This document shows, in pieces, positions 1-64,000 of a stretch of 64,000 nucleotides of DNA. How positions within the stretch are numbered: position 1 is the stretch's first letter; every line of letters begins with the position of its first letter. Made by a program: the position numbers and the translations under genes. The notes beneath the pieces were generated by a model. It made no database searches. It had not been told where the DNA came from and saw only the letters and a program-made list of their open reading frames with translations. This stretch comes from an uncultured virus (IMG/VR IMGVR_UViG_3300013902_000010) (lineage: Duplodnaviria > Heunggongvirae > Uroviricota > Caudoviricetes): positions 1 through 64,000 of IMG/VR virus record IMGVR_UViG_3300013902_000010; one strand, 5' to 3'.

Positions 1-94
1 CTGTTGCGCTTGAAGAAAAGCTTTCAGGGTGTGTTTTAGGATTGTAAAACTCTAACTATTAATTATTTGTATTCCCCGATGGGCTTAGAAATGC

Positions 95-102
95 AAAAAT
101 AT
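95..102 (-). promoter_or_regulatory. Bacteroidota -7 promoter box (TATTTTTG), leftward, divergent from the HTH gene
   Basis: Plus-strand caaaaata within the AT-rich 1-324 region matches TAnnTTTG on the minus strand. Confidence 0.5.
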
Positions 103-285
103 ATAATAGCAAAGTGGGATAAAAATAGAATTTATAGGGGTAAATAATAAATTTAATCCTAAAATCAATACAAAATATTACACTAAAATACACGAAAACG
201 CATTATTTACGATTGATTTTTCTTAAAATATTATAATAAAATATTATTTTACGCCAAAATATTAGGTATTAATAATAAAATATTG

Positions 286-293
286 TACTTTTG
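286..293 (+). promoter_or_regulatory. Bacteroidota -7 promoter box (TACTTTTG) for the HTH regulator
   Basis: Matches TAnnTTTG about 30 nt upstream of the ATG at 325. Confidence 0.7.
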
Positions 294-324
294 CAAGCGA
301 AGATTAATTAAACAATAAAATAAT

Positions 325-696
325 ATGAAGCAACTTGATATTAAACGAGCTTTAGCCGAAAGGGACATGACGCAAGCAGAGCTCTGCAAACGTACAGGAA
401 TACTCTCACAAAATATGAGAACAATTACGAATGGAAATCCTACGCTAGAGAAATTGATTAAAGTAGCGGAAGGAATTGGTTGTGATATTACCGACCTATT
501 TTACCCTGTTGAAGAAGAGGTTGAACAAGAGCTTGTATCTCAATCTTCCGACCCCTTCTCCCCACTATCCCCTGCCGACATCGACGAGCATATCATCAAG
601 GCACCAGCTTCGCAGGACGTGATGCCTGTAACCACATTCTGCCCACATTGCGGCAAGAAAGTAAGGGTAGGAGTGGTGCTGCTGCCCGAAGAGTAG
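325..696 (+). CDS. Cro/CI-type HTH transcriptional regulator with C-terminal CPHCG zinc-ribbon-like motif
   Basis: MTQAELCKRTGI...NPTLEKLIKVAEGIGCDITDLF is an XRE-type HTH. CPHCGK lies near the C-terminus. Confidence 0.85.
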   Translation: MKQLDIKRALAERDMTQAELCKRTGILSQNMRTITNGNPTLEKLIKVAEGIGCDITDLFYPVEEEVEQELVSQSSDPFSPLSPADIDEHIIKAPASQDVMPVTTFCPHCGKKVRVGVVLLPEE

Positions 697-810
697 GCAT
701 TTCGCACCAACAGAAAGAAACAAAAGGAGGGCATAGCCTTATTGCGAAAACCATATCGCAACATAGGCTATGCCCTTCATCTTTGCTCACGTCATTCTCC
801 AGAAATCGCT

Positions 811-1521
811 CTACTCGACGTATTCTCTTTCGGGCATGGAGAATGCACCTGGGCCCTCCAACTTTATGGATGTCTCTATGTACACTAGCTTGCTTACCTG
901 ATTTCGGTAGGAGTGATAGTAAGCACGACATCGGTCTGCCATCTTATCCAGTTCGTCGCCGTTTATATCCGCCTGCGCAAGCGTACCGCTCAATATGTCG
1001 AAGCGATCCTCTATCATCGCATTGTAGCGAGCCAAAGGTGCAAGCGTTTCCTCCAGGCTCATCGGCTTAGACTGAAACTGCTGGTTGCCCAGACTAATGC
1101 CACCGTTGGCTACCTTGTGGAATACTTGACGATACACCTCGAACACTGGGCGCACCTTTCGGGCGATGAAGAACTCCAAGCAAGGGACGGAAAGCATGTA
1201 GGTGTTCTGCGGGCGACCCATCTTACTCGCCTTTCCTCCATCTGATATGCTGCCACCATTATTCTCTACTTTTAAGCCGTTTTGGTACAAAACTCCAGAC
1301 TTTTCAGCATTTGTGCTTAAAACTTGATAATCAATGCCTTTCACAAACAAATCGCTCTTTCCTAAAGCTCGCACCGCATCATGGCGGAATTTAAATACCA
1401 ACGGCCAAACATCATCCAAGTTCACCGGAAATTCCTCCTTGCTTCTTGCAAGGTTCAATACCTGAATGAAGTACGCCTTAATCTCACTCTCACTACTCTG
1501 TTTTGTCAAATGATTCATCAT
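811..1521 (-). CDS. Phage antirepressor-like DNA-binding protein
   Basis: FPVNLDDVWPLVF...GIDY...GRPQNTYMLSVPCLEFFIARKVRPVFEVYRQVFHK resembles Bacteroidota antirepressor N-terminal domains. Start is taken at MMNHL; the ORF track extends to 1572. Confidence 0.7.
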   Translation of the reverse strand: MMNHLTKQSSESEIKAYFIQVLNLARSKEEFPVNLDDVWPLVFKFRHDAVRALGKSDLFVKGIDYQVLSTNAEKSGVLYQNGLKVENNGGSISDGGKASKMGRPQNTYMLSVPCLEFFIARKVRPVFEVYRQVFHKVANGGISLGNQQFQSKPMSLEETLAPLARYNAMIEDRFDILSGTLAQADINGDELDKMADRCRAYYHSYRNQVSKLVYIETSIKLEGPGAFSMPEREYVE

Positions 1522-1622
1522 TTTAAATAAATGTTTTAATGTTTTCTTAATTGAACTAAGAGTTTTCCCCATTTTGGTGGAAAACCTACCCGATTATTTA
1601 CCTTAATTGATGCGGTTACTCA

Positions 1623-1735
1623 CCTTTCGGACGGATAATGTACTTTTCGGTACGTTTTATTCTCTTTTCAGTACGGATAACGCACTTTTCAGTACGCTTA
1701 TCCACCTTTTCGGTACGCTCACTTTACCTTTTAGT
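1623..1735. repeat. 21-bp period imperfect tandem array, core CTTTTCRGTACG
   Basis: Core at 1643, 1664, 1685 and 1706, with degenerate copies on either side. Confidence 0.85.
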
Positions 1736-1770
1736 AAACCGAGCCATCGACACAACCGCATCATCATCTT

Positions 1771-2037
1771 CTATCCCTTGGATGCGGAAGCAAGAGGCAC
1801 AGGCTGCACCGCAAGGGTGGAGCGCAAGCAAGTGATGAGTAGGTTCACGCCCATACCATACGATATGACGCATTCTTCGCTCATGGTGGAAAAATCGGGT
1901 GGAGTAGTGGCAAGATACTCAATTACTGCCAGAGCTGCATCCTGGATGTCAGCCTTACCCATCGGTAGGGTAATCAAAGTTTCTTTTGTCATTGATTCTC
2001 TGAGTTTATTTAAAAAAGTTAGACTATATGCGTACAC
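1771..2037 (-). CDS. Small hypothetical protein upstream of the antirepressor
   Basis: 88-aa ORF (or shorter, from MTKETL) lying between the structured leader and the antirepressor. Confidence 0.55.
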   Translation of the reverse strand: MYAYSLTFLNKLRESMTKETLITLPMGKADIQDAALAVIEYLATTPPDFSTMSEECVISYGMGVNLLITCLRSTLAVQPVPLASASKG

Positions 2038-2081
2038 ATTATTATATATATGAGATTTCTTAGGTCTGCATAAAATAAAAG

Positions 2082-2300
2082 GCAGTACGCCTCGCCCTTT
2101 GTCTAATGATTCTAAACTCAGAGTAGGAAAGAATCACGCCCAAGGTATTACGCCATGGGCAAGGGAGTACGCACCGCTATCTCGTATATATATCAATATA
2201 TTCTGATGGTGTAGCTATACTACGTTCTATCCATACCAAAGATACATCGCAAAAGATGCTTCCTTGGTACTTACTCTGAGCTTTGATTTATTTTTAGACG
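2082..2300 (-). ncRNA. Putative structured leader RNA of the antirepressor operon
   Basis: Begins just after the TATCTTTG box at 2304-2311. Complementary pairs: 2117-2125/2272-2280 (9 bp perfect), 2101-2106/2294-2299 and 2082-2100/2161-2177, plus local hairpins. Confidence 0.55.
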
Positions 2301-2303
2301 CTG

Positions 2304-2311
2304 CAAAGATA
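2304..2311 (-). promoter_or_regulatory. Bacteroidota -7 promoter box (TATCTTTG)
   Basis: Plus-strand caaagata. Confidence 0.7.
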
Positions 2312-2566
2312 CGCAATTTCATCGGAACCACCAAACTTTTCGCCAAAAATCGTATCAAATTTAAGAAATGAAACTAAAAACGGAACGTAGTCTTCGCATA
2401 AGAAACATGAAAACAACAAAAAGTGCATCCATCCTCACGGACAAATGCACCAGAATTAAGCAAAATGACACTAAAATTATCAAATCGAATTTTTCCTTCA
2501 TCAAAGGCTCCCCTCTCCGATCGGCGAGAGGAGGCCATCCGTTCGCACCATGGGCGAGGGAAGAGA

Positions 2567-3088
2567 TTATCCCTCGTCTGTGCTGTCACTACCACTCGAA
2601 CCAGAGCCACCCGAACCAGTAGAGCCGCTACCCGAACCACCGGAAGCAGAGCCACCCGAACCAGTAGAGCCGCTGCCGCCCGATGCAGAGCCACCTGCCG
2701 ATGCAGGAGTTTTTACATTGCCTGTGATGTCGAGGTCGCCGAGGCGCACCTTCATATCATCACCCACCAGCGTGCGAAGGTAGCCGAAAGGGTTGCCAAT
2801 CTTGTGCTGGCTCTTGTAAGCCTTGATTACAAGCTGGTAGTTGTCGCTACCCTTAGGCTGCTTGGAGGAAGGCTTGTTGGCGTTCCACCATGCTGCGGCA
2901 AACTTGGCACGGGTTACGAAAGCCGTTCTTACCTGCTGCTGTGCCTCGGTATTGGCATCCGTGTGCTCGTGACGCTCGGAACGATAAGTGTTGCCCGTCT
3001 GTTTATTGACGGAATAGATTACTCCGCTCTTGGAGCAGAGTTTGCCCGATATGGATTCAATATCGGGTGCAAAATTAACTTTTGCCAT
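2567..3088 (-). CDS. Hypothetical basic protein with a Gly/Ser-rich C-terminal tail
   Basis: 173-aa ORF with a ...SISGKL...TEAQQQVRTAF... N-terminal region and GGSASGGSGSTGS repeats. Lies downstream of a late-type promoter. Confidence 0.75.
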   Translation of the reverse strand: MAKVNFAPDIESISGKLCSKSGVIYSVNKQTGNTYRSERHEHTDANTEAQQQVRTAFVTRAKFAAAWWNANKPSSKQPKGSDNYQLVIKAYKSQHKIGNPFGYLRTLVGDDMKVRLGDLDITGNVKTPASAGGSASGGSGSTGSGGSASGGSGSGSTGSGGSGSSGSDSTDEG

Positions 3089-3157
3089 AAGCGAAAGAAA
3101 TTTTAAAGGTTTATATTTTTATTCTACGAGACCAGACCCATCAGGAGAAACCGCATC

Positions 3158-3455
3158 GAAATCATCGGAGAAATCAACATATCGAAATCAACCAAGAAAT
3201 CACCCAAGAAATCGCCTAAGAAATCACCTAAGAAATTACCCGAAATTTTACTCCGAGTTTTCTCCAAAACGGCTTCCATGGATATTTCATGGATATTTCA
3301 TGGATATTTCATGGTTATTTCACGACGGCTTCTCTAAGAATCCATCCGAAAACCGAGATTTTTCACTGAAATTCTCGTTTGAGTTTTCCGTGAGTTTTCT
3401 GTGAGTTCGCTGAGAGTTTTCCGTGAGTTCGCTGCGAGTTTTCTGCGAGTTCTCT
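3158..3455. repeat. Three adjacent short-period arrays (12-bp AAGAAATCRCCY; 11-bp CATGGATATTT; 11-bp GAGTTYKCYGY)
   Basis: AAGAAAT at 3194, 3206, 3218 and 3230. CATGGWTATTT at 3277, 3288, 3299 and 3310. GAGTT at 3381, 3392, 3403, 3414, 3425, 3436 and 3447. Confidence 0.9.
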
Positions 3456-3522
3456 TTGATTTCTTTTTGCGAGCTTTCTCCGGTCGAAAGACACGAAATC
3501 TCCCTTTGGATTTTCTCTGATG

Positions 3523-3559
3523 CAAAGGTACGAAAATCCCTATAAACGGTAGGGACAAA
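3523..3559 (-). promoter_or_regulatory. Phage late-type promoter TTTGTCCC-N21-TACCTTTG (copy 1)
   Basis: Plus strand caaaggta 3523-3530 and gggacaaa 3552-3559. The same layout occurs at three other loci. Confidence 0.7.
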
Positions 3560-3582
3560 CCACAGATAGGCAAACGTCTCTA

Positions 3583-3633
3583 TCAACATTCATTGCACCC
3601 TTGCTTCAACATTCATTACACCCTTGCTTCAAC
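3583..3633. repeat. 23-bp tandem duplication TCAACATTCATTRCACCCTTGCT
   Basis: Copies at 3583-3605 and 3606-3628 plus a partial third, between divergent promoters. Confidence 0.85.
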
Positions 3634-3706
3634 CGAAAATACATCTTATCTTTCGCCCGAATGTATTTTTCCCGTCACATTCCATTGCAGTCTCATTCTT
3701 TTTGCG

Positions 3707-3714
3707 TATCTTTG
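3707..3714 (+). promoter_or_regulatory. -7 promoter box (TATCTTTG) for the lipoprotein gene
   Basis: Matches TAnnTTTG. Confidence 0.65.
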
Positions 3715-3760
3715 CAGCGAAGAAGAAATGAAGATAAAGAAAAATAAAAAACTAAGAATT

Positions 3761-4279
3761 ATGAAGAAATCTACAACTTTACGAGGTGGATGGCGCAAGC
3801 GCATCATCGGGCTATCTACGTCGATGGCAATGGGCATCGCAGCCCTGGTATCTACCGTATCTCTCTCGGCTTGCAGTAAGGACGATGAGAGTATCATCGA
3901 GCATCTGAATAAAGAGAGTGAGAAGTTTTATGCCTATTGGGGTGAAAACCTGTCTTATCTACAAGGCATCTGGGTGGAGGAATCGAAAAAGAACGACCCT
4001 GGTGCAGGCTACACGATCATTAAGGATAATGGAAATTTTGAGTCGGTGGACATGCTAGACAGCAACCGATCTCGTTCGGGTAACATCGGACAGGTGGCGG
4101 GCGACAAGAACTTGCTCATCTTTTCCAATTACTGGGCTAACTGGCGATTGGATTTGCACGCCGAGTGGGCGAACGACAGTCATACCCGCCTAAAGACTTA
4201 TCCGGACGGCACAGACCCGAACCAGCGTGCCGAGTACTGGGTGAAAGTGAACAGTATTCCAGCCAACTGGGTAAGATAA
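3761..4279 (+). CDS. Putative surface lipoprotein (moron)
   Basis: Basic N-terminus, hydrophobic stretch and lipobox LSAC followed by SKDDE. Has its own promoter and is on the opposite strand to the phage genes. Confidence 0.8.
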   Translation: MKKSTTLRGGWRKRIIGLSTSMAMGIAALVSTVSLSACSKDDESIIEHLNKESEKFYAYWGENLSYLQGIWVEESKKNDPGAGYTIIKDNGNFESVDMLDSNRSRSGNIGQVAGDKNLLIFSNYWANWRLDLHAEWANDSHTRLKTYPDGTDPNQRAEYWVKVNSIPANWVR

Positions 4280-4347
4280 AAAAATAAGGAAAGACTACTT
4301 TTTGTGCGTGATATTTTGCGTATCTCGCAAGAAATGTGTACCTTTGC

Positions 4348-4442
4348 AGCGAATTTAGTCTTTTCGGTGTGCGCAAGCACATCGAATTTCTAAAATAATC
4401 TATAATAAAAAGCCCTGCCGTCCGCGATGGATAGCAGGGCTT
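4348..4442 (+). ncRNA. Candidate small RNA
   Basis: Full TTTG(4315)-N20-TACCTTTG(4339) promoter with no ORF downstream. Hairpin TTCGGTGTGC-GCAA-GCACATCGAA at 4363-4386, then a GC-rich hairpin at 4410-4442. Confidence 0.45.
4407..4442. terminator. Intrinsic terminator-like hairpin between convergent units
   Basis: AAGCCCTGC...GCAGGGCTT with a flanking A run (U tract on the minus strand). Confidence 0.7.
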
Positions 4443-4547
4443 GTCGTTTTAACAAACAAGACTCTCTCAAGGCAAAAACGGCTGCTACTCATCCCGAGCA
4501 ACAGCCATCGAAACAATGTTTAATTAACACGATAAAAAAGCTTATAG

Positions 4548-4982
4548 CTAAACAATCTTTATTCTAACCTTCTCTCCTATTTCCCAAGCCTTCTTCATCT
4601 CATCTATCAGACTATTTGTCCAGAACTTCGAGTTGCTAATCCAACCCACCTTGTCATTCTTGCCAAAGAGCAAGCATCCCTCTGTGTCCTTGGCGGAATT
4701 GCCACTATGAATGCGGATGCCCTCGAAACCTGTGACATTCTCCAAGAGAGGAAGTTTCTTTCCAAAACGAGGCGAGTAAGTGTAGATGACGTTGTACGTT
4801 CCCTTTGGTATCGCCGTCTTGCCTTTTACCTTGACAGCAAGAATATCTTTGGTACTCATGCCTTGGTACAGACCACGATCTGTGTCCTCCAGGCAGTTGC
4901 AATGAAAATCCTCACCATTCACATATACCTTACTAATGGTATAGTCCTTTTTCTTCCATTCTCTAACTATCATTATTTCCAT
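4548..4982 (-). CDS. DUF5675-like putative cell-wall enzyme (L,D-transpeptidase-like fold)
   Basis: LEDTDRGL...TAIPKGTY...YSPRF...FEGIRIHSGN...DTEGCLL, with the His/Cys pair typical of this family. Confidence 0.8.
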   Translation of the reverse strand: MEIMIVREWKKKDYTISKVYVNGEDFHCNCLEDTDRGLYQGMSTKDILAVKVKGKTAIPKGTYNVIYTYSPRFGKKLPLLENVTGFEGIRIHSGNSAKDTEGCLLFGKNDKVGWISNSKFWTNSLIDEMKKAWEIGEKVRIKIV

Positions 4983-4988
4983 AAGCCA

Positions 4989-5243
4989 CTATAATATCCA
5001 ATCAATAATCAAATAATTAACAACACTACCAAGAAGTATCACGATGGAATATCTCACCACGTCTTCCCACTCGAACCTTGAGAGATGATACTTCTCGTAT
5101 TGATATATCTCTCGCCACACCATGAGCGGGATTGCAACAAGACCAATCACGACACCCACCAAGAACCAACAGACGAGACCGATGCAGTCTCGCTTGTTGA
5201 ATGTCATTAGATTTTTCCAAAACTCTCTCATACGCATAGCCAA
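4989..5243 (-). CDS. Small membrane protein, possible holin
   Basis: 84 aa with two hydrophobic segments, directly upstream of the DUF5675-like gene. Confidence 0.55.
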   Translation of the reverse strand: MAMRMREFWKNLMTFNKRDCIGLVCWFLVGVVIGLVAIPLMVWREIYQYEKYHLSRFEWEDVVRYSIVILLGSVVNYLIIDWIL

Positions 5244-5788
5244 TAAGTCAGGAACACATCAAGGAATCCTGCCACCTCAGCCCAGTACCAAGGATGGATT
5301 TTCACTCTCTTATCACCAATGTACCAAATGCCATCGGCAAACTTGGCAGACTGAACCAGCAAGAGATAGATGAGATATATCGCACCGATGATGAGCGTCA
5401 TCCACCAACATACCGACAGACACCATCCCACGCAGCCAATAGCTGCTACGATAGCACCGCCCTTGTGAATCGGATAGGTGTCCTTATCCACGTAGTTTGG
5501 GGCAATACCCACGAAGCATAGCCCAGCGCAACCAAGGAAGGCGAGACACTGCACGCCTCTGCCGCTATCCAATAAACACACCATCATCAAGCCTCCCACG
5601 AGAATCATGATGCCAGTGAACACCGCACCGTAGTTACATTTCTCCTTTCCGCCTATTACTTCGCTACCTGTGCAACCTTGCAACTGGTAGTAGGTATCAC
5701 TCACCATGTCGGGCACACCGAAGCGCATCGCCGACAAAACCAAATAGCCTCCCAACAGGAGGAATGAAATCATACTCAATAACCACAT
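5228..5788 (-). CDS. Multi-pass membrane protein
   Basis: 186 aa with five to six hydrophobic segments. Confidence 0.7.
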   Translation of the reverse strand: MWLLSMISFLLLGGYLVLSAMRFGVPDMVSDTYYQLQGCTGSEVIGGKEKCNYGAVFTGIMILVGGLMMVCLLDSGRGVQCLAFLGCAGLCFVGIAPNYVDKDTYPIHKGGAIVAAIGCVGWCLSVCWWMTLIIGAIYLIYLLLVQSAKFADGIWYIGDKRVKIHPWYWAEVAGFLDVFLTYWLCV

Positions 5789-5887
5789 AATCTTTTATTT
5801 TTACTAAAATTTAACTGAGGTGTAGGCCTACACAAGTCCTACACCAGATTATACAACCACCATTTTCGTGGGGTCACGCAAATGGTA

Positions 5888-6622
5888 CTATACATTCATT
5901 TCGAGCTGTGCTGGATAGCCTGCCTTGATGTCGTAGGATTCCACCTCTTCGATGGTCGTCAGCTCGCTCACCTCCTTCTTGTGCTTGGCGGTGACATTAA
6001 AACACTCCAAGGCATACATCTCCAAGGCAGAGAGTAGCTGGATAGCCTTGTCGCATTCCACCGTCAGTTTATTCTCCCCAAGCCACAAATCGGTGGTCTC
6101 ACTGCCCATACTCTTGGCGATGGTCGTGGAGTTCATTAATCCCACACGAGTAGCCTTGTCAAGCCACACCACCATGCCGTTGAGCTTGAATCCGTTCACG
6201 TCGTCGGAGGCATCGTAGGCAATGATGTCTGCGAGTTTCTCCTTCTTGGATTTCTCCAAGGTCTCCTTGCATCGCTCCTGCCATTCCTCGCTCACAAGCC
6301 CATGCTGGCTCTCCCCGAGGTTCATCAGGTAGGCGGCACGCTCCTTGCACTTGTTGCGACATTCCGTGAGCTCGGCATATTCCTCATCGGCATCCATCGC
6401 ACCATTGAGCTTATTCTGCACAATGGCTTCCACGTCGCTTACGGAATACTTGCTTCGCACCAAGGCAGAGACAATGGCGTCGTAATCCCACACGCCAGTC
6501 TCCAAGGTGACGAAATCGTTGCCGCCGCTCTCAACAGCAACCGAGACCTTGTTCCTCCCGAGGTCGTTCTCGATGCGAATGTCCTCGACCTCGCTTGTCT
6601 TCATCTCATTTTCATTTGCCAT
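5888..6622 (-). CDS. DUF4376-like tail-fibre-associated protein
   Basis: YDASDDVNGFKLNG...WLDKATRVGLMNS...LEMYALECFNVTAKHK...YDIKAGYP. The start overlaps the RT stop. Confidence 0.75.
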   Translation of the reverse strand: MANENEMKTSEVEDIRIENDLGRNKVSVAVESGGNDFVTLETGVWDYDAIVSALVRSKYSVSDVEAIVQNKLNGAMDADEEYAELTECRNKCKERAAYLMNLGESQHGLVSEEWQERCKETLEKSKKEKLADIIAYDASDDVNGFKLNGMVVWLDKATRVGLMNSTTIAKSMGSETTDLWLGENKLTVECDKAIQLLSALEMYALECFNVTAKHKKEVSELTTIEEVESYDIKAGYPAQLEMNV

Positions 6623-8036
6623 AATATTCCCTTTCCTTTAAAATGTTATTAATCCTATATTCATTTCTGATTCTGAAATTCTCGTACCTCCCCACTACAT
6701 AGAGGTAATCGAAGAACGGCTTGCACTTCCGCACGGCCCTCCGCCTTATCGCATAGGTATCTCTGCCCACCATGAAACCCATGTAGCTGTTCAGGCTCGA
6801 AAGGTAATGCTCCAAGGCATAGGCATCATCGAGCGTGAACACACGCCGCCTCCCTACCTTGCGAAGAAAACACCCCAAGTCGTGCATGGTGGAATAGAAG
6901 CCACCCACCGTCCTGTTGGCGGTATAGACCCTGTCCATCTTGATGACCGCCCCCACGAAGTACACGCCTTTCCTCACCTCCTGTATGTACTGCTTGTCGT
7001 GGTGCATCTCCATGTTCAGTCTCTCTCGAAGAAAGGCATCCGCACTGTCACGTAGCATCAGCACATCCCCCTTGTGACGGCACACCACGGCGAAGTCATC
7101 CACGAAACGCTCGTACCTTGCGCCAAGAGCCTCGCATAGCCCCATCATGTAGCCGTCAAGAAACGAAAGGTAGAAGTTGGCCAAGAGCTGTGACGTGATG
7201 TTGCCGATGGGCATCCCTCTAAATCGCTCTACGTTGAAGAGAGACTTATGCTTGGGTAGCTTCTCCCACAAGGACAAGTCCCCATGCTTGACGCAGTTGT
7301 CCTGCGGCCTGTGTCTTATCGTCACCGTCAGCAGATACACAAGCGTCTCCAAGTCATCGCCCTTGTAATACTTCCTCACGAAAGCCACGGTGTATCGCTC
7401 CAATATCCGTATGTCGATGCTCATAAAGAACGAGCGTATGTCGAAGCGACCCACCCAAGCCTCCTTTGTATAGTTCTCGCTAAGCTCCATGATGTCACGT
7501 CTCAGAGCCAAGACAGCCTTCTGGGTGCCACGTTTCTTCCTACAGTTCCACGACACATCGCCTTGCGCAACGAATCGCTGCTCAAAAAGCGGCTCTATCC
7601 TCATGGCTATCCAATGCTGTACGATACGGTCACGGAAGGCGGCGGCGAAAATCTCCCTTATCTTGGGAAACCTCACGCAGAAGCAGACGCTCGTACTCGG
7701 GACATACCTGTGTTCCTCGCACTCATATATAAGCTCCATCAAGTCCTCCTCGTGCAAACGATACAAGGTACACTGCTCGCTCGACATCTTGTTGGCAAGG
7801 CAAGCGAAGTAAGCGTTCATCCAACCATCTATTCTTCTGTCATCAAGAGCGGCGACAGGACGAACAAGATTACTATTATACTTGTTGTTGTTGTTGTTGA
7901 CCTGCCCACTGACTGGATTGATATTCCAAGAATTATTAGCGGAATACTCCGAGGCGGCGATGCGCACTAACTTGGTCTTAACAAGCGGTTCCACGCTTGT
8001 GGCGCAACCATTTAATAAAACAGAAGAGTACATCAT
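6612..8036 (-). CDS. DGR reverse transcriptase, with the template repeat in frame in its 5' part
   Basis: REIFAAAFRDRIVQH, FDIRSFFMSI, GMPIGNITSQLLANFYL (DGR-type SQ) and RFVDD catalytic motif. No maturase or endonuclease extension. Confidence 0.95.
   Translation of the reverse strand: MMYSSVLLNGCATSVEPLVKTKLVRIAASEYSANNSWNINPVSGQVNNNNNKYNSNLVRPVAALDDRRIDGWMNAYFACLANKMSSEQCTLYRLHEEDLMELIYECEEHRYVPSTSVCFCVRFPKIREIFAAAFRDRIVQHWIAMRIEPLFEQRFVAQGDVSWNCRKKRGTQKAVLALRRDIMELSENYTKEAWVGRFDIRSFFMSIDIRILERYTVAFVRKYYKGDDLETLVYLLTVTIRHRPQDNCVKHGDLSLWEKLPKHKSLFNVERFRGMPIGNITSQLLANFYLSFLDGYMMGLCEALGARYERFVDDFAVVCRHKGDVLMLRDSADAFLRERLNMEMHHDKQYIQEVRKGVYFVGAVIKMDRVYTANRTVGGFYSTMHDLGCFLRKVGRRRVFTLDDAYALEHYLSSLNSYMGFMVGRDTYAIRRRAVRKCKPFFDYLYVVGRYENFRIRNEYRINNILKEREYYGK
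7849..7957 (-). repeat. DGR template repeat (TR), 109 bp
   Basis: Aligns without gaps to 8719-8827. All 11 mismatches are at TR adenines on the coding strand. Rich in AAC/AAT codons. Confidence 0.97.
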
Positions 8037-8051
8037 ATCCAGAAATCGTAA

Positions 8052-8525
8052 TCACTGAACACGTGCGGTCTGACCCATTCTTCTTGTCATTGCGGCTCTC
8101 TGCCACGCACCAATCTCCCTGCCCAGCTTCCCGAACACGGTCAAAAGGTGGGTGTATTGCACATTACTTATCACCCTGCCATGGTCAGGCTTCTTGCTCA
8201 CGACAAGTTCACCGCCAGCCTGGGCGACCAGCTCGGATTTCTCCTTCCTCGAATACCAGTAGAGTTCCCTACAAGCGGACTTCACGATGGTCATGGAATG
8301 GATAAGAGCTGAGATATAGGCAATACGTTGGTCAAGACCTGGAGAGTTGAGCGCAAACTCCGTGGCCGACATGGCTTCCATCGTCTCGTTCACCATGCGG
8401 CTGCCCACGACCTGCAATCCAAGCGAATGCTTGGGTATGCGCTCGCAAATAGCCATCAAGTCACAGAGCAACAGCTCCAACTTCCTGTAAATGGATGATT
8501 GTATCGCGCTTCTTCTCTTTGCCAT
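8052..8525 (-). CDS. avd: Avd-like accessory protein (four-helix bundle) of the DGR
   Basis: Basic helical 157-aa protein between the target gene and TR/RT. ...RIPKHSLGL...GSRMVNE... and C-terminal LGREIGAW resemble Avd. Confidence 0.8.
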   Translation of the reverse strand: MAKRRSAIQSSIYRKLELLLCDLMAICERIPKHSLGLQVVGSRMVNETMEAMSATEFALNSPGLDQRIAYISALIHSMTIVKSACRELYWYSRKEKSELVAQAGGELVVSKKPDHGRVISNVQYTHLLTVFGKLGREIGAWQRAAMTRRMGQTARVQ

Positions 8526-8667
8526 AATTCAAATGTTTTAATTCGTCATTCTCGCAAGGATGCCAAGCGAGAGTGTACCTTTTTATCGTTTTTTCTTTAT
8601 TGTATCTTTTTTATTTGCTTACTTGCTCGCTTGGAGATTACCTTCCTTGCTTGCGTTTCTTGTTGTT

Positions 8668-8688
8668 AGGGCGGCGAAAAGCCGCCCT
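8668..8688 (-). promoter_or_regulatory. GC-rich stem-loop downstream of VR (candidate DGR homing hairpin)
   Basis: AGGGCGGC-GAAAA-GCCGCCCT: 8-bp perfect stem, 17 nt beyond the target stop codon. Confidence 0.8.
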
Positions 8689-8705
8689 TGGGGAAAGATT
8701 TAGGC

Positions 8706-11700
8706 CTACAGCCTAAATGCGGCGACAGGACGAACAAGATAACTATCAGACTTGCTGCTGAGGTTGTGGACCTGCCCACTGACTGGATTGATACTCCAAG
8801 AACTATAAGCGGAATACTCCGAGGCGGACCAGTACCAGCTATTGCTTGGTTTCTGGAACTTACCATCAATAGTATAAGCCTTGGCAAAGATGTTGTTAGC
8901 CTGTCCTACCGTATATCCCTGCTTATGATACCAAGAGAACCTTGACATCTCGCCGATGGAAGGCAAGAACCAACGCCCTTCGCCAAACCGCTCATCCAAG
9001 GTCTCGTCATCCCTAACTTTAGGCACGTAGGCATTGCAATAGCTTGCAGCAGGGTAATAATACTGTTGGTACTTCTGCGCATTGCTGTGGATTGCCATAA
9101 CCGCTGATATGCAGCTTGCGAGGTTCTGCGCCAAGGTCTGTTCGGAAGTTCGTTTGGGAACAGGCAAATTCACCTTGCTGTCCTGCAATATCTTGTCTCG
9201 GTGGGCAATGATGTACAAGGTGTATAGCTGTCCTCTCGCTATCTTATCTCCGACAGACAAGCCAACGGCATCAAGATACTCGCCAAAAATCTTGTTGTCC
9301 TTTCCCACAACTTGATTGTACATGACATCCGTAATCTCATCAAACCCGATGTCACTGATAGAGTTGAGGGCAGTGCCATAGTCCTTGAATCCGTCATTGT
9401 CGGTGTTGCTCTCATCACGCATCACGGAATCGGACACGTTGTAGCCAGTCGTAAAGTTAGGAAGCCTGTTCAAGTCATAGACGCTATAGGAGGGGTCGTC
9501 GCCAAGCGTGATTCCACTCATGCCGTTGTTTGCGTCAGAAGAGTTGTACAATCCCCACACACGACTGCTGTAGTCTGACAAGGCTATGCACATCGCCCAC
9601 TTTCGATTCTTCGGCTCTATATAAAAGACGATGCCGATAGGAGAGGAGGCAGACAGACTTAGGTCATTGCCATACGTTCCATCGGAGAAGACATAATCGC
9701 CCAGCTGTACCTGATAGGCATAGAAATAAATCTCCGTTGAAGCCTCCAAGGCCTTGCCGCTGGATAGTTGCAGTGTGACTGTCACGGTCGCCTTGTCATC
9801 ATTCTCACGGCTACCAACCTCAGAAACACTAATCACACCTGTCTTCTGGTCGATGGTGGCAAATGCGTTGTCGCTCATCTTCCATGACACATACACGATG
9901 TCGTTGCCGTTGGATGGGGAAGTGGATAGCTTCAAGGTATAGTTCCCATCAGATGCAAAGTAACGGTTTCCTTTCAAGGACGCACTCGTTATCCCCACCT
10001 TGGTGTAGGTCACATAGAGGCTGTTATCCTCATCGTCGATGTTCCCCCACATACCCACCATGCGCATCTTCAAGGTAGCATCCACGCTCACGCTCTCAGA
10101 GAGGGTAATCCTGCCTGTCAGCTTGGCTTGCTTGTCGAGCAGCCAGGAAAGCGTGTCAGCCGCCACGTCCGTCCAATCCACTCCAAGAATGGTGAGCTTG
10201 GAGAGGTTCTTGCTGTCCTTGATTTTCCCGATGATGTCGAGCGCACTGATGTTAGGACAGGTCTCTTGGTTGATATAGACGGTTTGCAAATTGGAATATC
10301 CCTCCAAGGAAATCTCCGTCAAGCCACGCTGACCGTTGAGTGTAAGGTTAGTCATCGTGGAAGGGAGCTTCACTGACTTCAAGAACTCCTGTGTAGGCAA
10401 GGAGACTCCCGTAAGCGAAGTTCCACGAGCGTCAAGAGACTCCAGCCTTACGTTGTTCGACACATCAATCGTTCCTGTCAAGGAGAAAATGTTATGCACG
10501 TCCATCGTGCGAAGAGCCTTCATCGCCCCTACCGTCATGGAGGTCGCCTTCAAGTGTATGTCACTCTTGTTGTCAGTACCTGCTATAAGTTTCCTCACAC
10601 GGCTACCATTGAAAGCAAAGGTCTCGTTGGCTGGCTTGTCGTACCATGTGCCGATGTCGCTCATGTAGTTCACGCCACATACGATGTTCTGCGTGTTGCT
10701 GTCCGTGACACCCGACACTGAAACCTGCTCCCCAGCCTTCACACGCTTACCATCAAGAATGGTGCTTTGTCCGATGGTCACGACAGGGTAGAGCCACATC
10801 GCCATCGTTAGGTCGAACCTCACTTCCATCTGCTCGGTGGAGCGGTAGTTGATGTTTCCTCCCGATGGACTCGCAGGGTCAAACTCACCGTACTTGGCGT
10901 AGCTACTCATATAGACAGTCCTGTCTCTCATCCATTGTCTCTCGCCTTCCTCCTGGCTACCGAGCGACTGCGTGATAGGGTCGGTGTCGTTGTTGTAGTT
11001 GCCATTCACCATCTGGTAGTGGGCATACTCATATCCTATTCTCGCAAACTCGTTGTAAGCCACGGCAGGAAAATACTTGTTGGTTGAAAGGAAGTACTTC
11101 TCCCAACAGCCCTCCACCGTGCCACCGCCCAGCTTCGCCATGGCAGAGAGGATTTCCTTCATGGTGGAGCGCAAGTCAGCCACAAAGCACTCCTCCATCA
11201 AGTTGTAGAGCACGTTGTCCTCGCCGTTCCAGTAGTTCTTACCAAGCGTCTCGTCGAAGTCATGTTCCTCCACCCAATACGGCTTGGTCAGCTTTCCCTG
11301 GTTGTCGAAAGGCAAGATGGAATCCAAGTCGTCTTGAAACGCACGGATGAGGGATGTCGAGTTGAACACCCAGAAGTAGGTGTTTTTCGCTCTGTTGTCG
11401 CAAGCCGCCAGCAACTTCATCATGCACATGAAGAAGAGAATGTCCTTCTTGTGGAAGTACTTGCCCACCTTGTCGGCAAACTCCGCACGGCGAGCCTTTA
11501 TGAAGTCCTCGTTCACCTTGTCCCACTCCAAGTAAGTCTCATGGTTGGTGAAGTCCGAGCCAAGGCGACTCGCTATCTGGTCCTTGACGTTCAAGGTGGC
11601 ATAGCTGCCATCCTCGTTCTTGGTGATACCACCAGCTACCCATGTCTTGTTGATTTCGTCGTAGCGGTACATATCGTAGCGTGCCGAGCCGTTTTCCACC

Positions 11701-14633
11701 TTCGTTACCCAATAGCAATAGCTAATGTCAAGGTCTTTCGATGCCTTTAACTGCGTAAGCGTGCCGTTGAAAGGTTTCAAACGGTTGCTGAGTGAATACA
11801 CGAAGTTGAACGCCTCGATGAACCGTGATATGGTGTCTTGGTTTCCCATGTCGTAGTCCCATGAAGTAGTCCCAGCATACACATAGCCTTCCTCCTCGGA
11901 ATCGTAGTTTACATCGCCAGGAATCCAAGGCACTTGATGCTTCGTAAGTCGTGGGTTGTTGTCAGAGCCCTCTATCATCAGCATGTCAGGCGACTTCTCC
12001 TTGTCGTAGCCGAAGGTAGGCTTGTCAGCCTTGCCCGAGCCAAAAGTGCCCAAGCCGATGAATACAGGATAACTGTCATTCTCCGTCTGCTGAAACACAA
12101 GGAATGGGTCTTCATAGACAGCCACACGGCAATTCTCCATACCCTCTTGGCTTGTAATCTCGTTCTTGCCCACAACCTCTCGGTAAAGGTCATTGTAGAG
12201 CTTGGTCGCACCCATCTTGTGAGACTGTGGAGACGAAGCCCAGTTGCGCTTATCGACGAGCTTCTTAGCCATAGGCAATCCGTCCGCGTTCTGATAGCAT
12301 TGACCGTGGTTCACGCCGTTCTCGTCTTCCCAATAATTGGTTTCTGGGTCTCCCTTGAAGTCACTCTGAATGTTCCAAGTCCAATACTTCTTGGAGGTTG
12401 AGCCTTGTCCCTTGCGTGTCATATTATACAATGTGCCCGAATGCGCAGGGTCTCCAACCTTGTGGATAACGATGTCGCCGACGGTCGATGTTGGTGACTT
12501 CAACGACGGAACGCTGCCCTTATACAGCAACGTATTGTACTTCTCATAAGCCTTGGCATACGAAATCAAGCCACTCTCGCCCAAGATGTCGTTTTCGTTC
12601 TTGAATGCCTTCTTCTCCTCGATTGTAGCGAAAGAGGAAAGGCGGTTTTGGCGAATATCATTGGCAGAGAGGGATTTCTTGTAAATGCGCAAAGCGTAGA
12701 TGTCGATGTCCGCACCTTGTGGAGCAATGACGATTCCGCCAGTCTTCTTGATTCCATTCACGGCTTGCCAGAAGTTGTCGCTGTCCGTATAGACGAACTC
12801 ACGACTGATGATGCCGTTGATGAACACACGCACATAGTTCACGCCTTGGCTGTAGAGGTTAGGCACGATGTTGATTACAACGTGCGTTCTCGTCTCCTTT
12901 GAATATATCCAGTTCTGCGAGCCTTCCACACGTTTCTCCATGGTCATGAAGCAGCTCTCCTGCGCTTTCAGCCAAAAGCCCACCAAGTAATCGTCGGTGG
13001 TCGATTGCGTACCCATCTGCAACAACGTTCCGTTCTCGTCGGTCACGTTTCTTGTGGCAAAGTCCACCTCAATGGAAAGACCCTGCGATGGAGTATCGTC
13101 CGAATAGGCGTCATAGCTGATGTTGATTTTCTCTCCATCAAGCACACGCAAGCAGCGAGCCTTGGTGTTCTCGTCCACGAGCCAACCGTCACTGATGAAA
13201 GACAGTCCCTCGAAGGTAGCCTTCACCTGTTGTCCATTCATGGCGTTCACGATGGTGTTAGGCGCACTCTCGCTGTTGTTTCGGGTCTTAGGGTTCAGAA
13301 AGAAGTCAGCACCCGATGTAGGAGCAAAGTTCTCGCTATTGTCCACCACGACACGCAATGGGTCTCGCAACACCACCTTGTTCGATGTGAACGACATGAA
13401 AGCTGGGAAGTTGGTGTTGTCCTCGGTCTCCACCTCCAAGTCAAAGATGAGCGAGCCTATCACGCCGTTCTGCACATTCTGAATGGTCTCGGAATAGATG
13501 ATATTCTCCGATTCCAAGTTGGTAAGTACAAACGAAATGTCCGTGCTATCAGTGTTCGGGTTGTATATGGCATAGTCAAAAGCCGATACGCTGCTCCAGT
13601 TTTGGAACGTACCCACGTTGTTGACAACCAAGAGTGGGGTGGTATTGCCCGAGAGCGTACACATAATGGTCTGCGACACAGATTCCGTTCTCACGCTGTC
13701 ACCCGACGTAATCCATGCCTCGATAGTGTAGAGACCATGGGCGTTAGGATGGTCGATGTACGCTATGTAAGGTGTCTCCGTATAGGTATCCGTACCGATG
13801 TTGTAATCATAGGTACGAGAATACGTGCCGTCGCCAGAAGCAACCTTCAAGTGCAGCACCTTGCTGATGGTTCCCGTGATATTCAGCGGAATGGAGATTG
13901 TAGCCGAATTAGCCTTGTACTCAAATGGATTCTGCCACTTCGTCTGATAGGTAATCTGAATGTTGGTGAGCGTCACGGTGATGTTCACGTAAGGCGTCTT
14001 CTTGTTCGATGTCTTGCCGATAGCTATCATGCGCACGCTCTGAGTGCCGTCCACGCAATAAGGGGACAGGTCAACCTCGGTGTATGTCGAACCGTCTGAT
14101 GGCTGCGAGCCTATTGATATAGTCCCTGCCACCTTCCACTCGGATGAGTTTTGCATTCGGGTCTCAATCTGCAAGTCCGCCTCCTCGTTCGTGTCGCTCT
14201 TGCTGCCGTCCGATGGGTCGTAGAGCTGTGAGGTGAAGCGAATCTTCGCCACCAAGTCACTCTTCTTGGTCGCCGTGATGGTCCTTTCACCAGCGTTGGT
14301 GAGCTTCACGATGTAGGATGACTCCGCAGAGCCTCCACCGCTGCCCATAGGTATCTCGGCACTTGACAGTAGTAAAAAACCATGGTTATCCTTGTCTTTC
14401 AACCATGTCGTATAAGCTTCCTCGTCTGCAAACAAACCAACCGTTACAAGTCCTGTTGCGGTATCGGTCGATAAAGTATTGATATAGGAGGCTTTTGCGT
14501 TCCTCATCTCTTTGATGAGAAGTGCATCATTTTCCAATGATTTTTGGATAAACTGACGCACACGACTACCCTTATAGTTATTCCATGCAGTCGTGAAGTC
14601 CATGATTTCCTCATCTATGATATTCTTTGCCAT
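8706..14633 (-). CDS. Large tail fibre / receptor-binding protein and DGR target (CotH-like region, LRR-like repeats, Ig-like domain, C-terminal C-type-lectin-fold variable domain)
   Basis: 1975 aa. The C-terminus WFLPSIGEM...YWSASEYS...VRPVAAF is typical of DGR-targeted CLec folds and contains the VR. Also LRR-like LRTMDVHN/LESLDARGT and DNRAKN/DDLDS motifs. Confidence 0.9.
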   Translation of the reverse strand: MAKNIIDEEIMDFTTAWNNYKGSRVRQFIQKSLENDALLIKEMRNAKASYINTLSTDTATGLVTVGLFADEEAYTTWLKDKDNHGFLLLSSAEIPMGSGGGSAESSYIVKLTNAGERTITATKKSDLVAKIRFTSQLYDPSDGSKSDTNEEADLQIETRMQNSSEWKVAGTISIGSQPSDGSTYTEVDLSPYCVDGTQSVRMIAIGKTSNKKTPYVNITVTLTNIQITYQTKWQNPFEYKANSATISIPLNITGTISKVLHLKVASGDGTYSRTYDYNIGTDTYTETPYIAYIDHPNAHGLYTIEAWITSGDSVRTESVSQTIMCTLSGNTTPLLVVNNVGTFQNWSSVSAFDYAIYNPNTDSTDISFVLTNLESENIIYSETIQNVQNGVIGSLIFDLEVETEDNTNFPAFMSFTSNKVVLRDPLRVVVDNSENFAPTSGADFFLNPKTRNNSESAPNTIVNAMNGQQVKATFEGLSFISDGWLVDENTKARCLRVLDGEKINISYDAYSDDTPSQGLSIEVDFATRNVTDENGTLLQMGTQSTTDDYLVGFWLKAQESCFMTMEKRVEGSQNWIYSKETRTHVVINIVPNLYSQGVNYVRVFINGIISREFVYTDSDNFWQAVNGIKKTGGIVIAPQGADIDIYALRIYKKSLSANDIRQNRLSSFATIEEKKAFKNENDILGESGLISYAKAYEKYNTLLYKGSVPSLKSPTSTVGDIVIHKVGDPAHSGTLYNMTRKGQGSTSKKYWTWNIQSDFKGDPETNYWEDENGVNHGQCYQNADGLPMAKKLVDKRNWASSPQSHKMGATKLYNDLYREVVGKNEITSQEGMENCRVAVYEDPFLVFQQTENDSYPVFIGLGTFGSGKADKPTFGYDKEKSPDMLMIEGSDNNPRLTKHQVPWIPGDVNYDSEEEGYVYAGTTSWDYDMGNQDTISRFIEAFNFVYSLSNRLKPFNGTLTQLKASKDLDISYCYWVTKVENGSARYDMYRYDEINKTWVAGGITKNEDGSYATLNVKDQIASRLGSDFTNHETYLEWDKVNEDFIKARRAEFADKVGKYFHKKDILFFMCMMKLLAACDNRAKNTYFWVFNSTSLIRAFQDDLDSILPFDNQGKLTKPYWVEEHDFDETLGKNYWNGEDNVLYNLMEECFVADLRSTMKEILSAMAKLGGGTVEGCWEKYFLSTNKYFPAVAYNEFARIGYEYAHYQMVNGNYNNDTDPITQSLGSQEEGERQWMRDRTVYMSSYAKYGEFDPASPSGGNINYRSTEQMEVRFDLTMAMWLYPVVTIGQSTILDGKRVKAGEQVSVSGVTDSNTQNIVCGVNYMSDIGTWYDKPANETFAFNGSRVRKLIAGTDNKSDIHLKATSMTVGAMKALRTMDVHNIFSLTGTIDVSNNVRLESLDARGTSLTGVSLPTQEFLKSVKLPSTMTNLTLNGQRGLTEISLEGYSNLQTVYINQETCPNISALDIIGKIKDSKNLSKLTILGVDWTDVAADTLSWLLDKQAKLTGRITLSESVSVDATLKMRMVGMWGNIDDEDNSLYVTYTKVGITSASLKGNRYFASDGNYTLKLSTSPSNGNDIVYVSWKMSDNAFATIDQKTGVISVSEVGSRENDDKATVTVTLQLSSGKALEASTEIYFYAYQVQLGDYVFSDGTYGNDLSLSASSPIGIVFYIEPKNRKWAMCIALSDYSSRVWGLYNSSDANNGMSGITLGDDPSYSVYDLNRLPNFTTGYNVSDSVMRDESNTDNDGFKDYGTALNSISDIGFDEITDVMYNQVVGKDNKIFGEYLDAVGLSVGDKIARGQLYTLYIIAHRDKILQDSKVNLPVPKRTSEQTLAQNLASCISAVMAIHSNAQKYQQYYYPAASYCNAYVPKVRDDETLDERFGEGRWFLPSIGEMSRFSWYHKQGYTVGQANNIFAKAYTIDGKFQKPSNSWYWSASEYSAYSSWSINPVSGQVHNLSSKSDSYLVRPVAAFRL
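8719..8827 (-). repeat. DGR variable repeat (VR), 109 bp
   Basis: At the 3' end of the 1975-aa gene. Differs from TR at 11 adenine positions, giving 10 amino-acid changes. Confidence 0.97.
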
Positions 14634-14672
14634 AAACTACGTGTTTTAACATTACAAATTCATTCTTAATAT

Positions 14673-14843
14673 CTAATCTTTCCATGCGTCATCATCCTTC
14701 CATGGTTGGTCATCATCCCAATAGCCCATACCAAAGCAGGAACGAATAGCCTGCCAAACAAGCACTGCGCCCTTATATACCGCACTCACCACCTTCTCGC
14801 CCAAGCGGATGGCGGAAACCTCCTTGTTGTTGATAACTATCAT
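14673..14843 (-). CDS. Small tail-associated protein, 56 aa (not in the ORF track)
   Basis: Manual translation gives MIVINNKEVSAIRLGEKVVSAVYKGAVLVWQAIRSCFGMGYWDDDQPWKDDDAWKD*. It fills the gap between two tail genes. Confidence 0.8.
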   Translation of the reverse strand: MIVINNKEVSAIRLGEKVVSAVYKGAVLVWQAIRSCFGMGYWDDDQPWKDDDAWKD

Positions 14844-14846
14844 AGG

Positions 14847-15665
14847 CTATTCCTCCTCGTAGAGCATATAGTAAGTGTTCGGGTCTTTCGTCGCCAACGC
14901 CTCGTATGCGGTCTCCGTCATGGATATAATCTTGGGGATGGACGATGCCATGCTTTCCACGTTTTTCTCCAAGGTATCTATGCGCCCAACAGCTGTCTCC
15001 AAGTTCTGCTTGTTGGTGTTGGCGGTTGTATTGGCGGCATTAGCCTTAGCCAATGCGTTGCCTGCGTCCGTAGCCGCCGTGGTTGCCGTGTCCTTGGCTT
15101 CCTTGATAGCAGTGGAGAAATCCACGGAATGCTTCTTCCACTCAGAGCCGTCGTAGTACAGGAAGGCTATTTCGTTCTCTGCCACGGACAGACCGCCGAA
15201 GTTAGTGTAATCGCCCACCTCGGTAGGCAGGTAGAACACCTTGGTCTTGGGAGTACCAGGATTCGTTACCCTCGCCGCAAGTCCGCAATACACCGCACCC
15301 TGCATGAGAGCATCCGCTTTCTCGCCCACGGCTTGCAACGCCTCCTTCGTGGCATAGGTCGAAAGGTCAACACTGATGTTCACCTTGAACGTCTCAGTCG
15401 TGACAGTCCACGTCCCATCCGCCTTGCAGCGATACACAGTATAGTCCGTTCCGCTCCCCACGTAGGCCATCATGCCCTTGTCGGGGTTCGGGTAAGCCGT
15501 CTGCAACTCGGATAGCGATGAGTAGAAACCACAGTTCATCTCCTTCGCCTTACTCGACTCGTCTAGCTCCATGAGCTTCGTCACCACAAGTCCGAAATTG
15601 GTGTCAAGCACCTTGGCCACGTCGCTGAATTTCCCCGATGTCGGGGTCTTGTTAAGTTGTTCCAT
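14847..15665 (-). CDS. Tail fibre-type protein
   Basis: LSELQTAYPNP motif, Ala/Thr coiled coil, and C-terminal MTETAYEALATKDPNTYY motif seen in phage fibre proteins. Confidence 0.75.
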   Translation of the reverse strand: MEQLNKTPTSGKFSDVAKVLDTNFGLVVTKLMELDESSKAKEMNCGFYSSLSELQTAYPNPDKGMMAYVGSGTDYTVYRCKADGTWTVTTETFKVNISVDLSTYATKEALQAVGEKADALMQGAVYCGLAARVTNPGTPKTKVFYLPTEVGDYTNFGGLSVAENEIAFLYYDGSEWKKHSVDFSTAIKEAKDTATTAATDAGNALAKANAANTTANTNKQNLETAVGRIDTLEKNVESMASSIPKIISMTETAYEALATKDPNTYYMLYEEE

Positions 15666-15684
15666 AATATCTTATTTCTTGTTT

Positions 15685-18600
15685 TTACCAATCACGAGGG
15701 CACTTGAATTGAACCCAACAACCATACTCTTTTTTATCCTCATTATGATACATTCCACTTGCAAATATAAGAATCATGGCATCAGAGATACTACCTATGC
15801 CAAGTTCCGTAACTTTCGCTCCTTGGTCAATCATAAAATATGTTTGATGTTCGACACCAGCAGCATCATAATATTTCCCTGCCAAGACTTTTACGGCATT
15901 ATCTTTGCTACCGCCGTTCATACGCTTAATCATCACCATGTGACCATCATCATAAGGGTACATATCTGGAAGTTGATAATCACAATTATAGTCCATCAAC
16001 AAGGCTACATTCACACTTCTGTCAATGACATTGTTGCTTGCTGTAAGTCCTTTCGTCTTCAAAGCCAAACCAGATGTGTAGCCACCGCCAAAACCCAAGG
16101 CACAAGCTTCGCCTTTTTTGTTCTTTACGGAAATAAACGCACCATATCTTGTCAAGATGTCATCGACCTCATCAAGCAATCGCATCAATATAGGTGTGCC
16201 AAACGTACTCCATTGTCCCAAGATAGCTTGTCGATTCTTTCCATTGAACACGATGAAATCGTTCAAGAGAGACATCTTGTCATCCTTGCCATAGCCGATG
16301 TCCTCATTGCCTTCGTCATCTTTCTCCTTCACTACAGCAGTGCCAATGCTACCAGAGTTGATTTCAAACCCTCCAATCGTTCCCTTGGTGGCATTTATCT
16401 CACCTTTGAGCTTAGTGTTTCCGCTTTCGTCAATCTCGAAGTTTCCATTCGGTGACTTAATGGACTTCATGACACCACCCTCGGCGTAGATGATTCCACG
16501 AAGCACGATGTCGTTGAGAATAGCACGCCCCCCATGTGTCACGACGAAATTAGCCATGTTCTTTAGTTCGTCATCCGTAGGCTGGTAAGTAGGGTCATCC
16601 TTGTACTTCTGAATCGTGTAAATGGCTTGCTCCAACGAGCCACCTCCCCAAAGGAACGGAGAGTTGTCATCGTTGTAATATCCGCTCATTCCGCCAGTCT
16701 CCTTGACCATCTTACGGTCACGGAAATTGCCCACCTTGAATTGCTGAGACATGACCAAGCCACCGTCAATGGTCGTAGAACCTTCCGTCATGGCATCGGT
16801 CAAAAACTTCAAATTCTGAAATTCGGACACGCTCTTGTCATTGTCCGAGTAGGCAGGAGACCAAGCAGGGGCGATAGTTCCGTAGGAAAGCATAATCTCA
16901 CAGACGGTACAGCCGTTGCCAGACATGGCGAAAACCTTGTCGGTCGCATTCGCACACTTGACATGAAGCTCGTATCGCTCGAATGTGGAAGTCATATCCA
17001 CGCTGTGCGACTCGCCGCCCACGCTCACCTCCACGGCCGTGCCCTTTCCCTTGAAGGAGAGTACATAGTCCTTGCCTTCGAGCAATGGCTGGGCAAACTC
17101 CTGTGACAAGGTTCCATTTACCAACACAACCTTTCCGCTCGTTGATTCATCGGCATCAATCACAGACGCACCATCCATCTTCCAATACTTCAACTTCTCG
17201 GAATACACCTCCTTGTCATCAGAAATCTCGGTGTCTTCCGATATGTCAACACTCTCGTAGTCTCCACAGAAGGAAGTATTGCGCAAGAGATTTCCACTCT
17301 TGATGTTGAGGTCGTGCAAGTCCTCCTTCTTCGCTATCTCGTCAACAGAAGAGCCGTCGGGCAGGGTGGAGTCCGAGTTGAACACCATCGTACCCTTGAA
17401 GGTCGCCTTCTTGGTCTTCGAGTCATACTTGAAGTAGCCCTGTCCGTCCTTGTCGCCAGTATAGCTATCACCATACACGTTGCAGTGGAACACGCCCAAT
17501 GCGGCATCATATCCCTCGTCCTTGACAACATGGTCAAGAGAGTAGTCGTTGATACCTTGGTAGTACTTCTGGCTTGGTGCATCATTGGAGGTGGCAGAGA
17601 GGATGATGGCCGCCTGCCTGTTGGCTTGGTCGTCGTAGCGATAGCCAAGCTGCACGATGTTGTCGTTCACGGACGGTTCGCTGGTGGTCAAAGGGTCTTT
17701 GTCAACGTTGGATAGCACAATATAGTCCTCGCCAACCTCCACAACCAACCGCCAATAGTACTTGGTCTTCACGAACTCATGCGTACCCTCGGAAATGCCA
17801 AATTGCTGACACCTCGCCTGGTCGCCCACCATAAACTCATTGTAAGCCTTTTTCTCTCCCTTGGTATCGGTCGTGTCGAAGTAGCACTTGTACTTATTAG
17901 GCTCGGTGGTGTCATCGTCCGTCAACACATTACCATTCGCATCAAGCCGTTCCACCTTGCTCACCTGCATGGCGGCAGGCGTAATGGCAAGCTCACCGCC
18001 GATATAACGCAATTCGTGGATGGTGATGCTGCGGAAGTCAGCCGCCCTGCGGATGGTGATATAGTCAAACTCGGCGATGGATGTACCGTCCTGCTTGACT
18101 GAAATCTGAGCACCCGTAGAGTCAGCCTGGTAGTGACCAAACTTTGCAGAAACAGGTTTGTCAACTTCACCTACTTGCACATCACCTTTAACGACCAATG
18201 CTGACAAACGAGCAATACCATCCTTGGTAATTTCCCAAAGTTTGTCCGCTCCAAACTTAATGCCAGAAAGGAACGTTATAACTCCACTTGCTTCATCATC
18301 CTTATCTTTTGCAAGGAAATGCTTTACGCCAAACTGCCCAAGGTACTGCGGTGTCACCACCTTTTCTTGACTAGTCTCGATAGTATTTTCATCGGCAATA
18401 CCGTTCAATTCTTTACCACCAAGAATAAGCTTAGTAATATTAGCTACTTTAGCTGATAAAGAATCAAACGTAGCTTTTAAGATTGTCTTTAAGAAAGTAA
18501 CAGAATCACTAACCGAATTATATTGCCACCAACTACCTTCCCCACCACTTGCCAAGGCTTCATCGGTAGCAAGAGAACCGCAGTTGAAGTTTTGTTTCCA

Positions 18601-19032
18601 CTCTCGGCTACGATTGCCGCTATTATCTGTCTCTACTTCGGATATGATACCTTGCAAAAAGATATAATAATAATTCTCATCTCCTAGCTGCTTAGGATTG
18701 TCTTCTATAGTCTTACCGTAGATGTCTATCTGCTGGCTAGGGTAGGAGATGATGGCAACATCGTTATCAGATGTTCGCTTACGAGGAATGGCAGCATACA
18801 CATATCTTGCCGCTGTGTCCGGAAACTCGGAAGGGTAGGCTGCCAACTGCCAACGCTGATAATTGTGCCCTGCATCATAGCCCAGGCCTTCGATACCCTG
18901 TATATAACAGAGTATGGAGGCTCCGCTAACCGCATTGCCTTGTATGCGGTTAGGATTACCCATTGCATTGAGTTGAATGTAGAGCGCATTGCTCGCTATC
19001 CAATAATTTGTAGTCTTAGCTTCTGTTGCCAT
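15685..19032 (-). CDS. Tail protein (spike/hub-like) with a carbohydrate-binding-like insert
   Basis: 1115 aa, beta-rich. GNLLRNTSF...YVLSFKGKG jelly-roll-like segment and GEINATKGTIGGFEI repeats. Confidence 0.75.
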   Translation of the reverse strand: MATEAKTTNYWIASNALYIQLNAMGNPNRIQGNAVSGASILCYIQGIEGLGYDAGHNYQRWQLAAYPSEFPDTAARYVYAAIPRKRTSDNDVAIISYPSQQIDIYGKTIEDNPKQLGDENYYYIFLQGIISEVETDNSGNRSREWKQNFNCGSLATDEALASGGEGSWWQYNSVSDSVTFLKTILKATFDSLSAKVANITKLILGGKELNGIADENTIETSQEKVVTPQYLGQFGVKHFLAKDKDDEASGVITFLSGIKFGADKLWEITKDGIARLSALVVKGDVQVGEVDKPVSAKFGHYQADSTGAQISVKQDGTSIAEFDYITIRRAADFRSITIHELRYIGGELAITPAAMQVSKVERLDANGNVLTDDDTTEPNKYKCYFDTTDTKGEKKAYNEFMVGDQARCQQFGISEGTHEFVKTKYYWRLVVEVGEDYIVLSNVDKDPLTTSEPSVNDNIVQLGYRYDDQANRQAAIILSATSNDAPSQKYYQGINDYSLDHVVKDEGYDAALGVFHCNVYGDSYTGDKDGQGYFKYDSKTKKATFKGTMVFNSDSTLPDGSSVDEIAKKEDLHDLNIKSGNLLRNTSFCGDYESVDISEDTEISDDKEVYSEKLKYWKMDGASVIDADESTSGKVVLVNGTLSQEFAQPLLEGKDYVLSFKGKGTAVEVSVGGESHSVDMTSTFERYELHVKCANATDKVFAMSGNGCTVCEIMLSYGTIAPAWSPAYSDNDKSVSEFQNLKFLTDAMTEGSTTIDGGLVMSQQFKVGNFRDRKMVKETGGMSGYYNDDNSPFLWGGGSLEQAIYTIQKYKDDPTYQPTDDELKNMANFVVTHGGRAILNDIVLRGIIYAEGGVMKSIKSPNGNFEIDESGNTKLKGEINATKGTIGGFEINSGSIGTAVVKEKDDEGNEDIGYGKDDKMSLLNDFIVFNGKNRQAILGQWSTFGTPILMRLLDEVDDILTRYGAFISVKNKKGEACALGFGGGYTSGLALKTKGLTASNNVIDRSVNVALLMDYNCDYQLPDMYPYDDGHMVMIKRMNGGSKDNAVKVLAGKYYDAAGVEHQTYFMIDQGAKVTELGIGSISDAMILIFASGMYHNEDKKEYGCWVQFKCPRDW

Positions 19033-19083
19033 CTCGTTCTCTCGTTATCTCGTTACTTGATGTTTTATGTTTTGATTATGGTG

Positions 19084-19120
19084 CAAAGTTACAAAAAGGC
19101 TTTTTTATTGTTGGGACAAA
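19084..19120 (-). promoter_or_regulatory. Late-type promoter TTTGTCCC-N21-TAACTTTG (copy 2)
   Basis: Plus strand caaagtta 19084-19091 and gggacaaa 19113-19120. Confidence 0.75.
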
Positions 19121-19121
19121 A

Positions 19122-19160
19122 AACACCCAAGCGATTCCGCAGGTGAATCGCTTGGGTGTT
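19122..19160 (-). terminator. Intrinsic terminator
   Basis: AACACCCAAGCGATTC / GAATCGCTTGGGTGTT perfect inverted repeat with an adjacent A run. Confidence 0.85.
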
Positions 19161-19238
19161 AAAGGTAAGGATGGGCTTCTCTGATAAAGCCGACAAGCCT
19201 TTTTATAATGAGACTGTTTAGTGAATGCAAATATAAGC

Positions 19239-20294
19239 CTATAATATTGGCGAACCATAAATATCCAGTTTCGCCGTGAACGATACTGAATACATATTGG
19301 TATTAGTCCTATCCATCATCGTGATTTCTTCTTCCGATGTCAGGGTGCAGGGAATCCAGTTGCAGTTTACGTCTATCCATACATGCTCACTCATCAAGAA
19401 CTCGTGCAGGTACCAACGCAACCAAGACTTATCCAATGGGTCGGTAACAAATAGCCAGGACTCCCGGTTGTTTCTCTTGTTGATGGCAGAGCGGGAGAAA
19501 CTATTGAAGGTTTCTATCTTTGCCACCGTATATTCCTCGCTTTGGATGGATATTTTCTCGCTGTAGGAGCGTGGCACATTGATGCTCTCCAATACTCCAA
19601 AGGAATTGATGAAGCGAAAATTCATGCGATGGGTTGCCTCGCTTTGAGGAATGGCATATACTGAATGTTCGCCGATAGTTTGCAAGCCTTCCTTTGTGAT
19701 AGTCTCTATCCTGGATGCAGGCGCAACAAGGCTGCTACTTGTTGCCAGGGATTGAGCCTTGGCGTAGGCTGGAGTATAAGCATATTCATCGCCTATCACT
19801 GCCATTTCGGGCGAAGACTTCGGCTTACGAGACAGAGACGTTACATCCTTGCTTACGCCGGATGTCAATCGCTCTATATCCGAGAACGCGCCTATGATGC
19901 AGCGCAGGTTGGTTGCGCCACCTGTGCTTGCATCTGGCTTCTGCGGATAGTATTGTTCGCCTACGTTGGTATGTACTTCGCCATTACTATCCATATACTC
20001 ATCGTATGCCCTTATGTACCATTTTACCATCGGATAGGTAGCCGCTTGTGGAGTATATTCATAATCCTCCAAAGGTACGCGCAAAGCGGATGATACATCT
20101 ATCTCTACATTGTTACCTTCCTTGGTGATAGGCACATTTAGCTGGATCGTCTCATAGCTTCCATCTTTATCGTATGTTACTTCCACGATTACCCGATGAA
20201 AAGACGGATTCTTATATTGCTCTGGCTGTATGGTGAACGTGATAGGGTTGCCGGCAAGGATGGAACCCGACGTTAGATTGATTTTCTTTGCCAT
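19239..20294 (-). CDS. Hypothetical tail/baseplate-region protein
   Basis: 351-aa ORF with a C-terminal FRFINSFGVLE...EFLMSEHVW motif seen in Bacteroidota phage tail genes. Confidence 0.65.
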   Translation of the reverse strand: MAKKINLTSGSILAGNPITFTIQPEQYKNPSFHRVIVEVTYDKDGSYETIQLNVPITKEGNNVEIDVSSALRVPLEDYEYTPQAATYPMVKWYIRAYDEYMDSNGEVHTNVGEQYYPQKPDASTGGATNLRCIIGAFSDIERLTSGVSKDVTSLSRKPKSSPEMAVIGDEYAYTPAYAKAQSLATSSSLVAPASRIETITKEGLQTIGEHSVYAIPQSEATHRMNFRFINSFGVLESINVPRSYSEKISIQSEEYTVAKIETFNSFSRSAINKRNNRESWLFVTDPLDKSWLRWYLHEFLMSEHVWIDVNCNWIPCTLTSEEEITMMDRTNTNMYSVSFTAKLDIYGSPIL

Positions 20295-20325
20295 ATTGTT
20301 TTATGTATTATTGATTTATACTTCT

Positions 20326-20372
20326 CAAATCTCTTTGCTCGCTTTATAAATAAGGTGAGCAAAGGAGATTTG
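20326..20372. terminator. Long hairpin downstream of the ACP gene
   Basis: CAAATCTCTTTGCTC / GAGCAAAGGAGATTTG, near-perfect with one bulge. Confidence 0.6.
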
Positions 20373-20410
20373 TCTTTTATATATTTCTATCTAGGCAACA
20401 AACTCTTGTG

Positions 20411-20668
20411 CTACTTTCCGTTCTCGTCAACCTTTCGCTCCACAAGACCGATGAAGTCGGAAACCAACTTGCAAGACGATGCCTCTTCGGGAGTAATCTT
20501 GATATTAAACATCGTTTCCGTCTGAAGGATCATATCAAGAAAATCAATGGATTCCAACCCGATGTCCTCTCGTAGGTTGGAATTATCATCTACTTCCATA
20601 TCATTCAGTGGAGATTTCAAGCCATCAATAATGGTATGAAGCCGCTTCTTAATTTCTTCTTTTTCCAT
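20411..20668 (-). CDS. acpP: Acyl carrier protein
   Basis: 85 aa, acidic. DIGLESIDFLDMI carries the phosphopantetheine Ser (variant of the DSLD motif), followed by FNIKI. Confidence 0.9.
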   Translation of the reverse strand: MEKEEIKKRLHTIIDGLKSPLNDMEVDDNSNLREDIGLESIDFLDMILQTETMFNIKITPEEASSCKLVSDFIGLVERKVDENGK

Positions 20669-20673
20669 ATTGC

Positions 20674-21897
20674 TTATAATTTATTGTTATCGAATTTGGA
20701 GATAATGAAAGATGAATTGGTACCGCCGAAGCCAAAGGCATTGCAGAGAATGTTGTGCGGTTGATAATTCATTGTCTTCATCACGAGGTTTAGCTTAGGG
20801 AAAGCATTTTTTTCGGTGCCAACGCACCCAGGAAGGGATGCTTTATTCAATATGAGGGCGGCTTGCACGGCTTGCGATACGCCAGCCATCCAGCACTCGT
20901 GTCCGGTCATACCTTTTGTGGCAACCACTTTTGGACACATACCGAAAGTATCGCCAATGGCAGTCGCTTCTGCTTCATCACCCATGGTAGTGCCAGTAGC
21001 ATGGGCGAGAATCACATCTATCAAACCTTCGTCGATACCAGCATCATCCATCGCCTTAATCATGGAAACGGATTCTTGGTAGGCGAGGGGAGTACTGATA
21101 GCTGTGCCATTCGATGAGAAGCCATAGCCCGATAATATCGCCCATGGTTGGAGTTTCTTTGCTCGTAGATGAAAGTTGTGTTCCGGTTCCAATATCACAC
21201 AAGCTGCGCCACCCGAAGGAGCAAGACCTGTGCGTCCTTTCCCGAAAGGCTGCACCTTGGTATCGGTAAAGACACCCAGCGCGTCAAAAGACTGCATGGA
21301 AGCCACGCCATCCTCTTGTGCTCCTACTACTATCACCATTTCCGTTTGCTTGGTATCAAGAAGCATCTTACCTAAGCCCAAGGCATGGCCGCCGCCAGCG
21401 CAAGCCGCACTCACGGTAAGCGACAAGCCATGTATGCCAAGCAAGGATGCAAGGTTCATACTGACCGTAGAATTAAGAGAGCGAAAAACTGCGCCTGCGC
21501 CCAAATAACGAGTATCATTCTTTTGCTGCATAGTAGTGCCCGTGCGCATCATCTCGCCAGCCGTAGAGTCGTTGCTTACGATGAGCGATACATGGTGCTC
21601 GGATAAGAAATCATCCGATATGCAAGCTTGGTGCAAGGCTTGCTTTACTGCGCTAAGTGCATAAAACGTAGGTCGGGAGAAACATTGATATTGCGCTCTT
21701 GTGAGACTCGTTATCAAGTCTTCAGGCACTGATGGTACCGCACCGCACAAATCCGATTGATAGCCCTTTGCCTTTCGCTCGCTATCATGATGTAAGCCGC
21801 ACTTGCCATCGTGCAAGGCTTTGGCGAATGACGGAATATCACTGCCCAGGCAAGAGTGGATGCCCAAGCCAGTGATGTAAATATTTTCTTTGTTCAT
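20674..21897 (-). CDS. Beta-ketoacyl-ACP synthase (FabB/FabF family)
   Basis: IYITGLG N-terminus, catalytic Cys in VSAACAGG, His in AHATGT, His in KGMTGHECWMAG, and C-terminal NAFGFGGTN. Confidence 0.95.
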   Translation of the reverse strand: MNKENIYITGLGIHSCLGSDIPSFAKALHDGKCGLHHDSERKAKGYQSDLCGAVPSVPEDLITSLTRAQYQCFSRPTFYALSAVKQALHQACISDDFLSEHHVSLIVSNDSTAGEMMRTGTTMQQKNDTRYLGAGAVFRSLNSTVSMNLASLLGIHGLSLTVSAACAGGGHALGLGKMLLDTKQTEMVIVVGAQEDGVASMQSFDALGVFTDTKVQPFGKGRTGLAPSGGAACVILEPEHNFHLRAKKLQPWAILSGYGFSSNGTAISTPLAYQESVSMIKAMDDAGIDEGLIDVILAHATGTTMGDEAEATAIGDTFGMCPKVVATKGMTGHECWMAGVSQAVQAALILNKASLPGCVGTEKNAFPKLNLVMKTMNYQPHNILCNAFGFGGTNSSFIISKFDNNKL

Positions 21898-21960
21898 AGT
21901 TTTTTGTTTTTATATCATTTAGACGTTCTGTAAATCTACCTTTATATTAAGACATAGATA

Positions 21961-24762
21961 TTACAAGGCATAGACGGTAAGCTCTACCTCACCAAGACCC
22001 GTCTCTGCGCTGATGGTCGTATTCACCTTGTCGATGATGCACTTGATACCTCCGATGTTCCACCACTCCTTCCAATGGTTAGGAATATCGGCTACCTGCG
22101 CCACGGTAGTGGAGCAACGTATCTTGTATTTCTTGCGATTGAGCAAGAAATAGGCGTATGGCAAGATGAATGTGTCAAACAAGCCACGAGACTTGATTTT
22201 GGTTACTACGTTGCCGTTATCATCTACCTCGTCGGGGTCGCAAAGAACCACGTCTTTGTATTTCGGGTCTTTCAGCCAAGACGGCTCCTTATAGGCTCGT
22301 ATCTTTAGAGAGAATCGTTCGCCATTACCCAAGCCTTCCTGCACACCATTATAGTCGAAGAGGTTGCCCATCATGTCGATGGAATCACAAGCAAGGGCAT
22401 ACTTGCCTACTGCTGTGCGCCACTTAGAAGTACCGAAACCATCATAATTGTAATCATAGTTCTGCACGGTAGCATCGCTGCCACCGCCTCGCATCATAGC
22501 AAGCGCAAAGCCCCAACGGGAATCGTCTTGTAATGGTGAGTTACCGTCGTCTGTGCCCGACGGATCATAACTTTCTACCAACTTTAAAGATTGCTGCATA
22601 TAGAAATCGCAGAATGCAGTGGATATAGTTTGGTTGATGATTTGCTCAACAAACTCATGCTTCATATCCTCATCCACATAAGCGCAAAGAATAGGCTGTC
22701 CACTCTCGATGGTAACACCATACTTTTTGCCAGAAGTGGTATCTACCGCCTCATGCGAACCATAGGCAGATTCTATCTCTTTGAAATAATTCACGTCATT
22801 AAAAGGTACAGGAGTAAAGTCAATACTAATATCCTGAATGAAATCTTCATTCTCTTCACTGCAATCACCGTATTCCACACCTTTATACTGACCTACCTCG
22901 AAAAGAACTGGTTTCAAATCTGATGTTGTTGTAGCATCGCTATTTACCTTAACACGGTAGGCATTGCCTGTCTTTCGGTCGATATAACAATGCTTGTCGC
23001 CACTGCTTAAATTATGGAAGAAATCAACATAGTCCATGTTATAGACCGTAGAATTATCTCCACTATCAGGCTCAGGATAGTCGATATAATTGTAGTCGGT
23101 TTCATAATTCATGTTCTTATTCTTGCGACTATCCTTAACATTCTGCTTTTGGTCTTTCGAGTCGCTCTCCTCGGAATATCTCATCCTTACGCCTGTAATC
23201 TTTTCGGTCATAGGTACGATGGAGTGAATATTGCCATGGAAATTTCTTGCTTCTTGCCCACTTTTGCGTAGAACATCACGAACGAGATAAGCGGTTACTT
23301 TCTTCTGCTCGTAGTCGTAGGAAAACTTGATTCCAAAGGCACTCTCAAGCGAACTAATCACAGTGCTCACAGTCTCATCGGGGAAATTGTCGCTATTAGC
23401 CACCATATAAAGCACATTTGCCTGAACAGAAAATTTCTCTATCTGTGCTTCGATGGAAATACCTGTAACCTTTCCTCCATCTTCGGTAGCCTCGCCTACT
23501 TGCACATGCTCTGACGTACCATCTGGCTTCCTTAAAGTCAGTTCCTGGGTATCTTTGTCTTCTGCCTTAACGATGTTAATCTGACCTCCACAGCCACGAG
23601 AATTTAACCAGCTATTGATATGCTCTTGTGATTGGAAATATCCAGTCTTGATTTCTCCTGCCTTTTTCTTTTTGGCTATTACTTCTTCATCCTCGTCGGT
23701 GTAATAGGTACCATGATGAGGGTGCTGCATGGTATCATAAGAACAAACGGTAGTAAAGAAACAAAGATGCTTAAAGTCCTCGATTTCCAACAAAGCTGAT
23801 TTATCAAACGACACACCTAAGTAATCAAAAAGACAGTCCAGAAAATAAAGTACGTAAAAACATATACCAGATTGAGGACGGTCCGCATCCAATACCCAAT
23901 AAGGATAAAGATCTTCATTAGTCCAAGAACAATCTTTGATAGCTATCACATCGCTGGATGTCTGTCCATCATCATCAAGACCATGATGTTTATAACAGAC
24001 GCGGGCATTGCAATAAGTTGCTGCACGACCTGCCGCATCCGTTTCTCCGTATGAAGCAGAAACGTTGATGTAATTGCCGTTATTTATTTTTTTAGGCACA
24101 TTTACCGATATATCTTTTCCGTAAGATTTAGATGTCGCCTGGTAAGCGTCCGCTTTATAATGATCCGTTGAAGTCGTAGTATATTCTGCGCAAGTTGCTG
24201 GATAAGAAAACCCAAGGGCTTGTGGCTCTAATACCTTACTTACACTAACATGGGCAGCCTGTATCTTTCTTGTCTCATTCTTATCGCTCTTATGCTTTCC
24301 ACCCTCTATGAACACATTCACCTTAACCACAGGGTCACTCTCAATATCCACCCTTACATTGCCTATCTTTTCGCCAATAATAATAGTGTCCTTCACAGGA
24401 ATATCACGGCAATTCAGAGAACCGATAAGGTCGCTGAACGACTGGGTGCTGGCATCAATATTCATCGAGAGAGAATCCTTGATTTCCTCATCGTCCTGCA
24501 TCACGAGGGTACCACTGCGAAATGGCAATCCGTCGGCATAAATCTTGGTTGGCTTATGCTCCATGTTGACCGCACGGATAGATGCACGTGGGTCCTCGAT
24601 ATTCTTCAGTAACCACCGGTTGCCATTGAGTGGTAAGGTAAATGGATAGGAAAACATCTCGGTATCATTGAACACAGGATTCTGATCCTCGATGTCGATG
24701 GAGAAATCAGAAGACTGCGCCGCAGGTTTATCGTCGATAAGTATGGTAAGATGTGATTTCAT
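21961..24762 (-). CDS. Large tail/baseplate-region protein
   Basis: 933 aa. The N-terminal SIDIEDQNPVF...FSYPFTLP motif is common in Bacteroidota phage tail genes. Confidence 0.65.
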   Translation of the reverse strand: MKSHLTILIDDKPAAQSSDFSIDIEDQNPVFNDTEMFSYPFTLPLNGNRWLLKNIEDPRASIRAVNMEHKPTKIYADGLPFRSGTLVMQDDEEIKDSLSMNIDASTQSFSDLIGSLNCRDIPVKDTIIIGEKIGNVRVDIESDPVVKVNVFIEGGKHKSDKNETRKIQAAHVSVSKVLEPQALGFSYPATCAEYTTTSTDHYKADAYQATSKSYGKDISVNVPKKINNGNYINVSASYGETDAAGRAATYCNARVCYKHHGLDDDGQTSSDVIAIKDCSWTNEDLYPYWVLDADRPQSGICFYVLYFLDCLFDYLGVSFDKSALLEIEDFKHLCFFTTVCSYDTMQHPHHGTYYTDEDEEVIAKKKKAGEIKTGYFQSQEHINSWLNSRGCGGQINIVKAEDKDTQELTLRKPDGTSEHVQVGEATEDGGKVTGISIEAQIEKFSVQANVLYMVANSDNFPDETVSTVISSLESAFGIKFSYDYEQKKVTAYLVRDVLRKSGQEARNFHGNIHSIVPMTEKITGVRMRYSEESDSKDQKQNVKDSRKNKNMNYETDYNYIDYPEPDSGDNSTVYNMDYVDFFHNLSSGDKHCYIDRKTGNAYRVKVNSDATTTSDLKPVLFEVGQYKGVEYGDCSEENEDFIQDISIDFTPVPFNDVNYFKEIESAYGSHEAVDTTSGKKYGVTIESGQPILCAYVDEDMKHEFVEQIINQTISTAFCDFYMQQSLKLVESYDPSGTDDGNSPLQDDSRWGFALAMMRGGGSDATVQNYDYNYDGFGTSKWRTAVGKYALACDSIDMMGNLFDYNGVQEGLGNGERFSLKIRAYKEPSWLKDPKYKDVVLCDPDEVDDNGNVVTKIKSRGLFDTFILPYAYFLLNRKKYKIRCSTTVAQVADIPNHWKEWWNIGGIKCIIDKVNTTISAETGLGEVELTVYAL

Positions 24763-24783
24763 TTGAGTCTAAAACTTAAAGAG

Positions 24784-25428
24784 TTATTTCTTGATATTCA
24801 ACTTCGCTTCGTCGTACAATGTGATAAGGCGAGATGTGAAGCTATTGATGGTCGCCTTGCCGTAAGCATAGATGGCATTATGCCCTCGGTCGCGCAAGGT
24901 ACCATTCGTGATACGTACCACGGCGTGCTCGCTGCATTCTGCATCGCTGCCAGTAGTGAGTTGGGAGTAACCTTTGGCGATGGCATACCCATCCTTGATG
25001 GTGGCTCGGCTGTTGTCGAGTAATTCTATTTTGCAATCAGGATTCATCGCCAAGGCAGATGCTTGTAGGTGCAATACCACATGAGCCTGGCCCAGCACAT
25101 AGGCTGTATGAGCGAACGAAAGATGAATAGGTTCGTCGCTATCACCCACCAACACGTAGCCTGTTCGAGAATCCTCATTGTAGAAGATGCCAGCCGCATT
25201 GATTTCTGCCTTGAAGTCGGGATAGAAATCCTTGAAGGCTTGCACTACCTGTTGTGGTACCTCGGTTATCATGCCATGCCAATACTTGTGCCAGGTATCG
25301 CACATATCCTTGATGCTCGAAACCTTGCCAAAGTCTCGCTGCGAGTCTTGGCAGTTGCCGCTCTGGGCAAGGATGCTAATACAAAGCTGCTTGAAGCGAA
25401 GAGCCTTTTCTTCTTTCGTCTCGGTCAT
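24784..25428 (-). CDS. Hypothetical protein with beta-helix-like C-terminal repeats
   Basis: 214-aa ORF in the late operon. Confidence 0.65.
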   Translation of the reverse strand: MTETKEEKALRFKQLCISILAQSGNCQDSQRDFGKVSSIKDMCDTWHKYWHGMITEVPQQVVQAFKDFYPDFKAEINAAGIFYNEDSRTGYVLVGDSDEPIHLSFAHTAYVLGQAHVVLHLQASALAMNPDCKIELLDNSRATIKDGYAIAKGYSQLTTGSDAECSEHAVVRITNGTLRDRGHNAIYAYGKATINSFTSRLITLYDEAKLNIKK

Positions 25429-25445
25429 ATTCTTGTAAAAATAGC

Positions 25446-26606
25446 TTATACTTTTTCTTTCTTAACTGGCTGCGCAGGCGCATCTGAAGATGTACCTACC
25501 TCGGCTTCCTCAATCGTCTTGGTAAGGATAGCTTCATATCCCGCCAACTCATCCTCACTTACGATGTCGGAATATTTCTGTCTAAGCTGGTCGATGCGCT
25601 CCTTGATACCCTTCACTCTCGTTTGAGAAGATGGCTTATCCTTGCGCATGATGTACTTGATAAGAGCATCGGCTTCTGCCTTGTGCTTGGCTTCGGCATC
25701 GCGCTTTGCCTTAACCTCTGGTCGGTCGTTGGCTATCTTTTCGGCGATGGCATCCGCAAAACGAGGGTCTCTGCTCTGCGCCTTCTCGAAGAAAGGCTTG
25801 AATTGGGTACGAAGTTCCTGCGGCTCTACGGTAAAGGTTTTCTTTACGTAGTTAATGTATTCTGGGTCGCCAGTCTTCTCGCTCAAGCGAAGGTAGCATT
25901 CTCCCATCTCTCTATCCACATCGGTATAGATGGAAGGCAAGATGTTGCTCTCTATCTCGGTGGCACGAGTCGCGAGTTCTGCGATTTCATCCTCTGTATA
26001 GATAGCCTCCTTACCCTGAGAGATAGCTTTCTCGTTTGCCTCTGCCATGGTCTTAGCCTGCTCTGCCTTGCTTGCCATTTCGTTACGAAGGTCACGCACG
26101 GTGTTGATGCGCTCTTGTAGGGCTGGGGTAAGGAACGGACGGATTTGCATCAAGTTAGGCATGGTGGCAGCGATACTGTCTCCGTTAGGGTTAGCCACGA
26201 TACCATTATAGGTGAGCTGTTGGACGGATGTGTCCGGCTTCAGCTCTGGGAAGATGGATTGTTTTGCCTCTTCCAAGGCTTTCTGTTTCTGCTGCTCGAT
26301 ATAGGCAGCCTGCTCCTCCTTGGTAGGTCTGCCCACACGTCGCTTATCGCTACCATTACTTGCAGATGAGCCTGTGCCGCCAGTGAGGTCGGTGGTTTGC
26401 AAGTAAGTTACCATCTGACGAACACGGCGATGATAATCTCTGAATCGGCGAGCATCCTTTACGAAGGAGTTTGCCTTGGTGGTACCATTCAGGAGATTAA
26501 GACCTTGCTCGAATGCTTCTCGCTGTTCTGAAGTAAGCATTCTCGCTCCTATTGCAGGGGCAAGAATCTGAACGATTTGTTCGGCTGATAAAATGTTATT
26601 TTCCAT
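25446..26606 (-). CDS. Hypothetical helical protein
   Basis: 386-aa ORF containing an RRVGRPTK AT-hook-like motif. Confidence 0.7.
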   Translation of the reverse strand: MENNILSAEQIVQILAPAIGARMLTSEQREAFEQGLNLLNGTTKANSFVKDARRFRDYHRRVRQMVTYLQTTDLTGGTGSSASNGSDKRRVGRPTKEEQAAYIEQQKQKALEEAKQSIFPELKPDTSVQQLTYNGIVANPNGDSIAATMPNLMQIRPFLTPALQERINTVRDLRNEMASKAEQAKTMAEANEKAISQGKEAIYTEDEIAELATRATEIESNILPSIYTDVDREMGECYLRLSEKTGDPEYINYVKKTFTVEPQELRTQFKPFFEKAQSRDPRFADAIAEKIANDRPEVKAKRDAEAKHKAEADALIKYIMRKDKPSSQTRVKGIKERIDQLRQKYSDIVSEDELAGYEAILTKTIEEAEVGTSSDAPAQPVKKEKV

Positions 26607-26901
26607 AAATCCTTTTATTTTTTTTTGCTTATTTGAAATTTAAAGATAATATTTACCCGATTTCGGCTTGATTTCCGATTAATGGCAGATAAAGCGGTTT
26701 TGAATACGCCCAAAACGACATTAAATCGAAAACAAGCCTTTTTCGCTACGTGCATTTTTACGAAACCTATGAGTATTCATACAAAATGCAATGCGGACAT
26801 TTATAATCCGTAGCTCTTAGGGCGGGTACCTTACCCCCCCAATTTTGCCACTCCTTTCGGTGGCTTATGGGGTGTACCGATGCCGAGAATTTAATCATAC
26901 A

Positions 26902-28152
26902 TCAGCACAGGATAGGGGTTACGAATATTCGGGAGCCAGCTTGGTTGTTCTGATAGCCCTCGTTGCCATTATCGCCCGATGATGAACCAGGCGATGAAGC
27001 CGACGATGAACTACAGGAGGAGTTACTCGTCGATGCGGAAGAGCCGCTTGCTCCAGAGTTGTTTCCAGTGTTGGTACCATCGCTTCCGCCGTTGGCTGCA
27101 TCGAGTGCAGCTTGCTTCTCGACTTCCTCTTTCTTTAGTAAGCGATGAATGCTTTCCCTTACGGTAATGGCATCATTGTGGGCAGTAGAACGAGCCAGCT
27201 TATCGAAATTGATAACCGACGTTCTTTCTTTGAGATATGCGGCTATGAGTTGACGGGCTTTCTTCAGAAGCTTATCGTCTTCGCTTGCTTGCAGAAGGCG
27301 AGGGATGAAGTCTTCGCCAAATGCCTCTTCCAGATATTCGCTCTGGATGAATCGCATATCGGGAATCAAGCGAACAAACTTGTCTCGATTGTCGTAAATA
27401 TCGAGGTACGGCTGCAAGCTCTCGCAGGTAGGGAAGAGCAAGTCTGAATGATAATAATAGTACTTGCTTTCTTCCCACAGTAAGACTATCTCGCCGATGG
27501 CTTGCAGTTTATCCGCCTCGGTTTCATCAGAAGAACCAGTGTTATCGGAAGAACCTGTATCATCAGATGAGCCAGTGTTATCCGAAGAGCCAGCGTTATC
27601 GGAAGAACCTGCGCTATCAGATGTTTCTGTATCACCAGATGCGCTATCACTTAAAGATGTGTTATCGCCCGATAAGGTATCAATCTCCATTGGGGTATTG
27701 ATTTTCTTTGCCCATCCCTCCAAGAGAGATAGCAAGTTATTGAGAGAAATCATCGCAGTCTCGCGATAACTTTCCTTGCCCTGGGCTATCTGCTTATCGG
27801 TTGCCACAGAATAGTCGTTACTCGAAGCCACATTGATGCCAGTGCCATTCATCGAAAGAAGTTGCTTTTCGATGTTTTTCGCCATCGCATCGTTTACGAT
27901 CATGCGCTGGGCATACAGTAAGACCTCGTTCCATGGGTTTTTGTCATAATCGCCGTTGATAACAGCGTCGCAAAAATCAGATGGCTCTATGCCTCTGTAA
28001 TATTCGCACAAGCGATTGTAGAGCGATTCACCCAAGCGAGGCTTCAAGAAATCTTTTTCACTATTATCGAGCATACCCTGCAAGTTAGCCACCTCGTCCA
28101 CAGCGTTGCTGGGGAGGTGAAGCCGAAGTTCTTGATTTGTGAAGAGTATCAT
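26902..28152 (-). CDS. DUF6712-like head/neck-associated protein with Ser/Gly/Asp insertions
   Basis: Follows the portal. N-terminal ...EKDFLKPRLGESLY... and SSDNTG-type hexapeptide repeats at about 27531-27620. Confidence 0.65.
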   Translation of the reverse strand: MILFTNQELRLHLPSNAVDEVANLQGMLDNSEKDFLKPRLGESLYNRLCEYYRGIEPSDFCDAVINGDYDKNPWNEVLLYAQRMIVNDAMAKNIEKQLLSMNGTGINVASSNDYSVATDKQIAQGKESYRETAMISLNNLLSLLEGWAKKINTPMEIDTLSGDNTSLSDSASGDTETSDSAGSSDNAGSSDNTGSSDDTGSSDNTGSSDETEADKLQAIGEIVLLWEESKYYYYHSDLLFPTCESLQPYLDIYDNRDKFVRLIPDMRFIQSEYLEEAFGEDFIPRLLQASEDDKLLKKARQLIAAYLKERTSVINFDKLARSTAHNDAITVRESIHRLLKKEEVEKQAALDAANGGSDGTNTGNNSGASGSSASTSNSSCSSSSASSPGSSSGDNGNEGYQNNQAGSRIFVTPILC

Positions 28153-28212
28153 ATCTTTTTATATTTTTGTTCTTTGAAACATTATATAGTATTGCCATAC
28201 CATCCATATAGG

Positions 28213-28465
28213 AATGGGCATTGTTGCCTTCATACAATGGGCATTGTTGCCTTCATACAATGGGCATTGTTATATATCAGGAATGGGCATTGTTGTAAAA
28301 AAGTATAGGTATCACTTTCTAAAACCATAGGTATAGTTTCCGAAAAAGATAGGTATAGTTTTCGTCGAGTTTTCTGCCTCATTTTTCAAACGGCTAACCG
28401 ATTTTATCAAAAGGGTTAACCAATTTGATGAAATCGGTTAACCGATTTGAAGAAATCGGCTAAAA
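28213..28465. repeat. Three consecutive 22-23-bp period arrays
   Basis: AATGGGCATTGTT at 28213, 28236, 28259 and 28282. ATAGGTAT at 28305, 28327 and 28349. GGYTAA at 28392, 28414, 28436 and 28458. Confidence 0.9.
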
Positions 28466-28472
28466 CATACCC

Positions 28473-30296
28473 TTACTCCTGTCCCTGCTTTGCTACTCCA
28501 GTTTTCGAGTTATCGAGGGTAGTCAGCACCTCTCTGTCTATCTGCCAAACGAGATGCTCATCCCACTCGTTGAATCGGGAGATAACCTCCAGCGGTCTCA
28601 GCATCGCTTGCTGCATAGGAGCAAACTGGATTTGCTTAACCAAGAATCGCTCTCTAAGGTCGGTACCACCCGATGAAGCCGTGTCGCCAGGCGTGTTGCC
28701 GATAAGCTTGGCATCAAGACCCATGGCAAAGAAGATGATGCTCGAAATCTCCTGCAACTCGGTCTTGTCGGCATTCGCTTGGTCGTTGGCCTTGCTTTCG
28801 ATTTCCACGATTTCCCAAGCCTTGTGCTCCTTACCGTCGCTACCCGTGAAGGCGGAAGAGACGAGGGCTTGACCTGCATTGTCGGGATTGGCGAGCCATG
28901 TATTGATGGATGTGAAGATTTCGTTCTGAATCTCGCCAATGGTCTTCTTCTTGCTCTCGCCTTGCTGCTGATAGAGCTTGTTGATGTAGTCTTGGTGAAT
29001 GTAGATAACTCGACCGATGATGTTGCTGTTGCGCTTTCTCGTGAGTCTATCATCCACGATGGTGAAAGCATACTCAAAGATACTGCCGGCAAAGATGGAG
29101 TGCCAAGAAGCATCGGCATAGTATGGGCCACCATAATCTCTTGGCGACATGATGAATCGGGTAGGGCGTTTCTTTACGCTCACTCGCTTCTGTCTCGCCT
29201 CCCTAATGTATCGCTGCAAGTCTTTTACAGCCGATGTGGATTGCAAGAAAGGCAAGGCAGATATTTTTCGGTCTTCCTCTTTGAGGGTGTTGGCAGACTG
29301 GGTGGCATCGAGCCATTGATTAGAAATGTACGCATAGTTGATGCGATACTTGCTATCTTGTCGCTCCAGTCGGGTAGTAAAGATACTGCGATGTTTTAGC
29401 CCGATTGCCTTTGGCTTCCAGTTGGCTGTATCTACTGGTTTGCCATTATCGCCCAACTGACGTTGGTTCAACTGGATCTCTGCAAAACACTGCGACATCA
29501 GAGCCATATCGCCAGCCATATTGAGGTAAGTCTGCATCAAGTCGTTATCGTCGATGAATTGACGAACCCAGGCATTCGTCTCTTCCCATTTCTTCAAATC
29601 CTCTTTGAGAGATTTCATCTCATCGGAATCCTCTTCATCCTGGGCAGGATAGGAAAGGTTAAGAGATATAGGCTTTTCTTCTGAAGTATTATCAGATTCA
29701 CCCTGTTGCTGGTTCTGCTGCGCTTGCTCGGCTTGCTGACGTTCCAACTTAGCCTTTTCCTCCTGCGCCTTCAACTCGGCGATACGACCGCGAAGCAACA
29801 CGCCTGCCGTCTCGTAGGGGATATACTTCTCCGTGATGTTGCCACCCACATATTGTGTATAGTGATACTTAGGCATAGGACCGCGACCCACCAAGATTTT
29901 CTTGATGAAATCGTAGCCAGCCGCAGTGAATGGCGACATACGAGTAAGCAACCATACGATGTTAGGTTTGCGGTTGCCGAATCCCCATTCCATGTAGCCA
30001 AGGTCGGGTGTGCCAACATCCTTTGGCTTTGACAGGCTTTCGCCTCCGCTCGATGCGAAGATGGTAGATACCTGCTGCCGAGCTGCGCTGCCCTCGCCCG
30101 ATGCACTGCTGGCACTCATGCCGGCCTCGCTAAGGAGCATGGAGCGAACGTAGTCATTCCAAGAGAATACCTTGCAGCCGCCGTTCTTGGGCGACACGTA
30201 GGCATCAGGGCGCACGGCTACATAGCCTTCTCGCTTGAGTTCCTCACTACGATGTTGGAACTGCCGCAAGTTTGTGACTCTGTTTTTTCTTGTCAT
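28473..30296 (-). CDS. Portal protein (putative)
   Basis: 607 aa. WGFGNRKPN, WLANPDNAGQAL, IFFAMGLDAKLIG and SSGGTDLRE resemble Bacteroidota phage portals. Confidence 0.75.
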   Translation of the reverse strand: MTRKNRVTNLRQFQHRSEELKREGYVAVRPDAYVSPKNGGCKVFSWNDYVRSMLLSEAGMSASSASGEGSAARQQVSTIFASSGGESLSKPKDVGTPDLGYMEWGFGNRKPNIVWLLTRMSPFTAAGYDFIKKILVGRGPMPKYHYTQYVGGNITEKYIPYETAGVLLRGRIAELKAQEEKAKLERQQAEQAQQNQQQGESDNTSEEKPISLNLSYPAQDEEDSDEMKSLKEDLKKWEETNAWVRQFIDDNDLMQTYLNMAGDMALMSQCFAEIQLNQRQLGDNGKPVDTANWKPKAIGLKHRSIFTTRLERQDSKYRINYAYISNQWLDATQSANTLKEEDRKISALPFLQSTSAVKDLQRYIREARQKRVSVKKRPTRFIMSPRDYGGPYYADASWHSIFAGSIFEYAFTIVDDRLTRKRNSNIIGRVIYIHQDYINKLYQQQGESKKKTIGEIQNEIFTSINTWLANPDNAGQALVSSAFTGSDGKEHKAWEIVEIESKANDQANADKTELQEISSIIFFAMGLDAKLIGNTPGDTASSGGTDLRERFLVKQIQFAPMQQAMLRPLEVISRFNEWDEHLVWQIDREVLTTLDNSKTGVAKQGQE

Positions 30297-30336
30297 AGCG
30301 TTTTACTTTTTTAAATGTTATCCTGAATATTTATAT

Positions 30337-31428
30337 CTATTTACGTCTCATTTTCTCCATCTCCTCGTTTTCCTTGGATAGGCGTTCCAGGTGTTCGAGT
30401 ACCAAGGAGTAACTTTGGTTGTTCACCTGGTCTTCGGTCAGCCCTGCATACTTCTGCATCGTGGCAGTGGTGGCGGTGTAAATCTCCAAAGGTGCGCTTG
30501 GCTTCTGCTTTTTGGTAGGCTGCACCTTGAAGACGTGAGGGAATCGCTTGCTAAGAACGTGCATGGTACCCGTCCACCAAAACAAGATAACCTGCCATTG
30601 GTTTTCGGGAAATCCCTTGAAGTAGTCGGCATTCTCGGTGCATTGCAGGCTGTCGTAATGAAAACCTTTGCGCACCAATCCCGAATTGGCATCTAAATAC
30701 TTCACCTCGCCATTGAAGATAACTGCCAGGAACATCGCCTTGGCAAGTTCTACGTTCTTGGCTTGCTTCTCTATCTGCTCTGGGGTGAATTTTTTCATCT
30801 GTTGCATCTTGATGAGAGAGTTGCTAAGTTGGGTGTAGGTACCCATCATATCCGATGCAAAACGATATTGTGCCCAGGAGAAACCATCAAGATCCGTTCG
30901 CGGGCCACGGAATCGCTTTTTCTTTGCGAAGATACCTGCACCTTGCTTCTTGCGGCTTATCTCATCGTATGGGAACCAAGTAAGGAACATTCCGTTCTTG
31001 CTATCCATCCATCCCAAGATGTCGGCACCATGGGCAATGTATTCAGCCGATTGCTTGTTGTCGGTCTTTGCCTTCGGAGACAGCCAGTAGTTGATTTGCC
31101 AAAGGTAGAGAGGGAAGGAATCATCGGTAGGGTGATTCTTATCCGCAGGAGTAACAACTCTACAGAGATAGAATTGCTCGTCTTGTGGCAATCGGGTGTC
31201 GGGGTAGGCGAGTATCTCCAAGTTAGCCAAAAGGAAGAATGCCGCCAGCTTCACATTCTCCATGGAGAAAGGATGGTACCGGTCTTCTCGCTCCACTTGG
31301 TCGCGGAATATATCGGCTATTATTTCCAGTTGCTCTCGGCTGCAACCATTCCAATGCTTCGGAAGATTGAGGTCGATACGTCGGGAATCAAAAGGTGCTT
31401 GCATCTTACTGCCTGTAGGTAATGCCAT
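30337..31428 (-). CDS. Hypothetical protein (possible tail assembly chaperone)
   Basis: 363-aa ORF with a LPKHWN N-terminal motif, between lysin and portal. Confidence 0.6.
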   Translation of the reverse strand: MALPTGSKMQAPFDSRRIDLNLPKHWNGCSREQLEIIADIFRDQVEREDRYHPFSMENVKLAAFFLLANLEILAYPDTRLPQDEQFYLCRVVTPADKNHPTDDSFPLYLWQINYWLSPKAKTDNKQSAEYIAHGADILGWMDSKNGMFLTWFPYDEISRKKQGAGIFAKKKRFRGPRTDLDGFSWAQYRFASDMMGTYTQLSNSLIKMQQMKKFTPEQIEKQAKNVELAKAMFLAVIFNGEVKYLDANSGLVRKGFHYDSLQCTENADYFKGFPENQWQVILFWWTGTMHVLSKRFPHVFKVQPTKKQKPSAPLEIYTATTATMQKYAGLTEDQVNNQSYSLVLEHLERLSKENEEMEKMRRK

Positions 31429-31450
31429 TGTATTGATACTTTAATATTTT

Positions 31451-31530
31451 TGTACGTTAGTACTTCAGTACTTCTGTACGTTTATGCTTTTGTACGTTAG
31501 TGCTTTTATGTGTTTGTATATTCGTACATT
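31451..31530. repeat. Ten degenerate 8-bp tandem units (consensus near TGTACGTT)
   Basis: tgtacgtt agtacttc agtacttc tgtacgtt tatgcttt tgtacgtt agtgcttt tatgtgtt tgtatatt cgtacatt. Confidence 0.85.
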
Positions 31531-31536
31531 GCTACC

Positions 31537-32091
31537 TTAGCACTTTATGATAGTGCCTCTATTGGTAACAAGCGAGCCATACTTGATAGCTTCGAGTCTT
31601 CGCAACCAACCATTGATGAATCTTTTTTGCGAAGGATTGTTCTTTACAATGCCCTCATAGAATTGCTTACGGCGAGCCTTCAAGCGATTGAAGAACGTCT
31701 TAGGGTTCTGCCGATTGATAGCCGCAATCGTCTGCTTACCAGGGATGCCATCTGCTTTCAGCCCAAGCATCGACTGGGTGATGGTGATAGATGGCGTTCC
31801 GCTGCACCAAATCCAATCCACAAGTAGGTTGGCAATACTCTGGTTCTTGATTTCGTCCGCACGCCATCGCTTCCAATAACAGCGGCGCATAACTTCGGTG
31901 GCATCGGCATCGGTGATGAGCTTCAAATCATCCACGTCGATGTCGCCGTCGCCATCCTTGTCATAGCCTTGCATACGCCAGGTGGCGATGGTTACGCCTT
32001 TATTGGTCGCACCACCCTTGTCTTTCGGGTCGTTGACGAAACCTCCCTCAAAGGAGAGAATGAATTTTGCGATTGGTTCTATTTTTGCCAT
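31537..32091 (-). CDS. Endolysin, glycoside hydrolase family 108 with a peptidoglycan-binding domain
   Basis: EGGFVNDPKDKGGATNKGVT, ADGIPGKQT and QKRFINGWLRR. Start is taken at MAKIEP, downstream of the promoter. Confidence 0.92.
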   Translation of the reverse strand: MAKIEPIAKFILSFEGGFVNDPKDKGGATNKGVTIATWRMQGYDKDGDGDIDVDDLKLITDADATEVMRRCYWKRWRADEIKNQSIANLLVDWIWCSGTPSITITQSMLGLKADGIPGKQTIAAINRQNPKTFFNRLKARRKQFYEGIVKNNPSQKRFINGWLRRLEAIKYGSLVTNRGTIIKC

Positions 32092-32118
32092 AATCTTATA
32101 TTTTTTGTATTGATGATG

Positions 32119-32155
32119 CAAAGATAGAAAAAAGGATTTTTTTAGTGGGGACAAA
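32119..32155 (-). promoter_or_regulatory. Late-type promoter TTTGTCCC-N21-TATCTTTG (copy 3)
   Basis: Plus strand caaagata 32119-32126 and gggacaaa 32148-32155. Confidence 0.75.
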
Positions 32156-32252
32156 ACAGTGGAAGCCCCTTTGCGGCTACCATAGGCGCAAAGAAGCTTC
32201 AATATAAACATCAATCTTAAAATTACAAGTTATCCTGAACACTTTCCTTACC

Positions 32253-32753
32253 TTACATCTTGGCATGACTACTCATGTAATCCCAAACCTTGGTGCAATC
32301 ATCCTCCGATGGTTGCCAGTCTGCATCATGAAAATAGAAAAGATAAGCCGCCTTGATAATCTCTTCATCGGTCATATCGGCGCAAAGGTCTGCATACATA
32401 GCATTAAATGCTACATACTTATCCCAATCGTTCACTTTTTCGTGGAATTGCATTCCCTTGGTAGCATCCACTATCTCCGATTTCGTCCAATGCGCACCCA
32501 TACCTACAGACTCTCCCTTGCCATTGAGTTTGCTATGTACAAGGCGATTTACATCATGGTTAGCAAACTTCTCGCTGTAATGGCGGTCGTAAAGAATGGC
32601 GTGCTGATTTCTTAATATTTGCCAATACAACTCTGAATGGTCGTTCTCAAGAACCATCAAGTCGCAAGACATTTGTTCGATGGCTGCCCACATTTTCTTT
32701 TCTGAAGTAACGCCATGCAAGCGAGCCTGTTCTATCAACTGAATATATCTCAT
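32253..32753 (-). CDS. Hypothetical protein, gene 5 of the Cys-rich module
   Basis: 166 aa with GAHWT...NDWDKYVAFNAMYAD...FHDADW. Confidence 0.8.
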   Translation of the reverse strand: MRYIQLIEQARLHGVTSEKKMWAAIEQMSCDLMVLENDHSELYWQILRNQHAILYDRHYSEKFANHDVNRLVHSKLNGKGESVGMGAHWTKSEIVDATKGMQFHEKVNDWDKYVAFNAMYADLCADMTDEEIIKAAYLFYFHDADWQPSEDDCTKVWDYMSSHAKM

Positions 32754-32868
32754 GTTTTCTTCTACATTTTATATCACAAAAGTTCAACAATTCGGGCAGA
32801 TGCCCTTGAAATGAGGAATGACAGGTATCAATGTTTGATACTTACCCAAAGGCTGAAAGAAAGAAACT

Positions 32869-33219
32869 TCATCCTGCTTTCTTTCTTTCAACTTTCTTTC
32901 GTTCGTATTTTCTTTCTTGCTCATATTCTTTTTCCCGATTATATATCTTGGAGAACAACCTTTGAAGGATCATCAACAACAAGACAAACCAATTAGACAA
33001 ATAAGCCATGAGGATTGCAAGAGCGATAGCCCAGACTATAGTACAACCCTCGCAAAGCAAAGCTGCAAGCGACAACCAAAACGTAAAACATTGATTACAA
33101 CTTGCAACCTTGCTTAACACCTTAACCAATATCTCGGTTATCGCTTCTGCCAAACCAAGGTGTTGAATAAGGGTAGCCGCCATCATCATAGCGATGGCTA
33201 CAAACAGATACATCATCAT
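32869..33219 (-). CDS. Membrane protein with a CxxC motif (DUF1360-like), gene 4
   Basis: Three hydrophobic segments, SCNQCFTFW and a highly charged C-terminus. Confidence 0.7.
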   Translation of the reverse strand: MMMYLFVAIAMMMAATLIQHLGLAEAITEILVKVLSKVASCNQCFTFWLSLAALLCEGCTIVWAIALAILMAYLSNWFVLLLMILQRLFSKIYNREKEYEQERKYERKKVERKKAG

Positions 33220-33237
33220 CGCAAGGGGAACTTTACG

Positions 33238-33672
33238 TTACGCCGTGGCAATCGTGAGCGTGAGAGGCGCATCGCACACAAAGGTCTTACTGCATGACTG
33301 GCAAGACACTTTTGCGATACCATTCTGTATGCTACCCACCGATGCAGTGATGCCGCTAATAGCGGTTGCGCTAAAGACTGGTATCGTAAAGTCCTGGCTC
33401 ACCACCTGCGAGCGAGTGCAACAAGAGCCACAGCCGCAAGGTACATAACTGATAACTCCCTCTACATGCAACACAACAAGGTATTGCGAGGTTCCAACAT
33501 TGGCAATACTTTTGATGGTAAACTTAGGCGCAAAGACAGGAGTCTCGTCCGCACATGCCGGAACGCAAAGCTGTTGTGTGATATTGATGTCGTAATAAGG
33601 TGCAGTGGTGGAAGAGCCTACTGCAAGCGTGGCTATGATATTAGCCGGAAACGTTCTTTTGTTCATAATCAT
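33238..33672 (-). CDS. Cys-rich beta-strand-rich protein, gene 3
   Basis: 144 aa with CVPAC, CGCGSCC, CQSC and VC. Confidence 0.8.
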   Translation of the reverse strand: MIMNKRTFPANIIATLAVGSSTTAPYYDINITQQLCVPACADETPVFAPKFTIKSIANVGTSQYLVVLHVEGVISYVPCGCGSCCTRSQVVSQDFTIPVFSATAISGITASVGSIQNGIAKVSCQSCSKTFVCDAPLTLTIATA

Positions 33673-33704
33673 TTCTGTTTAAGTCGCCGAAAAGCTTTTC
33701 GATA

Positions 33705-34127
33705 TTAATGTTTTACTTGATAGCCCTGATTACTCTCTACTGGTAGATTCTTCTGAAGAAGGTCTGCGAGTTCATCGAGATCTTCTTCCTCGAAAGTAAC
33801 CAACCCCTCCAATACCGACAGTGGACCCTTGTAGCGAAGACTGTTCACTACATCATGAGCCATCTGCGGAATACTCTCTTCTGGAATGTTACCAAAATAC
33901 TTGGTAAGCATCGGGGTAACGAGTGCATTCACTACAGGTTGAATCATAGGTTCCATATCTGCTTGTAGGGAATAGCTTCCACTCACAAGCCCCATGCCAC
34001 CGATGGTAGCTTGCAGAGATTGCAACATAGGAAGGCGCATCAGATTGCCAGCGGCTATCTGAGAAATGGCAGGGCGTGCCCATTCGGACACGACCGCTGC
34101 CAAAATTTGGGAGTTCTTGTATTCCAT
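33705..34127 (-). CDS. Hypothetical helical protein, gene 2
   Basis: 140-aa ORF tightly spaced within the operon. Confidence 0.8.
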   Translation of the reverse strand: MEYKNSQILAAVVSEWARPAISQIAAGNLMRLPMLQSLQATIGGMGLVSGSYSLQADMEPMIQPVVNALVTPMLTKYFGNIPEESIPQMAHDVVNSLRYKGPLSVLEGLVTFEEEDLDELADLLQKNLPVESNQGYQVKH

Positions 34128-34139
34128 ATCGCCTAAGCT

Positions 34140-34658
34140 TTACTGATTACAAGCACATCCACATCCGCAACCCGTCTGGCAAACATTGCCCGACGGAATC
34201 ATCAACTTGGTAACACTGGTGAGTGCTGCCACCTGCGATTTAAGCACGTCGATGTTGGCATTGGCAGCGGCATTGTATGCCATCTGCTGTGCATTTACGG
34301 CTTGCTGTGCATCCTTGTTGGCATCCACTTTGTTCTCAAGCTGACGTACCTTGCCATCCAAATACTGAGTAACCTCCACCAATTTCTTATCGGTGTAGTT
34401 CTCGCTCTTCTGGATAGCAAGCTCTGTCTTGAGAGTAGAGTTTTCCTGAATAAGGTTCGTCTCGCTCTTAGTGACGAAACGAGCATCAGGGTCGGTAGGG
34501 TTGGCAGTCATACCATTGTTTCCTCGCCCAAGATTAAAAAGCGAGGCACCGCCGCCCAGCAAACTAGTAGCCAAACCAGCGATACCGAGGCCAAGGGCTG
34601 TGTTGCCCAATCCCTTGCTGGCAACATCGTAGTTACCATCATTCGTTTTTACCTGCAT
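34140..34658 (-). CDS. Glycine-zipper / coiled-coil protein with a Cys-Gly tail, gene 1
   Basis: GLGNTALGLGIAGLATSLLGGG, a long coiled coil, and C-terminal CQTGCGCGCAC. Confidence 0.85.
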   Translation of the reverse strand: MQVKTNDGNYDVASKGLGNTALGLGIAGLATSLLGGGASLFNLGRGNNGMTANPTDPDARFVTKSETNLIQENSTLKTELAIQKSENYTDKKLVEVTQYLDGKVRQLENKVDANKDAQQAVNAQQMAYNAAANANIDVLKSQVAALTSVTKLMIPSGNVCQTGCGCGCACNQ

Positions 34659-34699
34659 AACTTCATTGTATTAAATTCTTCCAATATCGGAATCGTATG

Positions 34700-34844
34700 C
34701 AAAGGTAAAGCGAAACAGGTAAACAGAAATGTGGTTTCCATTAAATGTCGTTGCAACAAAATTATAAGGAAGAAACGCTTATCTTATGATTATAATTTTT
34801 GATAACTCATCTTATATAATTATCAAAATTGATAACTCATCTTA
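34700..34844 (-). promoter_or_regulatory. Promoter (TACCTTTG) and candidate LysR operators of the Cys-rich operon
   Basis: -7 box at 34700-34707. ATTA-N7-TGAT boxes at 34789-34803 and 34819-34833. 16-bp direct repeat TTGATAACTCATCTTA at 34799 and 34829. Confidence 0.6.
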
Positions 34845-35747
34845 CATCGTCTCTTCCAAAGCGGCGATATAAGGTATTGCTTCTTCCTTGATAATGTCAA
34901 GGAAAAGTTGCGCAGAACGTTTCATCGGAACATCTTGCATATAATGTACGTTACTCACAAAACCTTGCTCAAGGCTTATGATAGGTCGAGCTACGAGGGT
35001 AGGGTGGTTCTTTAGATATAGCTTAGGCGCAAAGGTTATCCAATGCGTTTCCTCTACGGCTGCAAGGGCTTCATCAGGGTCACTTACGATACATCTTGCA
35101 TTTAGTTTGGTGAGGTCTCGCTGGATATAGCGTTGGCAAGTCTCAAACTCTCGCTCTCCGACATCTGGCATGACAACAGGATGTTTCAAAAGGTCTTCGT
35201 ATGCTAATTTATCCTTGTTGGCCAAAGGATGAGTATTACGCATGATAGTATAGATATGAAAAGGGATGCATGGCTTAGACTCAATGCCCTCATGCTTGTA
35301 GGCAGTATTCATCGTGAACGCAAGGTCGATGTTATGTGATCGAAGCGAACGGTTCAGAATATGTGCCTTATTGAAATCCGCATTGATAAGGACGTTAGGG
35401 TATCGCTCCATGAAAGTAAGTGCAGCTACACGTATATAAGGAGCGATAAAAGAACCAACCCCAATACGCAATTCGCCTGTGATGCAGTTGTTGATGGCAT
35501 GAATATGTTCCTTGCAGTCTTCCGTCTGCTTCAGTATCTCCTTGGCGCGAGGTAGCAAAGCCTCTCCGCTTTCGGTTAGCATGATGTCATGCGAGGTACG
35601 TATCAATAATTTGCAACCTAACTCATCTTCCAAAGCCTTGATATGTTGGCTAACTGCCGATTGGGTGACACAACAATAGGATGCAGCTACGCTAAACGAA
35701 AGCGTATCTGCCACATAAACAAACGAGCGCAAATGTCTTAGTTCCAT
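34842..35747 (-). CDS. LysR-family transcriptional regulator
   Basis: MELRHLRSFVYVADTLSFSVAA...TQSAVSQHIKALEDELGCKLLIR...LTESG, followed by a substrate-binding domain. 301 aa. Confidence 0.97.
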   Translation of the reverse strand: MELRHLRSFVYVADTLSFSVAASYCCVTQSAVSQHIKALEDELGCKLLIRTSHDIMLTESGEALLPRAKEILKQTEDCKEHIHAINNCITGELRIGVGSFIAPYIRVAALTFMERYPNVLINADFNKAHILNRSLRSHNIDLAFTMNTAYKHEGIESKPCIPFHIYTIMRNTHPLANKDKLAYEDLLKHPVVMPDVGEREFETCQRYIQRDLTKLNARCIVSDPDEALAAVEETHWITFAPKLYLKNHPTLVARPIISLEQGFVSNVHYMQDVPMKRSAQLFLDIIKEEAIPYIAALEETM

Positions 35748-35794
35748 ACTCTCTTACTTTTTAGTCTAAATGATAAATCAAATTTATATGACTG

Positions 35795-35849
35795 CAAAAG
35801 TAAATAAAATATTTCGTAAAACATTTGCGCTTGTATTAAAAATGCTAAT
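35795..35849 (-). promoter_or_regulatory. lysR promoter (TACTTTTG) with an ATTA-N7-TAAT box
   Basis: -7 box at 35795-35802 and a T-N11-A dyad at 35835-35849. Confidence 0.55.
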
Positions 35850-35889
35850 GATAGGATAAATTTTCGATAAAACATCATAGTTTATATCC

Positions 35890-36273
35890 TCATATCATAA
35901 TGCCATATCGCTCCTTCATTAAAAGATGTGCCCAATCTGGGAAGCCGTCGAGTTGCTCTTGGTATATTTCGATTTCTCGGATATATCTTTTTACGAGGGT
36001 GATAAACTTGGTATCGGGCTTCTCACCTCCCTGGATATGATATTTCTCCTGGGCAAACTGCATCTCTGCCATCAGCTTGTAGCTGGATGTGATTTGCTCG
36101 TTGCCTCCCTGGTCGGCATAGACGATTGCCATAGCCCTCGCCAGGTCGTCTCGCTTCACCATGGGCAGCTCGGCTGCATCAGCCGTGCGAAGGGTGGCGA
36201 GGTAAAACTGATAGTCGAAGCCTCGATCTTGCTTACTCGCGTCGTATATCTTTGTTTTCGTACTTACTTCCAT
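35890..36273 (-). CDS. Hypothetical protein
   Basis: 127-aa ORF, last gene of the early block. Confidence 0.7.
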   Translation of the reverse strand: MEVSTKTKIYDASKQDRGFDYQFYLATLRTADAAELPMVKRDDLARAMAIVYADQGGNEQITSSYKLMAEMQFAQEKYHIQGGEKPDTKFITLVKRYIREIEIYQEQLDGFPDWAHLLMKERYGIMI

Positions 36274-36277
36274 ATCA

Positions 36278-36571
36278 CTACTTATTTTTTCTCATTTTCT
36301 CGATTGCATCATTAAGACTGCCACCTCCAATAGGAATAAGAACCTCATCCTCTACATACTTCTTGCCACAGAAAGGGCAATATTCTGCCATCAGGTTTAC
36401 TTGCTGCCACTTATCTTGGTAGGTGCCATCTTTCTTTTGTTTATGATACAAGCCATAAACATTCATGCGAAGATTTCCATCTGGGCAGGTGATACCAGAA
36501 TCTACGCAACCGGTTTCGTTAGTTCGCTCCTTGATGAGCTTCTCGATATTTAATATACAATTACATGCCAT
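36278..36571 (-). CDS. Small zinc-binding hypothetical protein
   Basis: CNC at the N-terminus and YCPFCGKK. Confidence 0.75.
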   Translation of the reverse strand: MACNCILNIEKLIKERTNETGCVDSGITCPDGNLRMNVYGLYHKQKKDGTYQDKWQQVNLMAEYCPFCGKKYVEDEVLIPIGGGSLNDAIEKMRKNK

Positions 36572-36702
36572 AATTCAATCAATTTATTCGTTCACTAAAA
36601 AGTTCCGGACTACAGATAATTTCACCCATAATCTATAATCTTTAAACTTGATAAATATACTCCTTCAAAAAAAATGCGACATAAAACGTATGACTAAATG
36701 CG

Positions 36703-37422
36703 CTATCTTTTTCCGAAAACACTTTCCCATTTTTCGCAAGTAAGATGGCTAAGATATTCGTCACACGTCATGCTTCCGATCGCTTTGCCATTTACCACGA
36801 ACAATAGACCTAACATGTCGTTCTGATGGGTTGCAGAGAGAATTTCGAGACTTGGGATATGATAATATCTCCAAGGTTTCTTCATTCCTAATGACGATAT
36901 ATCCTTACCAAGAGCATACTCATATCGTTCGATGAGTGGGATATTACTACCATAAGGAAGAATGCATTTCGCCAACTTGCAAGCCGAGCGAAGGTGATCA
37001 CTCAAATCAAAATCCACAGTGATAGGAATACTATGCACGAAAGGATTGTCAAGCGGCAATGGCTTGGTACAACCTATACCTGATTCATCATCATTAGAAT
37101 TATCCGATATAGTCAGGTGTGTGCCATTCTTACATAACTCATCGAAGTCTATATGATTTTCATTCTCGTCGCCATCGCCCTTATATAGTCCGATGCCTTT
37201 GGTAAAAGATGCCGGCATCTTTTTTTTTGGTATAATCCAAACATCGGTGCCAAGCCCTGGGAATTTGGAGTCAGAAACATCGTCCCTATCCATCAGTTCA
37301 GACAGGGTGGGACATGCTGCAGTCTCCTTACCCACACGAGAGTTCTCCTTGAAACTCGCGTTGCCGCTATACGCTAATATTGCTTTTTGTAACTCCATAT
37401 CACTGTTCTTTTTTATTCTCAT
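36703..37422 (-). CDS. Hypothetical protein
   Basis: 239-aa ORF. Confidence 0.65.
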   Translation of the reverse strand: MRIKKNSDMELQKAILAYSGNASFKENSRVGKETAACPTLSELMDRDDVSDSKFPGLGTDVWIIPKKKMPASFTKGIGLYKGDGDENENHIDFDELCKNGTHLTISDNSNDDESGIGCTKPLPLDNPFVHSIPITVDFDLSDHLRSACKLAKCILPYGSNIPLIERYEYALGKDISSLGMKKPWRYYHIPSLEILSATHQNDMLGLLFVVNGKAIGSMTCDEYLSHLTCEKWESVFGKR

Positions 37423-37822
37423 CTTCCGATTTTTCCACCTCTCGCTGCAAGGTATTGTCGAGTGTATAGCCCTTGCCTATAACAGACAAAGCCCTGGGAA
37501 ATACCTCGCCTCGGTGCTCCTTTGCACAGCCTCTTTCGAGGCAAGCAATAAAGAAGCCGAAAGCCATGAGTACGCAGGGTGGAGTTAATTCTGCATCATC
37601 ATTATACATATCAACGATGGTGTCGGTAAGAGCTTTCGACTTGTGGTAATACGCCAAACTATCCTTTTCTTTTTGTGTTAGACTACCCAACTCGCTCTTG
37701 TTACCAAGAACATCATTGTGCTCCTCACGAGTGTTCTGCTCGTTCTGGTTATCTTTTTTCTTCTGTTCCATAATACTATAAATTCTTGTTGCTTTATTAT
37801 TGCTCAAAATATTATTACTCAT
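37400..37822 (-). CDS. Hypothetical protein
   Basis: 140-aa ORF overlapping its neighbours. Confidence 0.6.
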   Translation of the reverse strand: MSNNILSNNKATRIYSIMEQKKKDNQNEQNTREEHNDVLGNKSELGSLTQKEKDSLAYYHKSKALTDTIVDMYNDDAELTPPCVLMAFGFFIACLERGCAKEHRGEVFPRALSVIGKGYTLDNTLQREVEKSEDENKKEQ

Positions 37823-37946
37823 ACATCTCGAAGAGAAATGTATTCTCTTGCCAGGCGTGGATGGTTATCGTAGGGCTAAGTCTCGTCTTCAGAAACAAGC
37901 CTTTATTGAAGCCTCTCGGATATTGAAAGATGCCGATTGTTCTCAT
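37815..37946 (-). CDS. 43-aa ORF resembling a variable-region module of phage C5 DNA methyltransferases (not in the ORF track)
   Basis: MRTIGIFQYPRGFNKGLFLKTRLSPTITIHAWQENTFLFEMYE*. ATGA overlap with the upstream stop. Confidence 0.6.
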   Translation of the reverse strand: MRTIGIFQYPRGFNKGLFLKTRLSPTITIHAWQENTFLFEMYE

Positions 37947-38116
37947 AACTCAATCAATATCTTAGGGTGCTGCCCACCCCCCCCACATGTATGACAAGCG
38001 GGAGCGATGCCATCGGGCGAATATACCCGACGGTCGCTATCAAACCGCTTGTCGAAGGGAGGTATGTCTAAGCTACCCACCACGATGATATGAATGTTGT
38101 TGTTATTCGGTCGCAT
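37943..38116 (-). CDS. 57-aa ORF resembling a variable-region module of phage C5 DNA methyltransferases
   Basis: RRVYSPDGIAPACHTCGGGGQHPKILIEL. Confidence 0.6.
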   Translation of the reverse strand: MRPNNNNIHIIVVGSLDIPPFDKRFDSDRRVYSPDGIAPACHTCGGGGQHPKILIEL

Positions 38117-38960
38117 CCTCGCTACCTTTATTTTCAAAATCCTCTTCTCTTTCCTCATCCCAAACAAGTTTCTTGACAAGGAAAGAAATACCATCGCCAA
38201 ATTCTTTTTCCTCATAGCCAAGATGTAGATACCAACGAAGCACCCATTCTTCTGCCTCCTTGCGGTTCCATTCCAAGGCTACAGTCTTACAACCACTCTC
38301 CTTGGCCTCTCGTTCGGCGGTTTCCAATAACCTCATGGCGATGTTCTTCTTTCTGTAGTCTCCATCCACCCAAAGGGCATAGATGAAAGCATCGCACTTC
38401 TTCCAGAAATCATTACTCTTTCGCTCTTCCTCATTAGGAATATCAAGATGGACGTTTCCTACCACCACATCATCGACAATGGCACAGGATAAATGGCGTG
38501 TCACTCCAAGCCATTTCTGAACGTTGGTCGTGATAGAGAATGCAAAGGTTGTAAGGCGAACCTGCACACCTCTATGAGCTGGATTATTGCCATCGTTGTT
38601 GGCATTATTACATCCTCCATCATTGCCATTTCCTCCGTTTTCGGAAGAGTGATTATCATCTTCTCCGTTTTTGGAAGAATGATTGTCGCCGTCTTCCTTT
38701 CCGAGGTCAGCCAAACGCCAGGCGATAATCTTTCGCTTGCGCCAAGCCATCAAAGGGATAAATACCCAGCATACGATGATGCTGCTCAATACTACATACC
38801 ACATAGCCGATATGCAGCATTCGTACACTTCATTAGAGAACGTTGACGGATGTAGGACTCTGAACGCAGAATCCATTATCAACCGCATGGTGATTGCTAC
38901 CAATAATGCGAGAATAACAGGCACTAACGAAATGCCCAGCTCTTTGAAAAATGTCTTCAT
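38103..38960 (-). CDS. GNAT-family acetyltransferase with an N-terminal membrane anchor
   Basis: FIYALWVDGDYRKKNIAMRLLETAE...WYLHLGY, two hydrophobic N-terminal segments and a G/N/D linker. Confidence 0.8.
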   Translation of the reverse strand: MKTFFKELGISLVPVILALLVAITMRLIMDSAFRVLHPSTFSNEVYECCISAMWYVVLSSIIVCWVFIPLMAWRKRKIIAWRLADLGKEDGDNHSSKNGEDDNHSSENGGNGNDGGCNNANNDGNNPAHRGVQVRLTTFAFSITTNVQKWLGVTRHLSCAIVDDVVVGNVHLDIPNEEERKSNDFWKKCDAFIYALWVDGDYRKKNIAMRLLETAEREAKESGCKTVALEWNRKEAEEWVLRWYLHLGYEEKEFGDGISFLVKKLVWDEEREEDFENKGSEDATE

Positions 38961-39006
38961 TTCCTTTGTCTCTTATTTTTATGATTTATTGCTTATTTAA
39001 TTCGAT

Positions 39007-39228
39007 TTATTGACGCATGATAACGTCCGCGCCTCTCGTCACCCGATAAACTACCGAGGCGAATATGTAGCGATGATTACCTCCGCATTTTAGGGGTACC
39101 CCTGTCTTGCGACAAGTCTTGCCATAGAAAGCCCAGTCGCCACAAATGTGCTCCAGTTTCTCTACGATAATGCTCTGTCGCTTGGTGGAGACTACATCGC
39201 CTATCCGGATTTTAGCTACGTCTATCAT
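39007..39228 (-). CDS. Small hypothetical protein
   Basis: 73 aa, coupled to the upstream ORF by a 4-nt overlap. Confidence 0.6.
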   Translation of the reverse strand: MIDVAKIRIGDVVSTKRQSIIVEKLEHICGDWAFYGKTCRKTGVPLKCGGNHRYIFASVVYRVTRGADVIMRQ

Positions 39229-39971
39229 TCCACAACCTTTCCATCTACTACCTTATGCGATAATTTCTCGTCGCTCAACAGCTCTTTAGGCACATTCAAT
39301 GTATCAAAGATACCACAGAGTCTAAGGAAATGCTGTAACTCATGCACGGCGATGAATTGCGCCACGGCTGCCGCAGTGAAGGTATCACGCACCTTGCTAT
39401 CACTCGCCACACGTTTTGTAGGCTTCACAATCTGCACGATGGTAGCCTTGCCTCTCGATTGCGCCTCGCAAGCCGTAAACTGCAAGCCCTCCTGCTGCAG
39501 CTTGTCGTACAAGGTAAGGTCGGTAAAACTCAACTCGAAGCCTACGGCGTAATAAGTGGCTTGCCATCGACGAGCCTTAAACTCATAGCAGAATGCCACA
39601 CGCATATCGCTGTCTCTTGGCTTAATATCCTCACTTCCTTTTATCTCGCGGAATATCGCAGAGTTCTCGGCGAACCAATCCTCACTGATAGGAACAATGG
39701 TGAGTTCACGGATAGGCATTCGATTATGACTGTTCGCCATGTCCTCTTGTGTAGCTATGCCCGTCCATATCTTCAGACGGTAGCGAGCCGTATATACACC
39801 AGCGAAGAGTTTGGACGTATCACTCACAATGCAAACCTCCTTGTCCTTTGGCTTGCCATCATCGCCAAGCATATAGCCATACACCATATCGCCATTACTC
39901 AATTCGCCAAACTGGAAATCCTCCGTATCCTCACTTCTTCGGATATATCCGATGTTATTTCCCTTTCCCAT
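39225..39971 (-). CDS. Hypothetical protein
   Basis: 248 aa with a C-terminal VHELQHFLRLCGI motif. Confidence 0.7.
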   Translation of the reverse strand: MGKGNNIGYIRRSEDTEDFQFGELSNGDMVYGYMLGDDGKPKDKEVCIVSDTSKLFAGVYTARYRLKIWTGIATQEDMANSHNRMPIRELTIVPISEDWFAENSAIFREIKGSEDIKPRDSDMRVAFCYEFKARRWQATYYAVGFELSFTDLTLYDKLQQEGLQFTACEAQSRGKATIVQIVKPTKRVASDSKVRDTFTAAAVAQFIAVHELQHFLRLCGIFDTLNVPKELLSDEKLSHKVVDGKVVE

Positions 39972-39992
39972 TTTCTTTTTCTTTATTAATCT

Positions 39993-40181
39993 CTATTCTT
40001 TATTAGTTTCCACTCGATTAAAGTGTGCTACTATCTTAGCAGATACTTTCGATAACAACCCCGCTATATTGCAAGCCGAAGTCTTGTCGGTTACATCTAT
40101 CTGCTTGCCATTGAGTGATGCCTTCAGGTGAAGTGTATCACCGTCGATATTCACCCTTATCTTCCAACTATCCTCTTTCAT
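39993..40181 (-). CDS. Small hypothetical protein
   Basis: 62-aa ORF within the operon. Confidence 0.55.
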   Translation of the reverse strand: MKEDSWKIRVNIDGDTLHLKASLNGKQIDVTDKTSACNIAGLLSKVSAKIVAHFNRVETNKE

Positions 40182-41010
40182 CCATCTTGGTTAAAAGATC
40201 CATACCCTTGTCGCCCACTTTCTTCTTGAGCCTCGAAAGACTCAACTCAAAGATTTCCTTGGCGAGATCATCATTTACCACATCATCTACATTATAATCC
40301 TCGCCTTCCACATATCTATGCAAGACGTGGCTATACAGATTCTTGATGCTTGCACTATCAATCTCCTCATAAGGAATAAAGTCAATGGCTTCCGTTGGTC
40401 TTGGATAAACATTGCCCTCTACTGTCATTCCCTCCCCCTTGCTAATCTCGATGCACCTTATGATTTCGATGCCGCCAGCACAGATTGAAAGACAATAGTT
40501 GCCATAAAATACAGACTTACCTAAAGCTGTAAAACCGACCATCAACTCCTTGGCTATTTGCAAATCACTTACCTTCTGAAAGCCATATATTGAAGCGATG
40601 TAAGCACTAACAAAAAGAGGGTGAAAACGAAACTTAGTCTGGTAAGAAGACCATCCGTAACCTCTGCCCTTCGACATCTTGTCGGTGCCCCTCATCTTCG
40701 TGAGCATATCCGTATCTACCAATCCGCTTGGGTAATGCGCCGCCACAGCATAGACACTGCCCCATTCGTTTCGACAAACAGACTCCACGTCTATCTCTAC
40801 CTGCTCTACCTCCCTCGGCTGCGCCATTCGCTCGATGGCGTTGTTAAACTTCAGATACATACTAGAGTCGTAGTATTCACTGCCTCGAAAGGTGGGTTCT
40901 AGTTTGATAGGCTCATTGCTCGGCGTCATTCTGTTCGGGATAGCCAATACCTCGTGTATCAGGTCTTGTTTAACCTTGCGCATGATTTCGCCTGGTATAT
41001 GATTCTCCAT
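40168..41010 (-). CDS. Hypothetical protein
   Basis: 280-aa ORF. Confidence 0.7.
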   Translation of the reverse strand: MENHIPGEIMRKVKQDLIHEVLAIPNRMTPSNEPIKLEPTFRGSEYYDSSMYLKFNNAIERMAQPREVEQVEIDVESVCRNEWGSVYAVAAHYPSGLVDTDMLTKMRGTDKMSKGRGYGWSSYQTKFRFHPLFVSAYIASIYGFQKVSDLQIAKELMVGFTALGKSVFYGNYCLSICAGGIEIIRCIEISKGEGMTVEGNVYPRPTEAIDFIPYEEIDSASIKNLYSHVLHRYVEGEDYNVDDVVNDDLAKEIFELSLSRLKKKVGDKGMDLLTKMDERG

Positions 41011-41024
41011 ACGCTCTTGCCTCC

Positions 41025-42125
41025 CTATTTGTCATAGTCCACCACAATGTTATATCTTGCGAGTACCGGAACCAAGCCTGTCATTACTCCCTTGCCCAGC
41101 AGAGGAACTGCATCAAGAACGCTGAAAGGTATCACCTTCTTCTTAGGCAACTGCTGCTTGTTGGCTTCCTCGTCAAGAAGCTTCTTGCAAGCCTCCAAGT
41201 CTCGGTCGGCTGCGTCTCGCTCATCGAGGGCTTTCTTATACTTGGCATTCAGCTCATCATATTCCCTTTGAGCCTCGGTCTCCTTGGCAGAAAGTTTCAA
41301 CTTTAGATTGGCGATGTAATCGCTCGCTTTCTTTGCCGTGGCGATGGCATCATCTAGTTTGGCTTTATAGTCATCAATCTGTACCTGCAAGACGGAAACT
41401 TGCTTTTGATGCACCATTTTTTCGTTTTCCAGCTCACTCTGCTGGTCGGATATTTTCTCACGCAAAACATCAGATTCGGCAGCAGTATATATATAGTTGG
41501 CCAGACGCTTCATATTTTGCGTAAGATGCAAGAACATTTCATCGGACTCTCCCATCAAAGACATCGCTTCGTCTGCATTTAAAATATAATCTGGAGCGTT
41601 CCACCATTCAGGGCGTTGGTTGTTGTTTTTGCTATTTCCCTCGCTTGGCAATGATGGCTGCGTCTTCTCTTCCTCTTGAACTGCCTCTGCCTCTTTCTTG
41701 TTATTTTCCTCCATCATGGCGATGGCGGAAGGCATATCACCCAACTTATCGTAGTAATTATCCTCCTTGGCATCCAGGGCAAGTCTGCCCTCATAAACAT
41801 CCCAAAGATTGTTGTCGATAAGATAGTAGATAGCTTGCAGCACGATATGCGCTCCATATTGGTCGGTGTATTCATTGATAGGGTTCACCCAACGCTTGCG
41901 CACCAACATATCCAGCCACTCCTTATATACCTTGCCATTCAGACAATTTCTGTCTTCGCCTTCGGGATAGCAGGAAGCGATGCGTGGTACCACATAGAGC
42001 GGCTCTGTCTTCTGCAAGAAATTCTCGTAGTTGATGCCGAGAGCCATGCGCACCATGTTGCTCACATTCTTATATTGATACTTCTTCAGCAATGAGCGAA
42101 GAACGTTTTGCTGTTTTGTGTTCAT
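41025..42125 (-). CDS. Hypothetical coiled-coil protein
   Basis: 366 aa with a long heptad-like C-terminal half. Confidence 0.75.
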   Translation of the reverse strand: MNTKQQNVLRSLLKKYQYKNVSNMVRMALGINYENFLQKTEPLYVVPRIASCYPEGEDRNCLNGKVYKEWLDMLVRKRWVNPINEYTDQYGAHIVLQAIYYLIDNNLWDVYEGRLALDAKEDNYYDKLGDMPSAIAMMEENNKKEAEAVQEEEKTQPSLPSEGNSKNNNQRPEWWNAPDYILNADEAMSLMGESDEMFLHLTQNMKRLANYIYTAAESDVLREKISDQQSELENEKMVHQKQVSVLQVQIDDYKAKLDDAIATAKKASDYIANLKLKLSAKETEAQREYDELNAKYKKALDERDAADRDLEACKKLLDEEANKQQLPKKKVIPFSVLDAVPLLGKGVMTGLVPVLARYNIVVDYDK

Positions 42126-42151
42126 TTCTTCTTTACCTTTTATGTTATAAT

Positions 42152-42865
42152 CTACTCATCAGGATCATCCTCTCCCTCTACGATAATGAAGCCATGTTTC
42201 TTGGCAGTCTCTTCGCTTCGAGGTCGGCGGTCAGTATGCTTATCGTAACATATCCACCATGGATGCTCACGAATGGAAAAGTAATTGTACTTTCTCTTCA
42301 TAAGATGTTTGAAAGAGGATGCAGAGGAGTTCATCGGTTTCAATGTGACGTGAAGCTTGGTATGTTGGTCCAAACCATAAAGCAATCTGCGCTTCTCGTC
42401 TGCCATCAACTTCTTCCTTGCCTCGCTGCGCCTACGGAGAATATTCTTGTATCTTCGGGGCTGTCGCTCCTTGATAACTCTCATCGGGTGGAATCCTGAT
42501 GCCCTTAGCTGTTTGCAAGCCTCCTGGCAAGCATCGGGCATGGGCTTGCCTCGTAAGGAATCGTAATATCCGTTCTTCTCGCAAACCTTCTTTACGTCCA
42601 TCGCCTGTTGGTGCTTGATGGCTTTCATGTCCTTCTCTAATCCCAAGTCGGTCTTCAATCGGCGAAGGGTGGAAAAGGAGATACCAAACCATTTCATCAT
42701 TCTGCGGTTGGAGTTTTTGGGGAAGAGCTTGATGAACTTCTCCTTCAGCTCTCCCTCTAAGCAATACTTCTTCGCACCATGGCTGGTGGGCGTTTCTCGC
42801 AAAGGTATCTGATACTTCGCCTTACCCGTAGGTTTGAGAGGTGTTTTCGTTCCATTAAAACTCAT
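42152..42865 (-). CDS. Basic putative DNA-binding protein
   Basis: FPKNSNRRMMKWFGISFSTLRRLKTDLGL is an HTH-like segment. Confidence 0.65.
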   Translation of the reverse strand: MSFNGTKTPLKPTGKAKYQIPLRETPTSHGAKKYCLEGELKEKFIKLFPKNSNRRMMKWFGISFSTLRRLKTDLGLEKDMKAIKHQQAMDVKKVCEKNGYYDSLRGKPMPDACQEACKQLRASGFHPMRVIKERQPRRYKNILRRRSEARKKLMADEKRRLLYGLDQHTKLHVTLKPMNSSASSFKHLMKRKYNYFSIREHPWWICYDKHTDRRPRSEETAKKHGFIIVEGEDDPDE

Positions 42866-42868
42866 GAC

Positions 42869-43306
42869 TTACTTTCTTGACTCACTTCCTCCAGTGTTTG
42901 TCCTGGGTAATGGAACATTAATGGGGGGGGTACCTGCTGCCACTCGCTCCTTATTATATTCGGAGATGGCGAGGTCAAACTGATTTTGATAGGTCTCGTG
43001 AATACTACGGCGTTGAATCTTCACCTCGCAGCAACCCTGGTGCCAAGTATCGTAGGCTTTTCCCTTTGCAGCTTTCGCCTTGATGCAAAACTCACGGAAC
43101 TTGCGTTCCTGCTCGGCGGTGAAATCATCAAGTTCTTTCTTCTGCTGACGCTCAAAAGCAATCTGTTCGAGAGAGTACTGGTTCTTTATATCCATGTACG
43201 TCTTCTTAATCTCATGCTCCTTGGCGTAGGTTGCCGCCATCTTCTTGTCTCGCTCCTCACGAAGGGGAGTGAGCACCTCGTTCTGAAACTCTGTTAATGT
43301 TCTCAT
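42869..43306 (-). CDS. Hypothetical helical protein
   Basis: 145-aa ORF. Confidence 0.7.
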   Translation of the reverse strand: MRTLTEFQNEVLTPLREERDKKMAATYAKEHEIKKTYMDIKNQYSLEQIAFERQQKKELDDFTAEQERKFREFCIKAKAAKGKAYDTWHQGCCEVKIQRRSIHETYQNQFDLAISEYNKERVAAGTPPINVPLPRTNTGGSESRK

Positions 43307-43499
43307 TTCTCAATAAATCCTTTAATATTTTTGTTGTTAATAAAAATGATTCTTATCTATTTATCGGCAAATGATGATAGGTAGTTCGGCGATAATCTTG
43401 ACGGAAGCCAAAACTCCGAAGTCATTTACCTTTTAAGTGAAGAGTGAAGAACGAAGAATGAAGAATCGTCTTGCTCTTACTCCTTATATATAATATATA

Positions 43500-43892
43500 C
43501 TACTCGAAATCGAGGGTGGGCGACATTGCTTTTATCTTTGCCTCCTCAGCCTCTTTCTTCTTCTTGTCTCCCAACTTCTTGCAGTCTGCTGCCTCCTTTA
43601 GGATTTTCTTCATTTCTTTTCGGGAAACAAGCGGATTGGCTTTTACGATACCGATGAACACATCTCTGCCCAAGGTCTTGTAATAAGGGATAAACTCTTG
43701 GTCTATCAAGTCGGCTGGCTTACCGGGCGGAATGCTGACCTGTGTGAGGTCTCTGCCCAACTCATCCACGATGAGGAACGTCTTCTGTCCGTCCTCGGTT
43801 GGAATGCTTACGCCTCCGCTGTATCGGGCAACGCTTAGATGGCTGTTCATCCAAGCCTGCTCCGTAAGGAGTATGGATTTAAATTCTGCCAT
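43500..43892 (-). CDS. Hypothetical protein
   Basis: 130 aa with WMNSHLSVARYSGG. Confidence 0.7.
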   Translation of the reverse strand: MAEFKSILLTEQAWMNSHLSVARYSGGVSIPTEDGQKTFLIVDELGRDLTQVSIPPGKPADLIDQEFIPYYKTLGRDVFIGIVKANPLVSRKEMKKILKEAADCKKLGDKKKKEAEEAKIKAMSPTLDFE

Positions 43893-43979
43893 AGTCGTAA
43901 TTTGTTGTTTACTATCTGTTGTTTATTGTTTATTTGTTTATTATCTATCATCCATTGTTCGTTTATTGCCTACGATGTG

Positions 43980-44141
43980 TTATGCGATTTCTTTGTCCTC
44001 GCATTCTGCTATATCTTGATACTGTATGTATCGCTTGTGCTTCATGCAGTATAAGCCACCGATGCAGAGAGCACCATGCAAACATACCCAGCATGGCTTT
44101 GTATCTGGCTTCACGGAACAATGTTTCAAATTGACTGCCAT
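43980..44141 (-). CDS. 53-aa Cys-rich protein, first gene of the early block (not in the ORF track)
   Basis: MAVNLKHCSVKPDTKPCWVCLHGALCIGGLYCMKHKRYIQYQDIAECEDKEIA*, directly after the promoter at 44185. Confidence 0.65.
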   Translation of the reverse strand: MAVNLKHCSVKPDTKPCWVCLHGALCIGGLYCMKHKRYIQYQDIAECEDKEIA

Positions 44142-44161
44142 ATTCGTCTTTATGTATTCTA

Positions 44162-44303
44162 TAGCTTACCTATATTTTCGGTTGCAAAGATAATAAAAAA
44201 TAGGTAAACTATAACAGCTTACCTATTTTAATTTCATATTTTGGTTTAAAATTAAGAATTATTATAACTTTAACCTATATTTTTTATAAAAACACATTAC
44301 CTA
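44162..44303 (-). promoter_or_regulatory. Early promoter (TATCTTTG, 44185-44192) flanked by TTACCTA operator-like sites
   Basis: GCTTACCTAT at 44164 and 44217, inverted TAGGTAA at 44201, and variants at 44271 and 44297. Confidence 0.65.
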
Positions 44304-44330
44304 ATTATAAATCCAGTGTATTTTTACGGA

Positions 44331-44383
44331 AAAAAGCCCCGATACCTTGCCTTACATCATAGAAGGCTCGATACCGAGGCTTT
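44331..44383 (-). terminator. Terminator-like hairpin after the tail tube gene
   Basis: AAAAGCCCCG...CGAGGCTTTT. Confidence 0.55.
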
Positions 44384-44595
44384 TGGAAATATGAGTTTAA
44401 ATTGCCAATGGAAATCCATTAGAATTTCGGGGAGCGATTATTCTTCGTCTTCAGTAGGAGTAGAGGTCTCATCATTGATGGAAGCTACTTTCTTTGCGCT
44501 CGACTTAGAAGACTGCTTGGATGCAGCATTCTCGTCTGCGCTATCCGAAGACGGTGTGTTGGCGGAATTAATGTCGCTCTTATCAGTTCCGCCTG

Positions 44596-45174
44596 CTATT
44601 CCCCCGCGCCTGTACCAGTGCCATTCAAGAGAGAATCCCAACCACCTTCAGGGGTTGCAATCTCATAGCGACCATAAGTAGTAGGCTGGAGAGTTCCGGA
44701 CAATGTGACGGTACGATCGTCTTCCGGCTTCTTGCCTGTGTCACCCTTGATGTTACCCGAATCGTACTTGAAATCGTGCTGCTTGTCGTACACGATGATA
44801 GAGCTTGCGCCATCCTCTACGATGTAACCGCACTTCAAGTTGTTGAGACCACGAGCCACGAAAGCTGTATCTGCGTTCACACTCTCAAGAACATAATCCA
44901 AAGTCTGCTTGAAGCCCTTCTGATAACCGAGGTTCTCCCAGGTGTGACCCTGGCCACCATCCTGGCACTCAAACTTATAGAGACCCTTGCCTTTCTTGAA
45001 AGAAGCAGTGGTCAGAGCTGCATACTTGTTGGTACCCTCTGTTGGTGTCAAAGCCGACACAAGGTCACTCTTCAAGAATACATATACGTTTACGCCGAGA
45101 CCGCCGAAGTTCTCCAAGCAATCGTTCTCGGAGAGAAGGTTCTTAATCTCTGGGCATGTTACTGTATCTGCCAT
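44596..45174 (-). CDS. Major tail (tube) protein, putative; a -1 frameshift may extend it to 44438
   Basis: 192 aa, directly after the major capsid gene, with a beta-rich pattern (CLENFGG, KKGKGLYKF, FKQTLDY). Confidence 0.7.
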   Translation of the reverse strand: MADTVTCPEIKNLLSENDCLENFGGLGVNVYVFLKSDLVSALTPTEGTNKYAALTTASFKKGKGLYKFECQDGGQGHTWENLGYQKGFKQTLDYVLESVNADTAFVARGLNNLKCGYIVEDGASSIIVYDKQHDFKYDSGNIKGDTGKKPEDDRTVTLSGTLQPTTYGRYEIATPEGGWDSLLNGTGTGAGE

Positions 45175-45299
45175 AGTTGTATCAATTTTTAATCAAACAA
45201 ATAAAAACGAAAAGAAAAGGGCGACGGAAGCTGTGTTCCGTCAAGTCAAGCTATCCGCCGCCCAAAGGATTTATTTAGAGTTTGTGGAGAAGCCGAAAC

Positions 45300-46595
45300 T
45301 TACCCGTTAGCCTTCTTAAAGAAGGCTGTAACACCCATACTCATGCCGGTGGCAATCATCTGACGCTTCTTGTTGGTGTCACCATTCTCCCAGTGAGAGA
45401 ATGTGAAGTTGGTGCCATCCTTAGCCTCCAAAGAGAGAACCTGGTTGATAGATGTATCTACAGGAGCCTCGTACTTAGTGCCGTTTACACTAACCTCGCC
45501 ATCAACAGTACCTTCCTTGTCGCCTACGATGTTTACTACCAACTTGGTGTTGGTGTAATCGCCAGCCACATACTCAGCCTTGGCAAGAGAGCCATCAGAC
45601 ATCGCAAACGCATACTTGAATGGGTTGCGAATACCTGCACCCTGGATTGACTGAATCTGGAACTGAATATCACGCATATCGTCGTCGGTGCCAACCTTAA
45701 CGCCTACGTAGGTCTGGTTGCCCTCAGAGTCAACAGCATAAACGAAGTTCTTAGGGATGGTTACGTACATGCGATCACCCTCGCCGAAGTCTGCGATAGG
45801 GCAGATAGTAACACGGCTCAAGCCAGGAAGCTTGAAGTTACCACCGTCCTCATAGTCAACCTTAAAGTTGCCATGGAACTTGTTGGCGTAACCTGCTGCG
45901 ATGTACTGGGCTGTCTGCTCGCTCATGTAAACGAGTACATTCTGCTTGCGAAGACGTGCATCCCACTTCAAGTGCCAAGCCAAGAAGTTGTCGTAAGGAG
46001 TAGAGTCGTTGTTGTCAGCAGGCTCTGTGATTGCATCACAAGGAATCAAGTTGCCGTTAGCCTCGCTGATAAGACCGTCCTCTACGTCGTGCTTCACACA
46101 GGTGTGGAAACCATCATAGAGAGCCAAAGCCTGGTCGGATGCAGGTGTGCTTGCTTCGCCCTTGTCGAGGTCAATATCACCGTTCCACAAGCAAGCGGTC
46201 AAGTTGTCGGCATAGTTGGCAAGGATAGCGGTAGCAGCCTCTGTAGAGAGAGGGTACTGACCCTGTGCGTCTGTGCCAAATACTGTCTCGCAGTACTTGT
46301 CGATATTGTCGGTATAATGGTCCCAAGCGAGCTTCACGGTCAATGTACGCTCTTTGAGGAAACCTACCTCGCTGTTCACCTTGGTATGAACGTCCTTACG
46401 GCGAGTGGTACCACCCTTACGGAGAAGGATGTGGATGGTACGCTTGTACTGAACACCAGACACGATGTCGATGCCCAAGCGATCCATCTCCTCGGCATCA
46501 GTATAACCAGGACCCATGAGGATTTCCTTAGTTACCTGCTCGGCAACGTGCTGAAGGGCATCTTTGCCGATAAAATCTTTAGGAGTTGTTGCCAT
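45300..46595 (-). CDS. Major capsid protein with a C-terminal Ig-like extension
   Basis: 431 aa, downstream of the protease/scaffold. WNGD...LYDGF motif and C-terminal NFTFSHWENG...TAFF beta domain. Confidence 0.8.
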   Translation of the reverse strand: MATTPKDFIGKDALQHVAEQVTKEILMGPGYTDAEEMDRLGIDIVSGVQYKRTIHILLRKGGTTRRKDVHTKVNSEVGFLKERTLTVKLAWDHYTDNIDKYCETVFGTDAQGQYPLSTEAATAILANYADNLTACLWNGDIDLDKGEASTPASDQALALYDGFHTCVKHDVEDGLISEANGNLIPCDAITEPADNNDSTPYDNFLAWHLKWDARLRKQNVLVYMSEQTAQYIAAGYANKFHGNFKVDYEDGGNFKLPGLSRVTICPIADFGEGDRMYVTIPKNFVYAVDSEGNQTYVGVKVGTDDDMRDIQFQIQSIQGAGIRNPFKYAFAMSDGSLAKAEYVAGDYTNTKLVVNIVGDKEGTVDGEVSVNGTKYEAPVDTSINQVLSLEAKDGTNFTFSHWENGDTNKKRQMIATGMSMGVTAFFKKANG

Positions 46596-46695
46596 AATTT
46601 GTTATCCTTTTAAAAATTAAATAAAAAATGAAAAGAAAATTTTTGCTTAAACTGAATCTTTAGTATTACCCGATGGGGGATGGAGCTACGAGTGC

Positions 46696-48375
46696 TTACT
46701 CCTCACCACGCTTGTAACGCTCGAATGCTTCCTTACGTTCCTTGTTGGTCTTGTAAGGAGATGGGTCGAACTCACGGAGAGTCTGAACCTTTGCACCCTC
46801 GCCATTGTTCTCAGGAGCCGCACCTGCATCAGGTGCCTCACCTGCATCCTCGCCGAGAGCCTTGATCTGTGCATCCTTGTCGGCGATGGTCTGCTCGGCG
46901 GTGGCGAGTGCATCCTTTGCACCCTTCAACTCCTCGTCAGCCTTAGCCTTGTCGGAAGTAAGATTTTTGATTTCCTCGTCCTTCTTGGCGATAGTCTCGT
47001 CTTTTTTGGCGAGGGCATCAGAATGCTCGGTGTTGAGATTTTCGATTGCCTTAGCGTGAGCCTGGTTTGCATCGGCGAGTGCTTTTTCAGCCACCGTCTG
47101 TGCATTCTTAGCTTCTGCTATCTGCGCGTTGGCTGCATCGAGTTTAGCCTGCAAGTCGGCAAGACTCTGCTCTGCCTGGGTAGCCTTCTGCTGTGCATCG
47201 ACTACCTGCTGCTTGGTTGTGTTAAGATGTGCTTCGAGCGTATCGAGAAGAGGGGCATTCATAAATGCGCCATCCTCCTTAACTGCCAAATCACCATCTT
47301 TCAGACACAAGGCAGCACTGATAAGTGGATAGTTTGCCATATTGATATTGAGTTTAGAATTGTTGTTATCCTGTTTTCGAGAAGAAGCCTTGTTAGGGTC
47401 TTCGGCTGGGTCGCTACTTGGCTCGTCTTCCGGCTCATCGGGAGCCTCACGGCTGATAGGTTCTGCCTTACCATCGTAGATGTCGAAGCAACGATGTACG
47501 CAAGAGAAGAAATCACTCTGGTCGTCCATCAAGATACCCTTTACCTTTTCTGCATCGAATATCTTTCCGTGTAGATGCTCATCCTTGGCGTTAGGGCAAG
47601 CCGCTTTAACGTCGGCTCTAAATTCCACGCCCAACTCGGCAAGTTCTTTTACGAGTGCCTTGGTGTTGCCATCGTTGGCTATATCACGGAACTCACGGTT
47701 CTTGTCGAAACTCTCAGGGTCGTACAACTCGTGGTAGGTCTCATCCGTAAACTGGTTTTTGCTACCATCTGCCTGGGTGTAGAATGCTGCCATCACACCG
47801 ATGCAACCGATTTCGTCTTTCGGGTGCATGTAGTATCGCTCGTCGCAAAGAGAAGCGAGGTACATACCTGCGCTGGCACACATGCCATCTACGAAGGCGA
47901 TAACTGGCTGACCCAAGGAACGGGCATACTCGATGGCTTGCTGATAATCGTTCTTAGCCCAAGCCGAACCACCAGGCGTATTGATGATAAAGATGTGACC
48001 TCGACAGAGCGGATGATTGGCCGCACGGATCATCATGTCTCGATGGTCGATGCTGCCATACGAGCAACCACCGCCATTGCGAGTGATAGGACCATCCACG
48101 GTGAGCACGCTCACGAATGGGAACGTCTGAAGGTCGTCCTCATCCAAAGCCCAGTTGCCACGTACCAGCTTGCCATCCTCGGAAATCTGATATTCCTCCG
48201 GATAAATCATCGCACCATCAGGAAGTGTCTCCTTGACGAAACCACAAGTCCTTTCGGGCTTCTCGAATACCGCATGGGTATTCAGGTTCTGCTCCAAGGC
48301 TTTCTTGATGCCATGCACAAAGGTTGGCGATACCATCCACTTCTTTTCGGTAAGGATTTCTAAAAGTCCTTTCAT
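46696..48375 (-). CDS. S49 family prohead protease fused to a coiled-coil scaffold
   Basis: INTPGG, GMCASAGMYLASLCD and IGCIGVM, plus an Ala/Lys/Glu coiled-coil C-terminal third. Confidence 0.9.
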   Translation of the reverse strand: MKGLLEILTEKKWMVSPTFVHGIKKALEQNLNTHAVFEKPERTCGFVKETLPDGAMIYPEEYQISEDGKLVRGNWALDEDDLQTFPFVSVLTVDGPITRNGGGCSYGSIDHRDMMIRAANHPLCRGHIFIINTPGGSAWAKNDYQQAIEYARSLGQPVIAFVDGMCASAGMYLASLCDERYYMHPKDEIGCIGVMAAFYTQADGSKNQFTDETYHELYDPESFDKNREFRDIANDGNTKALVKELAELGVEFRADVKAACPNAKDEHLHGKIFDAEKVKGILMDDQSDFFSCVHRCFDIYDGKAEPISREAPDEPEDEPSSDPAEDPNKASSRKQDNNNSKLNINMANYPLISAALCLKDGDLAVKEDGAFMNAPLLDTLEAHLNTTKQQVVDAQQKATQAEQSLADLQAKLDAANAQIAEAKNAQTVAEKALADANQAHAKAIENLNTEHSDALAKKDETIAKKDEEIKNLTSDKAKADEELKGAKDALATAEQTIADKDAQIKALGEDAGEAPDAGAAPENNGEGAKVQTLREFDPSPYKTNKERKEAFERYKRGEE

Positions 48376-48467
48376 GTGGAGAATCAAAAGTTTAATATTA
48401 ATGTATGTTTGCTGTTATCCTTGAAAACAATTCTTTTTACCTAAGAATGTTTCGCTTTTTCTGTGGG

Positions 48468-48504
48468 CAAAGGTAAGGCTTTTTACTTTCGAGATAGGGA
48501 CAAA
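48468..48504 (-). promoter_or_regulatory. Late-type promoter TTTGTCCC-N21-TACCTTTG (copy 4)
   Basis: Plus strand caaaggta 48468-48475 and gggacaaa 48497-48504. Confidence 0.75.
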
Positions 48505-48543
48505 AATAGGCTATATAAGGGATATAAGGAATGTATATAAACG

Positions 48544-48576
48544 AAAAAGCCCTGCTAACCTCACGGTCGGCAGGGC
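48544..48576 (-). terminator. Intrinsic terminator
   Basis: AAAAAGCCCTGCTAACC-TCAC-GGTCGGCAGGGC. Confidence 0.75.
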
Positions 48577-48639
48577 AATGAAACAATGGAATTTTTTCCA
48601 CAAAGTTTATATAGATATATCTGAAAATGGGATTGCAAG

Positions 48640-49128
48640 CTATCCAATGGTGATAGGGATATACTCCGACATCGCCTTGCAGGTAGCCGTCACGCTGCAC
48701 GTTTCGGCATTGTTTTGATGTGTCCTGCTGTCAGCGAAAGCGAAGGTGTTGGCTAACGTATAACAGAGATAGAGCGAATCATCTTGCTTCCGCAGGACTA
48801 TATAATAGTCTTTTCCGTGCATATTCTTACTGATTTCGGCAATATTCTCCTTGCCAGCCTCGATATTGGCGGTTATCTCGAACGAGAAGACGGTACCATT
48901 GCCAGCCTCCGAAGATGTCTGCTTGGCAGTGATGCTATCCGCCACCACATAATTGTCGCCCTCGCTCAACGAGATATGTAGGGCTTCGCCAGCAAACTTG
49001 CAGCCATTTATCTGCAAGATACGTGGCATACTGGATGGGATAGGGATGGTGCTATCTTGCATCGAATAGAAATAGGCATCCGTGATGCCATCGAGAAATA
49101 TTTCTCTACAACTTTCGGGTATTTTCAT
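48640..49128 (-). CDS. Hypothetical protein (possibly tail-tube-like fold)
   Basis: 162-aa beta-rich ORF. Confidence 0.65.
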   Translation of the reverse strand: MKIPESCREIFLDGITDAYFYSMQDSTIPIPSSMPRILQINGCKFAGEALHISLSEGDNYVVADSITAKQTSSEAGNGTVFSFEITANIEAGKENIAEISKNMHGKDYYIVLRKQDDSLYLCYTLANTFAFADSRTHQNNAETCSVTATCKAMSEYIPITIG

Positions 49129-49202
49129 ATCGTTTCCTTGATTTCTTAATAGTTTAACATTGTTTATATTGCGTATTAACGTCTATTATAACATGAATAA
49201 AC

Positions 49203-49934
49203 TTATACCCACTGTATCGCATCTATGCGTTTTACCTTATCTCGGCTATCCTCGTACTGCATATCCATACAGGAGTAAGCCTTGAAATAACAGTGTTCGG
49301 TGCGGAACCATCTGCCAATGATACGGCGTAATACGCATTTTTCCTCTTCGCTGGGTTCGATACCGTAGCGCATCAAATACCGCTCCAGCATAGCGTTCTG
49401 CGAGCGAGCGATAACCTTGCCTCTTGACGTGCAAAAATCAAAGGTAGATAAAGCCCATTCTACCAAGCTGCGCTTAAACTCATTGTTGAGCGACACAACC
49501 AATGCTCTGATGCCATGGGTATCGAGATTGAAGGTAGGCTTCACGGGATAGACGGTATCTACTATCTCCACTTCGCTGGGCAGGCGAATGCAAAGATAAT
49601 CCTCGTTGACACCCTTGGCAATGTCCTTACGACCATTGAGTCGCTGTACCTCGTTATAGGTGAGCCAGCTTCGCTCGTCGCGTGTCACGATAGCCTTGCC
49701 TCCTGCTGGATGCTTGCCCACCAGCATATTGCACCATTGCTGTTGCGAGAAGCAAGCCATGTCGATGCGGTTGCTTCGGGCAGGGGCGTTGATGAGCGAA
49801 TTGCGCATAATGAAATGCTCGTGGGTATAAGCATTGAATATCACAGGCTCTTCTCGCTGCAAGATGTAGTTCGGGTCTCGGTGTCTGAAGAACTGGCATC
49901 GAGACGTGGGGAGGCGAAGGTATATGTTCGGCAT
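49203..49934 (-). CDS. Hypothetical protein, candidate late-gene activator
   Basis: 243 aa, basic C-terminal helix pair (ERYLMRYGIEP...VLRRIIGRW). Lies near the end of the replication operon, before the head genes. Confidence 0.55.
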   Translation of the reverse strand: MPNIYLRLPTSRCQFFRHRDPNYILQREEPVIFNAYTHEHFIMRNSLINAPARSNRIDMACFSQQQWCNMLVGKHPAGGKAIVTRDERSWLTYNEVQRLNGRKDIAKGVNEDYLCIRLPSEVEIVDTVYPVKPTFNLDTHGIRALVVSLNNEFKRSLVEWALSTFDFCTSRGKVIARSQNAMLERYLMRYGIEPSEEEKCVLRRIIGRWFRTEHCYFKAYSCMDMQYEDSRDKVKRIDAIQWV

Positions 49935-49997
49935 GAGGAATAATTTATAATTTATAATGAATAATTTATAATTTATGATGAAGAATGAGGGGGCGGC

Positions 49998-50999
49998 TTA
50001 CTTCTTCGGCTTCTTGCTCATCTTATAGCAGAGCATGATGGCATCTGATACCTGGAGAGAGTAGTTGAGCGCATCCTTGGTGGCATCCACTTTGCACTTG
50101 GCTTTCTTCATCACATCATCGAGAAGCTTGGTCTCGCTTGGCGAGAGATTGAAGGCGAGGCGCACAGCGTCGATATAGCAACCGCCATTCTCTGTATGAC
50201 CGATGTAGGTTTCATCAAACTTATCCTTGGTACCAAAGAAGAGATTGATGGCTTCCACCATCTGCTCCTTGGTGTAAGATGGTATCATCGGCTTCAGTTT
50301 GCGATATTTGTCGCTGTAGGTCTTCAATCGCTTATCCAGATACTCGTTGATGCTATCCGCATAGTCGAAGTACAACTGGGCTTCCGGACTACTATCATCC
50401 TTGGAGCGAGCCGAATTGAAATAACCTCGAAGCTGCTGCATCACCTGTGCCACTGCATCAAACTGGTTAAACTCGATGCCACCGCCGAATACATCTCGCA
50501 TATCTGCCTTGATGTCGGTCAGCAATGACTCCAGCATATCAGCCAAAAACGTCATTTTATCCAGGTTGGCGGATAGTTTGTTTACTCGCTCTTGCATACC
50601 TTCCTTGCTATAATCTACATAATACTGCAGTAGGTGATTGAACGAGAGGAAATCGAACGTTACCTCCGAGCGAAGGTTGCTCTGCACCAAGATGGCAAAG
50701 AGCATATCAGCCAACTTGCGGTCTCGCTGCTGGATAGTACGTACCAAGTTTTGCATTTCAGCCGAAAGCGGATTGATACGCGCGGCGGTATTCACCAGGT
50801 TGTTGCGCTTCTGAACCATTTCCACGAAGTCGGGGTCGTGGAAAAGGAGATCCAACGTCTTGGCATACGTCTCGATAGGTACATCTTTGAAGTTGAAGGT
50901 ATAGCAAGTAGGCTGCATCTTGATTTTCGCCTCACGTCTTGCCTCTGCCTCCTGTTTGGCTTCCTGCTTGTTTTTATTCTTTTTATTGTTCTTCGACAT
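49998..50999 (-). CDS. Hypothetical helical protein
   Basis: 333-aa ORF. Confidence 0.75.
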   Translation of the reverse strand: MSKNNKKNKNKQEAKQEAEARREAKIKMQPTCYTFNFKDVPIETYAKTLDLLFHDPDFVEMVQKRNNLVNTAARINPLSAEMQNLVRTIQQRDRKLADMLFAILVQSNLRSEVTFDFLSFNHLLQYYVDYSKEGMQERVNKLSANLDKMTFLADMLESLLTDIKADMRDVFGGGIEFNQFDAVAQVMQQLRGYFNSARSKDDSSPEAQLYFDYADSINEYLDKRLKTYSDKYRKLKPMIPSYTKEQMVEAINLFFGTKDKFDETYIGHTENGGCYIDAVRLAFNLSPSETKLLDDVMKKAKCKVDATKDALNYSLQVSDAIMLCYKMSKKPKK

Positions 51000-51088
51000 A
51001 GTTATTTCCTATTGGTGGGGATGCCCGAAGACACCCCGATTTTTACTCTATAAATCCTCTATTTACCATAATAGCCCTTATAGAAAGT

Positions 51089-51250
51089 TTATCCTTTCGT
51101 CCGACTATGATGGTTTTGATAGCCCTTTAGCCAAGATGCAGGTGCTGGGTTCGCACAATTGAACGAGCAATTCACGCTATAAAGCATAGCGTGAAACTCG
51201 TCGATTTCCTCGGCTGTGAATGGGCAATCTTTATTGATACGGCGTGGCAT
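51089..51250 (-). CDS. 53-aa hypothetical protein (not in the ORF track)
   Basis: MPRRINKDCPFTAEEIDEFHAMLYSVNCSFNCANPAPASWLKGYQNHHSRTKG*. TAATG overlap with the MazG stop. Confidence 0.55.
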   Translation of the reverse strand: MPRRINKDCPFTAEEIDEFHAMLYSVNCSFNCANPAPASWLKGYQNHHSRTKG

Positions 51251-51639
51251 TAGCGTTCATCTCCTTCTCCAGCTATTACATTGCGTTGCTTACGAGAAGC
51301 GAGCTTAGCCAAGTTCTCTTCTGCCACATCTTCGAGCGATACGCCCATCACATGAGCCAAGCCAGCGGTCTGCCAAAGAATATCGCCGATTTCAGAAAGC
51401 ATCAGTTTTCGCTCTTCGTCGGTTACATTCCATACCTGGGTATGGCGGATATGGCCTTCCTCGTCTCTCTCGATGGTTGTGATATGAAGTTTGCCCTTGC
51501 GCATGTGCTTACCAGCCTTGGATGCAAACTCGCCAACCTCACCTGCAAGGTTAGCCAACATATAAAAAAGATTGTCGCTTTCAGGAAGGCAAGTTGACAT
51601 TGCCTTTTCCTGATATTCATTCATTGTAATATTTGCCAT
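51250..51639 (-). CDS. MazG-like nucleoside triphosphate pyrophosphohydrolase
   Basis: LAGEVGEFA...EIGDILW...LEDVAEENLAKLASR. Confidence 0.9.
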   Translation of the reverse strand: MANITMNEYQEKAMSTCLPESDNLFYMLANLAGEVGEFASKAGKHMRKGKLHITTIERDEEGHIRHTQVWNVTDEERKLMLSEIGDILWQTAGLAHVMGVSLEDVAEENLAKLASRKQRNVIAGEGDER

Positions 51640-51700
51640 TTTATTTGCGTTATTTTCTATCTATTGTAATATTTTCCAATCTTTTTCAAATTGGAAAGAA

Positions 51701-52597
51701 TTATATCTTAAAATCTGAAATGTACTGCTGCATACGTTCCACGATGATATTATGTATCAAAGTACCTATCATCTTAGCGTTAGGATGAGCTTTGCCAGTG
51801 GTCTCATGGAATCGAAGGTCCAGGATATGTTTCCACTCGGTGAGGTCGTAGGTATAAGCCACCACCGTATAGCAGTCTAGCGGAAGAACACCCCTTGCAT
51901 CTTGCGGCTTCATTCCGCTCTTCAGCAATCGCAAATATGCCCACTCGCTCACCTTGCAGCTAAGCTTGAAGAGAAACTTCTGCCATCGACTACCATCATG
52001 ATACCAGTGAGGCTTGGCTATCTGCACGCCACCCTTTTTCTCCATATTCACATATCGAGTGCTCTGCTCACTGATGCAGTTAGGCGATGTACGGTTCAGC
52101 TCTCGGCTAGTGCTTATCTGGGTAGTTACCACCATCGTCATACGAAGGAGCCAAAGAGCCTCCAAGTAATCATATTTCTTCGCCTTCTCGATAAACTCCT
52201 CTTCCTTGACATTGTAGGGAGAAAGCATCTGGAGCACATTGCCATGCTCGCAAAGAAACTGCATATTGGCAGAAATCCACACTTTGCGATCCTTTACATT
52301 ATAGTTAATGTAGGGTGATGAAACTAAGAAAGCCCAAACGTCCCTTGGTAGCTGGTTACTGTTCTTGATGAAGAAATAGAGCGTGCCATGGCGATACGTC
52401 GAACGATGCCCACTCTTCCAAAATCGGTTGGAAAGCTCGGTAGCCTGTTCCTCAAGAAACTCTTCTTTCTTGTCTTCGGGCATATCTGCATCAGGCTCCT
52501 TGCCTTTGCTTTTGTAGCAGATTCTGCCCACTTTGGCGATTTGCTGTGCAGCGGTCTTCTGCGGCCACCACTCCACGCCTGGAATAATCATTTTCAT
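51701..52597 (-). CDS. thyX: FAD-dependent thymidylate synthase
   Basis: GRICYKS, SGHRS, SRELNR...SEQSTRY, PQDARGVLP and LRF...AHP. Confidence 0.85.
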   Translation of the reverse strand: MKMIIPGVEWWPQKTAAQQIAKVGRICYKSKGKEPDADMPEDKKEEFLEEQATELSNRFWKSGHRSTYRHGTLYFFIKNSNQLPRDVWAFLVSSPYINYNVKDRKVWISANMQFLCEHGNVLQMLSPYNVKEEEFIEKAKKYDYLEALWLLRMTMVVTTQISTSRELNRTSPNCISEQSTRYVNMEKKGGVQIAKPHWYHDGSRWQKFLFKLSCKVSEWAYLRLLKSGMKPQDARGVLPLDCYTVVAYTYDLTEWKHILDLRFHETTGKAHPNAKMIGTLIHNIIVERMQQYISDFKI

Positions 52598-52665
52598 TTC
52601 TTATCGTATATTTTAACTTATTATTGAGTCGGTATATCATTCATTTGCTTATTCGGCATCCCTAC

Positions 52666-53196
52666 TTATTTGCAGGGAATACCAAGTTCCCGCTCACGTA
52701 TCTTCTTTGCCACAAAGGAGACCCAATCCCAAAGATGAAACATCGAACGATTATTTGGGATAAAATAATCGTAGCTATTGATGTCAAACTTAATGCGATA
52801 CTGGTCTCTGTCTGTTCGCTCATCGGCGATGCCTCTCTTGCGTATGGTTTCGGGCTTCGCCGACACATAGATGGCGATGATTTCCGCTTTCGGAAACTTC
52901 TCCATCAAGTTCATCAAGCCTTTCTCGTCGATAACATAGATAACGGTGCCCCATACTTGCTTCACTTCCGTCCAATATTCGTAGTCGCCATATCGGGTGT
53001 AAGCCAACACTTCCTTATCTTCAGGAAGGTAAGGACAATGCTTTACGAAGTGATGCTCCCTGCCTTCCACCTCGCCCTCACGCATCGGACGAGTAGTATA
53101 AGAGCATATCACCTCGTAATTAAGGATGGAAGACAACATCGTTGCCACCGTATCTTTGCCAGCCCCGCTGGGGCCTACTATTGTTATTATTCTCAT
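52666..53196 (-). CDS. gmk: Guanylate-kinase-like nucleotide kinase
   Basis: P-loop GPSGAGKD and SYTTRPMREGEVEGREHHFV. Confidence 0.85.
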   Translation of the reverse strand: MRIITIVGPSGAGKDTVATMLSSILNYEVICSYTTRPMREGEVEGREHHFVKHCPYLPEDKEVLAYTRYGDYEYWTEVKQVWGTVIYVIDEKGLMNLMEKFPKAEIIAIYVSAKPETIRKRGIADERTDRDQYRIKFDINSYDYFIPNNRSMFHLWDWVSFVAKKIRERELGIPCK

Positions 53197-53250
53197 ATTT
53201 AATTTGTATTATAATTTTGTCGCACAAAATAAGTAGGGGACGTGAAGCAA

Positions 53251-53308
53251 CCGTGAAATATTCGTGAAATATCCATGAAATATCCGTGAAATATCAGTGA
53301 AATATCCA
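53251..53308. repeat. Five 11-bp tandem units, consensus CCGTGAAATAT
   Basis: Units at 53251, 53262, 53273, 53284 and 53295. This is the reverse complement of the array at 3277-3324. Confidence 0.9.
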
Positions 53309-53325
53309 CCAATGGCTCTTTCCGT

Positions 53326-53621
53326 TTATCTTTGTAAGATTTTATTACTCGTTATCTCGAAATGCAGATTCGTGTATCTCTTCAATGTAGGATAGCTATC
53401 TTGTATCTTCTCCTGAAGACCATCGACGTTCATATCTACCACATATCGCCCCAGCTCAAAACTGAAAAACATCGGGAATACGATACCTACCTGACGAAGG
53501 AACTTTTCACCCCCCCCCCGAAACCGGACATCACATCGAAGAATATCTTAATCCATCGCTGTCCATTTCTGTCGAGCCAACTACCTTTAGGAGGCTGCGG
53601 CATTCTTCTTTTAGTCTTCAT
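53326..53621 (-). pseudogene. 98-aa gene interrupted at a G10 homopolymer (frameshifted, possibly phase-variable)
   Basis: ATG at 53621 reads MKTKRRMPQ...FFDVMSGFGGG. The run is C10 at 53510-53519 on the plus strand. With G11 or G8 the frame continues EKFLRQVGIVFP...SYPTLKRYTNLHFEITSNKILQR* to 53326. Confidence 0.7.
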
Positions 53622-53666
53622 AATCTATAACTTTATTAATTATTAATTATTAATTCTTAATCATCA

Positions 53667-54788
53667 TTACCCTCGCTCCCTCCATACCTGCTGTTTGATG
53701 GCGTGATATTCCGCATCGCCCAGGTTCTGACGAAAGGCATGAATCAGATAGTTGTATGTTACCGTATTACTGCTACCCAACTGCCTCCACTTTTGCGAAG
53801 TTTGAGCCGAATTGTATTTCTTGCTGCAAGCGGAAAGGTCGTGAAATAGCTGTTCTCCGTAAGGGTGAGCCTTTAATGCCCAACCGCACTTGGTCCACTC
53901 GTCATAGCTTTCGGTGATATTGATGCCTCTGCCAACAAGAGCCTTCACCATCAGTTCTATCAATCGGTCTTGTGTGCGAGGATCATTCCAGAAAGCCTTG
54001 CTTGCCTCCTGGTTGTAGTCCGAAGAGTGGTTGTTCGGAATTTCCGACATACCACTCTGTCCCGACTGTGGATAACGCTGTGGATAACTCCCCGAATAGC
54101 CTCTCTGTGCTTGTGGTACCACCTGCGGCTCATCCATCAGCATACCTCGGTATGGCTGCACATTCTCATTGATATATATATGGGCTGCATCATCCCAGGA
54201 TGCGAAGCGCACTCGTCCGATATTGCCACATTGCTTGTCGAGCACGATGCCGAGGGCTGCGTAATCTCGAAGCAAGGCTTTGAATTGTTCCTTGTGCTTA
54301 TCTGGATAAGCCAAGCGAACCAATCCGAAATATCCGGTACCCGAACAGGAGCGCATCAGCAAGCCTATCTCCGGACGGAAGCGAGCCACCATCTTGATGT
54401 TCTCGAAGTTGGAAAGCTGCTCATTGTCCTGCAAGTCGATGTCGATGGCGAGCCAGCCAGTATGCTGCTTCAAGTGGGTCTCTCTTCGAGATACCATCAC
54501 CATCTGCCCAGGGTGGGTGAGGCTTACGTCCTCGTAGAGAGAAAAGAGACCGCTCAACGTGGCTCCAGGCAACATCTTCTTGGTTTCGATATATTCAGGC
54601 ATCTTCTTTGCCTTGTCGCCATATTCCTGGCGCATCGCTCTTAATCGCTCCACATGCGGCTTCCATCTATCCGTCAGACAAAACTCACGGATAGACATCT
54701 GCTGAATGCACTCGCCCGTCTCTCTATCTACGAAGCGACCTTGTGCGTCCTTGGCTGACTCGTAGATGCTGCATATTTCCTCAAACAT
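53667..54788 (-). CDS. Primase-like protein (VirE N-terminal/BT4734-like domain plus PriCT-2-like domain)
   Basis: KKMLPGATLSG, HTGWLAIDID, RSCSGTG, LDKQCGNIGRVRFASWD and C-terminal YDEWTKCGWAL...FHDLS. Confidence 0.85.
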   Translation of the reverse strand: MFEEICSIYESAKDAQGRFVDRETGECIQQMSIREFCLTDRWKPHVERLRAMRQEYGDKAKKMPEYIETKKMLPGATLSGLFSLYEDVSLTHPGQMVMVSRRETHLKQHTGWLAIDIDLQDNEQLSNFENIKMVARFRPEIGLLMRSCSGTGYFGLVRLAYPDKHKEQFKALLRDYAALGIVLDKQCGNIGRVRFASWDDAAHIYINENVQPYRGMLMDEPQVVPQAQRGYSGSYPQRYPQSGQSGMSEIPNNHSSDYNQEASKAFWNDPRTQDRLIELMVKALVGRGINITESYDEWTKCGWALKAHPYGEQLFHDLSACSKKYNSAQTSQKWRQLGSSNTVTYNYLIHAFRQNLGDAEYHAIKQQVWRERG

Positions 54789-54931
54789 AGCTTACCTATA
54801 TTATATTACTAATTTTTCGCTGCAAAGATACATATTTTTATTGAAAAACAAGTGATAACCTATACTATATTTTTAAATTACTTATATTTTTAACATTTAA
54901 AACGATTAATATTAGTGCTTACCTATATTTT
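54788..54931 (-). promoter_or_regulatory. Promoter of the replication operon (TATCTTTG, 54823-54830) with TTACCTAT sites
   Basis: TAGCTTACCTATATT at 54788-54802 is identical to 44162-44176. GCTTACCTATATTTT occurs at 54917. Confidence 0.65.
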
Positions 54932-54968
54932 TCGTCGAAAAATGACAAAAGACGAATCAAGAAATCCC

Positions 54969-55548
54969 AAAAGTGGGAAAAGTGGGAAACGTGTTTTTGA
55001 AAAGTGGGAAAATTCTCGAAAAGTGGGAAAATCGTCTTGGATGCCCAATTTTCAAAAGTGGGAAAATTTTCAGAAGGCTTGTAAAGTTCACGCATTGTTC
55101 ATATATTGTTCACGCTTTGTACAACTTATTTTTGCCCTTATCTGCCACAAATTCAGCAAGTTATCTTATAAAAGTGGGAAAATTTAATTATTTTTTCTAA
55201 ATACACGGAGCGCAATGGTAAAAATATATTTTGAGAAATATAGAAAAATAGGCAAAAAATCTATGTTTTCAGCCCATATCTGCTTCTCAACTTATCCTCA
55301 TAACTAACTGATTGTTTGATGTTTACGGTATAGCCGTATATGCTACCTACTTTATGTTTGGAGTTGGGGGATTTTGATTTTTGGGAGGAGAAAAAATTGC
55401 GGAAAAATTTTATATATAATAGCGATTTTCGCAATATTTTCCCACTTTTGACACGAGGGTATGTTGTAAAGTGCAAAAAATCAACGAGTTACAAATGTGC
55501 AAAAATTATACACGGTGTTCGGGGTATTTTCCCACTTTTCCCACCTTT
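54969..55548. repeat. AAAAGTGGGAAA iteron cluster, probable replication origin
   Basis: Six forward copies (54969, 54978, 55000, 55019, 55054, 55170) and three inverted copies (55437, 55527, imperfect 55536) around an AT-rich core, next to the primase gene. Confidence 0.7.
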
Positions 55549-55586
55549 GCAAAAAATCTGCCCCAGGCGAGGGGTTCGGGGAATAG

Positions 55587-55618
55587 AAAAACCGCCTCGT
55601 TATCACAACGAAGCGGTT
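55587..55618 (-). terminator. Intrinsic terminator after the tape measure gene
   Basis: AAAAACCGCCTCGTT-ATCAC-AACGAAGCGGTT. Confidence 0.75.
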
Positions 55619-55725
55619 CTAAACAAAAACAACATAAATTTAAATAAATAAACCAACAAATCTATATAACATTAGAGAAAATATGAGTTTTCTTCCGTCT
55701 GTTTTCTTGGCCTACCTTGATAGTC

Positions 55726-58700
55726 TTATGATTTGCCCTTCATAAACTGATTGGCTTTCGTCATGCTATCATAGAGGTTGCCTCGTCCGTACATATCAAT
55801 CTTTGCGCTGATAGGTTGCGACAATCGCTCCAGGAGCGCATTGACGGCTTGCAGGAGGGCTGCATTGCTCGCCGCACTGCTGGCTAATAGGTCGCCAGCC
55901 GCTGACGCGTCAGGCGAAAGATTACCATTGCTTGCTTGCAAGCTTGCTGCAAGGGTATCGGCTACGTTGCCATTATCAAATGCCCTGCGTGCTGAGTTTC
56001 TCCCTGAATAGTTGCTGTCATAGTTGACGAGATCCTTCAACAGTTGAGGATCGTTCATCATCATGGCATGGGTGGTTTCTCGACCAATCACGATTTCGGG
56101 ACCCTTCTCTGCTACCAGGGATGGCTGTCCGTTGATGGTGGTGGCTGTAGGTTGCGACAACATCTGCACCCCACCCTGCTTAGGCGCATCGTCTTCTTTG
56201 GCCCAATATACCTCGCCGTTATCGGCGACGAAAGGCTTCAAGTCTTGAACGTTACCAGAATCATAGGTGAGCATACCTGTTACCAGCTTGGTGTTGGTGC
56301 TGCTCGTAGAAGACTTCTTCTTGCTACCGAATGCGGAGTTAAGTGCCCACTGCATCAAGCCAGTGAGGGTGCTCATTACTACTGCTGCGGCGATAGGACC
56401 AGCGATAGGGCCTAAGAACTGGAAACACTTACCGATGGCACCAGCAATAGAGAAAGTCATCTGTGTCTCTGCAAGGTCGGCATCGGCTTGCGCTTGCTCC
56501 TGGTTGCCTTGCTGCTTCAAGACGAACGTTTGGTTCATCAAGGCATCGGTGCCTTTGAGCATCGCCTGGTTAGCGATTTGAGACCCCTTGGTTTGCTCAT
56601 TGTTGCCATCTTCGGTAGTCTGAACAATGTCCTTCATACCCTTGGATGTCTCCTTAGAGCGATCCTTTGCGCCTTTCTTTACCTCCTTGGTGAGTTCTTG
56701 CTGGTGTTTCTTCTCTTTCTTGAGCTGCTTCTTCTGCTCTGTATCGGTATCGGTACCATCCTTGCCTTTCTTGCCGCCTCCGGTATTGAAGCCCATGTTC
56801 ATCACACCACCGATGATACTGCCACCGATGCCAGCTACGGCATCGGATAGGCTACCTCCTCCCGTGGCTGCATCGGCGATAGCTGTGCCCGTGGCATTCG
56901 CTGCACCAGTAAAGGCACCAGCGTTGTTAGATGGAGATGAATTGTTAGAAGGCTTCTTGCTTGGTGTATCAATACCAAAAGCTTCTTTATTGTAATCCTT
57001 AATAGTACCATCTGGGTTGCGCTTCTTCCACGCTCTCGGTGGCTCGCCATCTGCCAAGGAATTGCCATTCATATCTACGTATTCATTACCTACCAGGCGC
57101 ACCCACATTGGATTATCAGCGGTACCCAGATTGCGCCAGTCAGCATTGATGTAAGTATTTGCATTGGCCTCTGCATCCGCACGAGCCGCATCAATAGTAG
57201 GCTGCGCATTTTTCTTGCCTCGCTTGGCACCAGCATCATTGATGGCTTTCCACATCTGTGTGTTCACATCATTGAGAGCCATGTTGCCCCAACTCTCCAA
57301 CATGGATTTGAGGGCATTCTTGATAGCCTCTTGTGCGCCGCTCACGTCATTACGCATCTCGGCAAAAGCAGAGCCTACGGCTGCGCCAAAGTCCTTGATA
57401 GGTTGTACGAGTTCCTTCATCTGTGAGAGACGATTTTTCATCGAAGCAGCTACTTGGTTAGCATAGTTTAATTCCGCTTCCATACGAGACTTGTCTGCGT
57501 CTTGCAACAGACGTTTGTCTTTGGATGTCTTCTCGATAAAGGCATAGTAATCCTCGGCTGCTTGCAAGCGAAGTCTCATTAATTCTACCTCTGGGTCGGC
57601 GGTTAAGTCTGCGAGACCCAAGTTAGAAAGGAAATTTGTACGCTTTCCAAAGAGATTGATTTCGTTCTGCATTTTGCGAAGCTTCTCTTGGTTGGCAAGA
57701 TTCCGCTTGTTGGTAGCCCACATCTGGTCGGAAATCTTCTTCTGCTGGTCGTAGGTCTTCTTCTGAGCCTCCGTGTATTCATCCGAATATTGAATAAGCT
57801 TGTGATAGAAAACCTGCCAATCAGCCGCATTATCGCCCAAAACGCTCTGTATGCGAAGAGCCATGCCATCAGGATCATTACCAAAGAGCATCTGCATCAA
57901 CAAGTTTTGCCCTGCCTTGTTTGACACATCTACCTGGTATAGCTTGACGATTTCCTGGCGAGCCTTTTCGTACATGGCAATGATGTTAGACTTGCGCTTG
58001 TCGAAAGCCTTTTTGTCGATGGCTTCGGCGTTCGTAGGGTTGGCATACCCCATAGTGTTGAAATCGTCATACATATTTTGCTTGACAGCACCCATGTAAT
58101 CATTTTCCTGTGCTACCTTACGACGGGTTTCCAACTGCTGCGCTTCCAGCTTGATACGATTTTGCTCGTTCTGCGTCGCCTTGGCGAATATCTCGGCGGT
58201 GATAGAACCCATGGAGCGATTCAATCCCTTGCCGAGAGTTTCCATCTTTGCACGCAAAGCATCTACATTGTTGGCTGTGATACCATTCAAGAGATTCTTG
58301 GATAGATTGATACCTGTAGCATCTGTTTTTTCCACCAAGTCTTTATCCATCGTCTTCTTGAATTTCTCCCAAACATTCTTCTGTCCTGCGATAGCAAGAC
58401 GTACTTGAGTAAGAGCCTCTTCCATTCGCTTCTTGACAGGCTCGACGAATAAGTCTTGCTCGGTTTTATCCATACCAATAGAGACGGCATCGGCAAGCTT
58501 AGCATTAATTTGCCGCTCATAAAAGTTGCGCACATCATCCATGATAGCTTTCGCCTCGTCCTGCTTCTGCTTCAGTTCCTCACGCATAGACTTCAGACGC
58601 TCACGCTCCTCTTGCTTCTGCGCACGGATAGCGTCCTTGTCTGGAGCATCGTTTTCGAGAGTACCAGGCTCATCCTCTACCCAAGGAGTGTAGCCATCAA

Positions 58701-61700
58701 GATTAACAACTTGATTGAAGTAATCGTTGATTTCCTTATCCTTTGCAGTCTCACGCTTAGTTGCATTCTGATAGTGGATAAGTGAGGATAATAACTCCAA
58801 CTTACCACTGCCGGCTTTAACCGTTATTCGTTGCCCTCCGATCTGATGGTTTTTATCGTTGGTTATGTAAGAATAAACACCATTCTTCGTATTGAAGCGA
58901 AAACTCCCTTCTTTTGCACCGGTCTCCCCTGCCTCTATAATCTTTTGCCATATCCAACCTGCACCTGCACCCCTATTGAACATATCCATAACGTTCTTTT
59001 GGGTAAAGCCTCCAGCGAATAATCCTAGAGAATTGAGAGCTTTTTTTATGCGATTAGCCGCATTCAGACGATCCATCTGATAAGATGGCATTACGTTTTG
59101 TTTCGCCTCCTCCCGAAGTCGGTAATACGTAGCCCTCTGAATTTCCTGCGCTAACTCTGAATAGTGCTTCTTTAAGTCGCTCACGTTCTTAATTTCAATA
59201 CCAAGCTTAGAGATATACTGACGGAAATCTCGATTAAAGCGAGCTATTTGCGTATTACGCTCTGCTTGTGATACATTAAGGGCTTCGAGCGTGACCTTAT
59301 AAGAATGTAATTTTCGAGTAAGAGTATCTGTTTGAGACTGTGCTTCCTTCAACTTATCCTTCCAAGCATTAGCTTTTTGACGTGCTTCTTCCTCTGCTTT
59401 CGCGGCTTCTTCTGTTGCAGTTACGTAAGACCATATTGCACCAGCAACAGTCAAAACGATACTTGCGATTGCGCCAAAGATATTAGCTTTCATTGCAGTA
59501 TTAAGAGCACGTTGGGCTGTTACAGCCTCCGATATACCTTTCGCTAAACTCCCGAAGAAAGTCAACAAAGACCAGAGACCACGAGATACCGCAAAATTAA
59601 CGATAGCAGGAAGTAGTCCTACAAATATCTTAGCAGACACTATCAGAGTTTGTAATGCAGCATTCAATGTTCCCTTAAATAATGGACTCTGTGTCATCCA
59701 TGAGGACATTTCATACCAAGCTTCAGCTAACGACTTTACATTATTAACTCCTTCCGGATTCACAAATGCCTTTTCCCAAAGGTTGTTCGCTCTATCCAAG
59801 ATACCAGCCGCACTTTCCTGCTGCATCTTATACTCATTGGTTACGGCGGATGCTTCCTCGAATGCCTCCTTTGACTCATAAAGGTGGTCTTTCAGTACAT
59901 CTACGTTTTTCGACATCGTAACCATGGCGGTTACAAGTCGCTGACCGTCGGAGCCAAGGTCTTTAAAGATGCTACCCAGGGCATTCATATTACCCTTGTC
60001 GCGCATTTTTTCGAGTACCATCACGATAGCATCCATCGCATTGCCCGCTGCATACATCTGCTTGATGGTGCCCTGCTGAATACCCAAATCTTTTTCGATA
60101 AGGTTATGGTTCTTTTGCAAGGCTACAATAAATTTAGACATAGCAGTGGCACTTACTTCCGGCATCAAGAAAAGGGAGTCGGATGCAGAACCAAGGGCAA
60201 GCAACTGGTCTGTAGTAATACCTGCGGTACGAGATACACCCGTCAGTCGTTTGGCAAATTCTACGATATTGCCAGATGTGGCTGTAGATGTAGAGGACAG
60301 CTTGAACATGGCAGATCCAGTAGCAAGCATTGCCTTTTCGATACCCATCTTTGGAATGAGTCCCATCGTCTCCACCATCTTAGACAGTGCAGGCAAAGCT
60401 TCTTCGCCCATTTCCTCGCCAATGGCTACATTGATTTGGTCGGCTGCTGCCACAAACTGCTTCATACCAACTATGCCATACTTTCCCATACCAAGTTTCG
60501 CACCTTGGTAAGCAAGCTGGGCGAGTCCATCGACGGATGTACGAGTATCTATCTTAGCCAACTCGTTAGAGAGCTTGTTTACATCCTGCATCGTGAGTCC
60601 GGACACCTTACGAATATCGGTCAGAGAAGAAGAATAATCAAAATTCTTCTTGATGGCTGCGGTAACAGTGTCTTTTATTTTGTTGAATACGGAGAATAGA
60701 CCTACATACGCCGTAAGGTTCTTCGCTGCTGTTTGCCATGCACCGCCTTGCTTATTCGCCGCACCAGTAACATTATCAATCTCCTTTTTAAGTTCTTTGA
60801 GAGCCTTTTGCTTATCCTTAAAATCCTTATCGCCAGTCTCGATTTTGTTTAATTCGACTTGTAACTGCTGATAGGCTTTTTTAAGTTCGTCAATAGAGGC
60901 TTTTTTGTTTTTACTTCGGGCGATAACATCGTTTACATCAACTACATCATCCTCCACCTGCTTGATTTCTTTATCCAGGGCTTGAAGCTGCTGCTTTACT
61001 TGCTTGGCTCCATCAGAAGACGGGGCAAGTTTGCCAAGTTGCTTATTAAGTTCTGCGGATGCAGCTTTTAGATCATCGAGGGATGCGGTCTTCATATTGT
61101 CCAAAATCTCGTTGAGCTTCTGGGTGCTCATGGTAGCCTGTTCAGTGTTACCCTTTAAAGCTTTCAGTCGCTCATCAATCAAGCCAAGAGCTTCTTGTAT
61201 CTCTTTAATTTTTGAAGTATCGGCTATAGGAGTAACATCGAGTTGTTTTTGGAGATAGTTACGAGACCATTCCAAATCTTGCTTGGTTACATCATGAGGT
61301 GGTGCTTGCTCACCGAAATCTATCGTATTATTTCGGGCGATGATTTGCGCATTATTGTATGTATGGGCATAGCGCGTATTGGCCTGTACTTCCGCAGTAC
61401 GTGCCTTTACTGTTTCTATTTCATCTGCTACACGTTTCCATTCTTCAGTATAGGGCGCAAGGGATGCCTTCATTTTCTCCAGCCAAGAAAGCATCTCTTT
61501 TAAACTCTGTTCTGACTGTGCGTTTATATCCAACAAGCGTTCACTGACATCGCCACGAGTCAAGCCACTTTGAGCTTCCTTCACTTTGCCCGTCAAAGAC
61601 GCTAATCTACGCTCTGCATCTTCAATGTCTTGAGCGTATCTTTTCCATTCCTCACCGCCAACGTTTACTTGGGATTGTAGCAAACGGAGTGTGTTGATAG

Positions 61701-62646
61701 CCTCTCGCACCTCGCTCTCTGTGTTCTTATCCATAAAGGTGATAGTGCTTCGCGCTCTCTCTTCCGACATTGCCTGTTTCACCTCTTTCACCTTTCCTGC
61801 GAGTTTAGCAAGATTTTCTTCAGCCTGGGCTATCTCATCGCCAAGTTGCTTCCACTCGCTGCCACCCATATTAGCCTGTCCTTGCGCTTGCTTGAGCGTA
61901 TTGATGGCTGTTTGGATTTCGGTTTGGGAGTAGCCTTTCATCGTATTGGTCGATGAAAGAATCTGTCTTGATGATGCAAGCTGTTGTTTGAATTGAGCTT
62001 GCTGCTGCGCCTGGCGTTTGGCATCTGTTTCTGCACGAATACCTGCGTTACGTCGCTCCTGCTCGGCTTGCAACTGCTGCATCAGTTGCAATTCGTTTTT
62101 GTATTCCGAAGTGCCGCGTCTCGTAACATCTATCTTTTCTTGCTGCTGACGAATAGCCTTAGAAAGCCACTGGTTACTCTGATTGCTAAGGTCGGCCAAG
62201 CCTTCACGTATCTTGACATACTGCCCCTTTAAGATACGCACTTGGTCGCCCACAGTACGCATCATCTCACGTAAAGCATTAGCCTGTCCTAATTCTGCCT
62301 CACTCAATCCCTCAATCTGACGTTTGCCATCACCAAGAGCCTTGCGAAGGTTCTTGAGCGAAGTGTTGGCAAGATTATTGACCGCCGTTTGCAGACGCTC
62401 GCTTGCCTCGATGTCCTTCACCTGTGCAGTGGAAAGGAGGTCATACTGGGTCTTGCACTCCTTCAGATGGGTAAGAAGAGCCTTGTAGGGTTCGGTGTTC
62501 TTCGGACCCTCCCAATTCTTTATCTTATCTTGCGTGGCTTCCATCTCATCCTTGATCTTGGCAGCGGCATCGTGCAAGTTGTTGAGCACCTGCATCGGCT
62601 GCTTACCATTCAGGGTGATTATCGCCTCGGTTTTTTGTGTTGCCAT
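55726..62646 (-). CDS. Tail tape measure protein
   Basis: 2306 aa, mostly coiled coil. TP901-type core (LTDIRKVSGLT...IDTRTSVDGLAQLAYQGAKLG), hydrophobic segments, and C-terminal LVAEKGPEIVI. Confidence 0.93.
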   Translation of the reverse strand: MATQKTEAIITLNGKQPMQVLNNLHDAAAKIKDEMEATQDKIKNWEGPKNTEPYKALLTHLKECKTQYDLLSTAQVKDIEASERLQTAVNNLANTSLKNLRKALGDGKRQIEGLSEAELGQANALREMMRTVGDQVRILKGQYVKIREGLADLSNQSNQWLSKAIRQQQEKIDVTRRGTSEYKNELQLMQQLQAEQERRNAGIRAETDAKRQAQQQAQFKQQLASSRQILSSTNTMKGYSQTEIQTAINTLKQAQGQANMGGSEWKQLGDEIAQAEENLAKLAGKVKEVKQAMSEERARSTITFMDKNTESEVREAINTLRLLQSQVNVGGEEWKRYAQDIEDAERRLASLTGKVKEAQSGLTRGDVSERLLDINAQSEQSLKEMLSWLEKMKASLAPYTEEWKRVADEIETVKARTAEVQANTRYAHTYNNAQIIARNNTIDFGEQAPPHDVTKQDLEWSRNYLQKQLDVTPIADTSKIKEIQEALGLIDERLKALKGNTEQATMSTQKLNEILDNMKTASLDDLKAASAELNKQLGKLAPSSDGAKQVKQQLQALDKEIKQVEDDVVDVNDVIARSKNKKASIDELKKAYQQLQVELNKIETGDKDFKDKQKALKELKKEIDNVTGAANKQGGAWQTAAKNLTAYVGLFSVFNKIKDTVTAAIKKNFDYSSSLTDIRKVSGLTMQDVNKLSNELAKIDTRTSVDGLAQLAYQGAKLGMGKYGIVGMKQFVAAADQINVAIGEEMGEEALPALSKMVETMGLIPKMGIEKAMLATGSAMFKLSSTSTATSGNIVEFAKRLTGVSRTAGITTDQLLALGSASDSLFLMPEVSATAMSKFIVALQKNHNLIEKDLGIQQGTIKQMYAAGNAMDAIVMVLEKMRDKGNMNALGSIFKDLGSDGQRLVTAMVTMSKNVDVLKDHLYESKEAFEEASAVTNEYKMQQESAAGILDRANNLWEKAFVNPEGVNNVKSLAEAWYEMSSWMTQSPLFKGTLNAALQTLIVSAKIFVGLLPAIVNFAVSRGLWSLLTFFGSLAKGISEAVTAQRALNTAMKANIFGAIASIVLTVAGAIWSYVTATEEAAKAEEEARQKANAWKDKLKEAQSQTDTLTRKLHSYKVTLEALNVSQAERNTQIARFNRDFRQYISKLGIEIKNVSDLKKHYSELAQEIQRATYYRLREEAKQNVMPSYQMDRLNAANRIKKALNSLGLFAGGFTQKNVMDMFNRGAGAGWIWQKIIEAGETGAKEGSFRFNTKNGVYSYITNDKNHQIGGQRITVKAGSGKLELLSSLIHYQNATKRETAKDKEINDYFNQVVNLDGYTPWVEDEPGTLENDAPDKDAIRAQKQEERERLKSMREELKQKQDEAKAIMDDVRNFYERQINAKLADAVSIGMDKTEQDLFVEPVKKRMEEALTQVRLAIAGQKNVWEKFKKTMDKDLVEKTDATGINLSKNLLNGITANNVDALRAKMETLGKGLNRSMGSITAEIFAKATQNEQNRIKLEAQQLETRRKVAQENDYMGAVKQNMYDDFNTMGYANPTNAEAIDKKAFDKRKSNIIAMYEKARQEIVKLYQVDVSNKAGQNLLMQMLFGNDPDGMALRIQSVLGDNAADWQVFYHKLIQYSDEYTEAQKKTYDQQKKISDQMWATNKRNLANQEKLRKMQNEINLFGKRTNFLSNLGLADLTADPEVELMRLRLQAAEDYYAFIEKTSKDKRLLQDADKSRMEAELNYANQVAASMKNRLSQMKELVQPIKDFGAAVGSAFAEMRNDVSGAQEAIKNALKSMLESWGNMALNDVNTQMWKAINDAGAKRGKKNAQPTIDAARADAEANANTYINADWRNLGTADNPMWVRLVGNEYVDMNGNSLADGEPPRAWKKRNPDGTIKDYNKEAFGIDTPSKKPSNNSSPSNNAGAFTGAANATGTAIADAATGGGSLSDAVAGIGGSIIGGVMNMGFNTGGGKKGKDGTDTDTEQKKQLKKEKKHQQELTKEVKKGAKDRSKETSKGMKDIVQTTEDGNNEQTKGSQIANQAMLKGTDALMNQTFVLKQQGNQEQAQADADLAETQMTFSIAGAIGKCFQFLGPIAGPIAAAVVMSTLTGLMQWALNSAFGSKKKSSTSSTNTKLVTGMLTYDSGNVQDLKPFVADNGEVYWAKEDDAPKQGGVQMLSQPTATTINGQPSLVAEKGPEIVIGRETTHAMMMNDPQLLKDLVNYDSNYSGRNSARRAFDNGNVADTLAASLQASNGNLSPDASAAGDLLASSAASNAALLQAVNALLERLSQPISAKIDMYGRGNLYDSMTKANQFMKGKS

Positions 62647-62730
62647 TTCTGTTAATGTTTAATGTTTAGTGTTTTGTGTTTTTGTTGCGCAATCGCTTGT
62701 TGGAGATGAGTGAGCGATGGGAAATGGAAA

Positions 62731-63285
62731 CTACTCGGTAGATGTTTCCAGTGCATTCATTATCTGCAACAAGCCTTGGTAGCCGTAGTAATCGGCAAGA
62801 TGATTCTCGTATCGCTGCTTTAGTCGGCGCACCGTTCGCATGATGGCAGGACGATGAGACTTACCCGCCCTACGATTCCACTTGCTGATATATCGGCTAT
62901 TGAACTTGGCTCGTTTCGAGCGGTCCACCTTGTCGGCTGTGATATGAGCGGCTGGGTCTTTTGGATCTCCCGTTAAACCTACACCAATATCCACATATCG
63001 CAGATAGTCATTGTAGCGAATACCTACCATCAGCTCGCCCGATTCTTCGTCTGCCTGATATATGTGTCCCTCGAAAGATTTCGCTCCCTCACCAGTAGAA
63101 TACCACATACCATGATCCTTGCGATATTGATTGATTTTCTCGTAGCCTGGATAGACTTCAACCGGATAAACCTTTTGGGTCATTAACGCTACCTCAATAT
63201 CCATGATGGCTTGTTTTAGATACAAGCCTGCCACTTGCCTTAGCGGAGCAAAGGGTGATTTGATAGGAGTTGTTCTGATAGGCAT
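62731..63285 (-). CDS. Putative tail completion / neck protein
   Basis: 184 aa, basic, with STG...SF and YLRYVDIGVG. Directly upstream of the tape measure gene. Confidence 0.6.
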   Translation of the reverse strand: MPIRTTPIKSPFAPLRQVAGLYLKQAIMDIEVALMTQKVYPVEVYPGYEKINQYRKDHGMWYSTGEGAKSFEGHIYQADEESGELMVGIRYNDYLRYVDIGVGLTGDPKDPAAHITADKVDRSKRAKFNSRYISKWNRRAGKSHRPAIMRTVRRLKQRYENHLADYYGYQGLLQIMNALETSTE

Positions 63286-63288
63286 GGC

Positions 63289-63939
63289 TTATCCCTCCTT
63301 TCCGCTTTCGGTTGTCGCTCCATCACCCGATGAAGGGTTGTCGGTATCGTCTTTTTCGGATGGTGCAGGAATATTATACTTCTGTTCCTTCTCGCACTGA
63401 AAACTATAGAGCGGACGAATGGTCTGCCAATAGCAATCTGCCAATAGCCATGACGGGCCACGGAAGAGTGGATTTACACCGTAGGCAAAACTCTCGATGT
63501 CGATGGCGGATAGCTCCATGCCCAACTTAGGTTCTTCCTGCTTGAAGTTTTCTCCCGTGATAGGACAGATACCTGTACGTCGCAACTGGGTAAGATAAGA
63601 GGCGAGGTCTTCGCAATATTCCATCAGGTCGTCGGATGCCTGCTGCAACTTGCTGCCATCGTATCTGCCCAAGGTGGTGGATGAATCTTTGAGTTTGGTA
63701 AGGAAACAAACTTGATAAGTTACCAAGGCTTGTTTATCTGATTTCAACTCGCCAGAGTTTACTACTCGATAGAGCATACAAGGAGAGTGAATGATGTTGG
63801 CATTGCGAGAGAAAATGTTTTCTTCGTCGATGTCACGTATCTTGAAGAAACTCTTCTCTTCCAGTTTCTTGCTCAATGGGTCGTGAGACAAGGGCTTGTA
63901 GATTTCTGCCCAGTGCTCCAAAACGTCTGATATTGTCAT
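63289..63939 (-). CDS. Putative tail terminator-like protein
   Basis: 216-aa acidic ORF within the tail gene cluster. Confidence 0.55.
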   Translation of the reverse strand: MTISDVLEHWAEIYKPLSHDPLSKKLEEKSFFKIRDIDEENIFSRNANIIHSPCMLYRVVNSGELKSDKQALVTYQVCFLTKLKDSSTTLGRYDGSKLQQASDDLMEYCEDLASYLTQLRRTGICPITGENFKQEEPKLGMELSAIDIESFAYGVNPLFRGPSWLLADCYWQTIRPLYSFQCEKEQKYNIPAPSEKDDTDNPSSGDGATTESGKEG

Positions 63940-64000
63940 AATTCAATGGATTATTAACACATTATTAACTTATTCCGTACCGAAATTAAGGGTTGTTGGT

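Follow-up and report, generated by a model that had tools for sequence, protein, structure and literature searches.

A large, uncultured phage carries among its virion genes a ketosynthase (KS) and an acyl carrier protein (ACP) which we read, with a probability of about one half, as a working, phage-adapted auxiliary module: a FabB/ApeR-like KS of the flexirubin/aryl-polyene lineage together with its cognate ACP. The pair lies in a 64-kb window (the whole stretch of DNA that was analysed) of a virus record that measures 97.6 kb and is about 98% complete. Its most likely role would be to prime, or push flux into, a flexirubin/aryl-polyene-like outer-membrane lipid pathway of the host late in infection. 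Phage lipid-synthesis auxiliary genes are known mostly as lone ACPs, or as fab genes of host origin at the borders of prophages. In the present case an entire lineage of large phages retains a KS with its own carrier, both descended from the flexirubin/aryl-polyene pigment-lipid pathway of the Bacteroidota, and relatives occur on about 190 viral contigs. We found no paper in open-access text that describes a KS–ACP pair in phages of Bacteroidota, and the available part of PMC8008677 (Benler et al. 2021) likewise makes no mention of one. The features concerned are as follows.

19239..20294, minus strand: downstream neighbour p351, 351 aa, an all-beta phage protein modelled as a non-enzyme fold
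20326..20372, minus strand: hairpin in the 116-bp spacer between the ACP and the next gene, present in this genome and a near-identical copy only
20411..20668, minus strand: ACP, 85 aa, with Ser40 in GLESID
20669..20673, minus strand: 5-bp spacer from KS stop to ACP start
20674..21897, minus strand: KS, 407 aa, FabB/ApeR-like, of the flexirubin-cluster ('FlxC-position') lineage, with Cys166, His299, Lys328 and His333
21898..21960, minus strand: 63-bp gap 5' of the KS, without TAnnTTTG (nearest sequence TAGATTTA)
21961..24762, minus strand: upstream neighbour p933, 933 aa, predicted baseplate hub or central spike-like tail-tip protein

The ketosynthase and its carrier

Is the KS intact? It matches PF00109 (77.5 bits, E 1.6e-21) and PF02801 (62.8 bits, E 4e-17), both above the 20.8 bits given as the gathering cut-off, and by these two domains it is assigned to the elongating beta-ketoacyl-ACP synthase family (thiolase fold). 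Cys166, His299, Lys328 and His333 are unchanged in all 19 relatives that were aligned, and an alignment to PDB entries sets them opposite the corresponding residues of FabB. The gating loop GFGGTN (in the form FGFGGTN) is present. The initial annotation had described a full-length synthase with an intact Cys-His-His triad, and that description stands.

The protein falls below both housekeeping equivalog models, scoring 186.1 bits for FabB (NCBIfam NF005935, cut-off 630) and 166 bits for FabF (TIGR03150, cut-off 493.75), and it matches none of the PHROG families. On the FabB model the scores descend from 399 and 378 bits for bacterial proteins, through 265 bits for a sister phage group, to 186 bits for this phage. 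Beside the Phe204 helix, the KSs of this phage group have lost a loop of seven residues. Given so strong a divergence and the loop deletion, substrate and partners may have changed. A search of the whole record at E ≤ 0.001 for a second, Cys-less KS-like gene (a chain length factor) returned only one KS-like match. Nor is this KS of the KS–chain length factor type (type II PKS, ApeO:ApeC); it stands apart from the ApeO-type clade.

The ACP, which begins 5 bp behind the KS stop as had been reported, matches PF00550 at 27.4 bits (cut-off 20.8) and also phrog_5934, 'acyl carrier protein'. The GLESID serine, singled out from the start, is kept in all 40 ACPs shown of 42 distinct relatives. The protein lies under every NCBIfam ACP equivalog cut-off (at best 42 bits against 66).

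The long hairpin noted behind the ACP is also borne out. Its folding energy is −24.1 kcal/mol (z −4.79), and none of 200 shuffled sequences was equally stable; only three U follow the stem. It is not conserved, and in many relatives the gap from the ACP to the next gene is just 1–26 bp.

A pigment-cluster ancestry

From what source did the pair come? We built a KS tree of 58 rows, among them 20 phage KSs and 18 cluster KSs of Bacteroidota. The 20 phage KSs form one clade (100/100), sister to the 18 cluster KSs with joint support of 100/100. The bacterial clade itself is supported at 87/71. Since the phage clade lies beside the sampled bacterial clade and not nested within it, the donor, and the pathway it had at the time of transfer, are not fixed. 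The joint clade adjoins E. coli FabB and ApeR and is apart from the FabF-like and ApeO-like paralogs; branches of 100/95 and higher split the phage KS from E. coli FabF and six FabF-like paralogs of Bacteroidota. Among the 23 rows shown, the motifs [GS]NDS, [LM]NST, HAT[GS]T and GHECWM occur in phage and cluster KSs only. From tree and motifs we conclude that the phage KS belongs next to the flexirubin/aryl-polyene-cluster clade, and not with FabF.

In the bacteria the cluster runs FAD halogenase, FlxA, FlxB, KS, ACP, LpxL-type acyltransferase, DarB. The NCBIfam scores (cut-offs in brackets) are 901 (700) for FlxA, 415 (340) for FlxB and 675 (550) for DarB. We call the bacterial sister 'FlxC' by its gene order beside FlxA and FlxB, themselves confirmed by NCBIfam, and not by sequence comparison with the published protein. 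The flxA, flxB, flxC naming is that of Chitinophaga pinensis and Flavobacterium johnsoniae; in the available part of PMC3992019, flxA is a tyrosine ammonia-lyase, flxB a reductase and flxC a ketosynthase, and FlxC counts among the cluster KSs. The phage pair resembles this FlxC-position pair in its sister-clade placement, in GHECWM, in the order KS then ACP, and in the ACP itself, whose best non-phage match is the ACP adjoining a flexirubin-cluster KS (55.5 bits, against 34–37 bits for housekeeping AcpP). It differs in sequence, in the seven-residue loop deletion and in lacking FlxA, FlxB, LPLAT-type acyltransferase, DarB, thioesterase and a second KS. The nearest bacterial KS is 43% identical in a scan over 185,579 species genomes, and the range is 36–43% in 401 Bacteroidales genomes. 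The guess that the chains might be of flexirubin or aryl-polyene type, made at first sight of the sequence, has proved well founded, by the sister clade and by the FlxA, FlxB, ACP and LPLAT-type acyltransferase neighbours in bacteria.

ApeR is the initiation KS of the aryl-polyene clusters of E. coli CFT073 and Xenorhabdus, according to the available part of PMC8253772. It falls on the same side of the tree as FabB and the phage plus flexirubin clade (99/96), and in the ApeR and flexirubin systems alike the KS gene stands behind a ketoreductase gene. It differs in its long branch (1.21) and in lacking the GHECWM and HAT signatures of the phage KS. Because the sister KS has FlxA, FlxB, a lipid acyltransferase and an ACP as neighbours, and falls with ApeR, of the initiation type, and not with the elongating ApeO, a role in priming the host pathway, or in pushing flux into it, appears the most likely one.

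Might the pair instead serve the ordinary fatty-acid synthesis of the host? E. coli FabB (KAS I) and FabF (KAS II) share fold family and Cys-His-His chemistry with the phage KS but form separate clades, and they use the housekeeping AcpP where the phage KS brings its own ACP. On such a reading, KS and ACP would work with host FAS II (FabD, FabG, FabZ, FabI), without a pigment role, and would sustain or reshape the bulk supply of fatty acids, phospholipid or lipid A while host synthesis is off, late in infection. The closest solved structures to the KS are those of KAS I/FabB (147.6 and about 136 bits; FabF about 110), which fits, whereas the branches of 100/95 and higher place it off the housekeeping lineage. 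FAS II is present in all hosts, as against 112 of the 401 sampled Bacteroidales genomes with a cluster-type KS (289 were without a match at E ≤ 1e-70, the threshold used), and the phage holds no pigment-specific gene; yet extra condensing capacity needs no private ACP, and the one encoded scores lower against AcpP than against the cluster ACP. Reports of fab genes in predicted prophages (PMC8224337, in its available part) also agree with a bulk-lipid role. On balance we regard it as possible but unlikely.

Those prophages bear on another early statement, that KS plus ACP is rare in tailed phages. It is only partly right, for precedents exist: the available part of PMC8224337 describes fabG-acpP-fabF in three predicted roseobacter prophages. 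These genes, and the phage ACPs of phrog_5934, are viral KSs and/or ACPs read as modifiers of host metabolism, as the present pair is. The roseobacter copies, as there described, keep the order of the host fab operon; the present pair has a pigment-cluster ancestry, is flanked by virion genes, is at least 57% diverged from any bacterial copy and extends through a lineage of phages that look non-integrating.

Position, conservation and transcription

How widely is the pair kept? The relatives listed comprise 120 proteins of 62–100% identity, the longest contig among them measuring 139 kb. The exact KS protein belongs to a 90% cluster that spans 51 contigs, and of 297 candidate stretches examined in viral contigs, 191 code for KS relatives. 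The order p416-p386-p214-p933-KS-ACP-p351 recurs in 60 of the 80 related viral loci kept, and the KS is next to p933 in 61 of the 66 loci anchored on p933. Over 60 loci the dN/dS ratio is 0.116 for the KS and 0.154 for the ACP; for four flanking genes it is 0.067–0.138. Both checks proposed at the outset, conservation of position and dN/dS, thus come out in favour of a maintained pair.

It is extremely improbable, we judge, that the pair is passive cargo or an artefact, whether by recent capture from a host, chimeric assembly or decay of a passenger. One distant relative that is 98% complete lacks the module, as do four partial ones, and the position of the module varies by group, as might be expected of cargo. 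On the other side are the 51 contigs that share the protein cluster, the synteny, the invariant catalytic residues, dN/dS values of 0.12–0.15, phage genes on both flanks and a best bacterial match of 43%; a cargo reading is contradicted by these results unless the related contigs share one and the same mis-assembly. The initial annotation had named absence from close relatives and near-identity to a host locus as grounds for abandoning its view. Close relatives do have the pair, and no bacterial copy comes nearer than 43% identity in the genomes scanned; recent capture and chimeric assembly are both rejected as its origin.

The position is less constant than the pair. Relatives whose p933 is 39–49% identical and which have no KS pass from p933 directly to p351, and in a sister group the pair is placed behind the tape-measure gene. 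Absence in some distant relatives and placement after the tape measure in others mark it as a mobile accessory module; the two positions, and the 98%-complete relative without a KS, indicate that the basic life cycle can do without it. The tail-module location first proposed therefore holds in this group, where the insertion lies behind the gene of the predicted baseplate hub, and is not a fixed property of the module. Flanked by phage genes, homologous to cellular proteins, and kept in relatives though missing from some, the pair has the attributes of an AMG or 'moron'-like passenger module.

What are the two neighbours? The initial annotation took both for tail-region genes. An AF2 model of p933 (pLDDT 61.4) returned nothing from Foldseek at E ≤ 0.001. 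By VIA its Z-scores are 10.1–8.3 to hub and spike proteins; 17 chains reach Z ≥ 8, and those of them that are listed are hub, spike or tail-tip proteins. A Z of 8–10 is middling, and we regard p933 as a predicted baseplate hub. The structural look-alikes of p351 are 84 uncharacterised Caudovirales proteins; against the PDB it finds weak Ig-like matches only (TM about 0.2). Protein-atlas look-ups of both proteins gave nothing but viral clusters without names. The tail-region assignment is thus supported by fold, with no sequence family behind it; p351 is an all-beta protein of unassigned role.

Could this placement itself be the clue? The recipient of ACP-built chains might be a phage protein (of the baseplate, the tail tip or the lysis system) or a molecule on the host surface. 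Such acylation would help the phage to adsorb or enter, or would keep out superinfecting phages, and the hub-adjacent site would then be meaningful. The pair does lie directly behind the predicted hub gene and 1–116 bp before the next virion gene, and the alternative site, after the tape-measure gene of the sister group, is likewise a tail module. Phage passenger genes, however, are usually found inserted between tail genes. The KS-less relatives keep the hub and 351-aa genes adjacent, so those proteins need no module, and p933 and p351 both model as non-enzyme folds. A transferase would be wanted, and none accompanies the pair: the only GNAT in Pfam scans of the 86 ORFs, at 38103-38960, is 16 kb away and was not found in any of the five related records searched. 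We consider a private acylation system of this kind improbable.

Is the pair transcribed with its neighbours? The 63-bp gap 21898-21960 has no TAnnTTTG on either strand, in agreement with the first inspection of this gap. The KS and ACP share the orientation of the flanking virion genes, and in many relatives only 1–26 bp separate them from these. The co-transcription with late genes that was initially suggested fits the lack of a Bacteroidota-type −7 box of their own, the shared direction and the short gaps, and we suggest from this arrangement that KS and ACP are read together with the flanking virion genes. The promoter had been placed at 32119-32155. A TAnnTTTG box is present there, with further boxes at 31100 and 29075; there is a terminator-like hairpin at 28443-28414.

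Partner enzymes, role and host

Which partners does the phage itself supply? The whole 97.6-kb record has no match to a PPTase (PF01648) or an LpxL-type acyltransferase (PF03279), and Pfam scans of 86 ORFs revealed no SDR, dehydratase or malonyl transferase. Enzymes for tailoring or transfer do not accompany the pair. The bacterial cluster is no better represented, 17 of 22 of its proteins having no match in the 80 viral loci or the whole phage record. In a gene-content profile against three whole relatives, 13 genes were common to the KS-bearing genomes only and none was lipid-related, a weak comparison, since the one genome without a KS is at the same time the remotest of these relatives. 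The lack of adjacent partner enzymes, first remarked for the immediate neighbourhood, extends to the record as searched. Borrowing of host enzymes, also proposed then, follows: with no PPTase, reductase, dehydratase or lipid acyltransferase encoded, those of the host are needed. Judged by these searches, 4'-phosphopantetheinylation of the phage ACP would call for a host enzyme.

How, then, might the auxiliary module have arisen and operate? We suppose that an ancestral phage acquired KS and ACP together from a pigment-lipid cluster of the Bacteroidota, and that the pair, kept by purifying selection, was relocated within the genome; in the present group it would have come to separate the baseplate-hub gene from the virion gene that follows, and to be read with the late genes. 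By analogy with the protein families concerned, a host PPTase would turn the phage ACP holo and host malonyl-CoA:ACP transacylase would charge it. The KS would then run a decarboxylative Claisen condensation by way of Cys166, His299 and His333, and host ketoreductase, dehydratase and acyltransferase would complete and place the chain.

The pair has been retained down to about 40% identity to any bacterial copy, and through moves within the genome. Long retention and moves suggest that pigment lipids of the outer membrane matter to the phage. The host surface that bears those lipids also carries phage receptors. For aryl polyenes, protection against oxidative stress and promotion of biofilms are reported in the available part of PMC8253772. 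From the 112 Bacteroidales genomes with a cluster-type KS, the pathway is plausibly available in hosts; the other 289 mean that many candidate hosts may lack it. Where a host does have the pathway, it possesses such a KS and ACP itself, and it is not obvious what a phage copy would add.

A more radical possibility is that the pair is a private, chain-initiating one, and that a lipid or polyene of the phage's own, built on the phage carrier, is delivered to the host outer membrane or to a tail-tip or baseplate protein, altering adsorption, entry or superinfection exclusion. The pair would then be a phage-directed lipidation system and not a mere metabolic boost, with the loop deletion and divergence of the KS signifying a new substrate. 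We hold this to be very doubtful. KS-bearing and KS-less relatives with otherwise matching tail modules offer a natural experiment on the function of the auxiliary module.

To what phage does the pair belong? A first guess of a crAss-like podovirus, prompted by the length of about 97 kb and a giant ORF, was dropped when that 2306-aa ORF proved to be the tape measure (PF10145 and tape-measure PHROGs). We found no integrase or resolvase in this phage, and the genomes searched yielded no copy as a prophage; the lysogen and induction framing of the initial annotation is therefore not supported. The lineage appears to be large, uncultured, siphophage-like and non-integrating, with hosts of the Bacteroidota type. 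No named relative came to light: a megablast of 12 kb against GenBank phages gave zero matches, and in GenBank phages the KS is 41.6% identical at best and the terminase 27–31%. A LysR gene, tried as a clue to the host, gave no lead (matches in 40 of 401 Bacteroidales genomes, at no more than 34% identity). No convincing CRISPR-type spacer match emerged from a 20-kb query against the same 401 genomes. That query returned only conserved-motif matches, endolysin-like loci and one phage-like contig, 65–75% identical to the structural genes of this phage, in a genome that itself holds a cluster-type KS.

Structure of the two genes

Are the two lipid-type genes of the tail region intact? The features concerned are:

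20674-21897, minus strand: ketosynthase (KS), 407 aa; PF00109 (E 1.6e-21) and PF02801 (E 4e-17)
20411-20668, minus strand: acyl carrier protein (ACP), 85 aa; PF00550 at 27.4 bits (cut-off 20.8) and a PHROG family annotated as acyl carrier protein
20326-20372: hairpin 3' of the ACP gene; -24.1 kcal/mol, z -4.79, equally stable shuffles 0 of 200

The KS matches no PHROG family. Aligned with 19 relatives, its Cys166, His299, Lys328 and His333 are invariant and its C-terminal FGFGGTN loop is preserved; in the top PDB alignments the same four residues match up with the FabB active site. Five bases separate the KS stop from the ACP start, and the ACP's GLESID serine is conserved in 40/40 printed sequences (from 42 distinct ACPs at 60 loci). 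A motif search of the 63-bp gap 5' of the KS found no TAnnTTTG, and no partner enzymes were found near the pair. The initial annotation, which had described a full-length KS with its catalytic residues, the adjoining ACP, a gap lacking the motif, a long hairpin and no neighbouring partners, was accurate in all details. That hairpin is particular to the present genome; after the ACP, other relatives have either a gap of 1-26 bp or another hairpin.

Ancestry, recurrence and position of the pair

Where does the KS belong? The phylogeny proposed in the initial annotation was built by careful maximum likelihood from 58 rows, leaving out four very long-branched ones (three bacterial paralogs and the viral L072). 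The 20 KSs of the present phage lineage form a single clade (100/100), sister to a clade of 18 KSs from Bacteroidota flexirubin/aryl-polyene-type clusters (87/71), with joint support of 100/100. The joint clade groups with Escherichia coli FabB and the aryl-polyene initiation KS ApeR (99/96), separate from FabF-like housekeeping paralogs and ApeO-type elongating KSs. Among the 23 rows printed, the motifs [GS]NDS, [LM]NST, HAT[GS]T and GHECWM are confined to phage and cluster KSs.

Some ‘viral’ records contain the chromosomal fabB of E. coli. The IMG/VR contig L080 matches it without a difference across 403 aligned columns; the record of phage 500465-2 (NC_049343.1) extends into mnmC and fabB (28400-29620). 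Both records overrun a prophage boundary, and neither of these KSs is a phage gene.

Could the pair be a passive capture or an artefact? Absence from close relatives and a near-identical host locus, which the initial annotation had associated with capture, are not what we found. The KS has at least 120 relatives at 62-100% identity, on contigs up to 139 kb; the protein cluster holding the exact KS is seen on 51 contigs; and in viral contigs scanned with a profile, 191 of 297 candidate stretches hold relatives. From these 191 we kept 80 viral loci for comparison, 60 of which have the order seen here, p416-p386-p214-p933-KS-ACP-p351 (other genes named by length in residues), while two further, truncated loci show its downstream half. 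Nei-Gojobori dN/dS (pairs with 0.05<dS<1.5) is 0.116 for the KS and 0.154 for the ACP, the values for p351, p386, p933 and p214 being 0.138, 0.088, 0.076 and 0.067. When one genome from each of 185,579 bacterial species was searched, the best 80 of 590 KS relatives were all from Bacteroidota and only 40-43% identical; of 401 Bacteroidales genomes sampled, 112 carry a homologue, always within 36-43% identity. Capture or artefact is effectively excluded, and the pair is old and under selection rather than recently acquired.

A second set of viral loci, with KSs 40-47% identical to this one, is part of the same broad phage lineage, with identities of 35-44% for the tape measure, 43-49% for the primase and about 40% for ThyX. 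In these loci the ACP gene precedes the KS gene, and the two lie directly 3' of the tape-measure gene and 5' of the primase gene. A second scan, anchored on p933, the predicted hub protein encoded 5' of the KS, gave 66 loci, 61 of them with a KS. In the other five the hub is 39-49% identical and PF00109 has no match in the records, one of which has 95,275 bases and is 98% complete, the remaining four being 65-70% complete. Since the hub gene is followed by the p351 gene in four of these five, across a gap of 15 bp in three and 14 bp in the fourth, the pair was inserted, in the present group, between virion genes that are otherwise neighbours. By these comparisons it is a mobile accessory module, retained by all sampled close relatives and dispensable for the lineage at large.

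Neither p933 nor p351 matches a Pfam or PHROG family. The p933 model is of moderate confidence only (pLDDT 61.4) and Foldseek returned nothing at E<=0.001; structural re-alignment gave 17 chains at Z>=8, and the rows listed are exclusively baseplate-hub, central-spike or tail-tip proteins (phiCD508 needle, Z 10.1; T5 tail tip, 9.0; VgrG1, 9.0; Mu gp44, 8.3). We read p933 as a putative baseplate hub, Z values of 8-10 being middling. The p351 model is all-beta (pLDDT 70.5), has no enzyme fold and resembles 84 uncharacterised Caudovirales proteins. Further away lie a phage tail-tip domain protein (PF24243), a weak baseplate-wedge match and a 1975-aa retroelement target. Given these models and the tail-type genes further out, embedding in a tail module, as first annotated, is a fair description.

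Possible function of the pair

How are the related bacterial genes arranged? A Flavobacterium locus reads FAD halogenase, FlxA, FlxB, KS, ACP, LpxL-type acyltransferase, DarB, with NCBIfam scores of 901 bits for FlxA tyrosine ammonia-lyase (cut-off 700), 415 for FlxB reductase (340) and 675 for DarB (550). Muribaculaceae and Prevotella loci have the same core plus a thioesterase, a second KS, a second ACP and a B12-radical SAM enzyme. Ammonia-lyase, reductase, KS, ACP and acyltransferase recur in that order in three of six further Bacteroidales loci, one of the three being the Muribaculaceae place already counted. A passage of PMC3992019 gives the order FlxA, FlxB, FlxC and counts FlxC among ketosynthases. 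The phage ACP scores best against a bacterial cluster ACP, at 55.5 bits as against 34-37 for housekeeping AcpP, a preference that is suggestive only, the proteins being short.

The safest statement is that the pair combines a phage-adapted condensing enzyme and a dedicated carrier, descends from flexirubin clusters, and is predicted to be active and to require host enzymes. Most likely it primes or pushes a host flexirubin/aryl-polyene-like outer-membrane lipid pathway, because both genes appear to derive from that pathway, because the KS falls on the FabB/ApeR side of the tree, ApeR being described as an initiation KS in a passage of PMC8253772, and because the pathway is common in Bacteroidales (112/401 sampled genomes). 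Against this, most of the 401 lack it; the FabB-model score falls from 399 bits (bacterial) to 265 (sister phage group) and 186 (present phage); and the present group's KS has a seven-residue loop deletion. That the pair instead feeds the host FAS II is a lesser but real possibility.

The deletion follows the Phe204 helix (FT-------DTKVQPFGKGR; residues 210-216 region, window about 21250-21290). This loop is retained by bacterial cluster KSs as well as by the sister phage group, and in ApeO-type polyene KSs it is similarly short.

A private acylation system, its target on the virion or the surface, is the more doubtful alternative; the pair does lie among virion genes.

PPTase and LpxL-type families are absent from the record, and 17 of 22 bacterial-cluster proteins match nothing in either the 80 related loci or the complete record. 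A search of five related phage records did not find the record's only GNAT acetyltransferase, and a whole-genome comparison with three relatives revealed no lipid gene travelling with the pair.

38103-38960, minus strand: GNAT acetyltransferase, 285 aa

Phage and prophage sequences are already known to carry ACPs and, now and then, fab genes (PMC8224337; phrog_5934). In open-access full text we found no description of a phage that carries a KS-ACP pair of flexirubin type.

The phage genome

The record has 97,567 bases and is rated 98% complete, the window being its first 64 kb. It also encodes a head protease, a GH108 endolysin, a terminase and nucleotide-metabolism genes. Other features are:

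55726-62646, minus strand: tape measure, 2306 aa; PF10145 and tape-measure PHROGs
6612-8827: diversity-generating retroelement; reverse transcriptase 6612-8036 (minus), template repeat (TR) 7849-7957, variable repeat (VR) 8719-8827, small ORF 8052-8525 between them
8706-14633, minus strand: retroelement target, 1975 aa, VR at the gene's 3' end
34842-35747, minus strand: full-length LysR-type regulator (HTH_1 and LysR_substrate)
31537-32214, minus strand: longest endolysin ORF
record 64882-65934 (plus) and 71994-72971 (minus), window 51250-53196 (minus): auxiliary-looking genes (PAPS-reductase-like, radical SAM/DUF5131-like, ThyX, MazG, guanylate kinase)
record 82181-82254, minus strand: tRNA-Thr (TGT), the sole tRNA found
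record 95203-96381, outside the window, minus strand: weak match to the WH2 domain of a Rep3-type plasmid initiator, E 5.6e-5

The identity of crAss-like podovirus was rejected, the 2306-aa ORF being a tape measure; a protein of this size implies a very long tail. About 23 kb separate the tape-measure gene from those for the baseplate, and genes for replication and nucleotide metabolism lie in that interval, which is unusual as an arrangement of modules. No close relative exists among GenBank phages: a megablast found none, and identity reaches at most 41.6% for the KS and is 27-31% for the terminase. TAnnTTTG occurs 61 times (40.6 ± 7.0 expected), an excess consistent with the Bacteroidota host assumed at the outset. 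The record has no match to any integrase or resolvase family. Replication may be plasmid-like, or the phage may be strictly lytic.

The retroelement is complete and diversifies the C-terminus of the 1975-aa protein, probably a tail fibre; TR and VR span 109 nt, are 90% identical and differ on template adenines in 11/11 cases. The LysR protein is at best 34% identical to Bacteroidales homologues, and the radical SAM/DUF5131-like protein is retained in the KS-bearing sister group.

A Bacteroidales contig (G298:C63) is 65-75% identical in DNA to window 22083-28946, from the hub to the p416 gene; it starts within the hub gene and so lacks the KS side. The genome that holds this contig also carries an ammonia-lyase-reductase-KS-ACP-acyltransferase cluster and is a weak host lead.

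The TAnnTTTG box at 32119-32126 (minus), initially termed the late promoter, falls within the endolysin ORF in its longest form. Since the endolysin Pfam and PHROG matches start only at residues 37-49, translation may in fact begin downstream of the box.

Follow-up and report, generated by a model that had tools for sequence, protein, structure and literature searches.

The stretch of DNA analysed here (the window, 64,000 nucleotides) comes from a tailed gut phage of Bacteroidales with a genome of about 97.6 kb, whose host is probably Prevotella. On the minus strand, a gene for a LysR-type regulator is followed by the co-oriented genes g1, g2, g3, g4, g4b, and g5, and these six small genes form a cassette that is flanked by the head genes and the lysin/p363 operon (Table 1). 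An earlier note had described an intact LysR gene and a co-oriented, cysteine-rich operon of five genes. Every gene that it described was confirmed on the minus strand at its coordinates; the five genes stood, but the count did not, because a sixth gene of 46 codons, g4b, had been overlooked. The cassette is a transcription unit of its own.

Table 1. Genes and sequence elements at the LysR-cassette locus, in order of transcription.
Feature	Position in the window	Strand	Remarks
Candidate -7 boxes of LysR	35779..35802	-	Two overlapping, Bacteroidetes-type, upstream of LysR: TACTTTTG (35802) and TAAATTTG (35786)
LysR-type transcriptional regulator	34842..35747	-	301 aa, 8 Cys; Pfam HTH_1 (E 2.7e-20), LysR_substrate (E 8.4e-26)
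Direct repeat	34799..34843	-	AAGATGAGTTATCAA, two copies (34843-34829, 34813-34799)
Conserved upstream block	34729..34792	-	Spans -85 to -22 relative to the g1 -7 box; candidate site for regulator binding
g1 promoter -7 box	34700..34707	-	TACCTTTG; invariant in 10/10 aligned loci, present in 78/78 loci
5' stem or palindrome	34679..34692	-	TTCCGATATTGGAA; directly past the g1 -7 box
g1	34140..34658	-	172 aa; glycine-zipper segment, coiled coil, Cx3CxCxC tail
g2	33705..34127	-	140 aa; acidic soluble protein without a family in family searches
g3	33238..33672	-	144 aa; beta-sandwich; CVPAC, CGCGSCC, CQSC
g4	32869..33219	-	116 aa; small 3-TM protein; CNQCFTFW
g4b	32784..32924	-	46-codon ORF, overlaps the g4 3' end; Lys-rich N-terminus, end ...IPHFKGICPNC
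g5	32253..32753	-	166 aa; DUF7841 (Pfam 27.3 bits, cut-off 25.2); acidic, mostly helical
Terminator-like stem-loop	32162..32200	-	14-bp stem; closes the cassette
Late-type promoter of the next operon	32119..32155	-	TTTGTCCC-N21-TATCTTTG; cassette boundary, outside the cassette
GH108 + PG_binding_3 muramidase (lysin)	31537..32091	-	Opens the late operon downstream; PHROG endolysin (E 3.7e-38)

Separate promoters had been claimed for the regulator and for the cassette, and both claims agreed with the promoter elements found. In addition to the candidate boxes of the window, 77 of 78 related loci have a Bacteroidetes-type -7 box (TAnnTTTG) in the 120 nt that precede LysR. Another copy lies upstream of g1 at 34707, and no -33 TTTG element was found at the g1 promoter. 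The block from -85 to -22 was conserved at a fixed distance across 65 unique promoter regions, which were obtained from 149 loci. Because a -33 element is missing and this block is conserved, the anatomy of the g1 promoter fits activator dependence, and the block may be the site where LysR binds. The AAGATGAGTTATCAA repeat, the first copy of which forms the palindrome TTATCAATTTTGATAA (34835-34820), turned up only in the window and in L065 and L072, its closest relatives, and is therefore lineage-specific. In the TTCCGATATTGGAA stem, 50 of 50 cells were paired, with compensatory changes in two of five pairs and four pairing variants among the aligned promoter regions, compared with 28-58% pairing in slid controls. 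The pattern is compatible with an RNA hairpin as well as with a DNA operator.

The late promoter motif (TTTGTCCC-N21-TAnnTTTG), which the operon had been said to lack, is real, with seven copies in the 97.6-kb genome, and was found inside the cassette in none of 78 loci. A late promoter was located at most 300 nt past g5 in 44 of the 78. A perfect stem of at least 9 bp was present within 140 nt past g5 in 47 of 78 loci, and a bulged hairpin homologous to the terminator-like stem-loop in four of five aligned clade-B loci. The same autonomous anatomy, consisting of an own -7 box and flanking terminators, was also found in L153, L154, and L247.

The LysR protein did not reach the cut-off of any NCBIfam equivalog (best score 122 bits, cut-off 250). 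It scored 75 bits with OxyR models, for which the cut-off is 329, and 98 bits over residues 1-193 with the CidR model NF047520, for which it is 415. LysR remains adjacent to the cassette even where its position differs: it follows g5 in L053, and in L067 it precedes the cassette, with an inserted ECF sigma gene.

Conserved cysteine motifs were found in four of the products (the Cx3CxCxC tail of g1, three pairs in g3, CxQC in g4, and CPxC in g4b), and the motifs were kept in relatives down to 40% identity. The g1 protein ends in ...VCQTGCGCGCACNQ; C160, C164, C166, and C168 of this tail were invariant, and the number of CG repeats varied. The glycine zipper of g1 stayed below the Kyte-Doolittle threshold for a transmembrane segment (1.6 over 19 residues), so that g4, with its three hydrophobic segments, conserved CxQC, and charged C-terminus, is the sole clear membrane protein. 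No match of g4 to holin or DUF1360 families was found in Pfam or PHROGs (none in Pfam at E <= 0.1), and the DUF1360 identity raised earlier was not borne out. The end of the g4b ORF, G[IVL]CPxC, was conserved in 37 of 40 g4-bearing loci. The six invariant cysteines of g3 form three pairs (C36/C40, C81/C84, C124/C127). Its AlphaFold2 model was all-beta (pLDDT 93.6, pTM 0.85) and had no match in PDB or BFVD, and its family comprised 68 representative clusters among 1.84 billion proteins. The strand order of the model suggests that the three pairs would lie at one pole of the sandwich. The predicted fold of g5 (pLDDT 94.0, pTM 0.85) had no structural relative above background and matched no solved or viral structure; the protein carries His, Asp, and Trp residues that were invariant or nearly so. 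None of g1-g5 matched a virion, replication, or defence family in PHROGs and PADLOC, the latter giving zero matches for the eight proteins scanned, and no match to holin, spanin, or antiholin families was obtained in Pfam, PHROGs, or NCBIfam. As had been proposed, the cassette proteins matched no characterised family in searches of Pfam, PHROGs, NCBIfam, and PADLOC.

We collected 80 loci anchored on g1, three of which were dropped for short flanks. In all 77 remaining loci, LysR, g1, g2, g3, and g5 occurred together, and g4 was optional (34 of 77), so the genes do co-occur in other genomes. Median identity was 93% for g1 and 90% for g2, which was present in 77 of 77 loci.

A wider module, made up of a g1-like protein, small soluble proteins, DUF7841, and in some cases a small 3-TM protein, was found in other phages. 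The pair of g1-like protein and DUF7841 was present in the prototype crAssphage (Carjivirus communis; gp61/gp58), Bacteroides phage BF1-TP2 (gp40/gp36), and ctbg_1, and recurred also in small temperate phages; the phages with the module span unrelated types (crAss-like, tape-measure-bearing, and ~100-kb phages). In L153, a small phage bearing an integrase, the module separates the tail tube gene from that of the tape measure, and in L154 it sits directly before the tape measure gene. The g5 protein matched gp36 of BF1-TP2 (E 1e-21) and gp58 of crAssphage (E 6e-5) in BLASTP. The N-terminus of g1 matched a profile of crAssphage gp61-like proteins (92.9% probability, E 3.7e-7) over 45 glycine-rich columns only, and no similarity was detectable between g2 and crAssphage gp59. 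The gp61-gp57 proteins of crAssphage and gp40-gp36 of BF1-TP2 resemble the cassette in their make-up: a g1-like protein with a Gly-zipper, a coiled coil, and a tail rich in Pro and Cys is accompanied by small soluble proteins and DUF7841, to which crAssphage adds a small 3-TM protein. Both sets differ from the cassette in that LysR, g3, and most of the Cys motifs are missing, and in having a coiled-coil protein of their own (gp60/gp39) that is absent from the window; all of them are uncharacterised. The dependence on LysR assumed in the earlier note was not upheld as a necessary link, because crAssphage, BF1-TP2, L153, L154, L247, and L248 carry the wider module without LysR.

The lysin gene next to the cassette starts at ATG 32091, not at TTG 32214, and has its own late promoter. 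A GH108 lysin occupied this cassette-adjacent position in 44 of 77 loci, and no lysin adjoined in the other 33. Endolysins of four families adjoin the module: GH108 in the window and clade A, Amidase_3 with a u-spanin-like gene in L067, Phage_lysozyme with a u-spanin-like gene in L247, and Peptidase_M15_3 with a 2-TM protein and a u-spanin-like gene in L248. Elsewhere GH108 lay about 10 kb from the module (G407), an amidase 7 kb from it (L153), only a distant DUF5675 enzyme was present (G409), or no lysin was annotated nearby (crAssphage). The g4 protein fits the generic description of a holin, being small with three TM segments and a charged C-terminus. However, 43 loci had only the GH108 lysin, 33 had only g4, and one had both; this near mutual exclusion indicated that g4 is not the dedicated holin of that lysin. 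Complete-looking holin-like, endolysin, and u-spanin-like sets adjoin the module in L247 and L248, and the window contains a second lysis-like cassette (4548-5788), whose genes encode a 2-TM protein and a DUF5675 protein (as in crAss001 Gp30). These sets indicated that the module is not needed for basic lysis. Median identity of the GH108 lysin was 64%, against which the conservation of g1 is unusual for lysis proteins. In considering a link to lysis, the four families of adjoining endolysins and the holin-like features of g4 were counted for it, and the non-universal lysin adjacency, the lack of a lysis-family match, and the stronger conservation of g1 than of the lysin were counted against it.

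As our leading but tentative reading, the locus may be a LysR-gated, moron-like accessory cassette whose products would form a membrane-associated, cysteine- or metal-dependent complex acting on lysis or the envelope. Among known systems, two that affect lysis are comparable. The cidABC and lrgAB operons of Firmicutes are holin-like operons under CidR control, in which a metabolic signal switches the operon and cell lysis is affected. There too a LysR-type regulator lies beside an operon whose products are small and either membrane-bound or soluble, and the window LysR matches part of the CidR model, but far under its cut-off; no family is common to CidA/B/C or LrgA/B and g1-g5, and the window genes are co-oriented and phage-borne, with a putative effect on lysis. 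The lysis-inhibition set of T4 comprises the holin T with its periplasmic domain, the antiholin RI, and the cytoplasmic RIII. The likeness is one of concept, namely several small membrane or soluble proteins by lysis genes and lysis timing adjusted by a signal. The two have no sequence or fold relation, and the signal would act through transcription (LysR) in the window, whereas T4 uses protein-protein sensing.

Phage morons are autonomous promoter-gene-terminator inserts between late genes, for example lambda bor and lom and HK97 gp15. The cassette resembles them in having its own promoter and terminator-like hairpins, a place between late operons, no late promoter motif, and optional content; it differs in its size, with six genes and a regulator of its own where morons have one or two genes, in occurring mainly in integrase-less phages, and in being a multi-gene block conserved across phage families. 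A classic moron that acts on the host cell to the advantage of the phage, and not on lysis, for example through superinfection exclusion or as a new membrane anti-phage system, is a credible though unlikely explanation. Its expression would not be tied to that of the late genes and would, within this clade, follow a cue sensed by LysR. The autonomous promoter and terminator anatomy, insertion at the tail structural genes in L153 and L154, occurrence across unrelated phage types, a membrane protein among the products, and variable content (g4 and g4b) are all in line with it. However, PADLOC found no match, g1 and g2 are conserved unlike typical fast-evolving exclusion or defence genes, and no integrase was matched among 88 scanned proteins of the window phage. 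Moreover, DUF7841 was found in only 2 of 401 sampled Bacteroidales genomes, a rarity that argues that prophage expression cannot be the main mode. It is improbable that the products are virion-associated, for instance as proteins for ejection, envelope penetration, or tail accessory functions together with the factors that assemble them; g1 would then form a coiled-coil fibre tipped by metal-binding Cys, and GH108 would be a virion-associated lysin. The crAssphage gp61-like proteins lie among tail genes and are labelled 'putative tail protein', but that label is annotation, not measurement. The module precedes the tape measure gene directly in L153 and L154, and the window cassette is followed by a long late operon with a Phage_tail_C-domain protein among its products. 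The coiled coil of g1 is weakly like trimeric adhesin stalks (YadA, E 0.056), and the separate holin-like and DUF5675 cassette could be the true lysis cassette of the window. Against this stand the lack of a structural-family match in PHROGs or Pfam, the structural-operon promoter motif being missing from the cassette in all 78 loci, the cassette's own regulator, its 3-TM protein, the presence of the module in phages whose tails are built in unrelated ways, and the absence of the module from the crAss-like phage crAss001, for which a virion proteome and a cryo-EM structure have reportedly been published.

The cysteines bear on two further explanations. In one, which we consider decidedly improbable, metal ions or thiols would be bound or passed on by the products with Cys pairs (g3, g4, g4b, and g1 through its tail) and by g5, which is rich in His and Asp. 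The redox or metal state of the host would thereby be adjusted during infection, with LysR as a redox or metabolite sensor. The invariant Cys pairs in four products, the apparent clustering of the g3 pairs, the conserved His, Asp, and Trp residues of g5, and the fact that many LysR-type regulators sense redox state or metabolites speak for it. However, no metal-binding or thiol-oxidoreductase family was matched, the LysR score is far from the OxyR cut-off, and crAssphage and BF1-TP2 have versions without g3 and most Cys motifs. The other, the proposal of the earlier note, was a signal-induced, membrane-anchored shell, cross-linked by disulfides or metals like a spore coat, that would shield an anaerobic lysogen or its progeny against oxygen or metal stress. 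It drew on the Cys-rich proteins, the LysR regulator, and the separate promoter. Cys-rich proteins of spore coats and endospore appendages include SipL (SPOCS, PF12673) and Ena (DUF3992), and like these g3 is small and beta-rich with conserved Cys; a SipL/SPOCS cluster also came up at rank 25 (score 0.93) when the Atlas was searched with g3, and Cys-rich N-termini are present in some of the distant homologues of g3. However, Pfam SipL was found in only 1 of 41 g3-family members (E 0.067), no spore-coat or appendage structure was among the fold matches listed for g3, g4 had no DUF1360 match, and the host group of the window phage does not sporulate. The g3 protein lacks a signal peptide, its N-terminus being one of the strands of the modelled fold, and would therefore stay in the reducing cytoplasm, where disulfide cross-links are unlikely in an anaerobe. 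The lack of an integrase match also left no evidence of lysogeny. A spore-coat likeness, export or cross-linking, and lysogeny thus found no support, and we regard such a shell as very improbable.

For the tentatively favoured accessory cassette, the following course of events can be proposed. LysR would sense a small molecule, bind the -85 to -22 block, and turn the cassette on. The products would then gather on the inner membrane, at its cytoplasmic side, as a metal- or thiol-dependent complex, and would build no protective coat; the N-terminal strand of g3 and the hydrophobic segments of g4 speak for this location. The complex would act at the end of infection, where it would most likely tune whether and when the envelope is breached, in lysis control or egress. 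As part of this tentative reading, the cassette may be the LysR-regulated version, in one lineage, of a wider module of Bacteroidales phages that is also present in crAssphage as gp61-gp57.

The LysR gene and the five genes that the earlier note had placed behind it were all found on the minus strand with their coordinates intact, and every Cys motif that it had quoted was present in the encoded proteins. Its count of five held for the named genes g1 to g5, but a sixth gene of the cassette had been overlooked, the small ORF g4b. ORFs ending in G[IVL]CPxC like g4b were found in 37 of the 40 g4-bearing loci examined, the exceptions being the related viral loci L067, L153, and L028.

Features discussed in the text (positions in the window, or in the full genome where marked G000)
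Feature	Position	Strand	Remarks
LysR gene	34842-35747	minus	301 aa; 8 Cys; Pfam HTH_1 and LysR_substrate
g1	34140-34658	minus	
g2	33705-34127	minus	
g3	33238-33672	minus	
g4	32869-33219	minus	
g4b	32784-32924	minus	46-codon ORF overlapping the end of g4; C-terminus ...IPHFKGICPNC
g5	32253-32753	minus	Pfam DUF7841, slightly over cut-off
Stem-loop	32200-32162	minus	14-bp stem directly before the late promoter
Late promoter of lysin	32155-32119		between g5 and the true ATG (32091) of the GH108 lysin
Late promoter motif copies	G000 3559, 19120, 32155, 48504, 64790, 64801(+), 95075		fixed spacing
GNAT gene	38103-38960		285 aa; hydrophobic N-terminus
Tape measure protein	55726-62646		
Head protease	46696-48387		
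Beta-ketoacyl synthase and acyl carrier protein	20411-21897	minus	407 aa; PP-binding, 85 aa
Reverse transcriptase	6612-8036	minus	PF00078; PHROG reverse transcriptase, E 7e-54
Reverse transcriptase and DUF4376 locus	5888-8036	minus	
Second lysis-like cassette	4548-5788	minus	186-aa multi-TM protein, 84-aa 2-TM protein, DUF5675 enzyme
Lipoprotein-like ORF	3593-4279	plus	228 aa; signal …LSACSKDDES

The late promoter mentioned in the earlier note is real and corresponds to the motif TTTGTCCC-N21-TAnnTTTG. The genome holds seven copies, and each genomic TTTGTCCC belongs to one of them. Copies stand before the head protease gene, a 1115-aa gene, and the tail-operon region, and near 64.8 kb two of them stand back to back and point away from each other. 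The cassette lacks this motif, as had been claimed: in none of 78 loci did it occur anywhere from LysR to g5 or in the 300 nt before LysR. Within 300 nt after g5 it was found in 44 of the 78, which are the lysin-bearing loci. In the lysin-less clade, a GC-rich hairpin comes after g5, and then a variant of the promoter, TGTCC-N21-TAnnTTTG, ahead of p363, a downstream gene (5 aligned loci). Because the late promoter of the window sits between g5 and the ATG of the lysin, a GH108 muramidase, the listed TTG start (32214) is too long. This late promoter, which lies inside the over-long TTG-start ORF, overturned the possibility that the g1 promoter drives a 15-kb operon. A perfect stem of at least 9 bp was present within 140 nt after g5 in 47 of the 78 loci.

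Separate promoters for LysR and the cassette were also confirmed, with a -7 box before g1 in 78 of 78 loci and before LysR in 77 of 78. When 65 unique promoter regions (149 loci) were aligned on the g1 -7 box, no TTTG was found at -33, and positions between about -85 and -22 were conserved at fixed distances. Weakness of the promoter, together with an extended conserved block upstream and the neighbouring gene of a LysR-type transcriptional regulator (LTTR), would fit activator-dependent transcription; LysR would bind at the -85 to -22 block, LTTR-type sites lying at about -80 to -20 upstream. Right after the g1 -7 box, a 5-bp stem or palindrome was paired in 50 of 50 cells of an alignment of 10 picked loci (A3), against 28-58% in slid controls. 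Double changes were seen in two of its five pairs, and independent changes are few because the sequences fall into few lineages. Past the stop codon of LysR, the AAGATGAGTTATCAA / TTATCAA palindrome is duplicated, a feature seen only in the window and its closest relatives.

LysR is an LTTR by its domains, PF00126 (E 2.7e-20, residues 3-62) and PF03466 (E 8.4e-26, residues 90-289). It reached none of the named LTTR subfamilies in NCBIfam (OxyR, CidR, CynR, selenium-associated, and others); its best score was 122 bits against a cut-off of 250, with 98 against 415 for CidR and 75 against 329 for OxyR. CidR-cidABC, an LTTR-controlled holin-like operon, is the nearest analogue of the cassette in logic, but the cassette does not belong to this type, since LysR falls far short of the CidR cut-off and there is no relationship between the structural genes. 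The regulator gene stays next to the cassette despite rearrangement: it is found downstream of g5 in the locus L053, and upstream with an inserted sigma factor gene in L067 (46-57% identical). Neither LysR nor g2 was detected by tblastn in L068 and L069. The sigma factor of L067, a 49.8-kb relative, is of the ECF type (Sigma70_r2 and r4_2), is encoded between LysR and g1 (L067:4452-5003), and seems to share a transcript with the module, an Amidase_3 lysin, and a u-spanin-like gene.

The cassette genes co-occur, as the earlier note had supposed. The best 80 of 155 relatives from a g1 scan of viral contigs were kept, and the 77 loci whose flanks reach at least 2.5 kb upstream of g1 and at least 4.5 kb beyond it downstream were counted, the other 3 being dropped. 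LysR, g1, g2, g3, and g5, together with p363, were present in 77 of 77. The order was LysR>g1>g2>g3>g5>lysin>p363 in 43 loci and LysR>g1>g2>g3>g4>g5>p363 in 33, and g4 and the lysin occurred together in only one, a near-identical twin of the window. At this position g4 (with g4b) and the GH108 lysin are therefore nearly mutually exclusive, and the window carries the rare layout with both. Median identity to the window was 93% for g1, 90% for g2, 78% for g3, 76% for LysR, 74% for g5, 64% for the lysin, 58% for p363, and 52% for g4. Among 50,697 deposited phage records, tblastn with g1 and g3 gave no match; blastn of the region against deposited phage records gave two matches with 3% coverage each. 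From its sequence signals, the cassette is a conserved and putatively autonomous transcription unit linked to an LTTR.

The g1 protein consists of a glycine-zipper segment, a coiled coil, and an invariant Cx3CxCxC tail in which the number of CG repeats varies. Searches of Pfam, PHROGs, and NCBIfam gave no family for it. A word-based search gave 201 homologues; the 120 listed were all at least 79% identical, and the few named ones were called 'hypothetical protein'. The hydrophobic segment is under the Kyte-Doolittle TM threshold used, and g1 was rejected as the i-spanin of a two-component pair on this ground and on the lack of any lipobox protein in the cassette. The g2 protein is acidic, with no Pfam family and no informative Atlas neighbour. 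For g3, an exhaustive profile search of 1.84 billion proteins gave only 68 representative clusters. AlphaFold2 predicted it as an all-beta sandwich (41-sequence alignment; pLDDT 93.6, pTM 0.85), and in this model the hydrophobic stretch at the N-terminus forms a strand instead of a signal peptide. Three Cys pairs of g3 (C36/C40, C81/C84, C124/C127) are invariant in the nine-sequence alignment A2, and in the wider 41-sequence alignment A4 only C36, C40, and C124 are still nearly invariant. Judged from the strand order alone, these Cys would lie at strand ends and loops of one pole of the predicted sandwich. Foldseek found no relatives of the fold at E <= 0.001 in PDB or BFVD, and the best match in a wide VIA-align comparison with PDB (Z 5.6, generic CS/HSP20-type sandwiches) was background. 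Two giant proteins with 16 and 10 'g3-like' stretches were set aside as seemingly compositional matches to T/S/V-rich repeats. A predicted complex of g1 (residues 55-172), g2, and g3 scored 0.02, which neither supports nor opposes binding.

The g4 protein (116 aa) has hydrophobic segments at 1-24, 44-62, and 47-86, an invariant CxxC (mostly CxQC), and a charged C-terminal KEYEQERKYERKKVERKK. The generic description of a holin (small, at least one TM segment, charged hydrophilic C-terminus) applies to it. No holin family was matched in Pfam or PHROG, the sole match being a weak one to Phage_Gp23 below the cut-off (E 0.003), and the consistent pairing with an endolysin expected of a holin fails, GH108 being co-present in 1 of 77 loci. 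DUF1360, which had been proposed for g4, gave no Pfam match at E <= 0.1. The g5 protein exceeds the gathering cut-off of DUF7841 (PF25223) with 27.3 bits against 25.2; relatives score far higher, for example 129 bits for crAssphage gp58. Its predicted fold is mostly helical (pLDDT 94.0, pTM 0.85), and the residues that are invariant or nearly so include H51, H58, H88, W89, D111, D143, and D145. Foldseek gave no structural relatives of g5. A reading as a Ulp1/YopJ-type CE-clan protein was dropped because the best VIA match (Z 4.7) was background and there is no conserved catalytic Cys. A search for longer fused DUF7841 forms found none, which is weak evidence, and PDB sequence searches produced no significant match for the profiles of g1 and g5 or for p363 and p607.

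Relatives of g5 were found in 9 deposited phage records. In Bacteroides phage BF1-TP2, the crAss-like phage ctbg_1, and the prototype crAssphage, a protein of the g1 architecture is encoded ahead of the DUF7841 gene; its parts are a glycine zipper (ASKGxG...GLGIxG), a coiled coil, and a ...VLPxxPTVTG tail with Cys after it. Profile-profile comparison of the g1 N-terminus with these proteins gave 92.9% probability and E 3.7e-7 over 45 glycine-rich columns, and g1 and the crAssphage gp61-type proteins are probably distantly homologous. By BLASTP, crAssphage gp61-gp60-gp59-gp58 correspond gene for gene to BF1-TP2 gp40-gp39-gp37-gp36, and the crAssphage version adds a small 3-TM protein, gp57. Unlike that of the window, the versions of crAssphage, BF1-TP2, and ctbg_1 have no LysR and no g3. 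Two likenesses noted by eye were not supported, that of g2 to crAssphage gp59 by hhalign and that of p363 to a 323-aa protein of the locus L248 by BLASTP. DUF7841 was found in 2 of 401 sampled Bacteroidales genomes. The lysis-annotated Gp27-Gp30 of crAss001 are unrelated to g1-g5. Small HExxH ('zincin-like') proteins follow the DUF7841 or 3-TM genes at L238:8613-8954 (crAssphage gp56) and L247:9849-10295; these two module versions are unrelated to each other, and that of the window is without an HExxH protein. No paper was found on DUF7841, crAssphage gp61, or BF1-TP2, and the papers listed on the crAss holin, spanin, and endolysin and on LysR in Prevotella phage lysis were all unrelated.

The source is a tailed phage that encodes a tape measure protein and a head protease. 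Its 97,567-bp IMG/VR record, of which the window covers the first 64 kb, is rated 98% complete, and 90 of 120 crude ORF calls are on the minus strand. No integrase was found among 88 scanned proteins. Six related stretches lie on metagenome-assembled-genome contigs, four titled Prevotella and two Bacteroidales; as these may be binned phage contigs, the host assignment is tentative. The phage also encodes GNAT, ThyX, MazG, radical SAM, PAPS reductase, a C5 methylase, and DnaN, and a beta-ketoacyl synthase and acyl carrier protein pair sits among presumed late structural genes. The reverse transcriptase lies beside a DUF4376 protein, downstream of a 1975-aa protein, and a diversity-generating retroelement is a possible reading of this locus. 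A Rep3-like initiator domain and a Cro/C1-type HTH protein (G000 95203-96381, equal to L156:15203-16381, and window 325-696) make a plasmid-like or carrier lifestyle conceivable.

The module adjoins muralytic enzymes of four families. Besides the GH108 lysin of the window, these are Amidase_3, followed by a u-spanin-like gene, in L067; Phage_lysozyme just upstream of the module in L247, with holin-like and u-spanin-like genes; and Peptidase_M15_3 just downstream in L248, with a 2-TM protein and a u-spanin-like gene. 'Holin-like' and 'u-spanin-like' are by-eye labels from TM and lipobox features (lipobox and C-terminal TM for the u-spanin-like genes, which are separate from the module in all three loci), with no family match. 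GNAT genes recur nearby, in the window and at L247:5260-5646, the latter within the lysis cassette, where it is flanked by the holin-like gene and the lysozyme gene. A lysin beside the module is absent from 33 of the 77 loci; of two related genomes, the complete G407 has GH108 about 10 kb off and G409 has only a DUF5675 enzyme elsewhere. The window itself has a second lysis-like cassette with an enzyme of DUF5675, the family of crAss001 Gp30 (annotated as L,D-carboxypeptidase), and a homologue of this enzyme was found only in G409 among five relatives. On the opposite strand, this cassette is adjoined by the lipoprotein-like ORF, for which a family search found none. The cassette was rejected as a plain lysis cassette, given the separate late promoter of the lysin, the near mutual exclusion of g4 and the lysin, and the complete-looking lysis sets that other phages have beside the module.

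The reading that we tentatively prefer is one in which LysR would activate the weak g1 promoter on a cue, the cassette products would form a membrane-associated, metal- or thiol-dependent complex, and this complex would act on the envelope at the end of infection, in lysis control or egress. The recurrence of lysis genes as neighbours and the holin-like g4 argue for it, but the module is plainly dispensable for basic lysis and the neighbour association is incomplete. A classic moron acting on the host, for example by superinfection exclusion or as a new defence, is rather unlikely. In predicted anatomy the cassette is a moron with its own regulator, having its own promoter and terminator and being inserted between late genes; g4 and g4b are optional, and the whole module, DUF7841 included, is missing from crAss001. 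In L153, L154, and L247 the module likewise comes with a -7 box of its own and with intrinsic terminators on its flanks. As for defence, the earlier note had seen no known system, and PADLOC-DB gave 0 matches for 8 scanned proteins.

That the products are virion or ejection proteins is improbable. The g1-like protein, found in 26 records, is annotated as 'putative tail protein' in several, and the module lies between the tail tube and tape measure genes in L153 (with an amidase 7 kb off) and before the tape measure gene in L154; in the window, the cassette has no late promoter motif inside it. A metal or redox auxiliary module is quite improbable as well. Cys pairs are conserved in four cassette products, and LysR is far from the OxyR cut-off. 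Least probable is the spore-coat-like shell of the earlier note. The cassette products are predicted not to be exported, and one is a membrane protein. A profile match of g3 to SPOCS was not upheld: PF12673 matched one of 41 family members (E 0.067) and not the g3 of the window. As to the fold, no SPOCS chain was among the Foldseek and VIA-align matches listed, and an Atlas lead stood at rank 25.

The cassette itself is a putatively regulated phage accessory cassette, and the module that underlies it has a real chance of being a new system. The cassette is compact, a multi-gene block kept across unrelated phage families, and two of its proteins have confident predicted folds with no relatives found. 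In a broader and somewhat doubtful proposal, the g1-like/DUF7841 module would be an unrecognised, widespread envelope-acting system of gut Bacteroidales phages including crAssphage, with at least two unknown folds and cysteine-metal chemistry, coupled through LysR to a host metabolite or redox cue in a clade of Prevotella phages of about 100 kb; in this way a phage of virulent appearance would sense the physiology of its host and, under some conditions, alter lysis timing or competitor entry. Lysis control and accessory functions are largely uncharted in gut Bacteroidales phages, crAssphage included, and the cassette offers a tractable handle on them. The LysR-less version is present in the cultured BF1-TP2 of Bacteroides fragilis, therefore knock-outs and virion proteomics are feasible. 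One abundant clade adds a dedicated putative ligand-sensing regulator and a defined candidate promoter, which are directly testable. If LysR gates the cassette, a non-temperate-looking phage would read a host signal and alter the outcome of infection.
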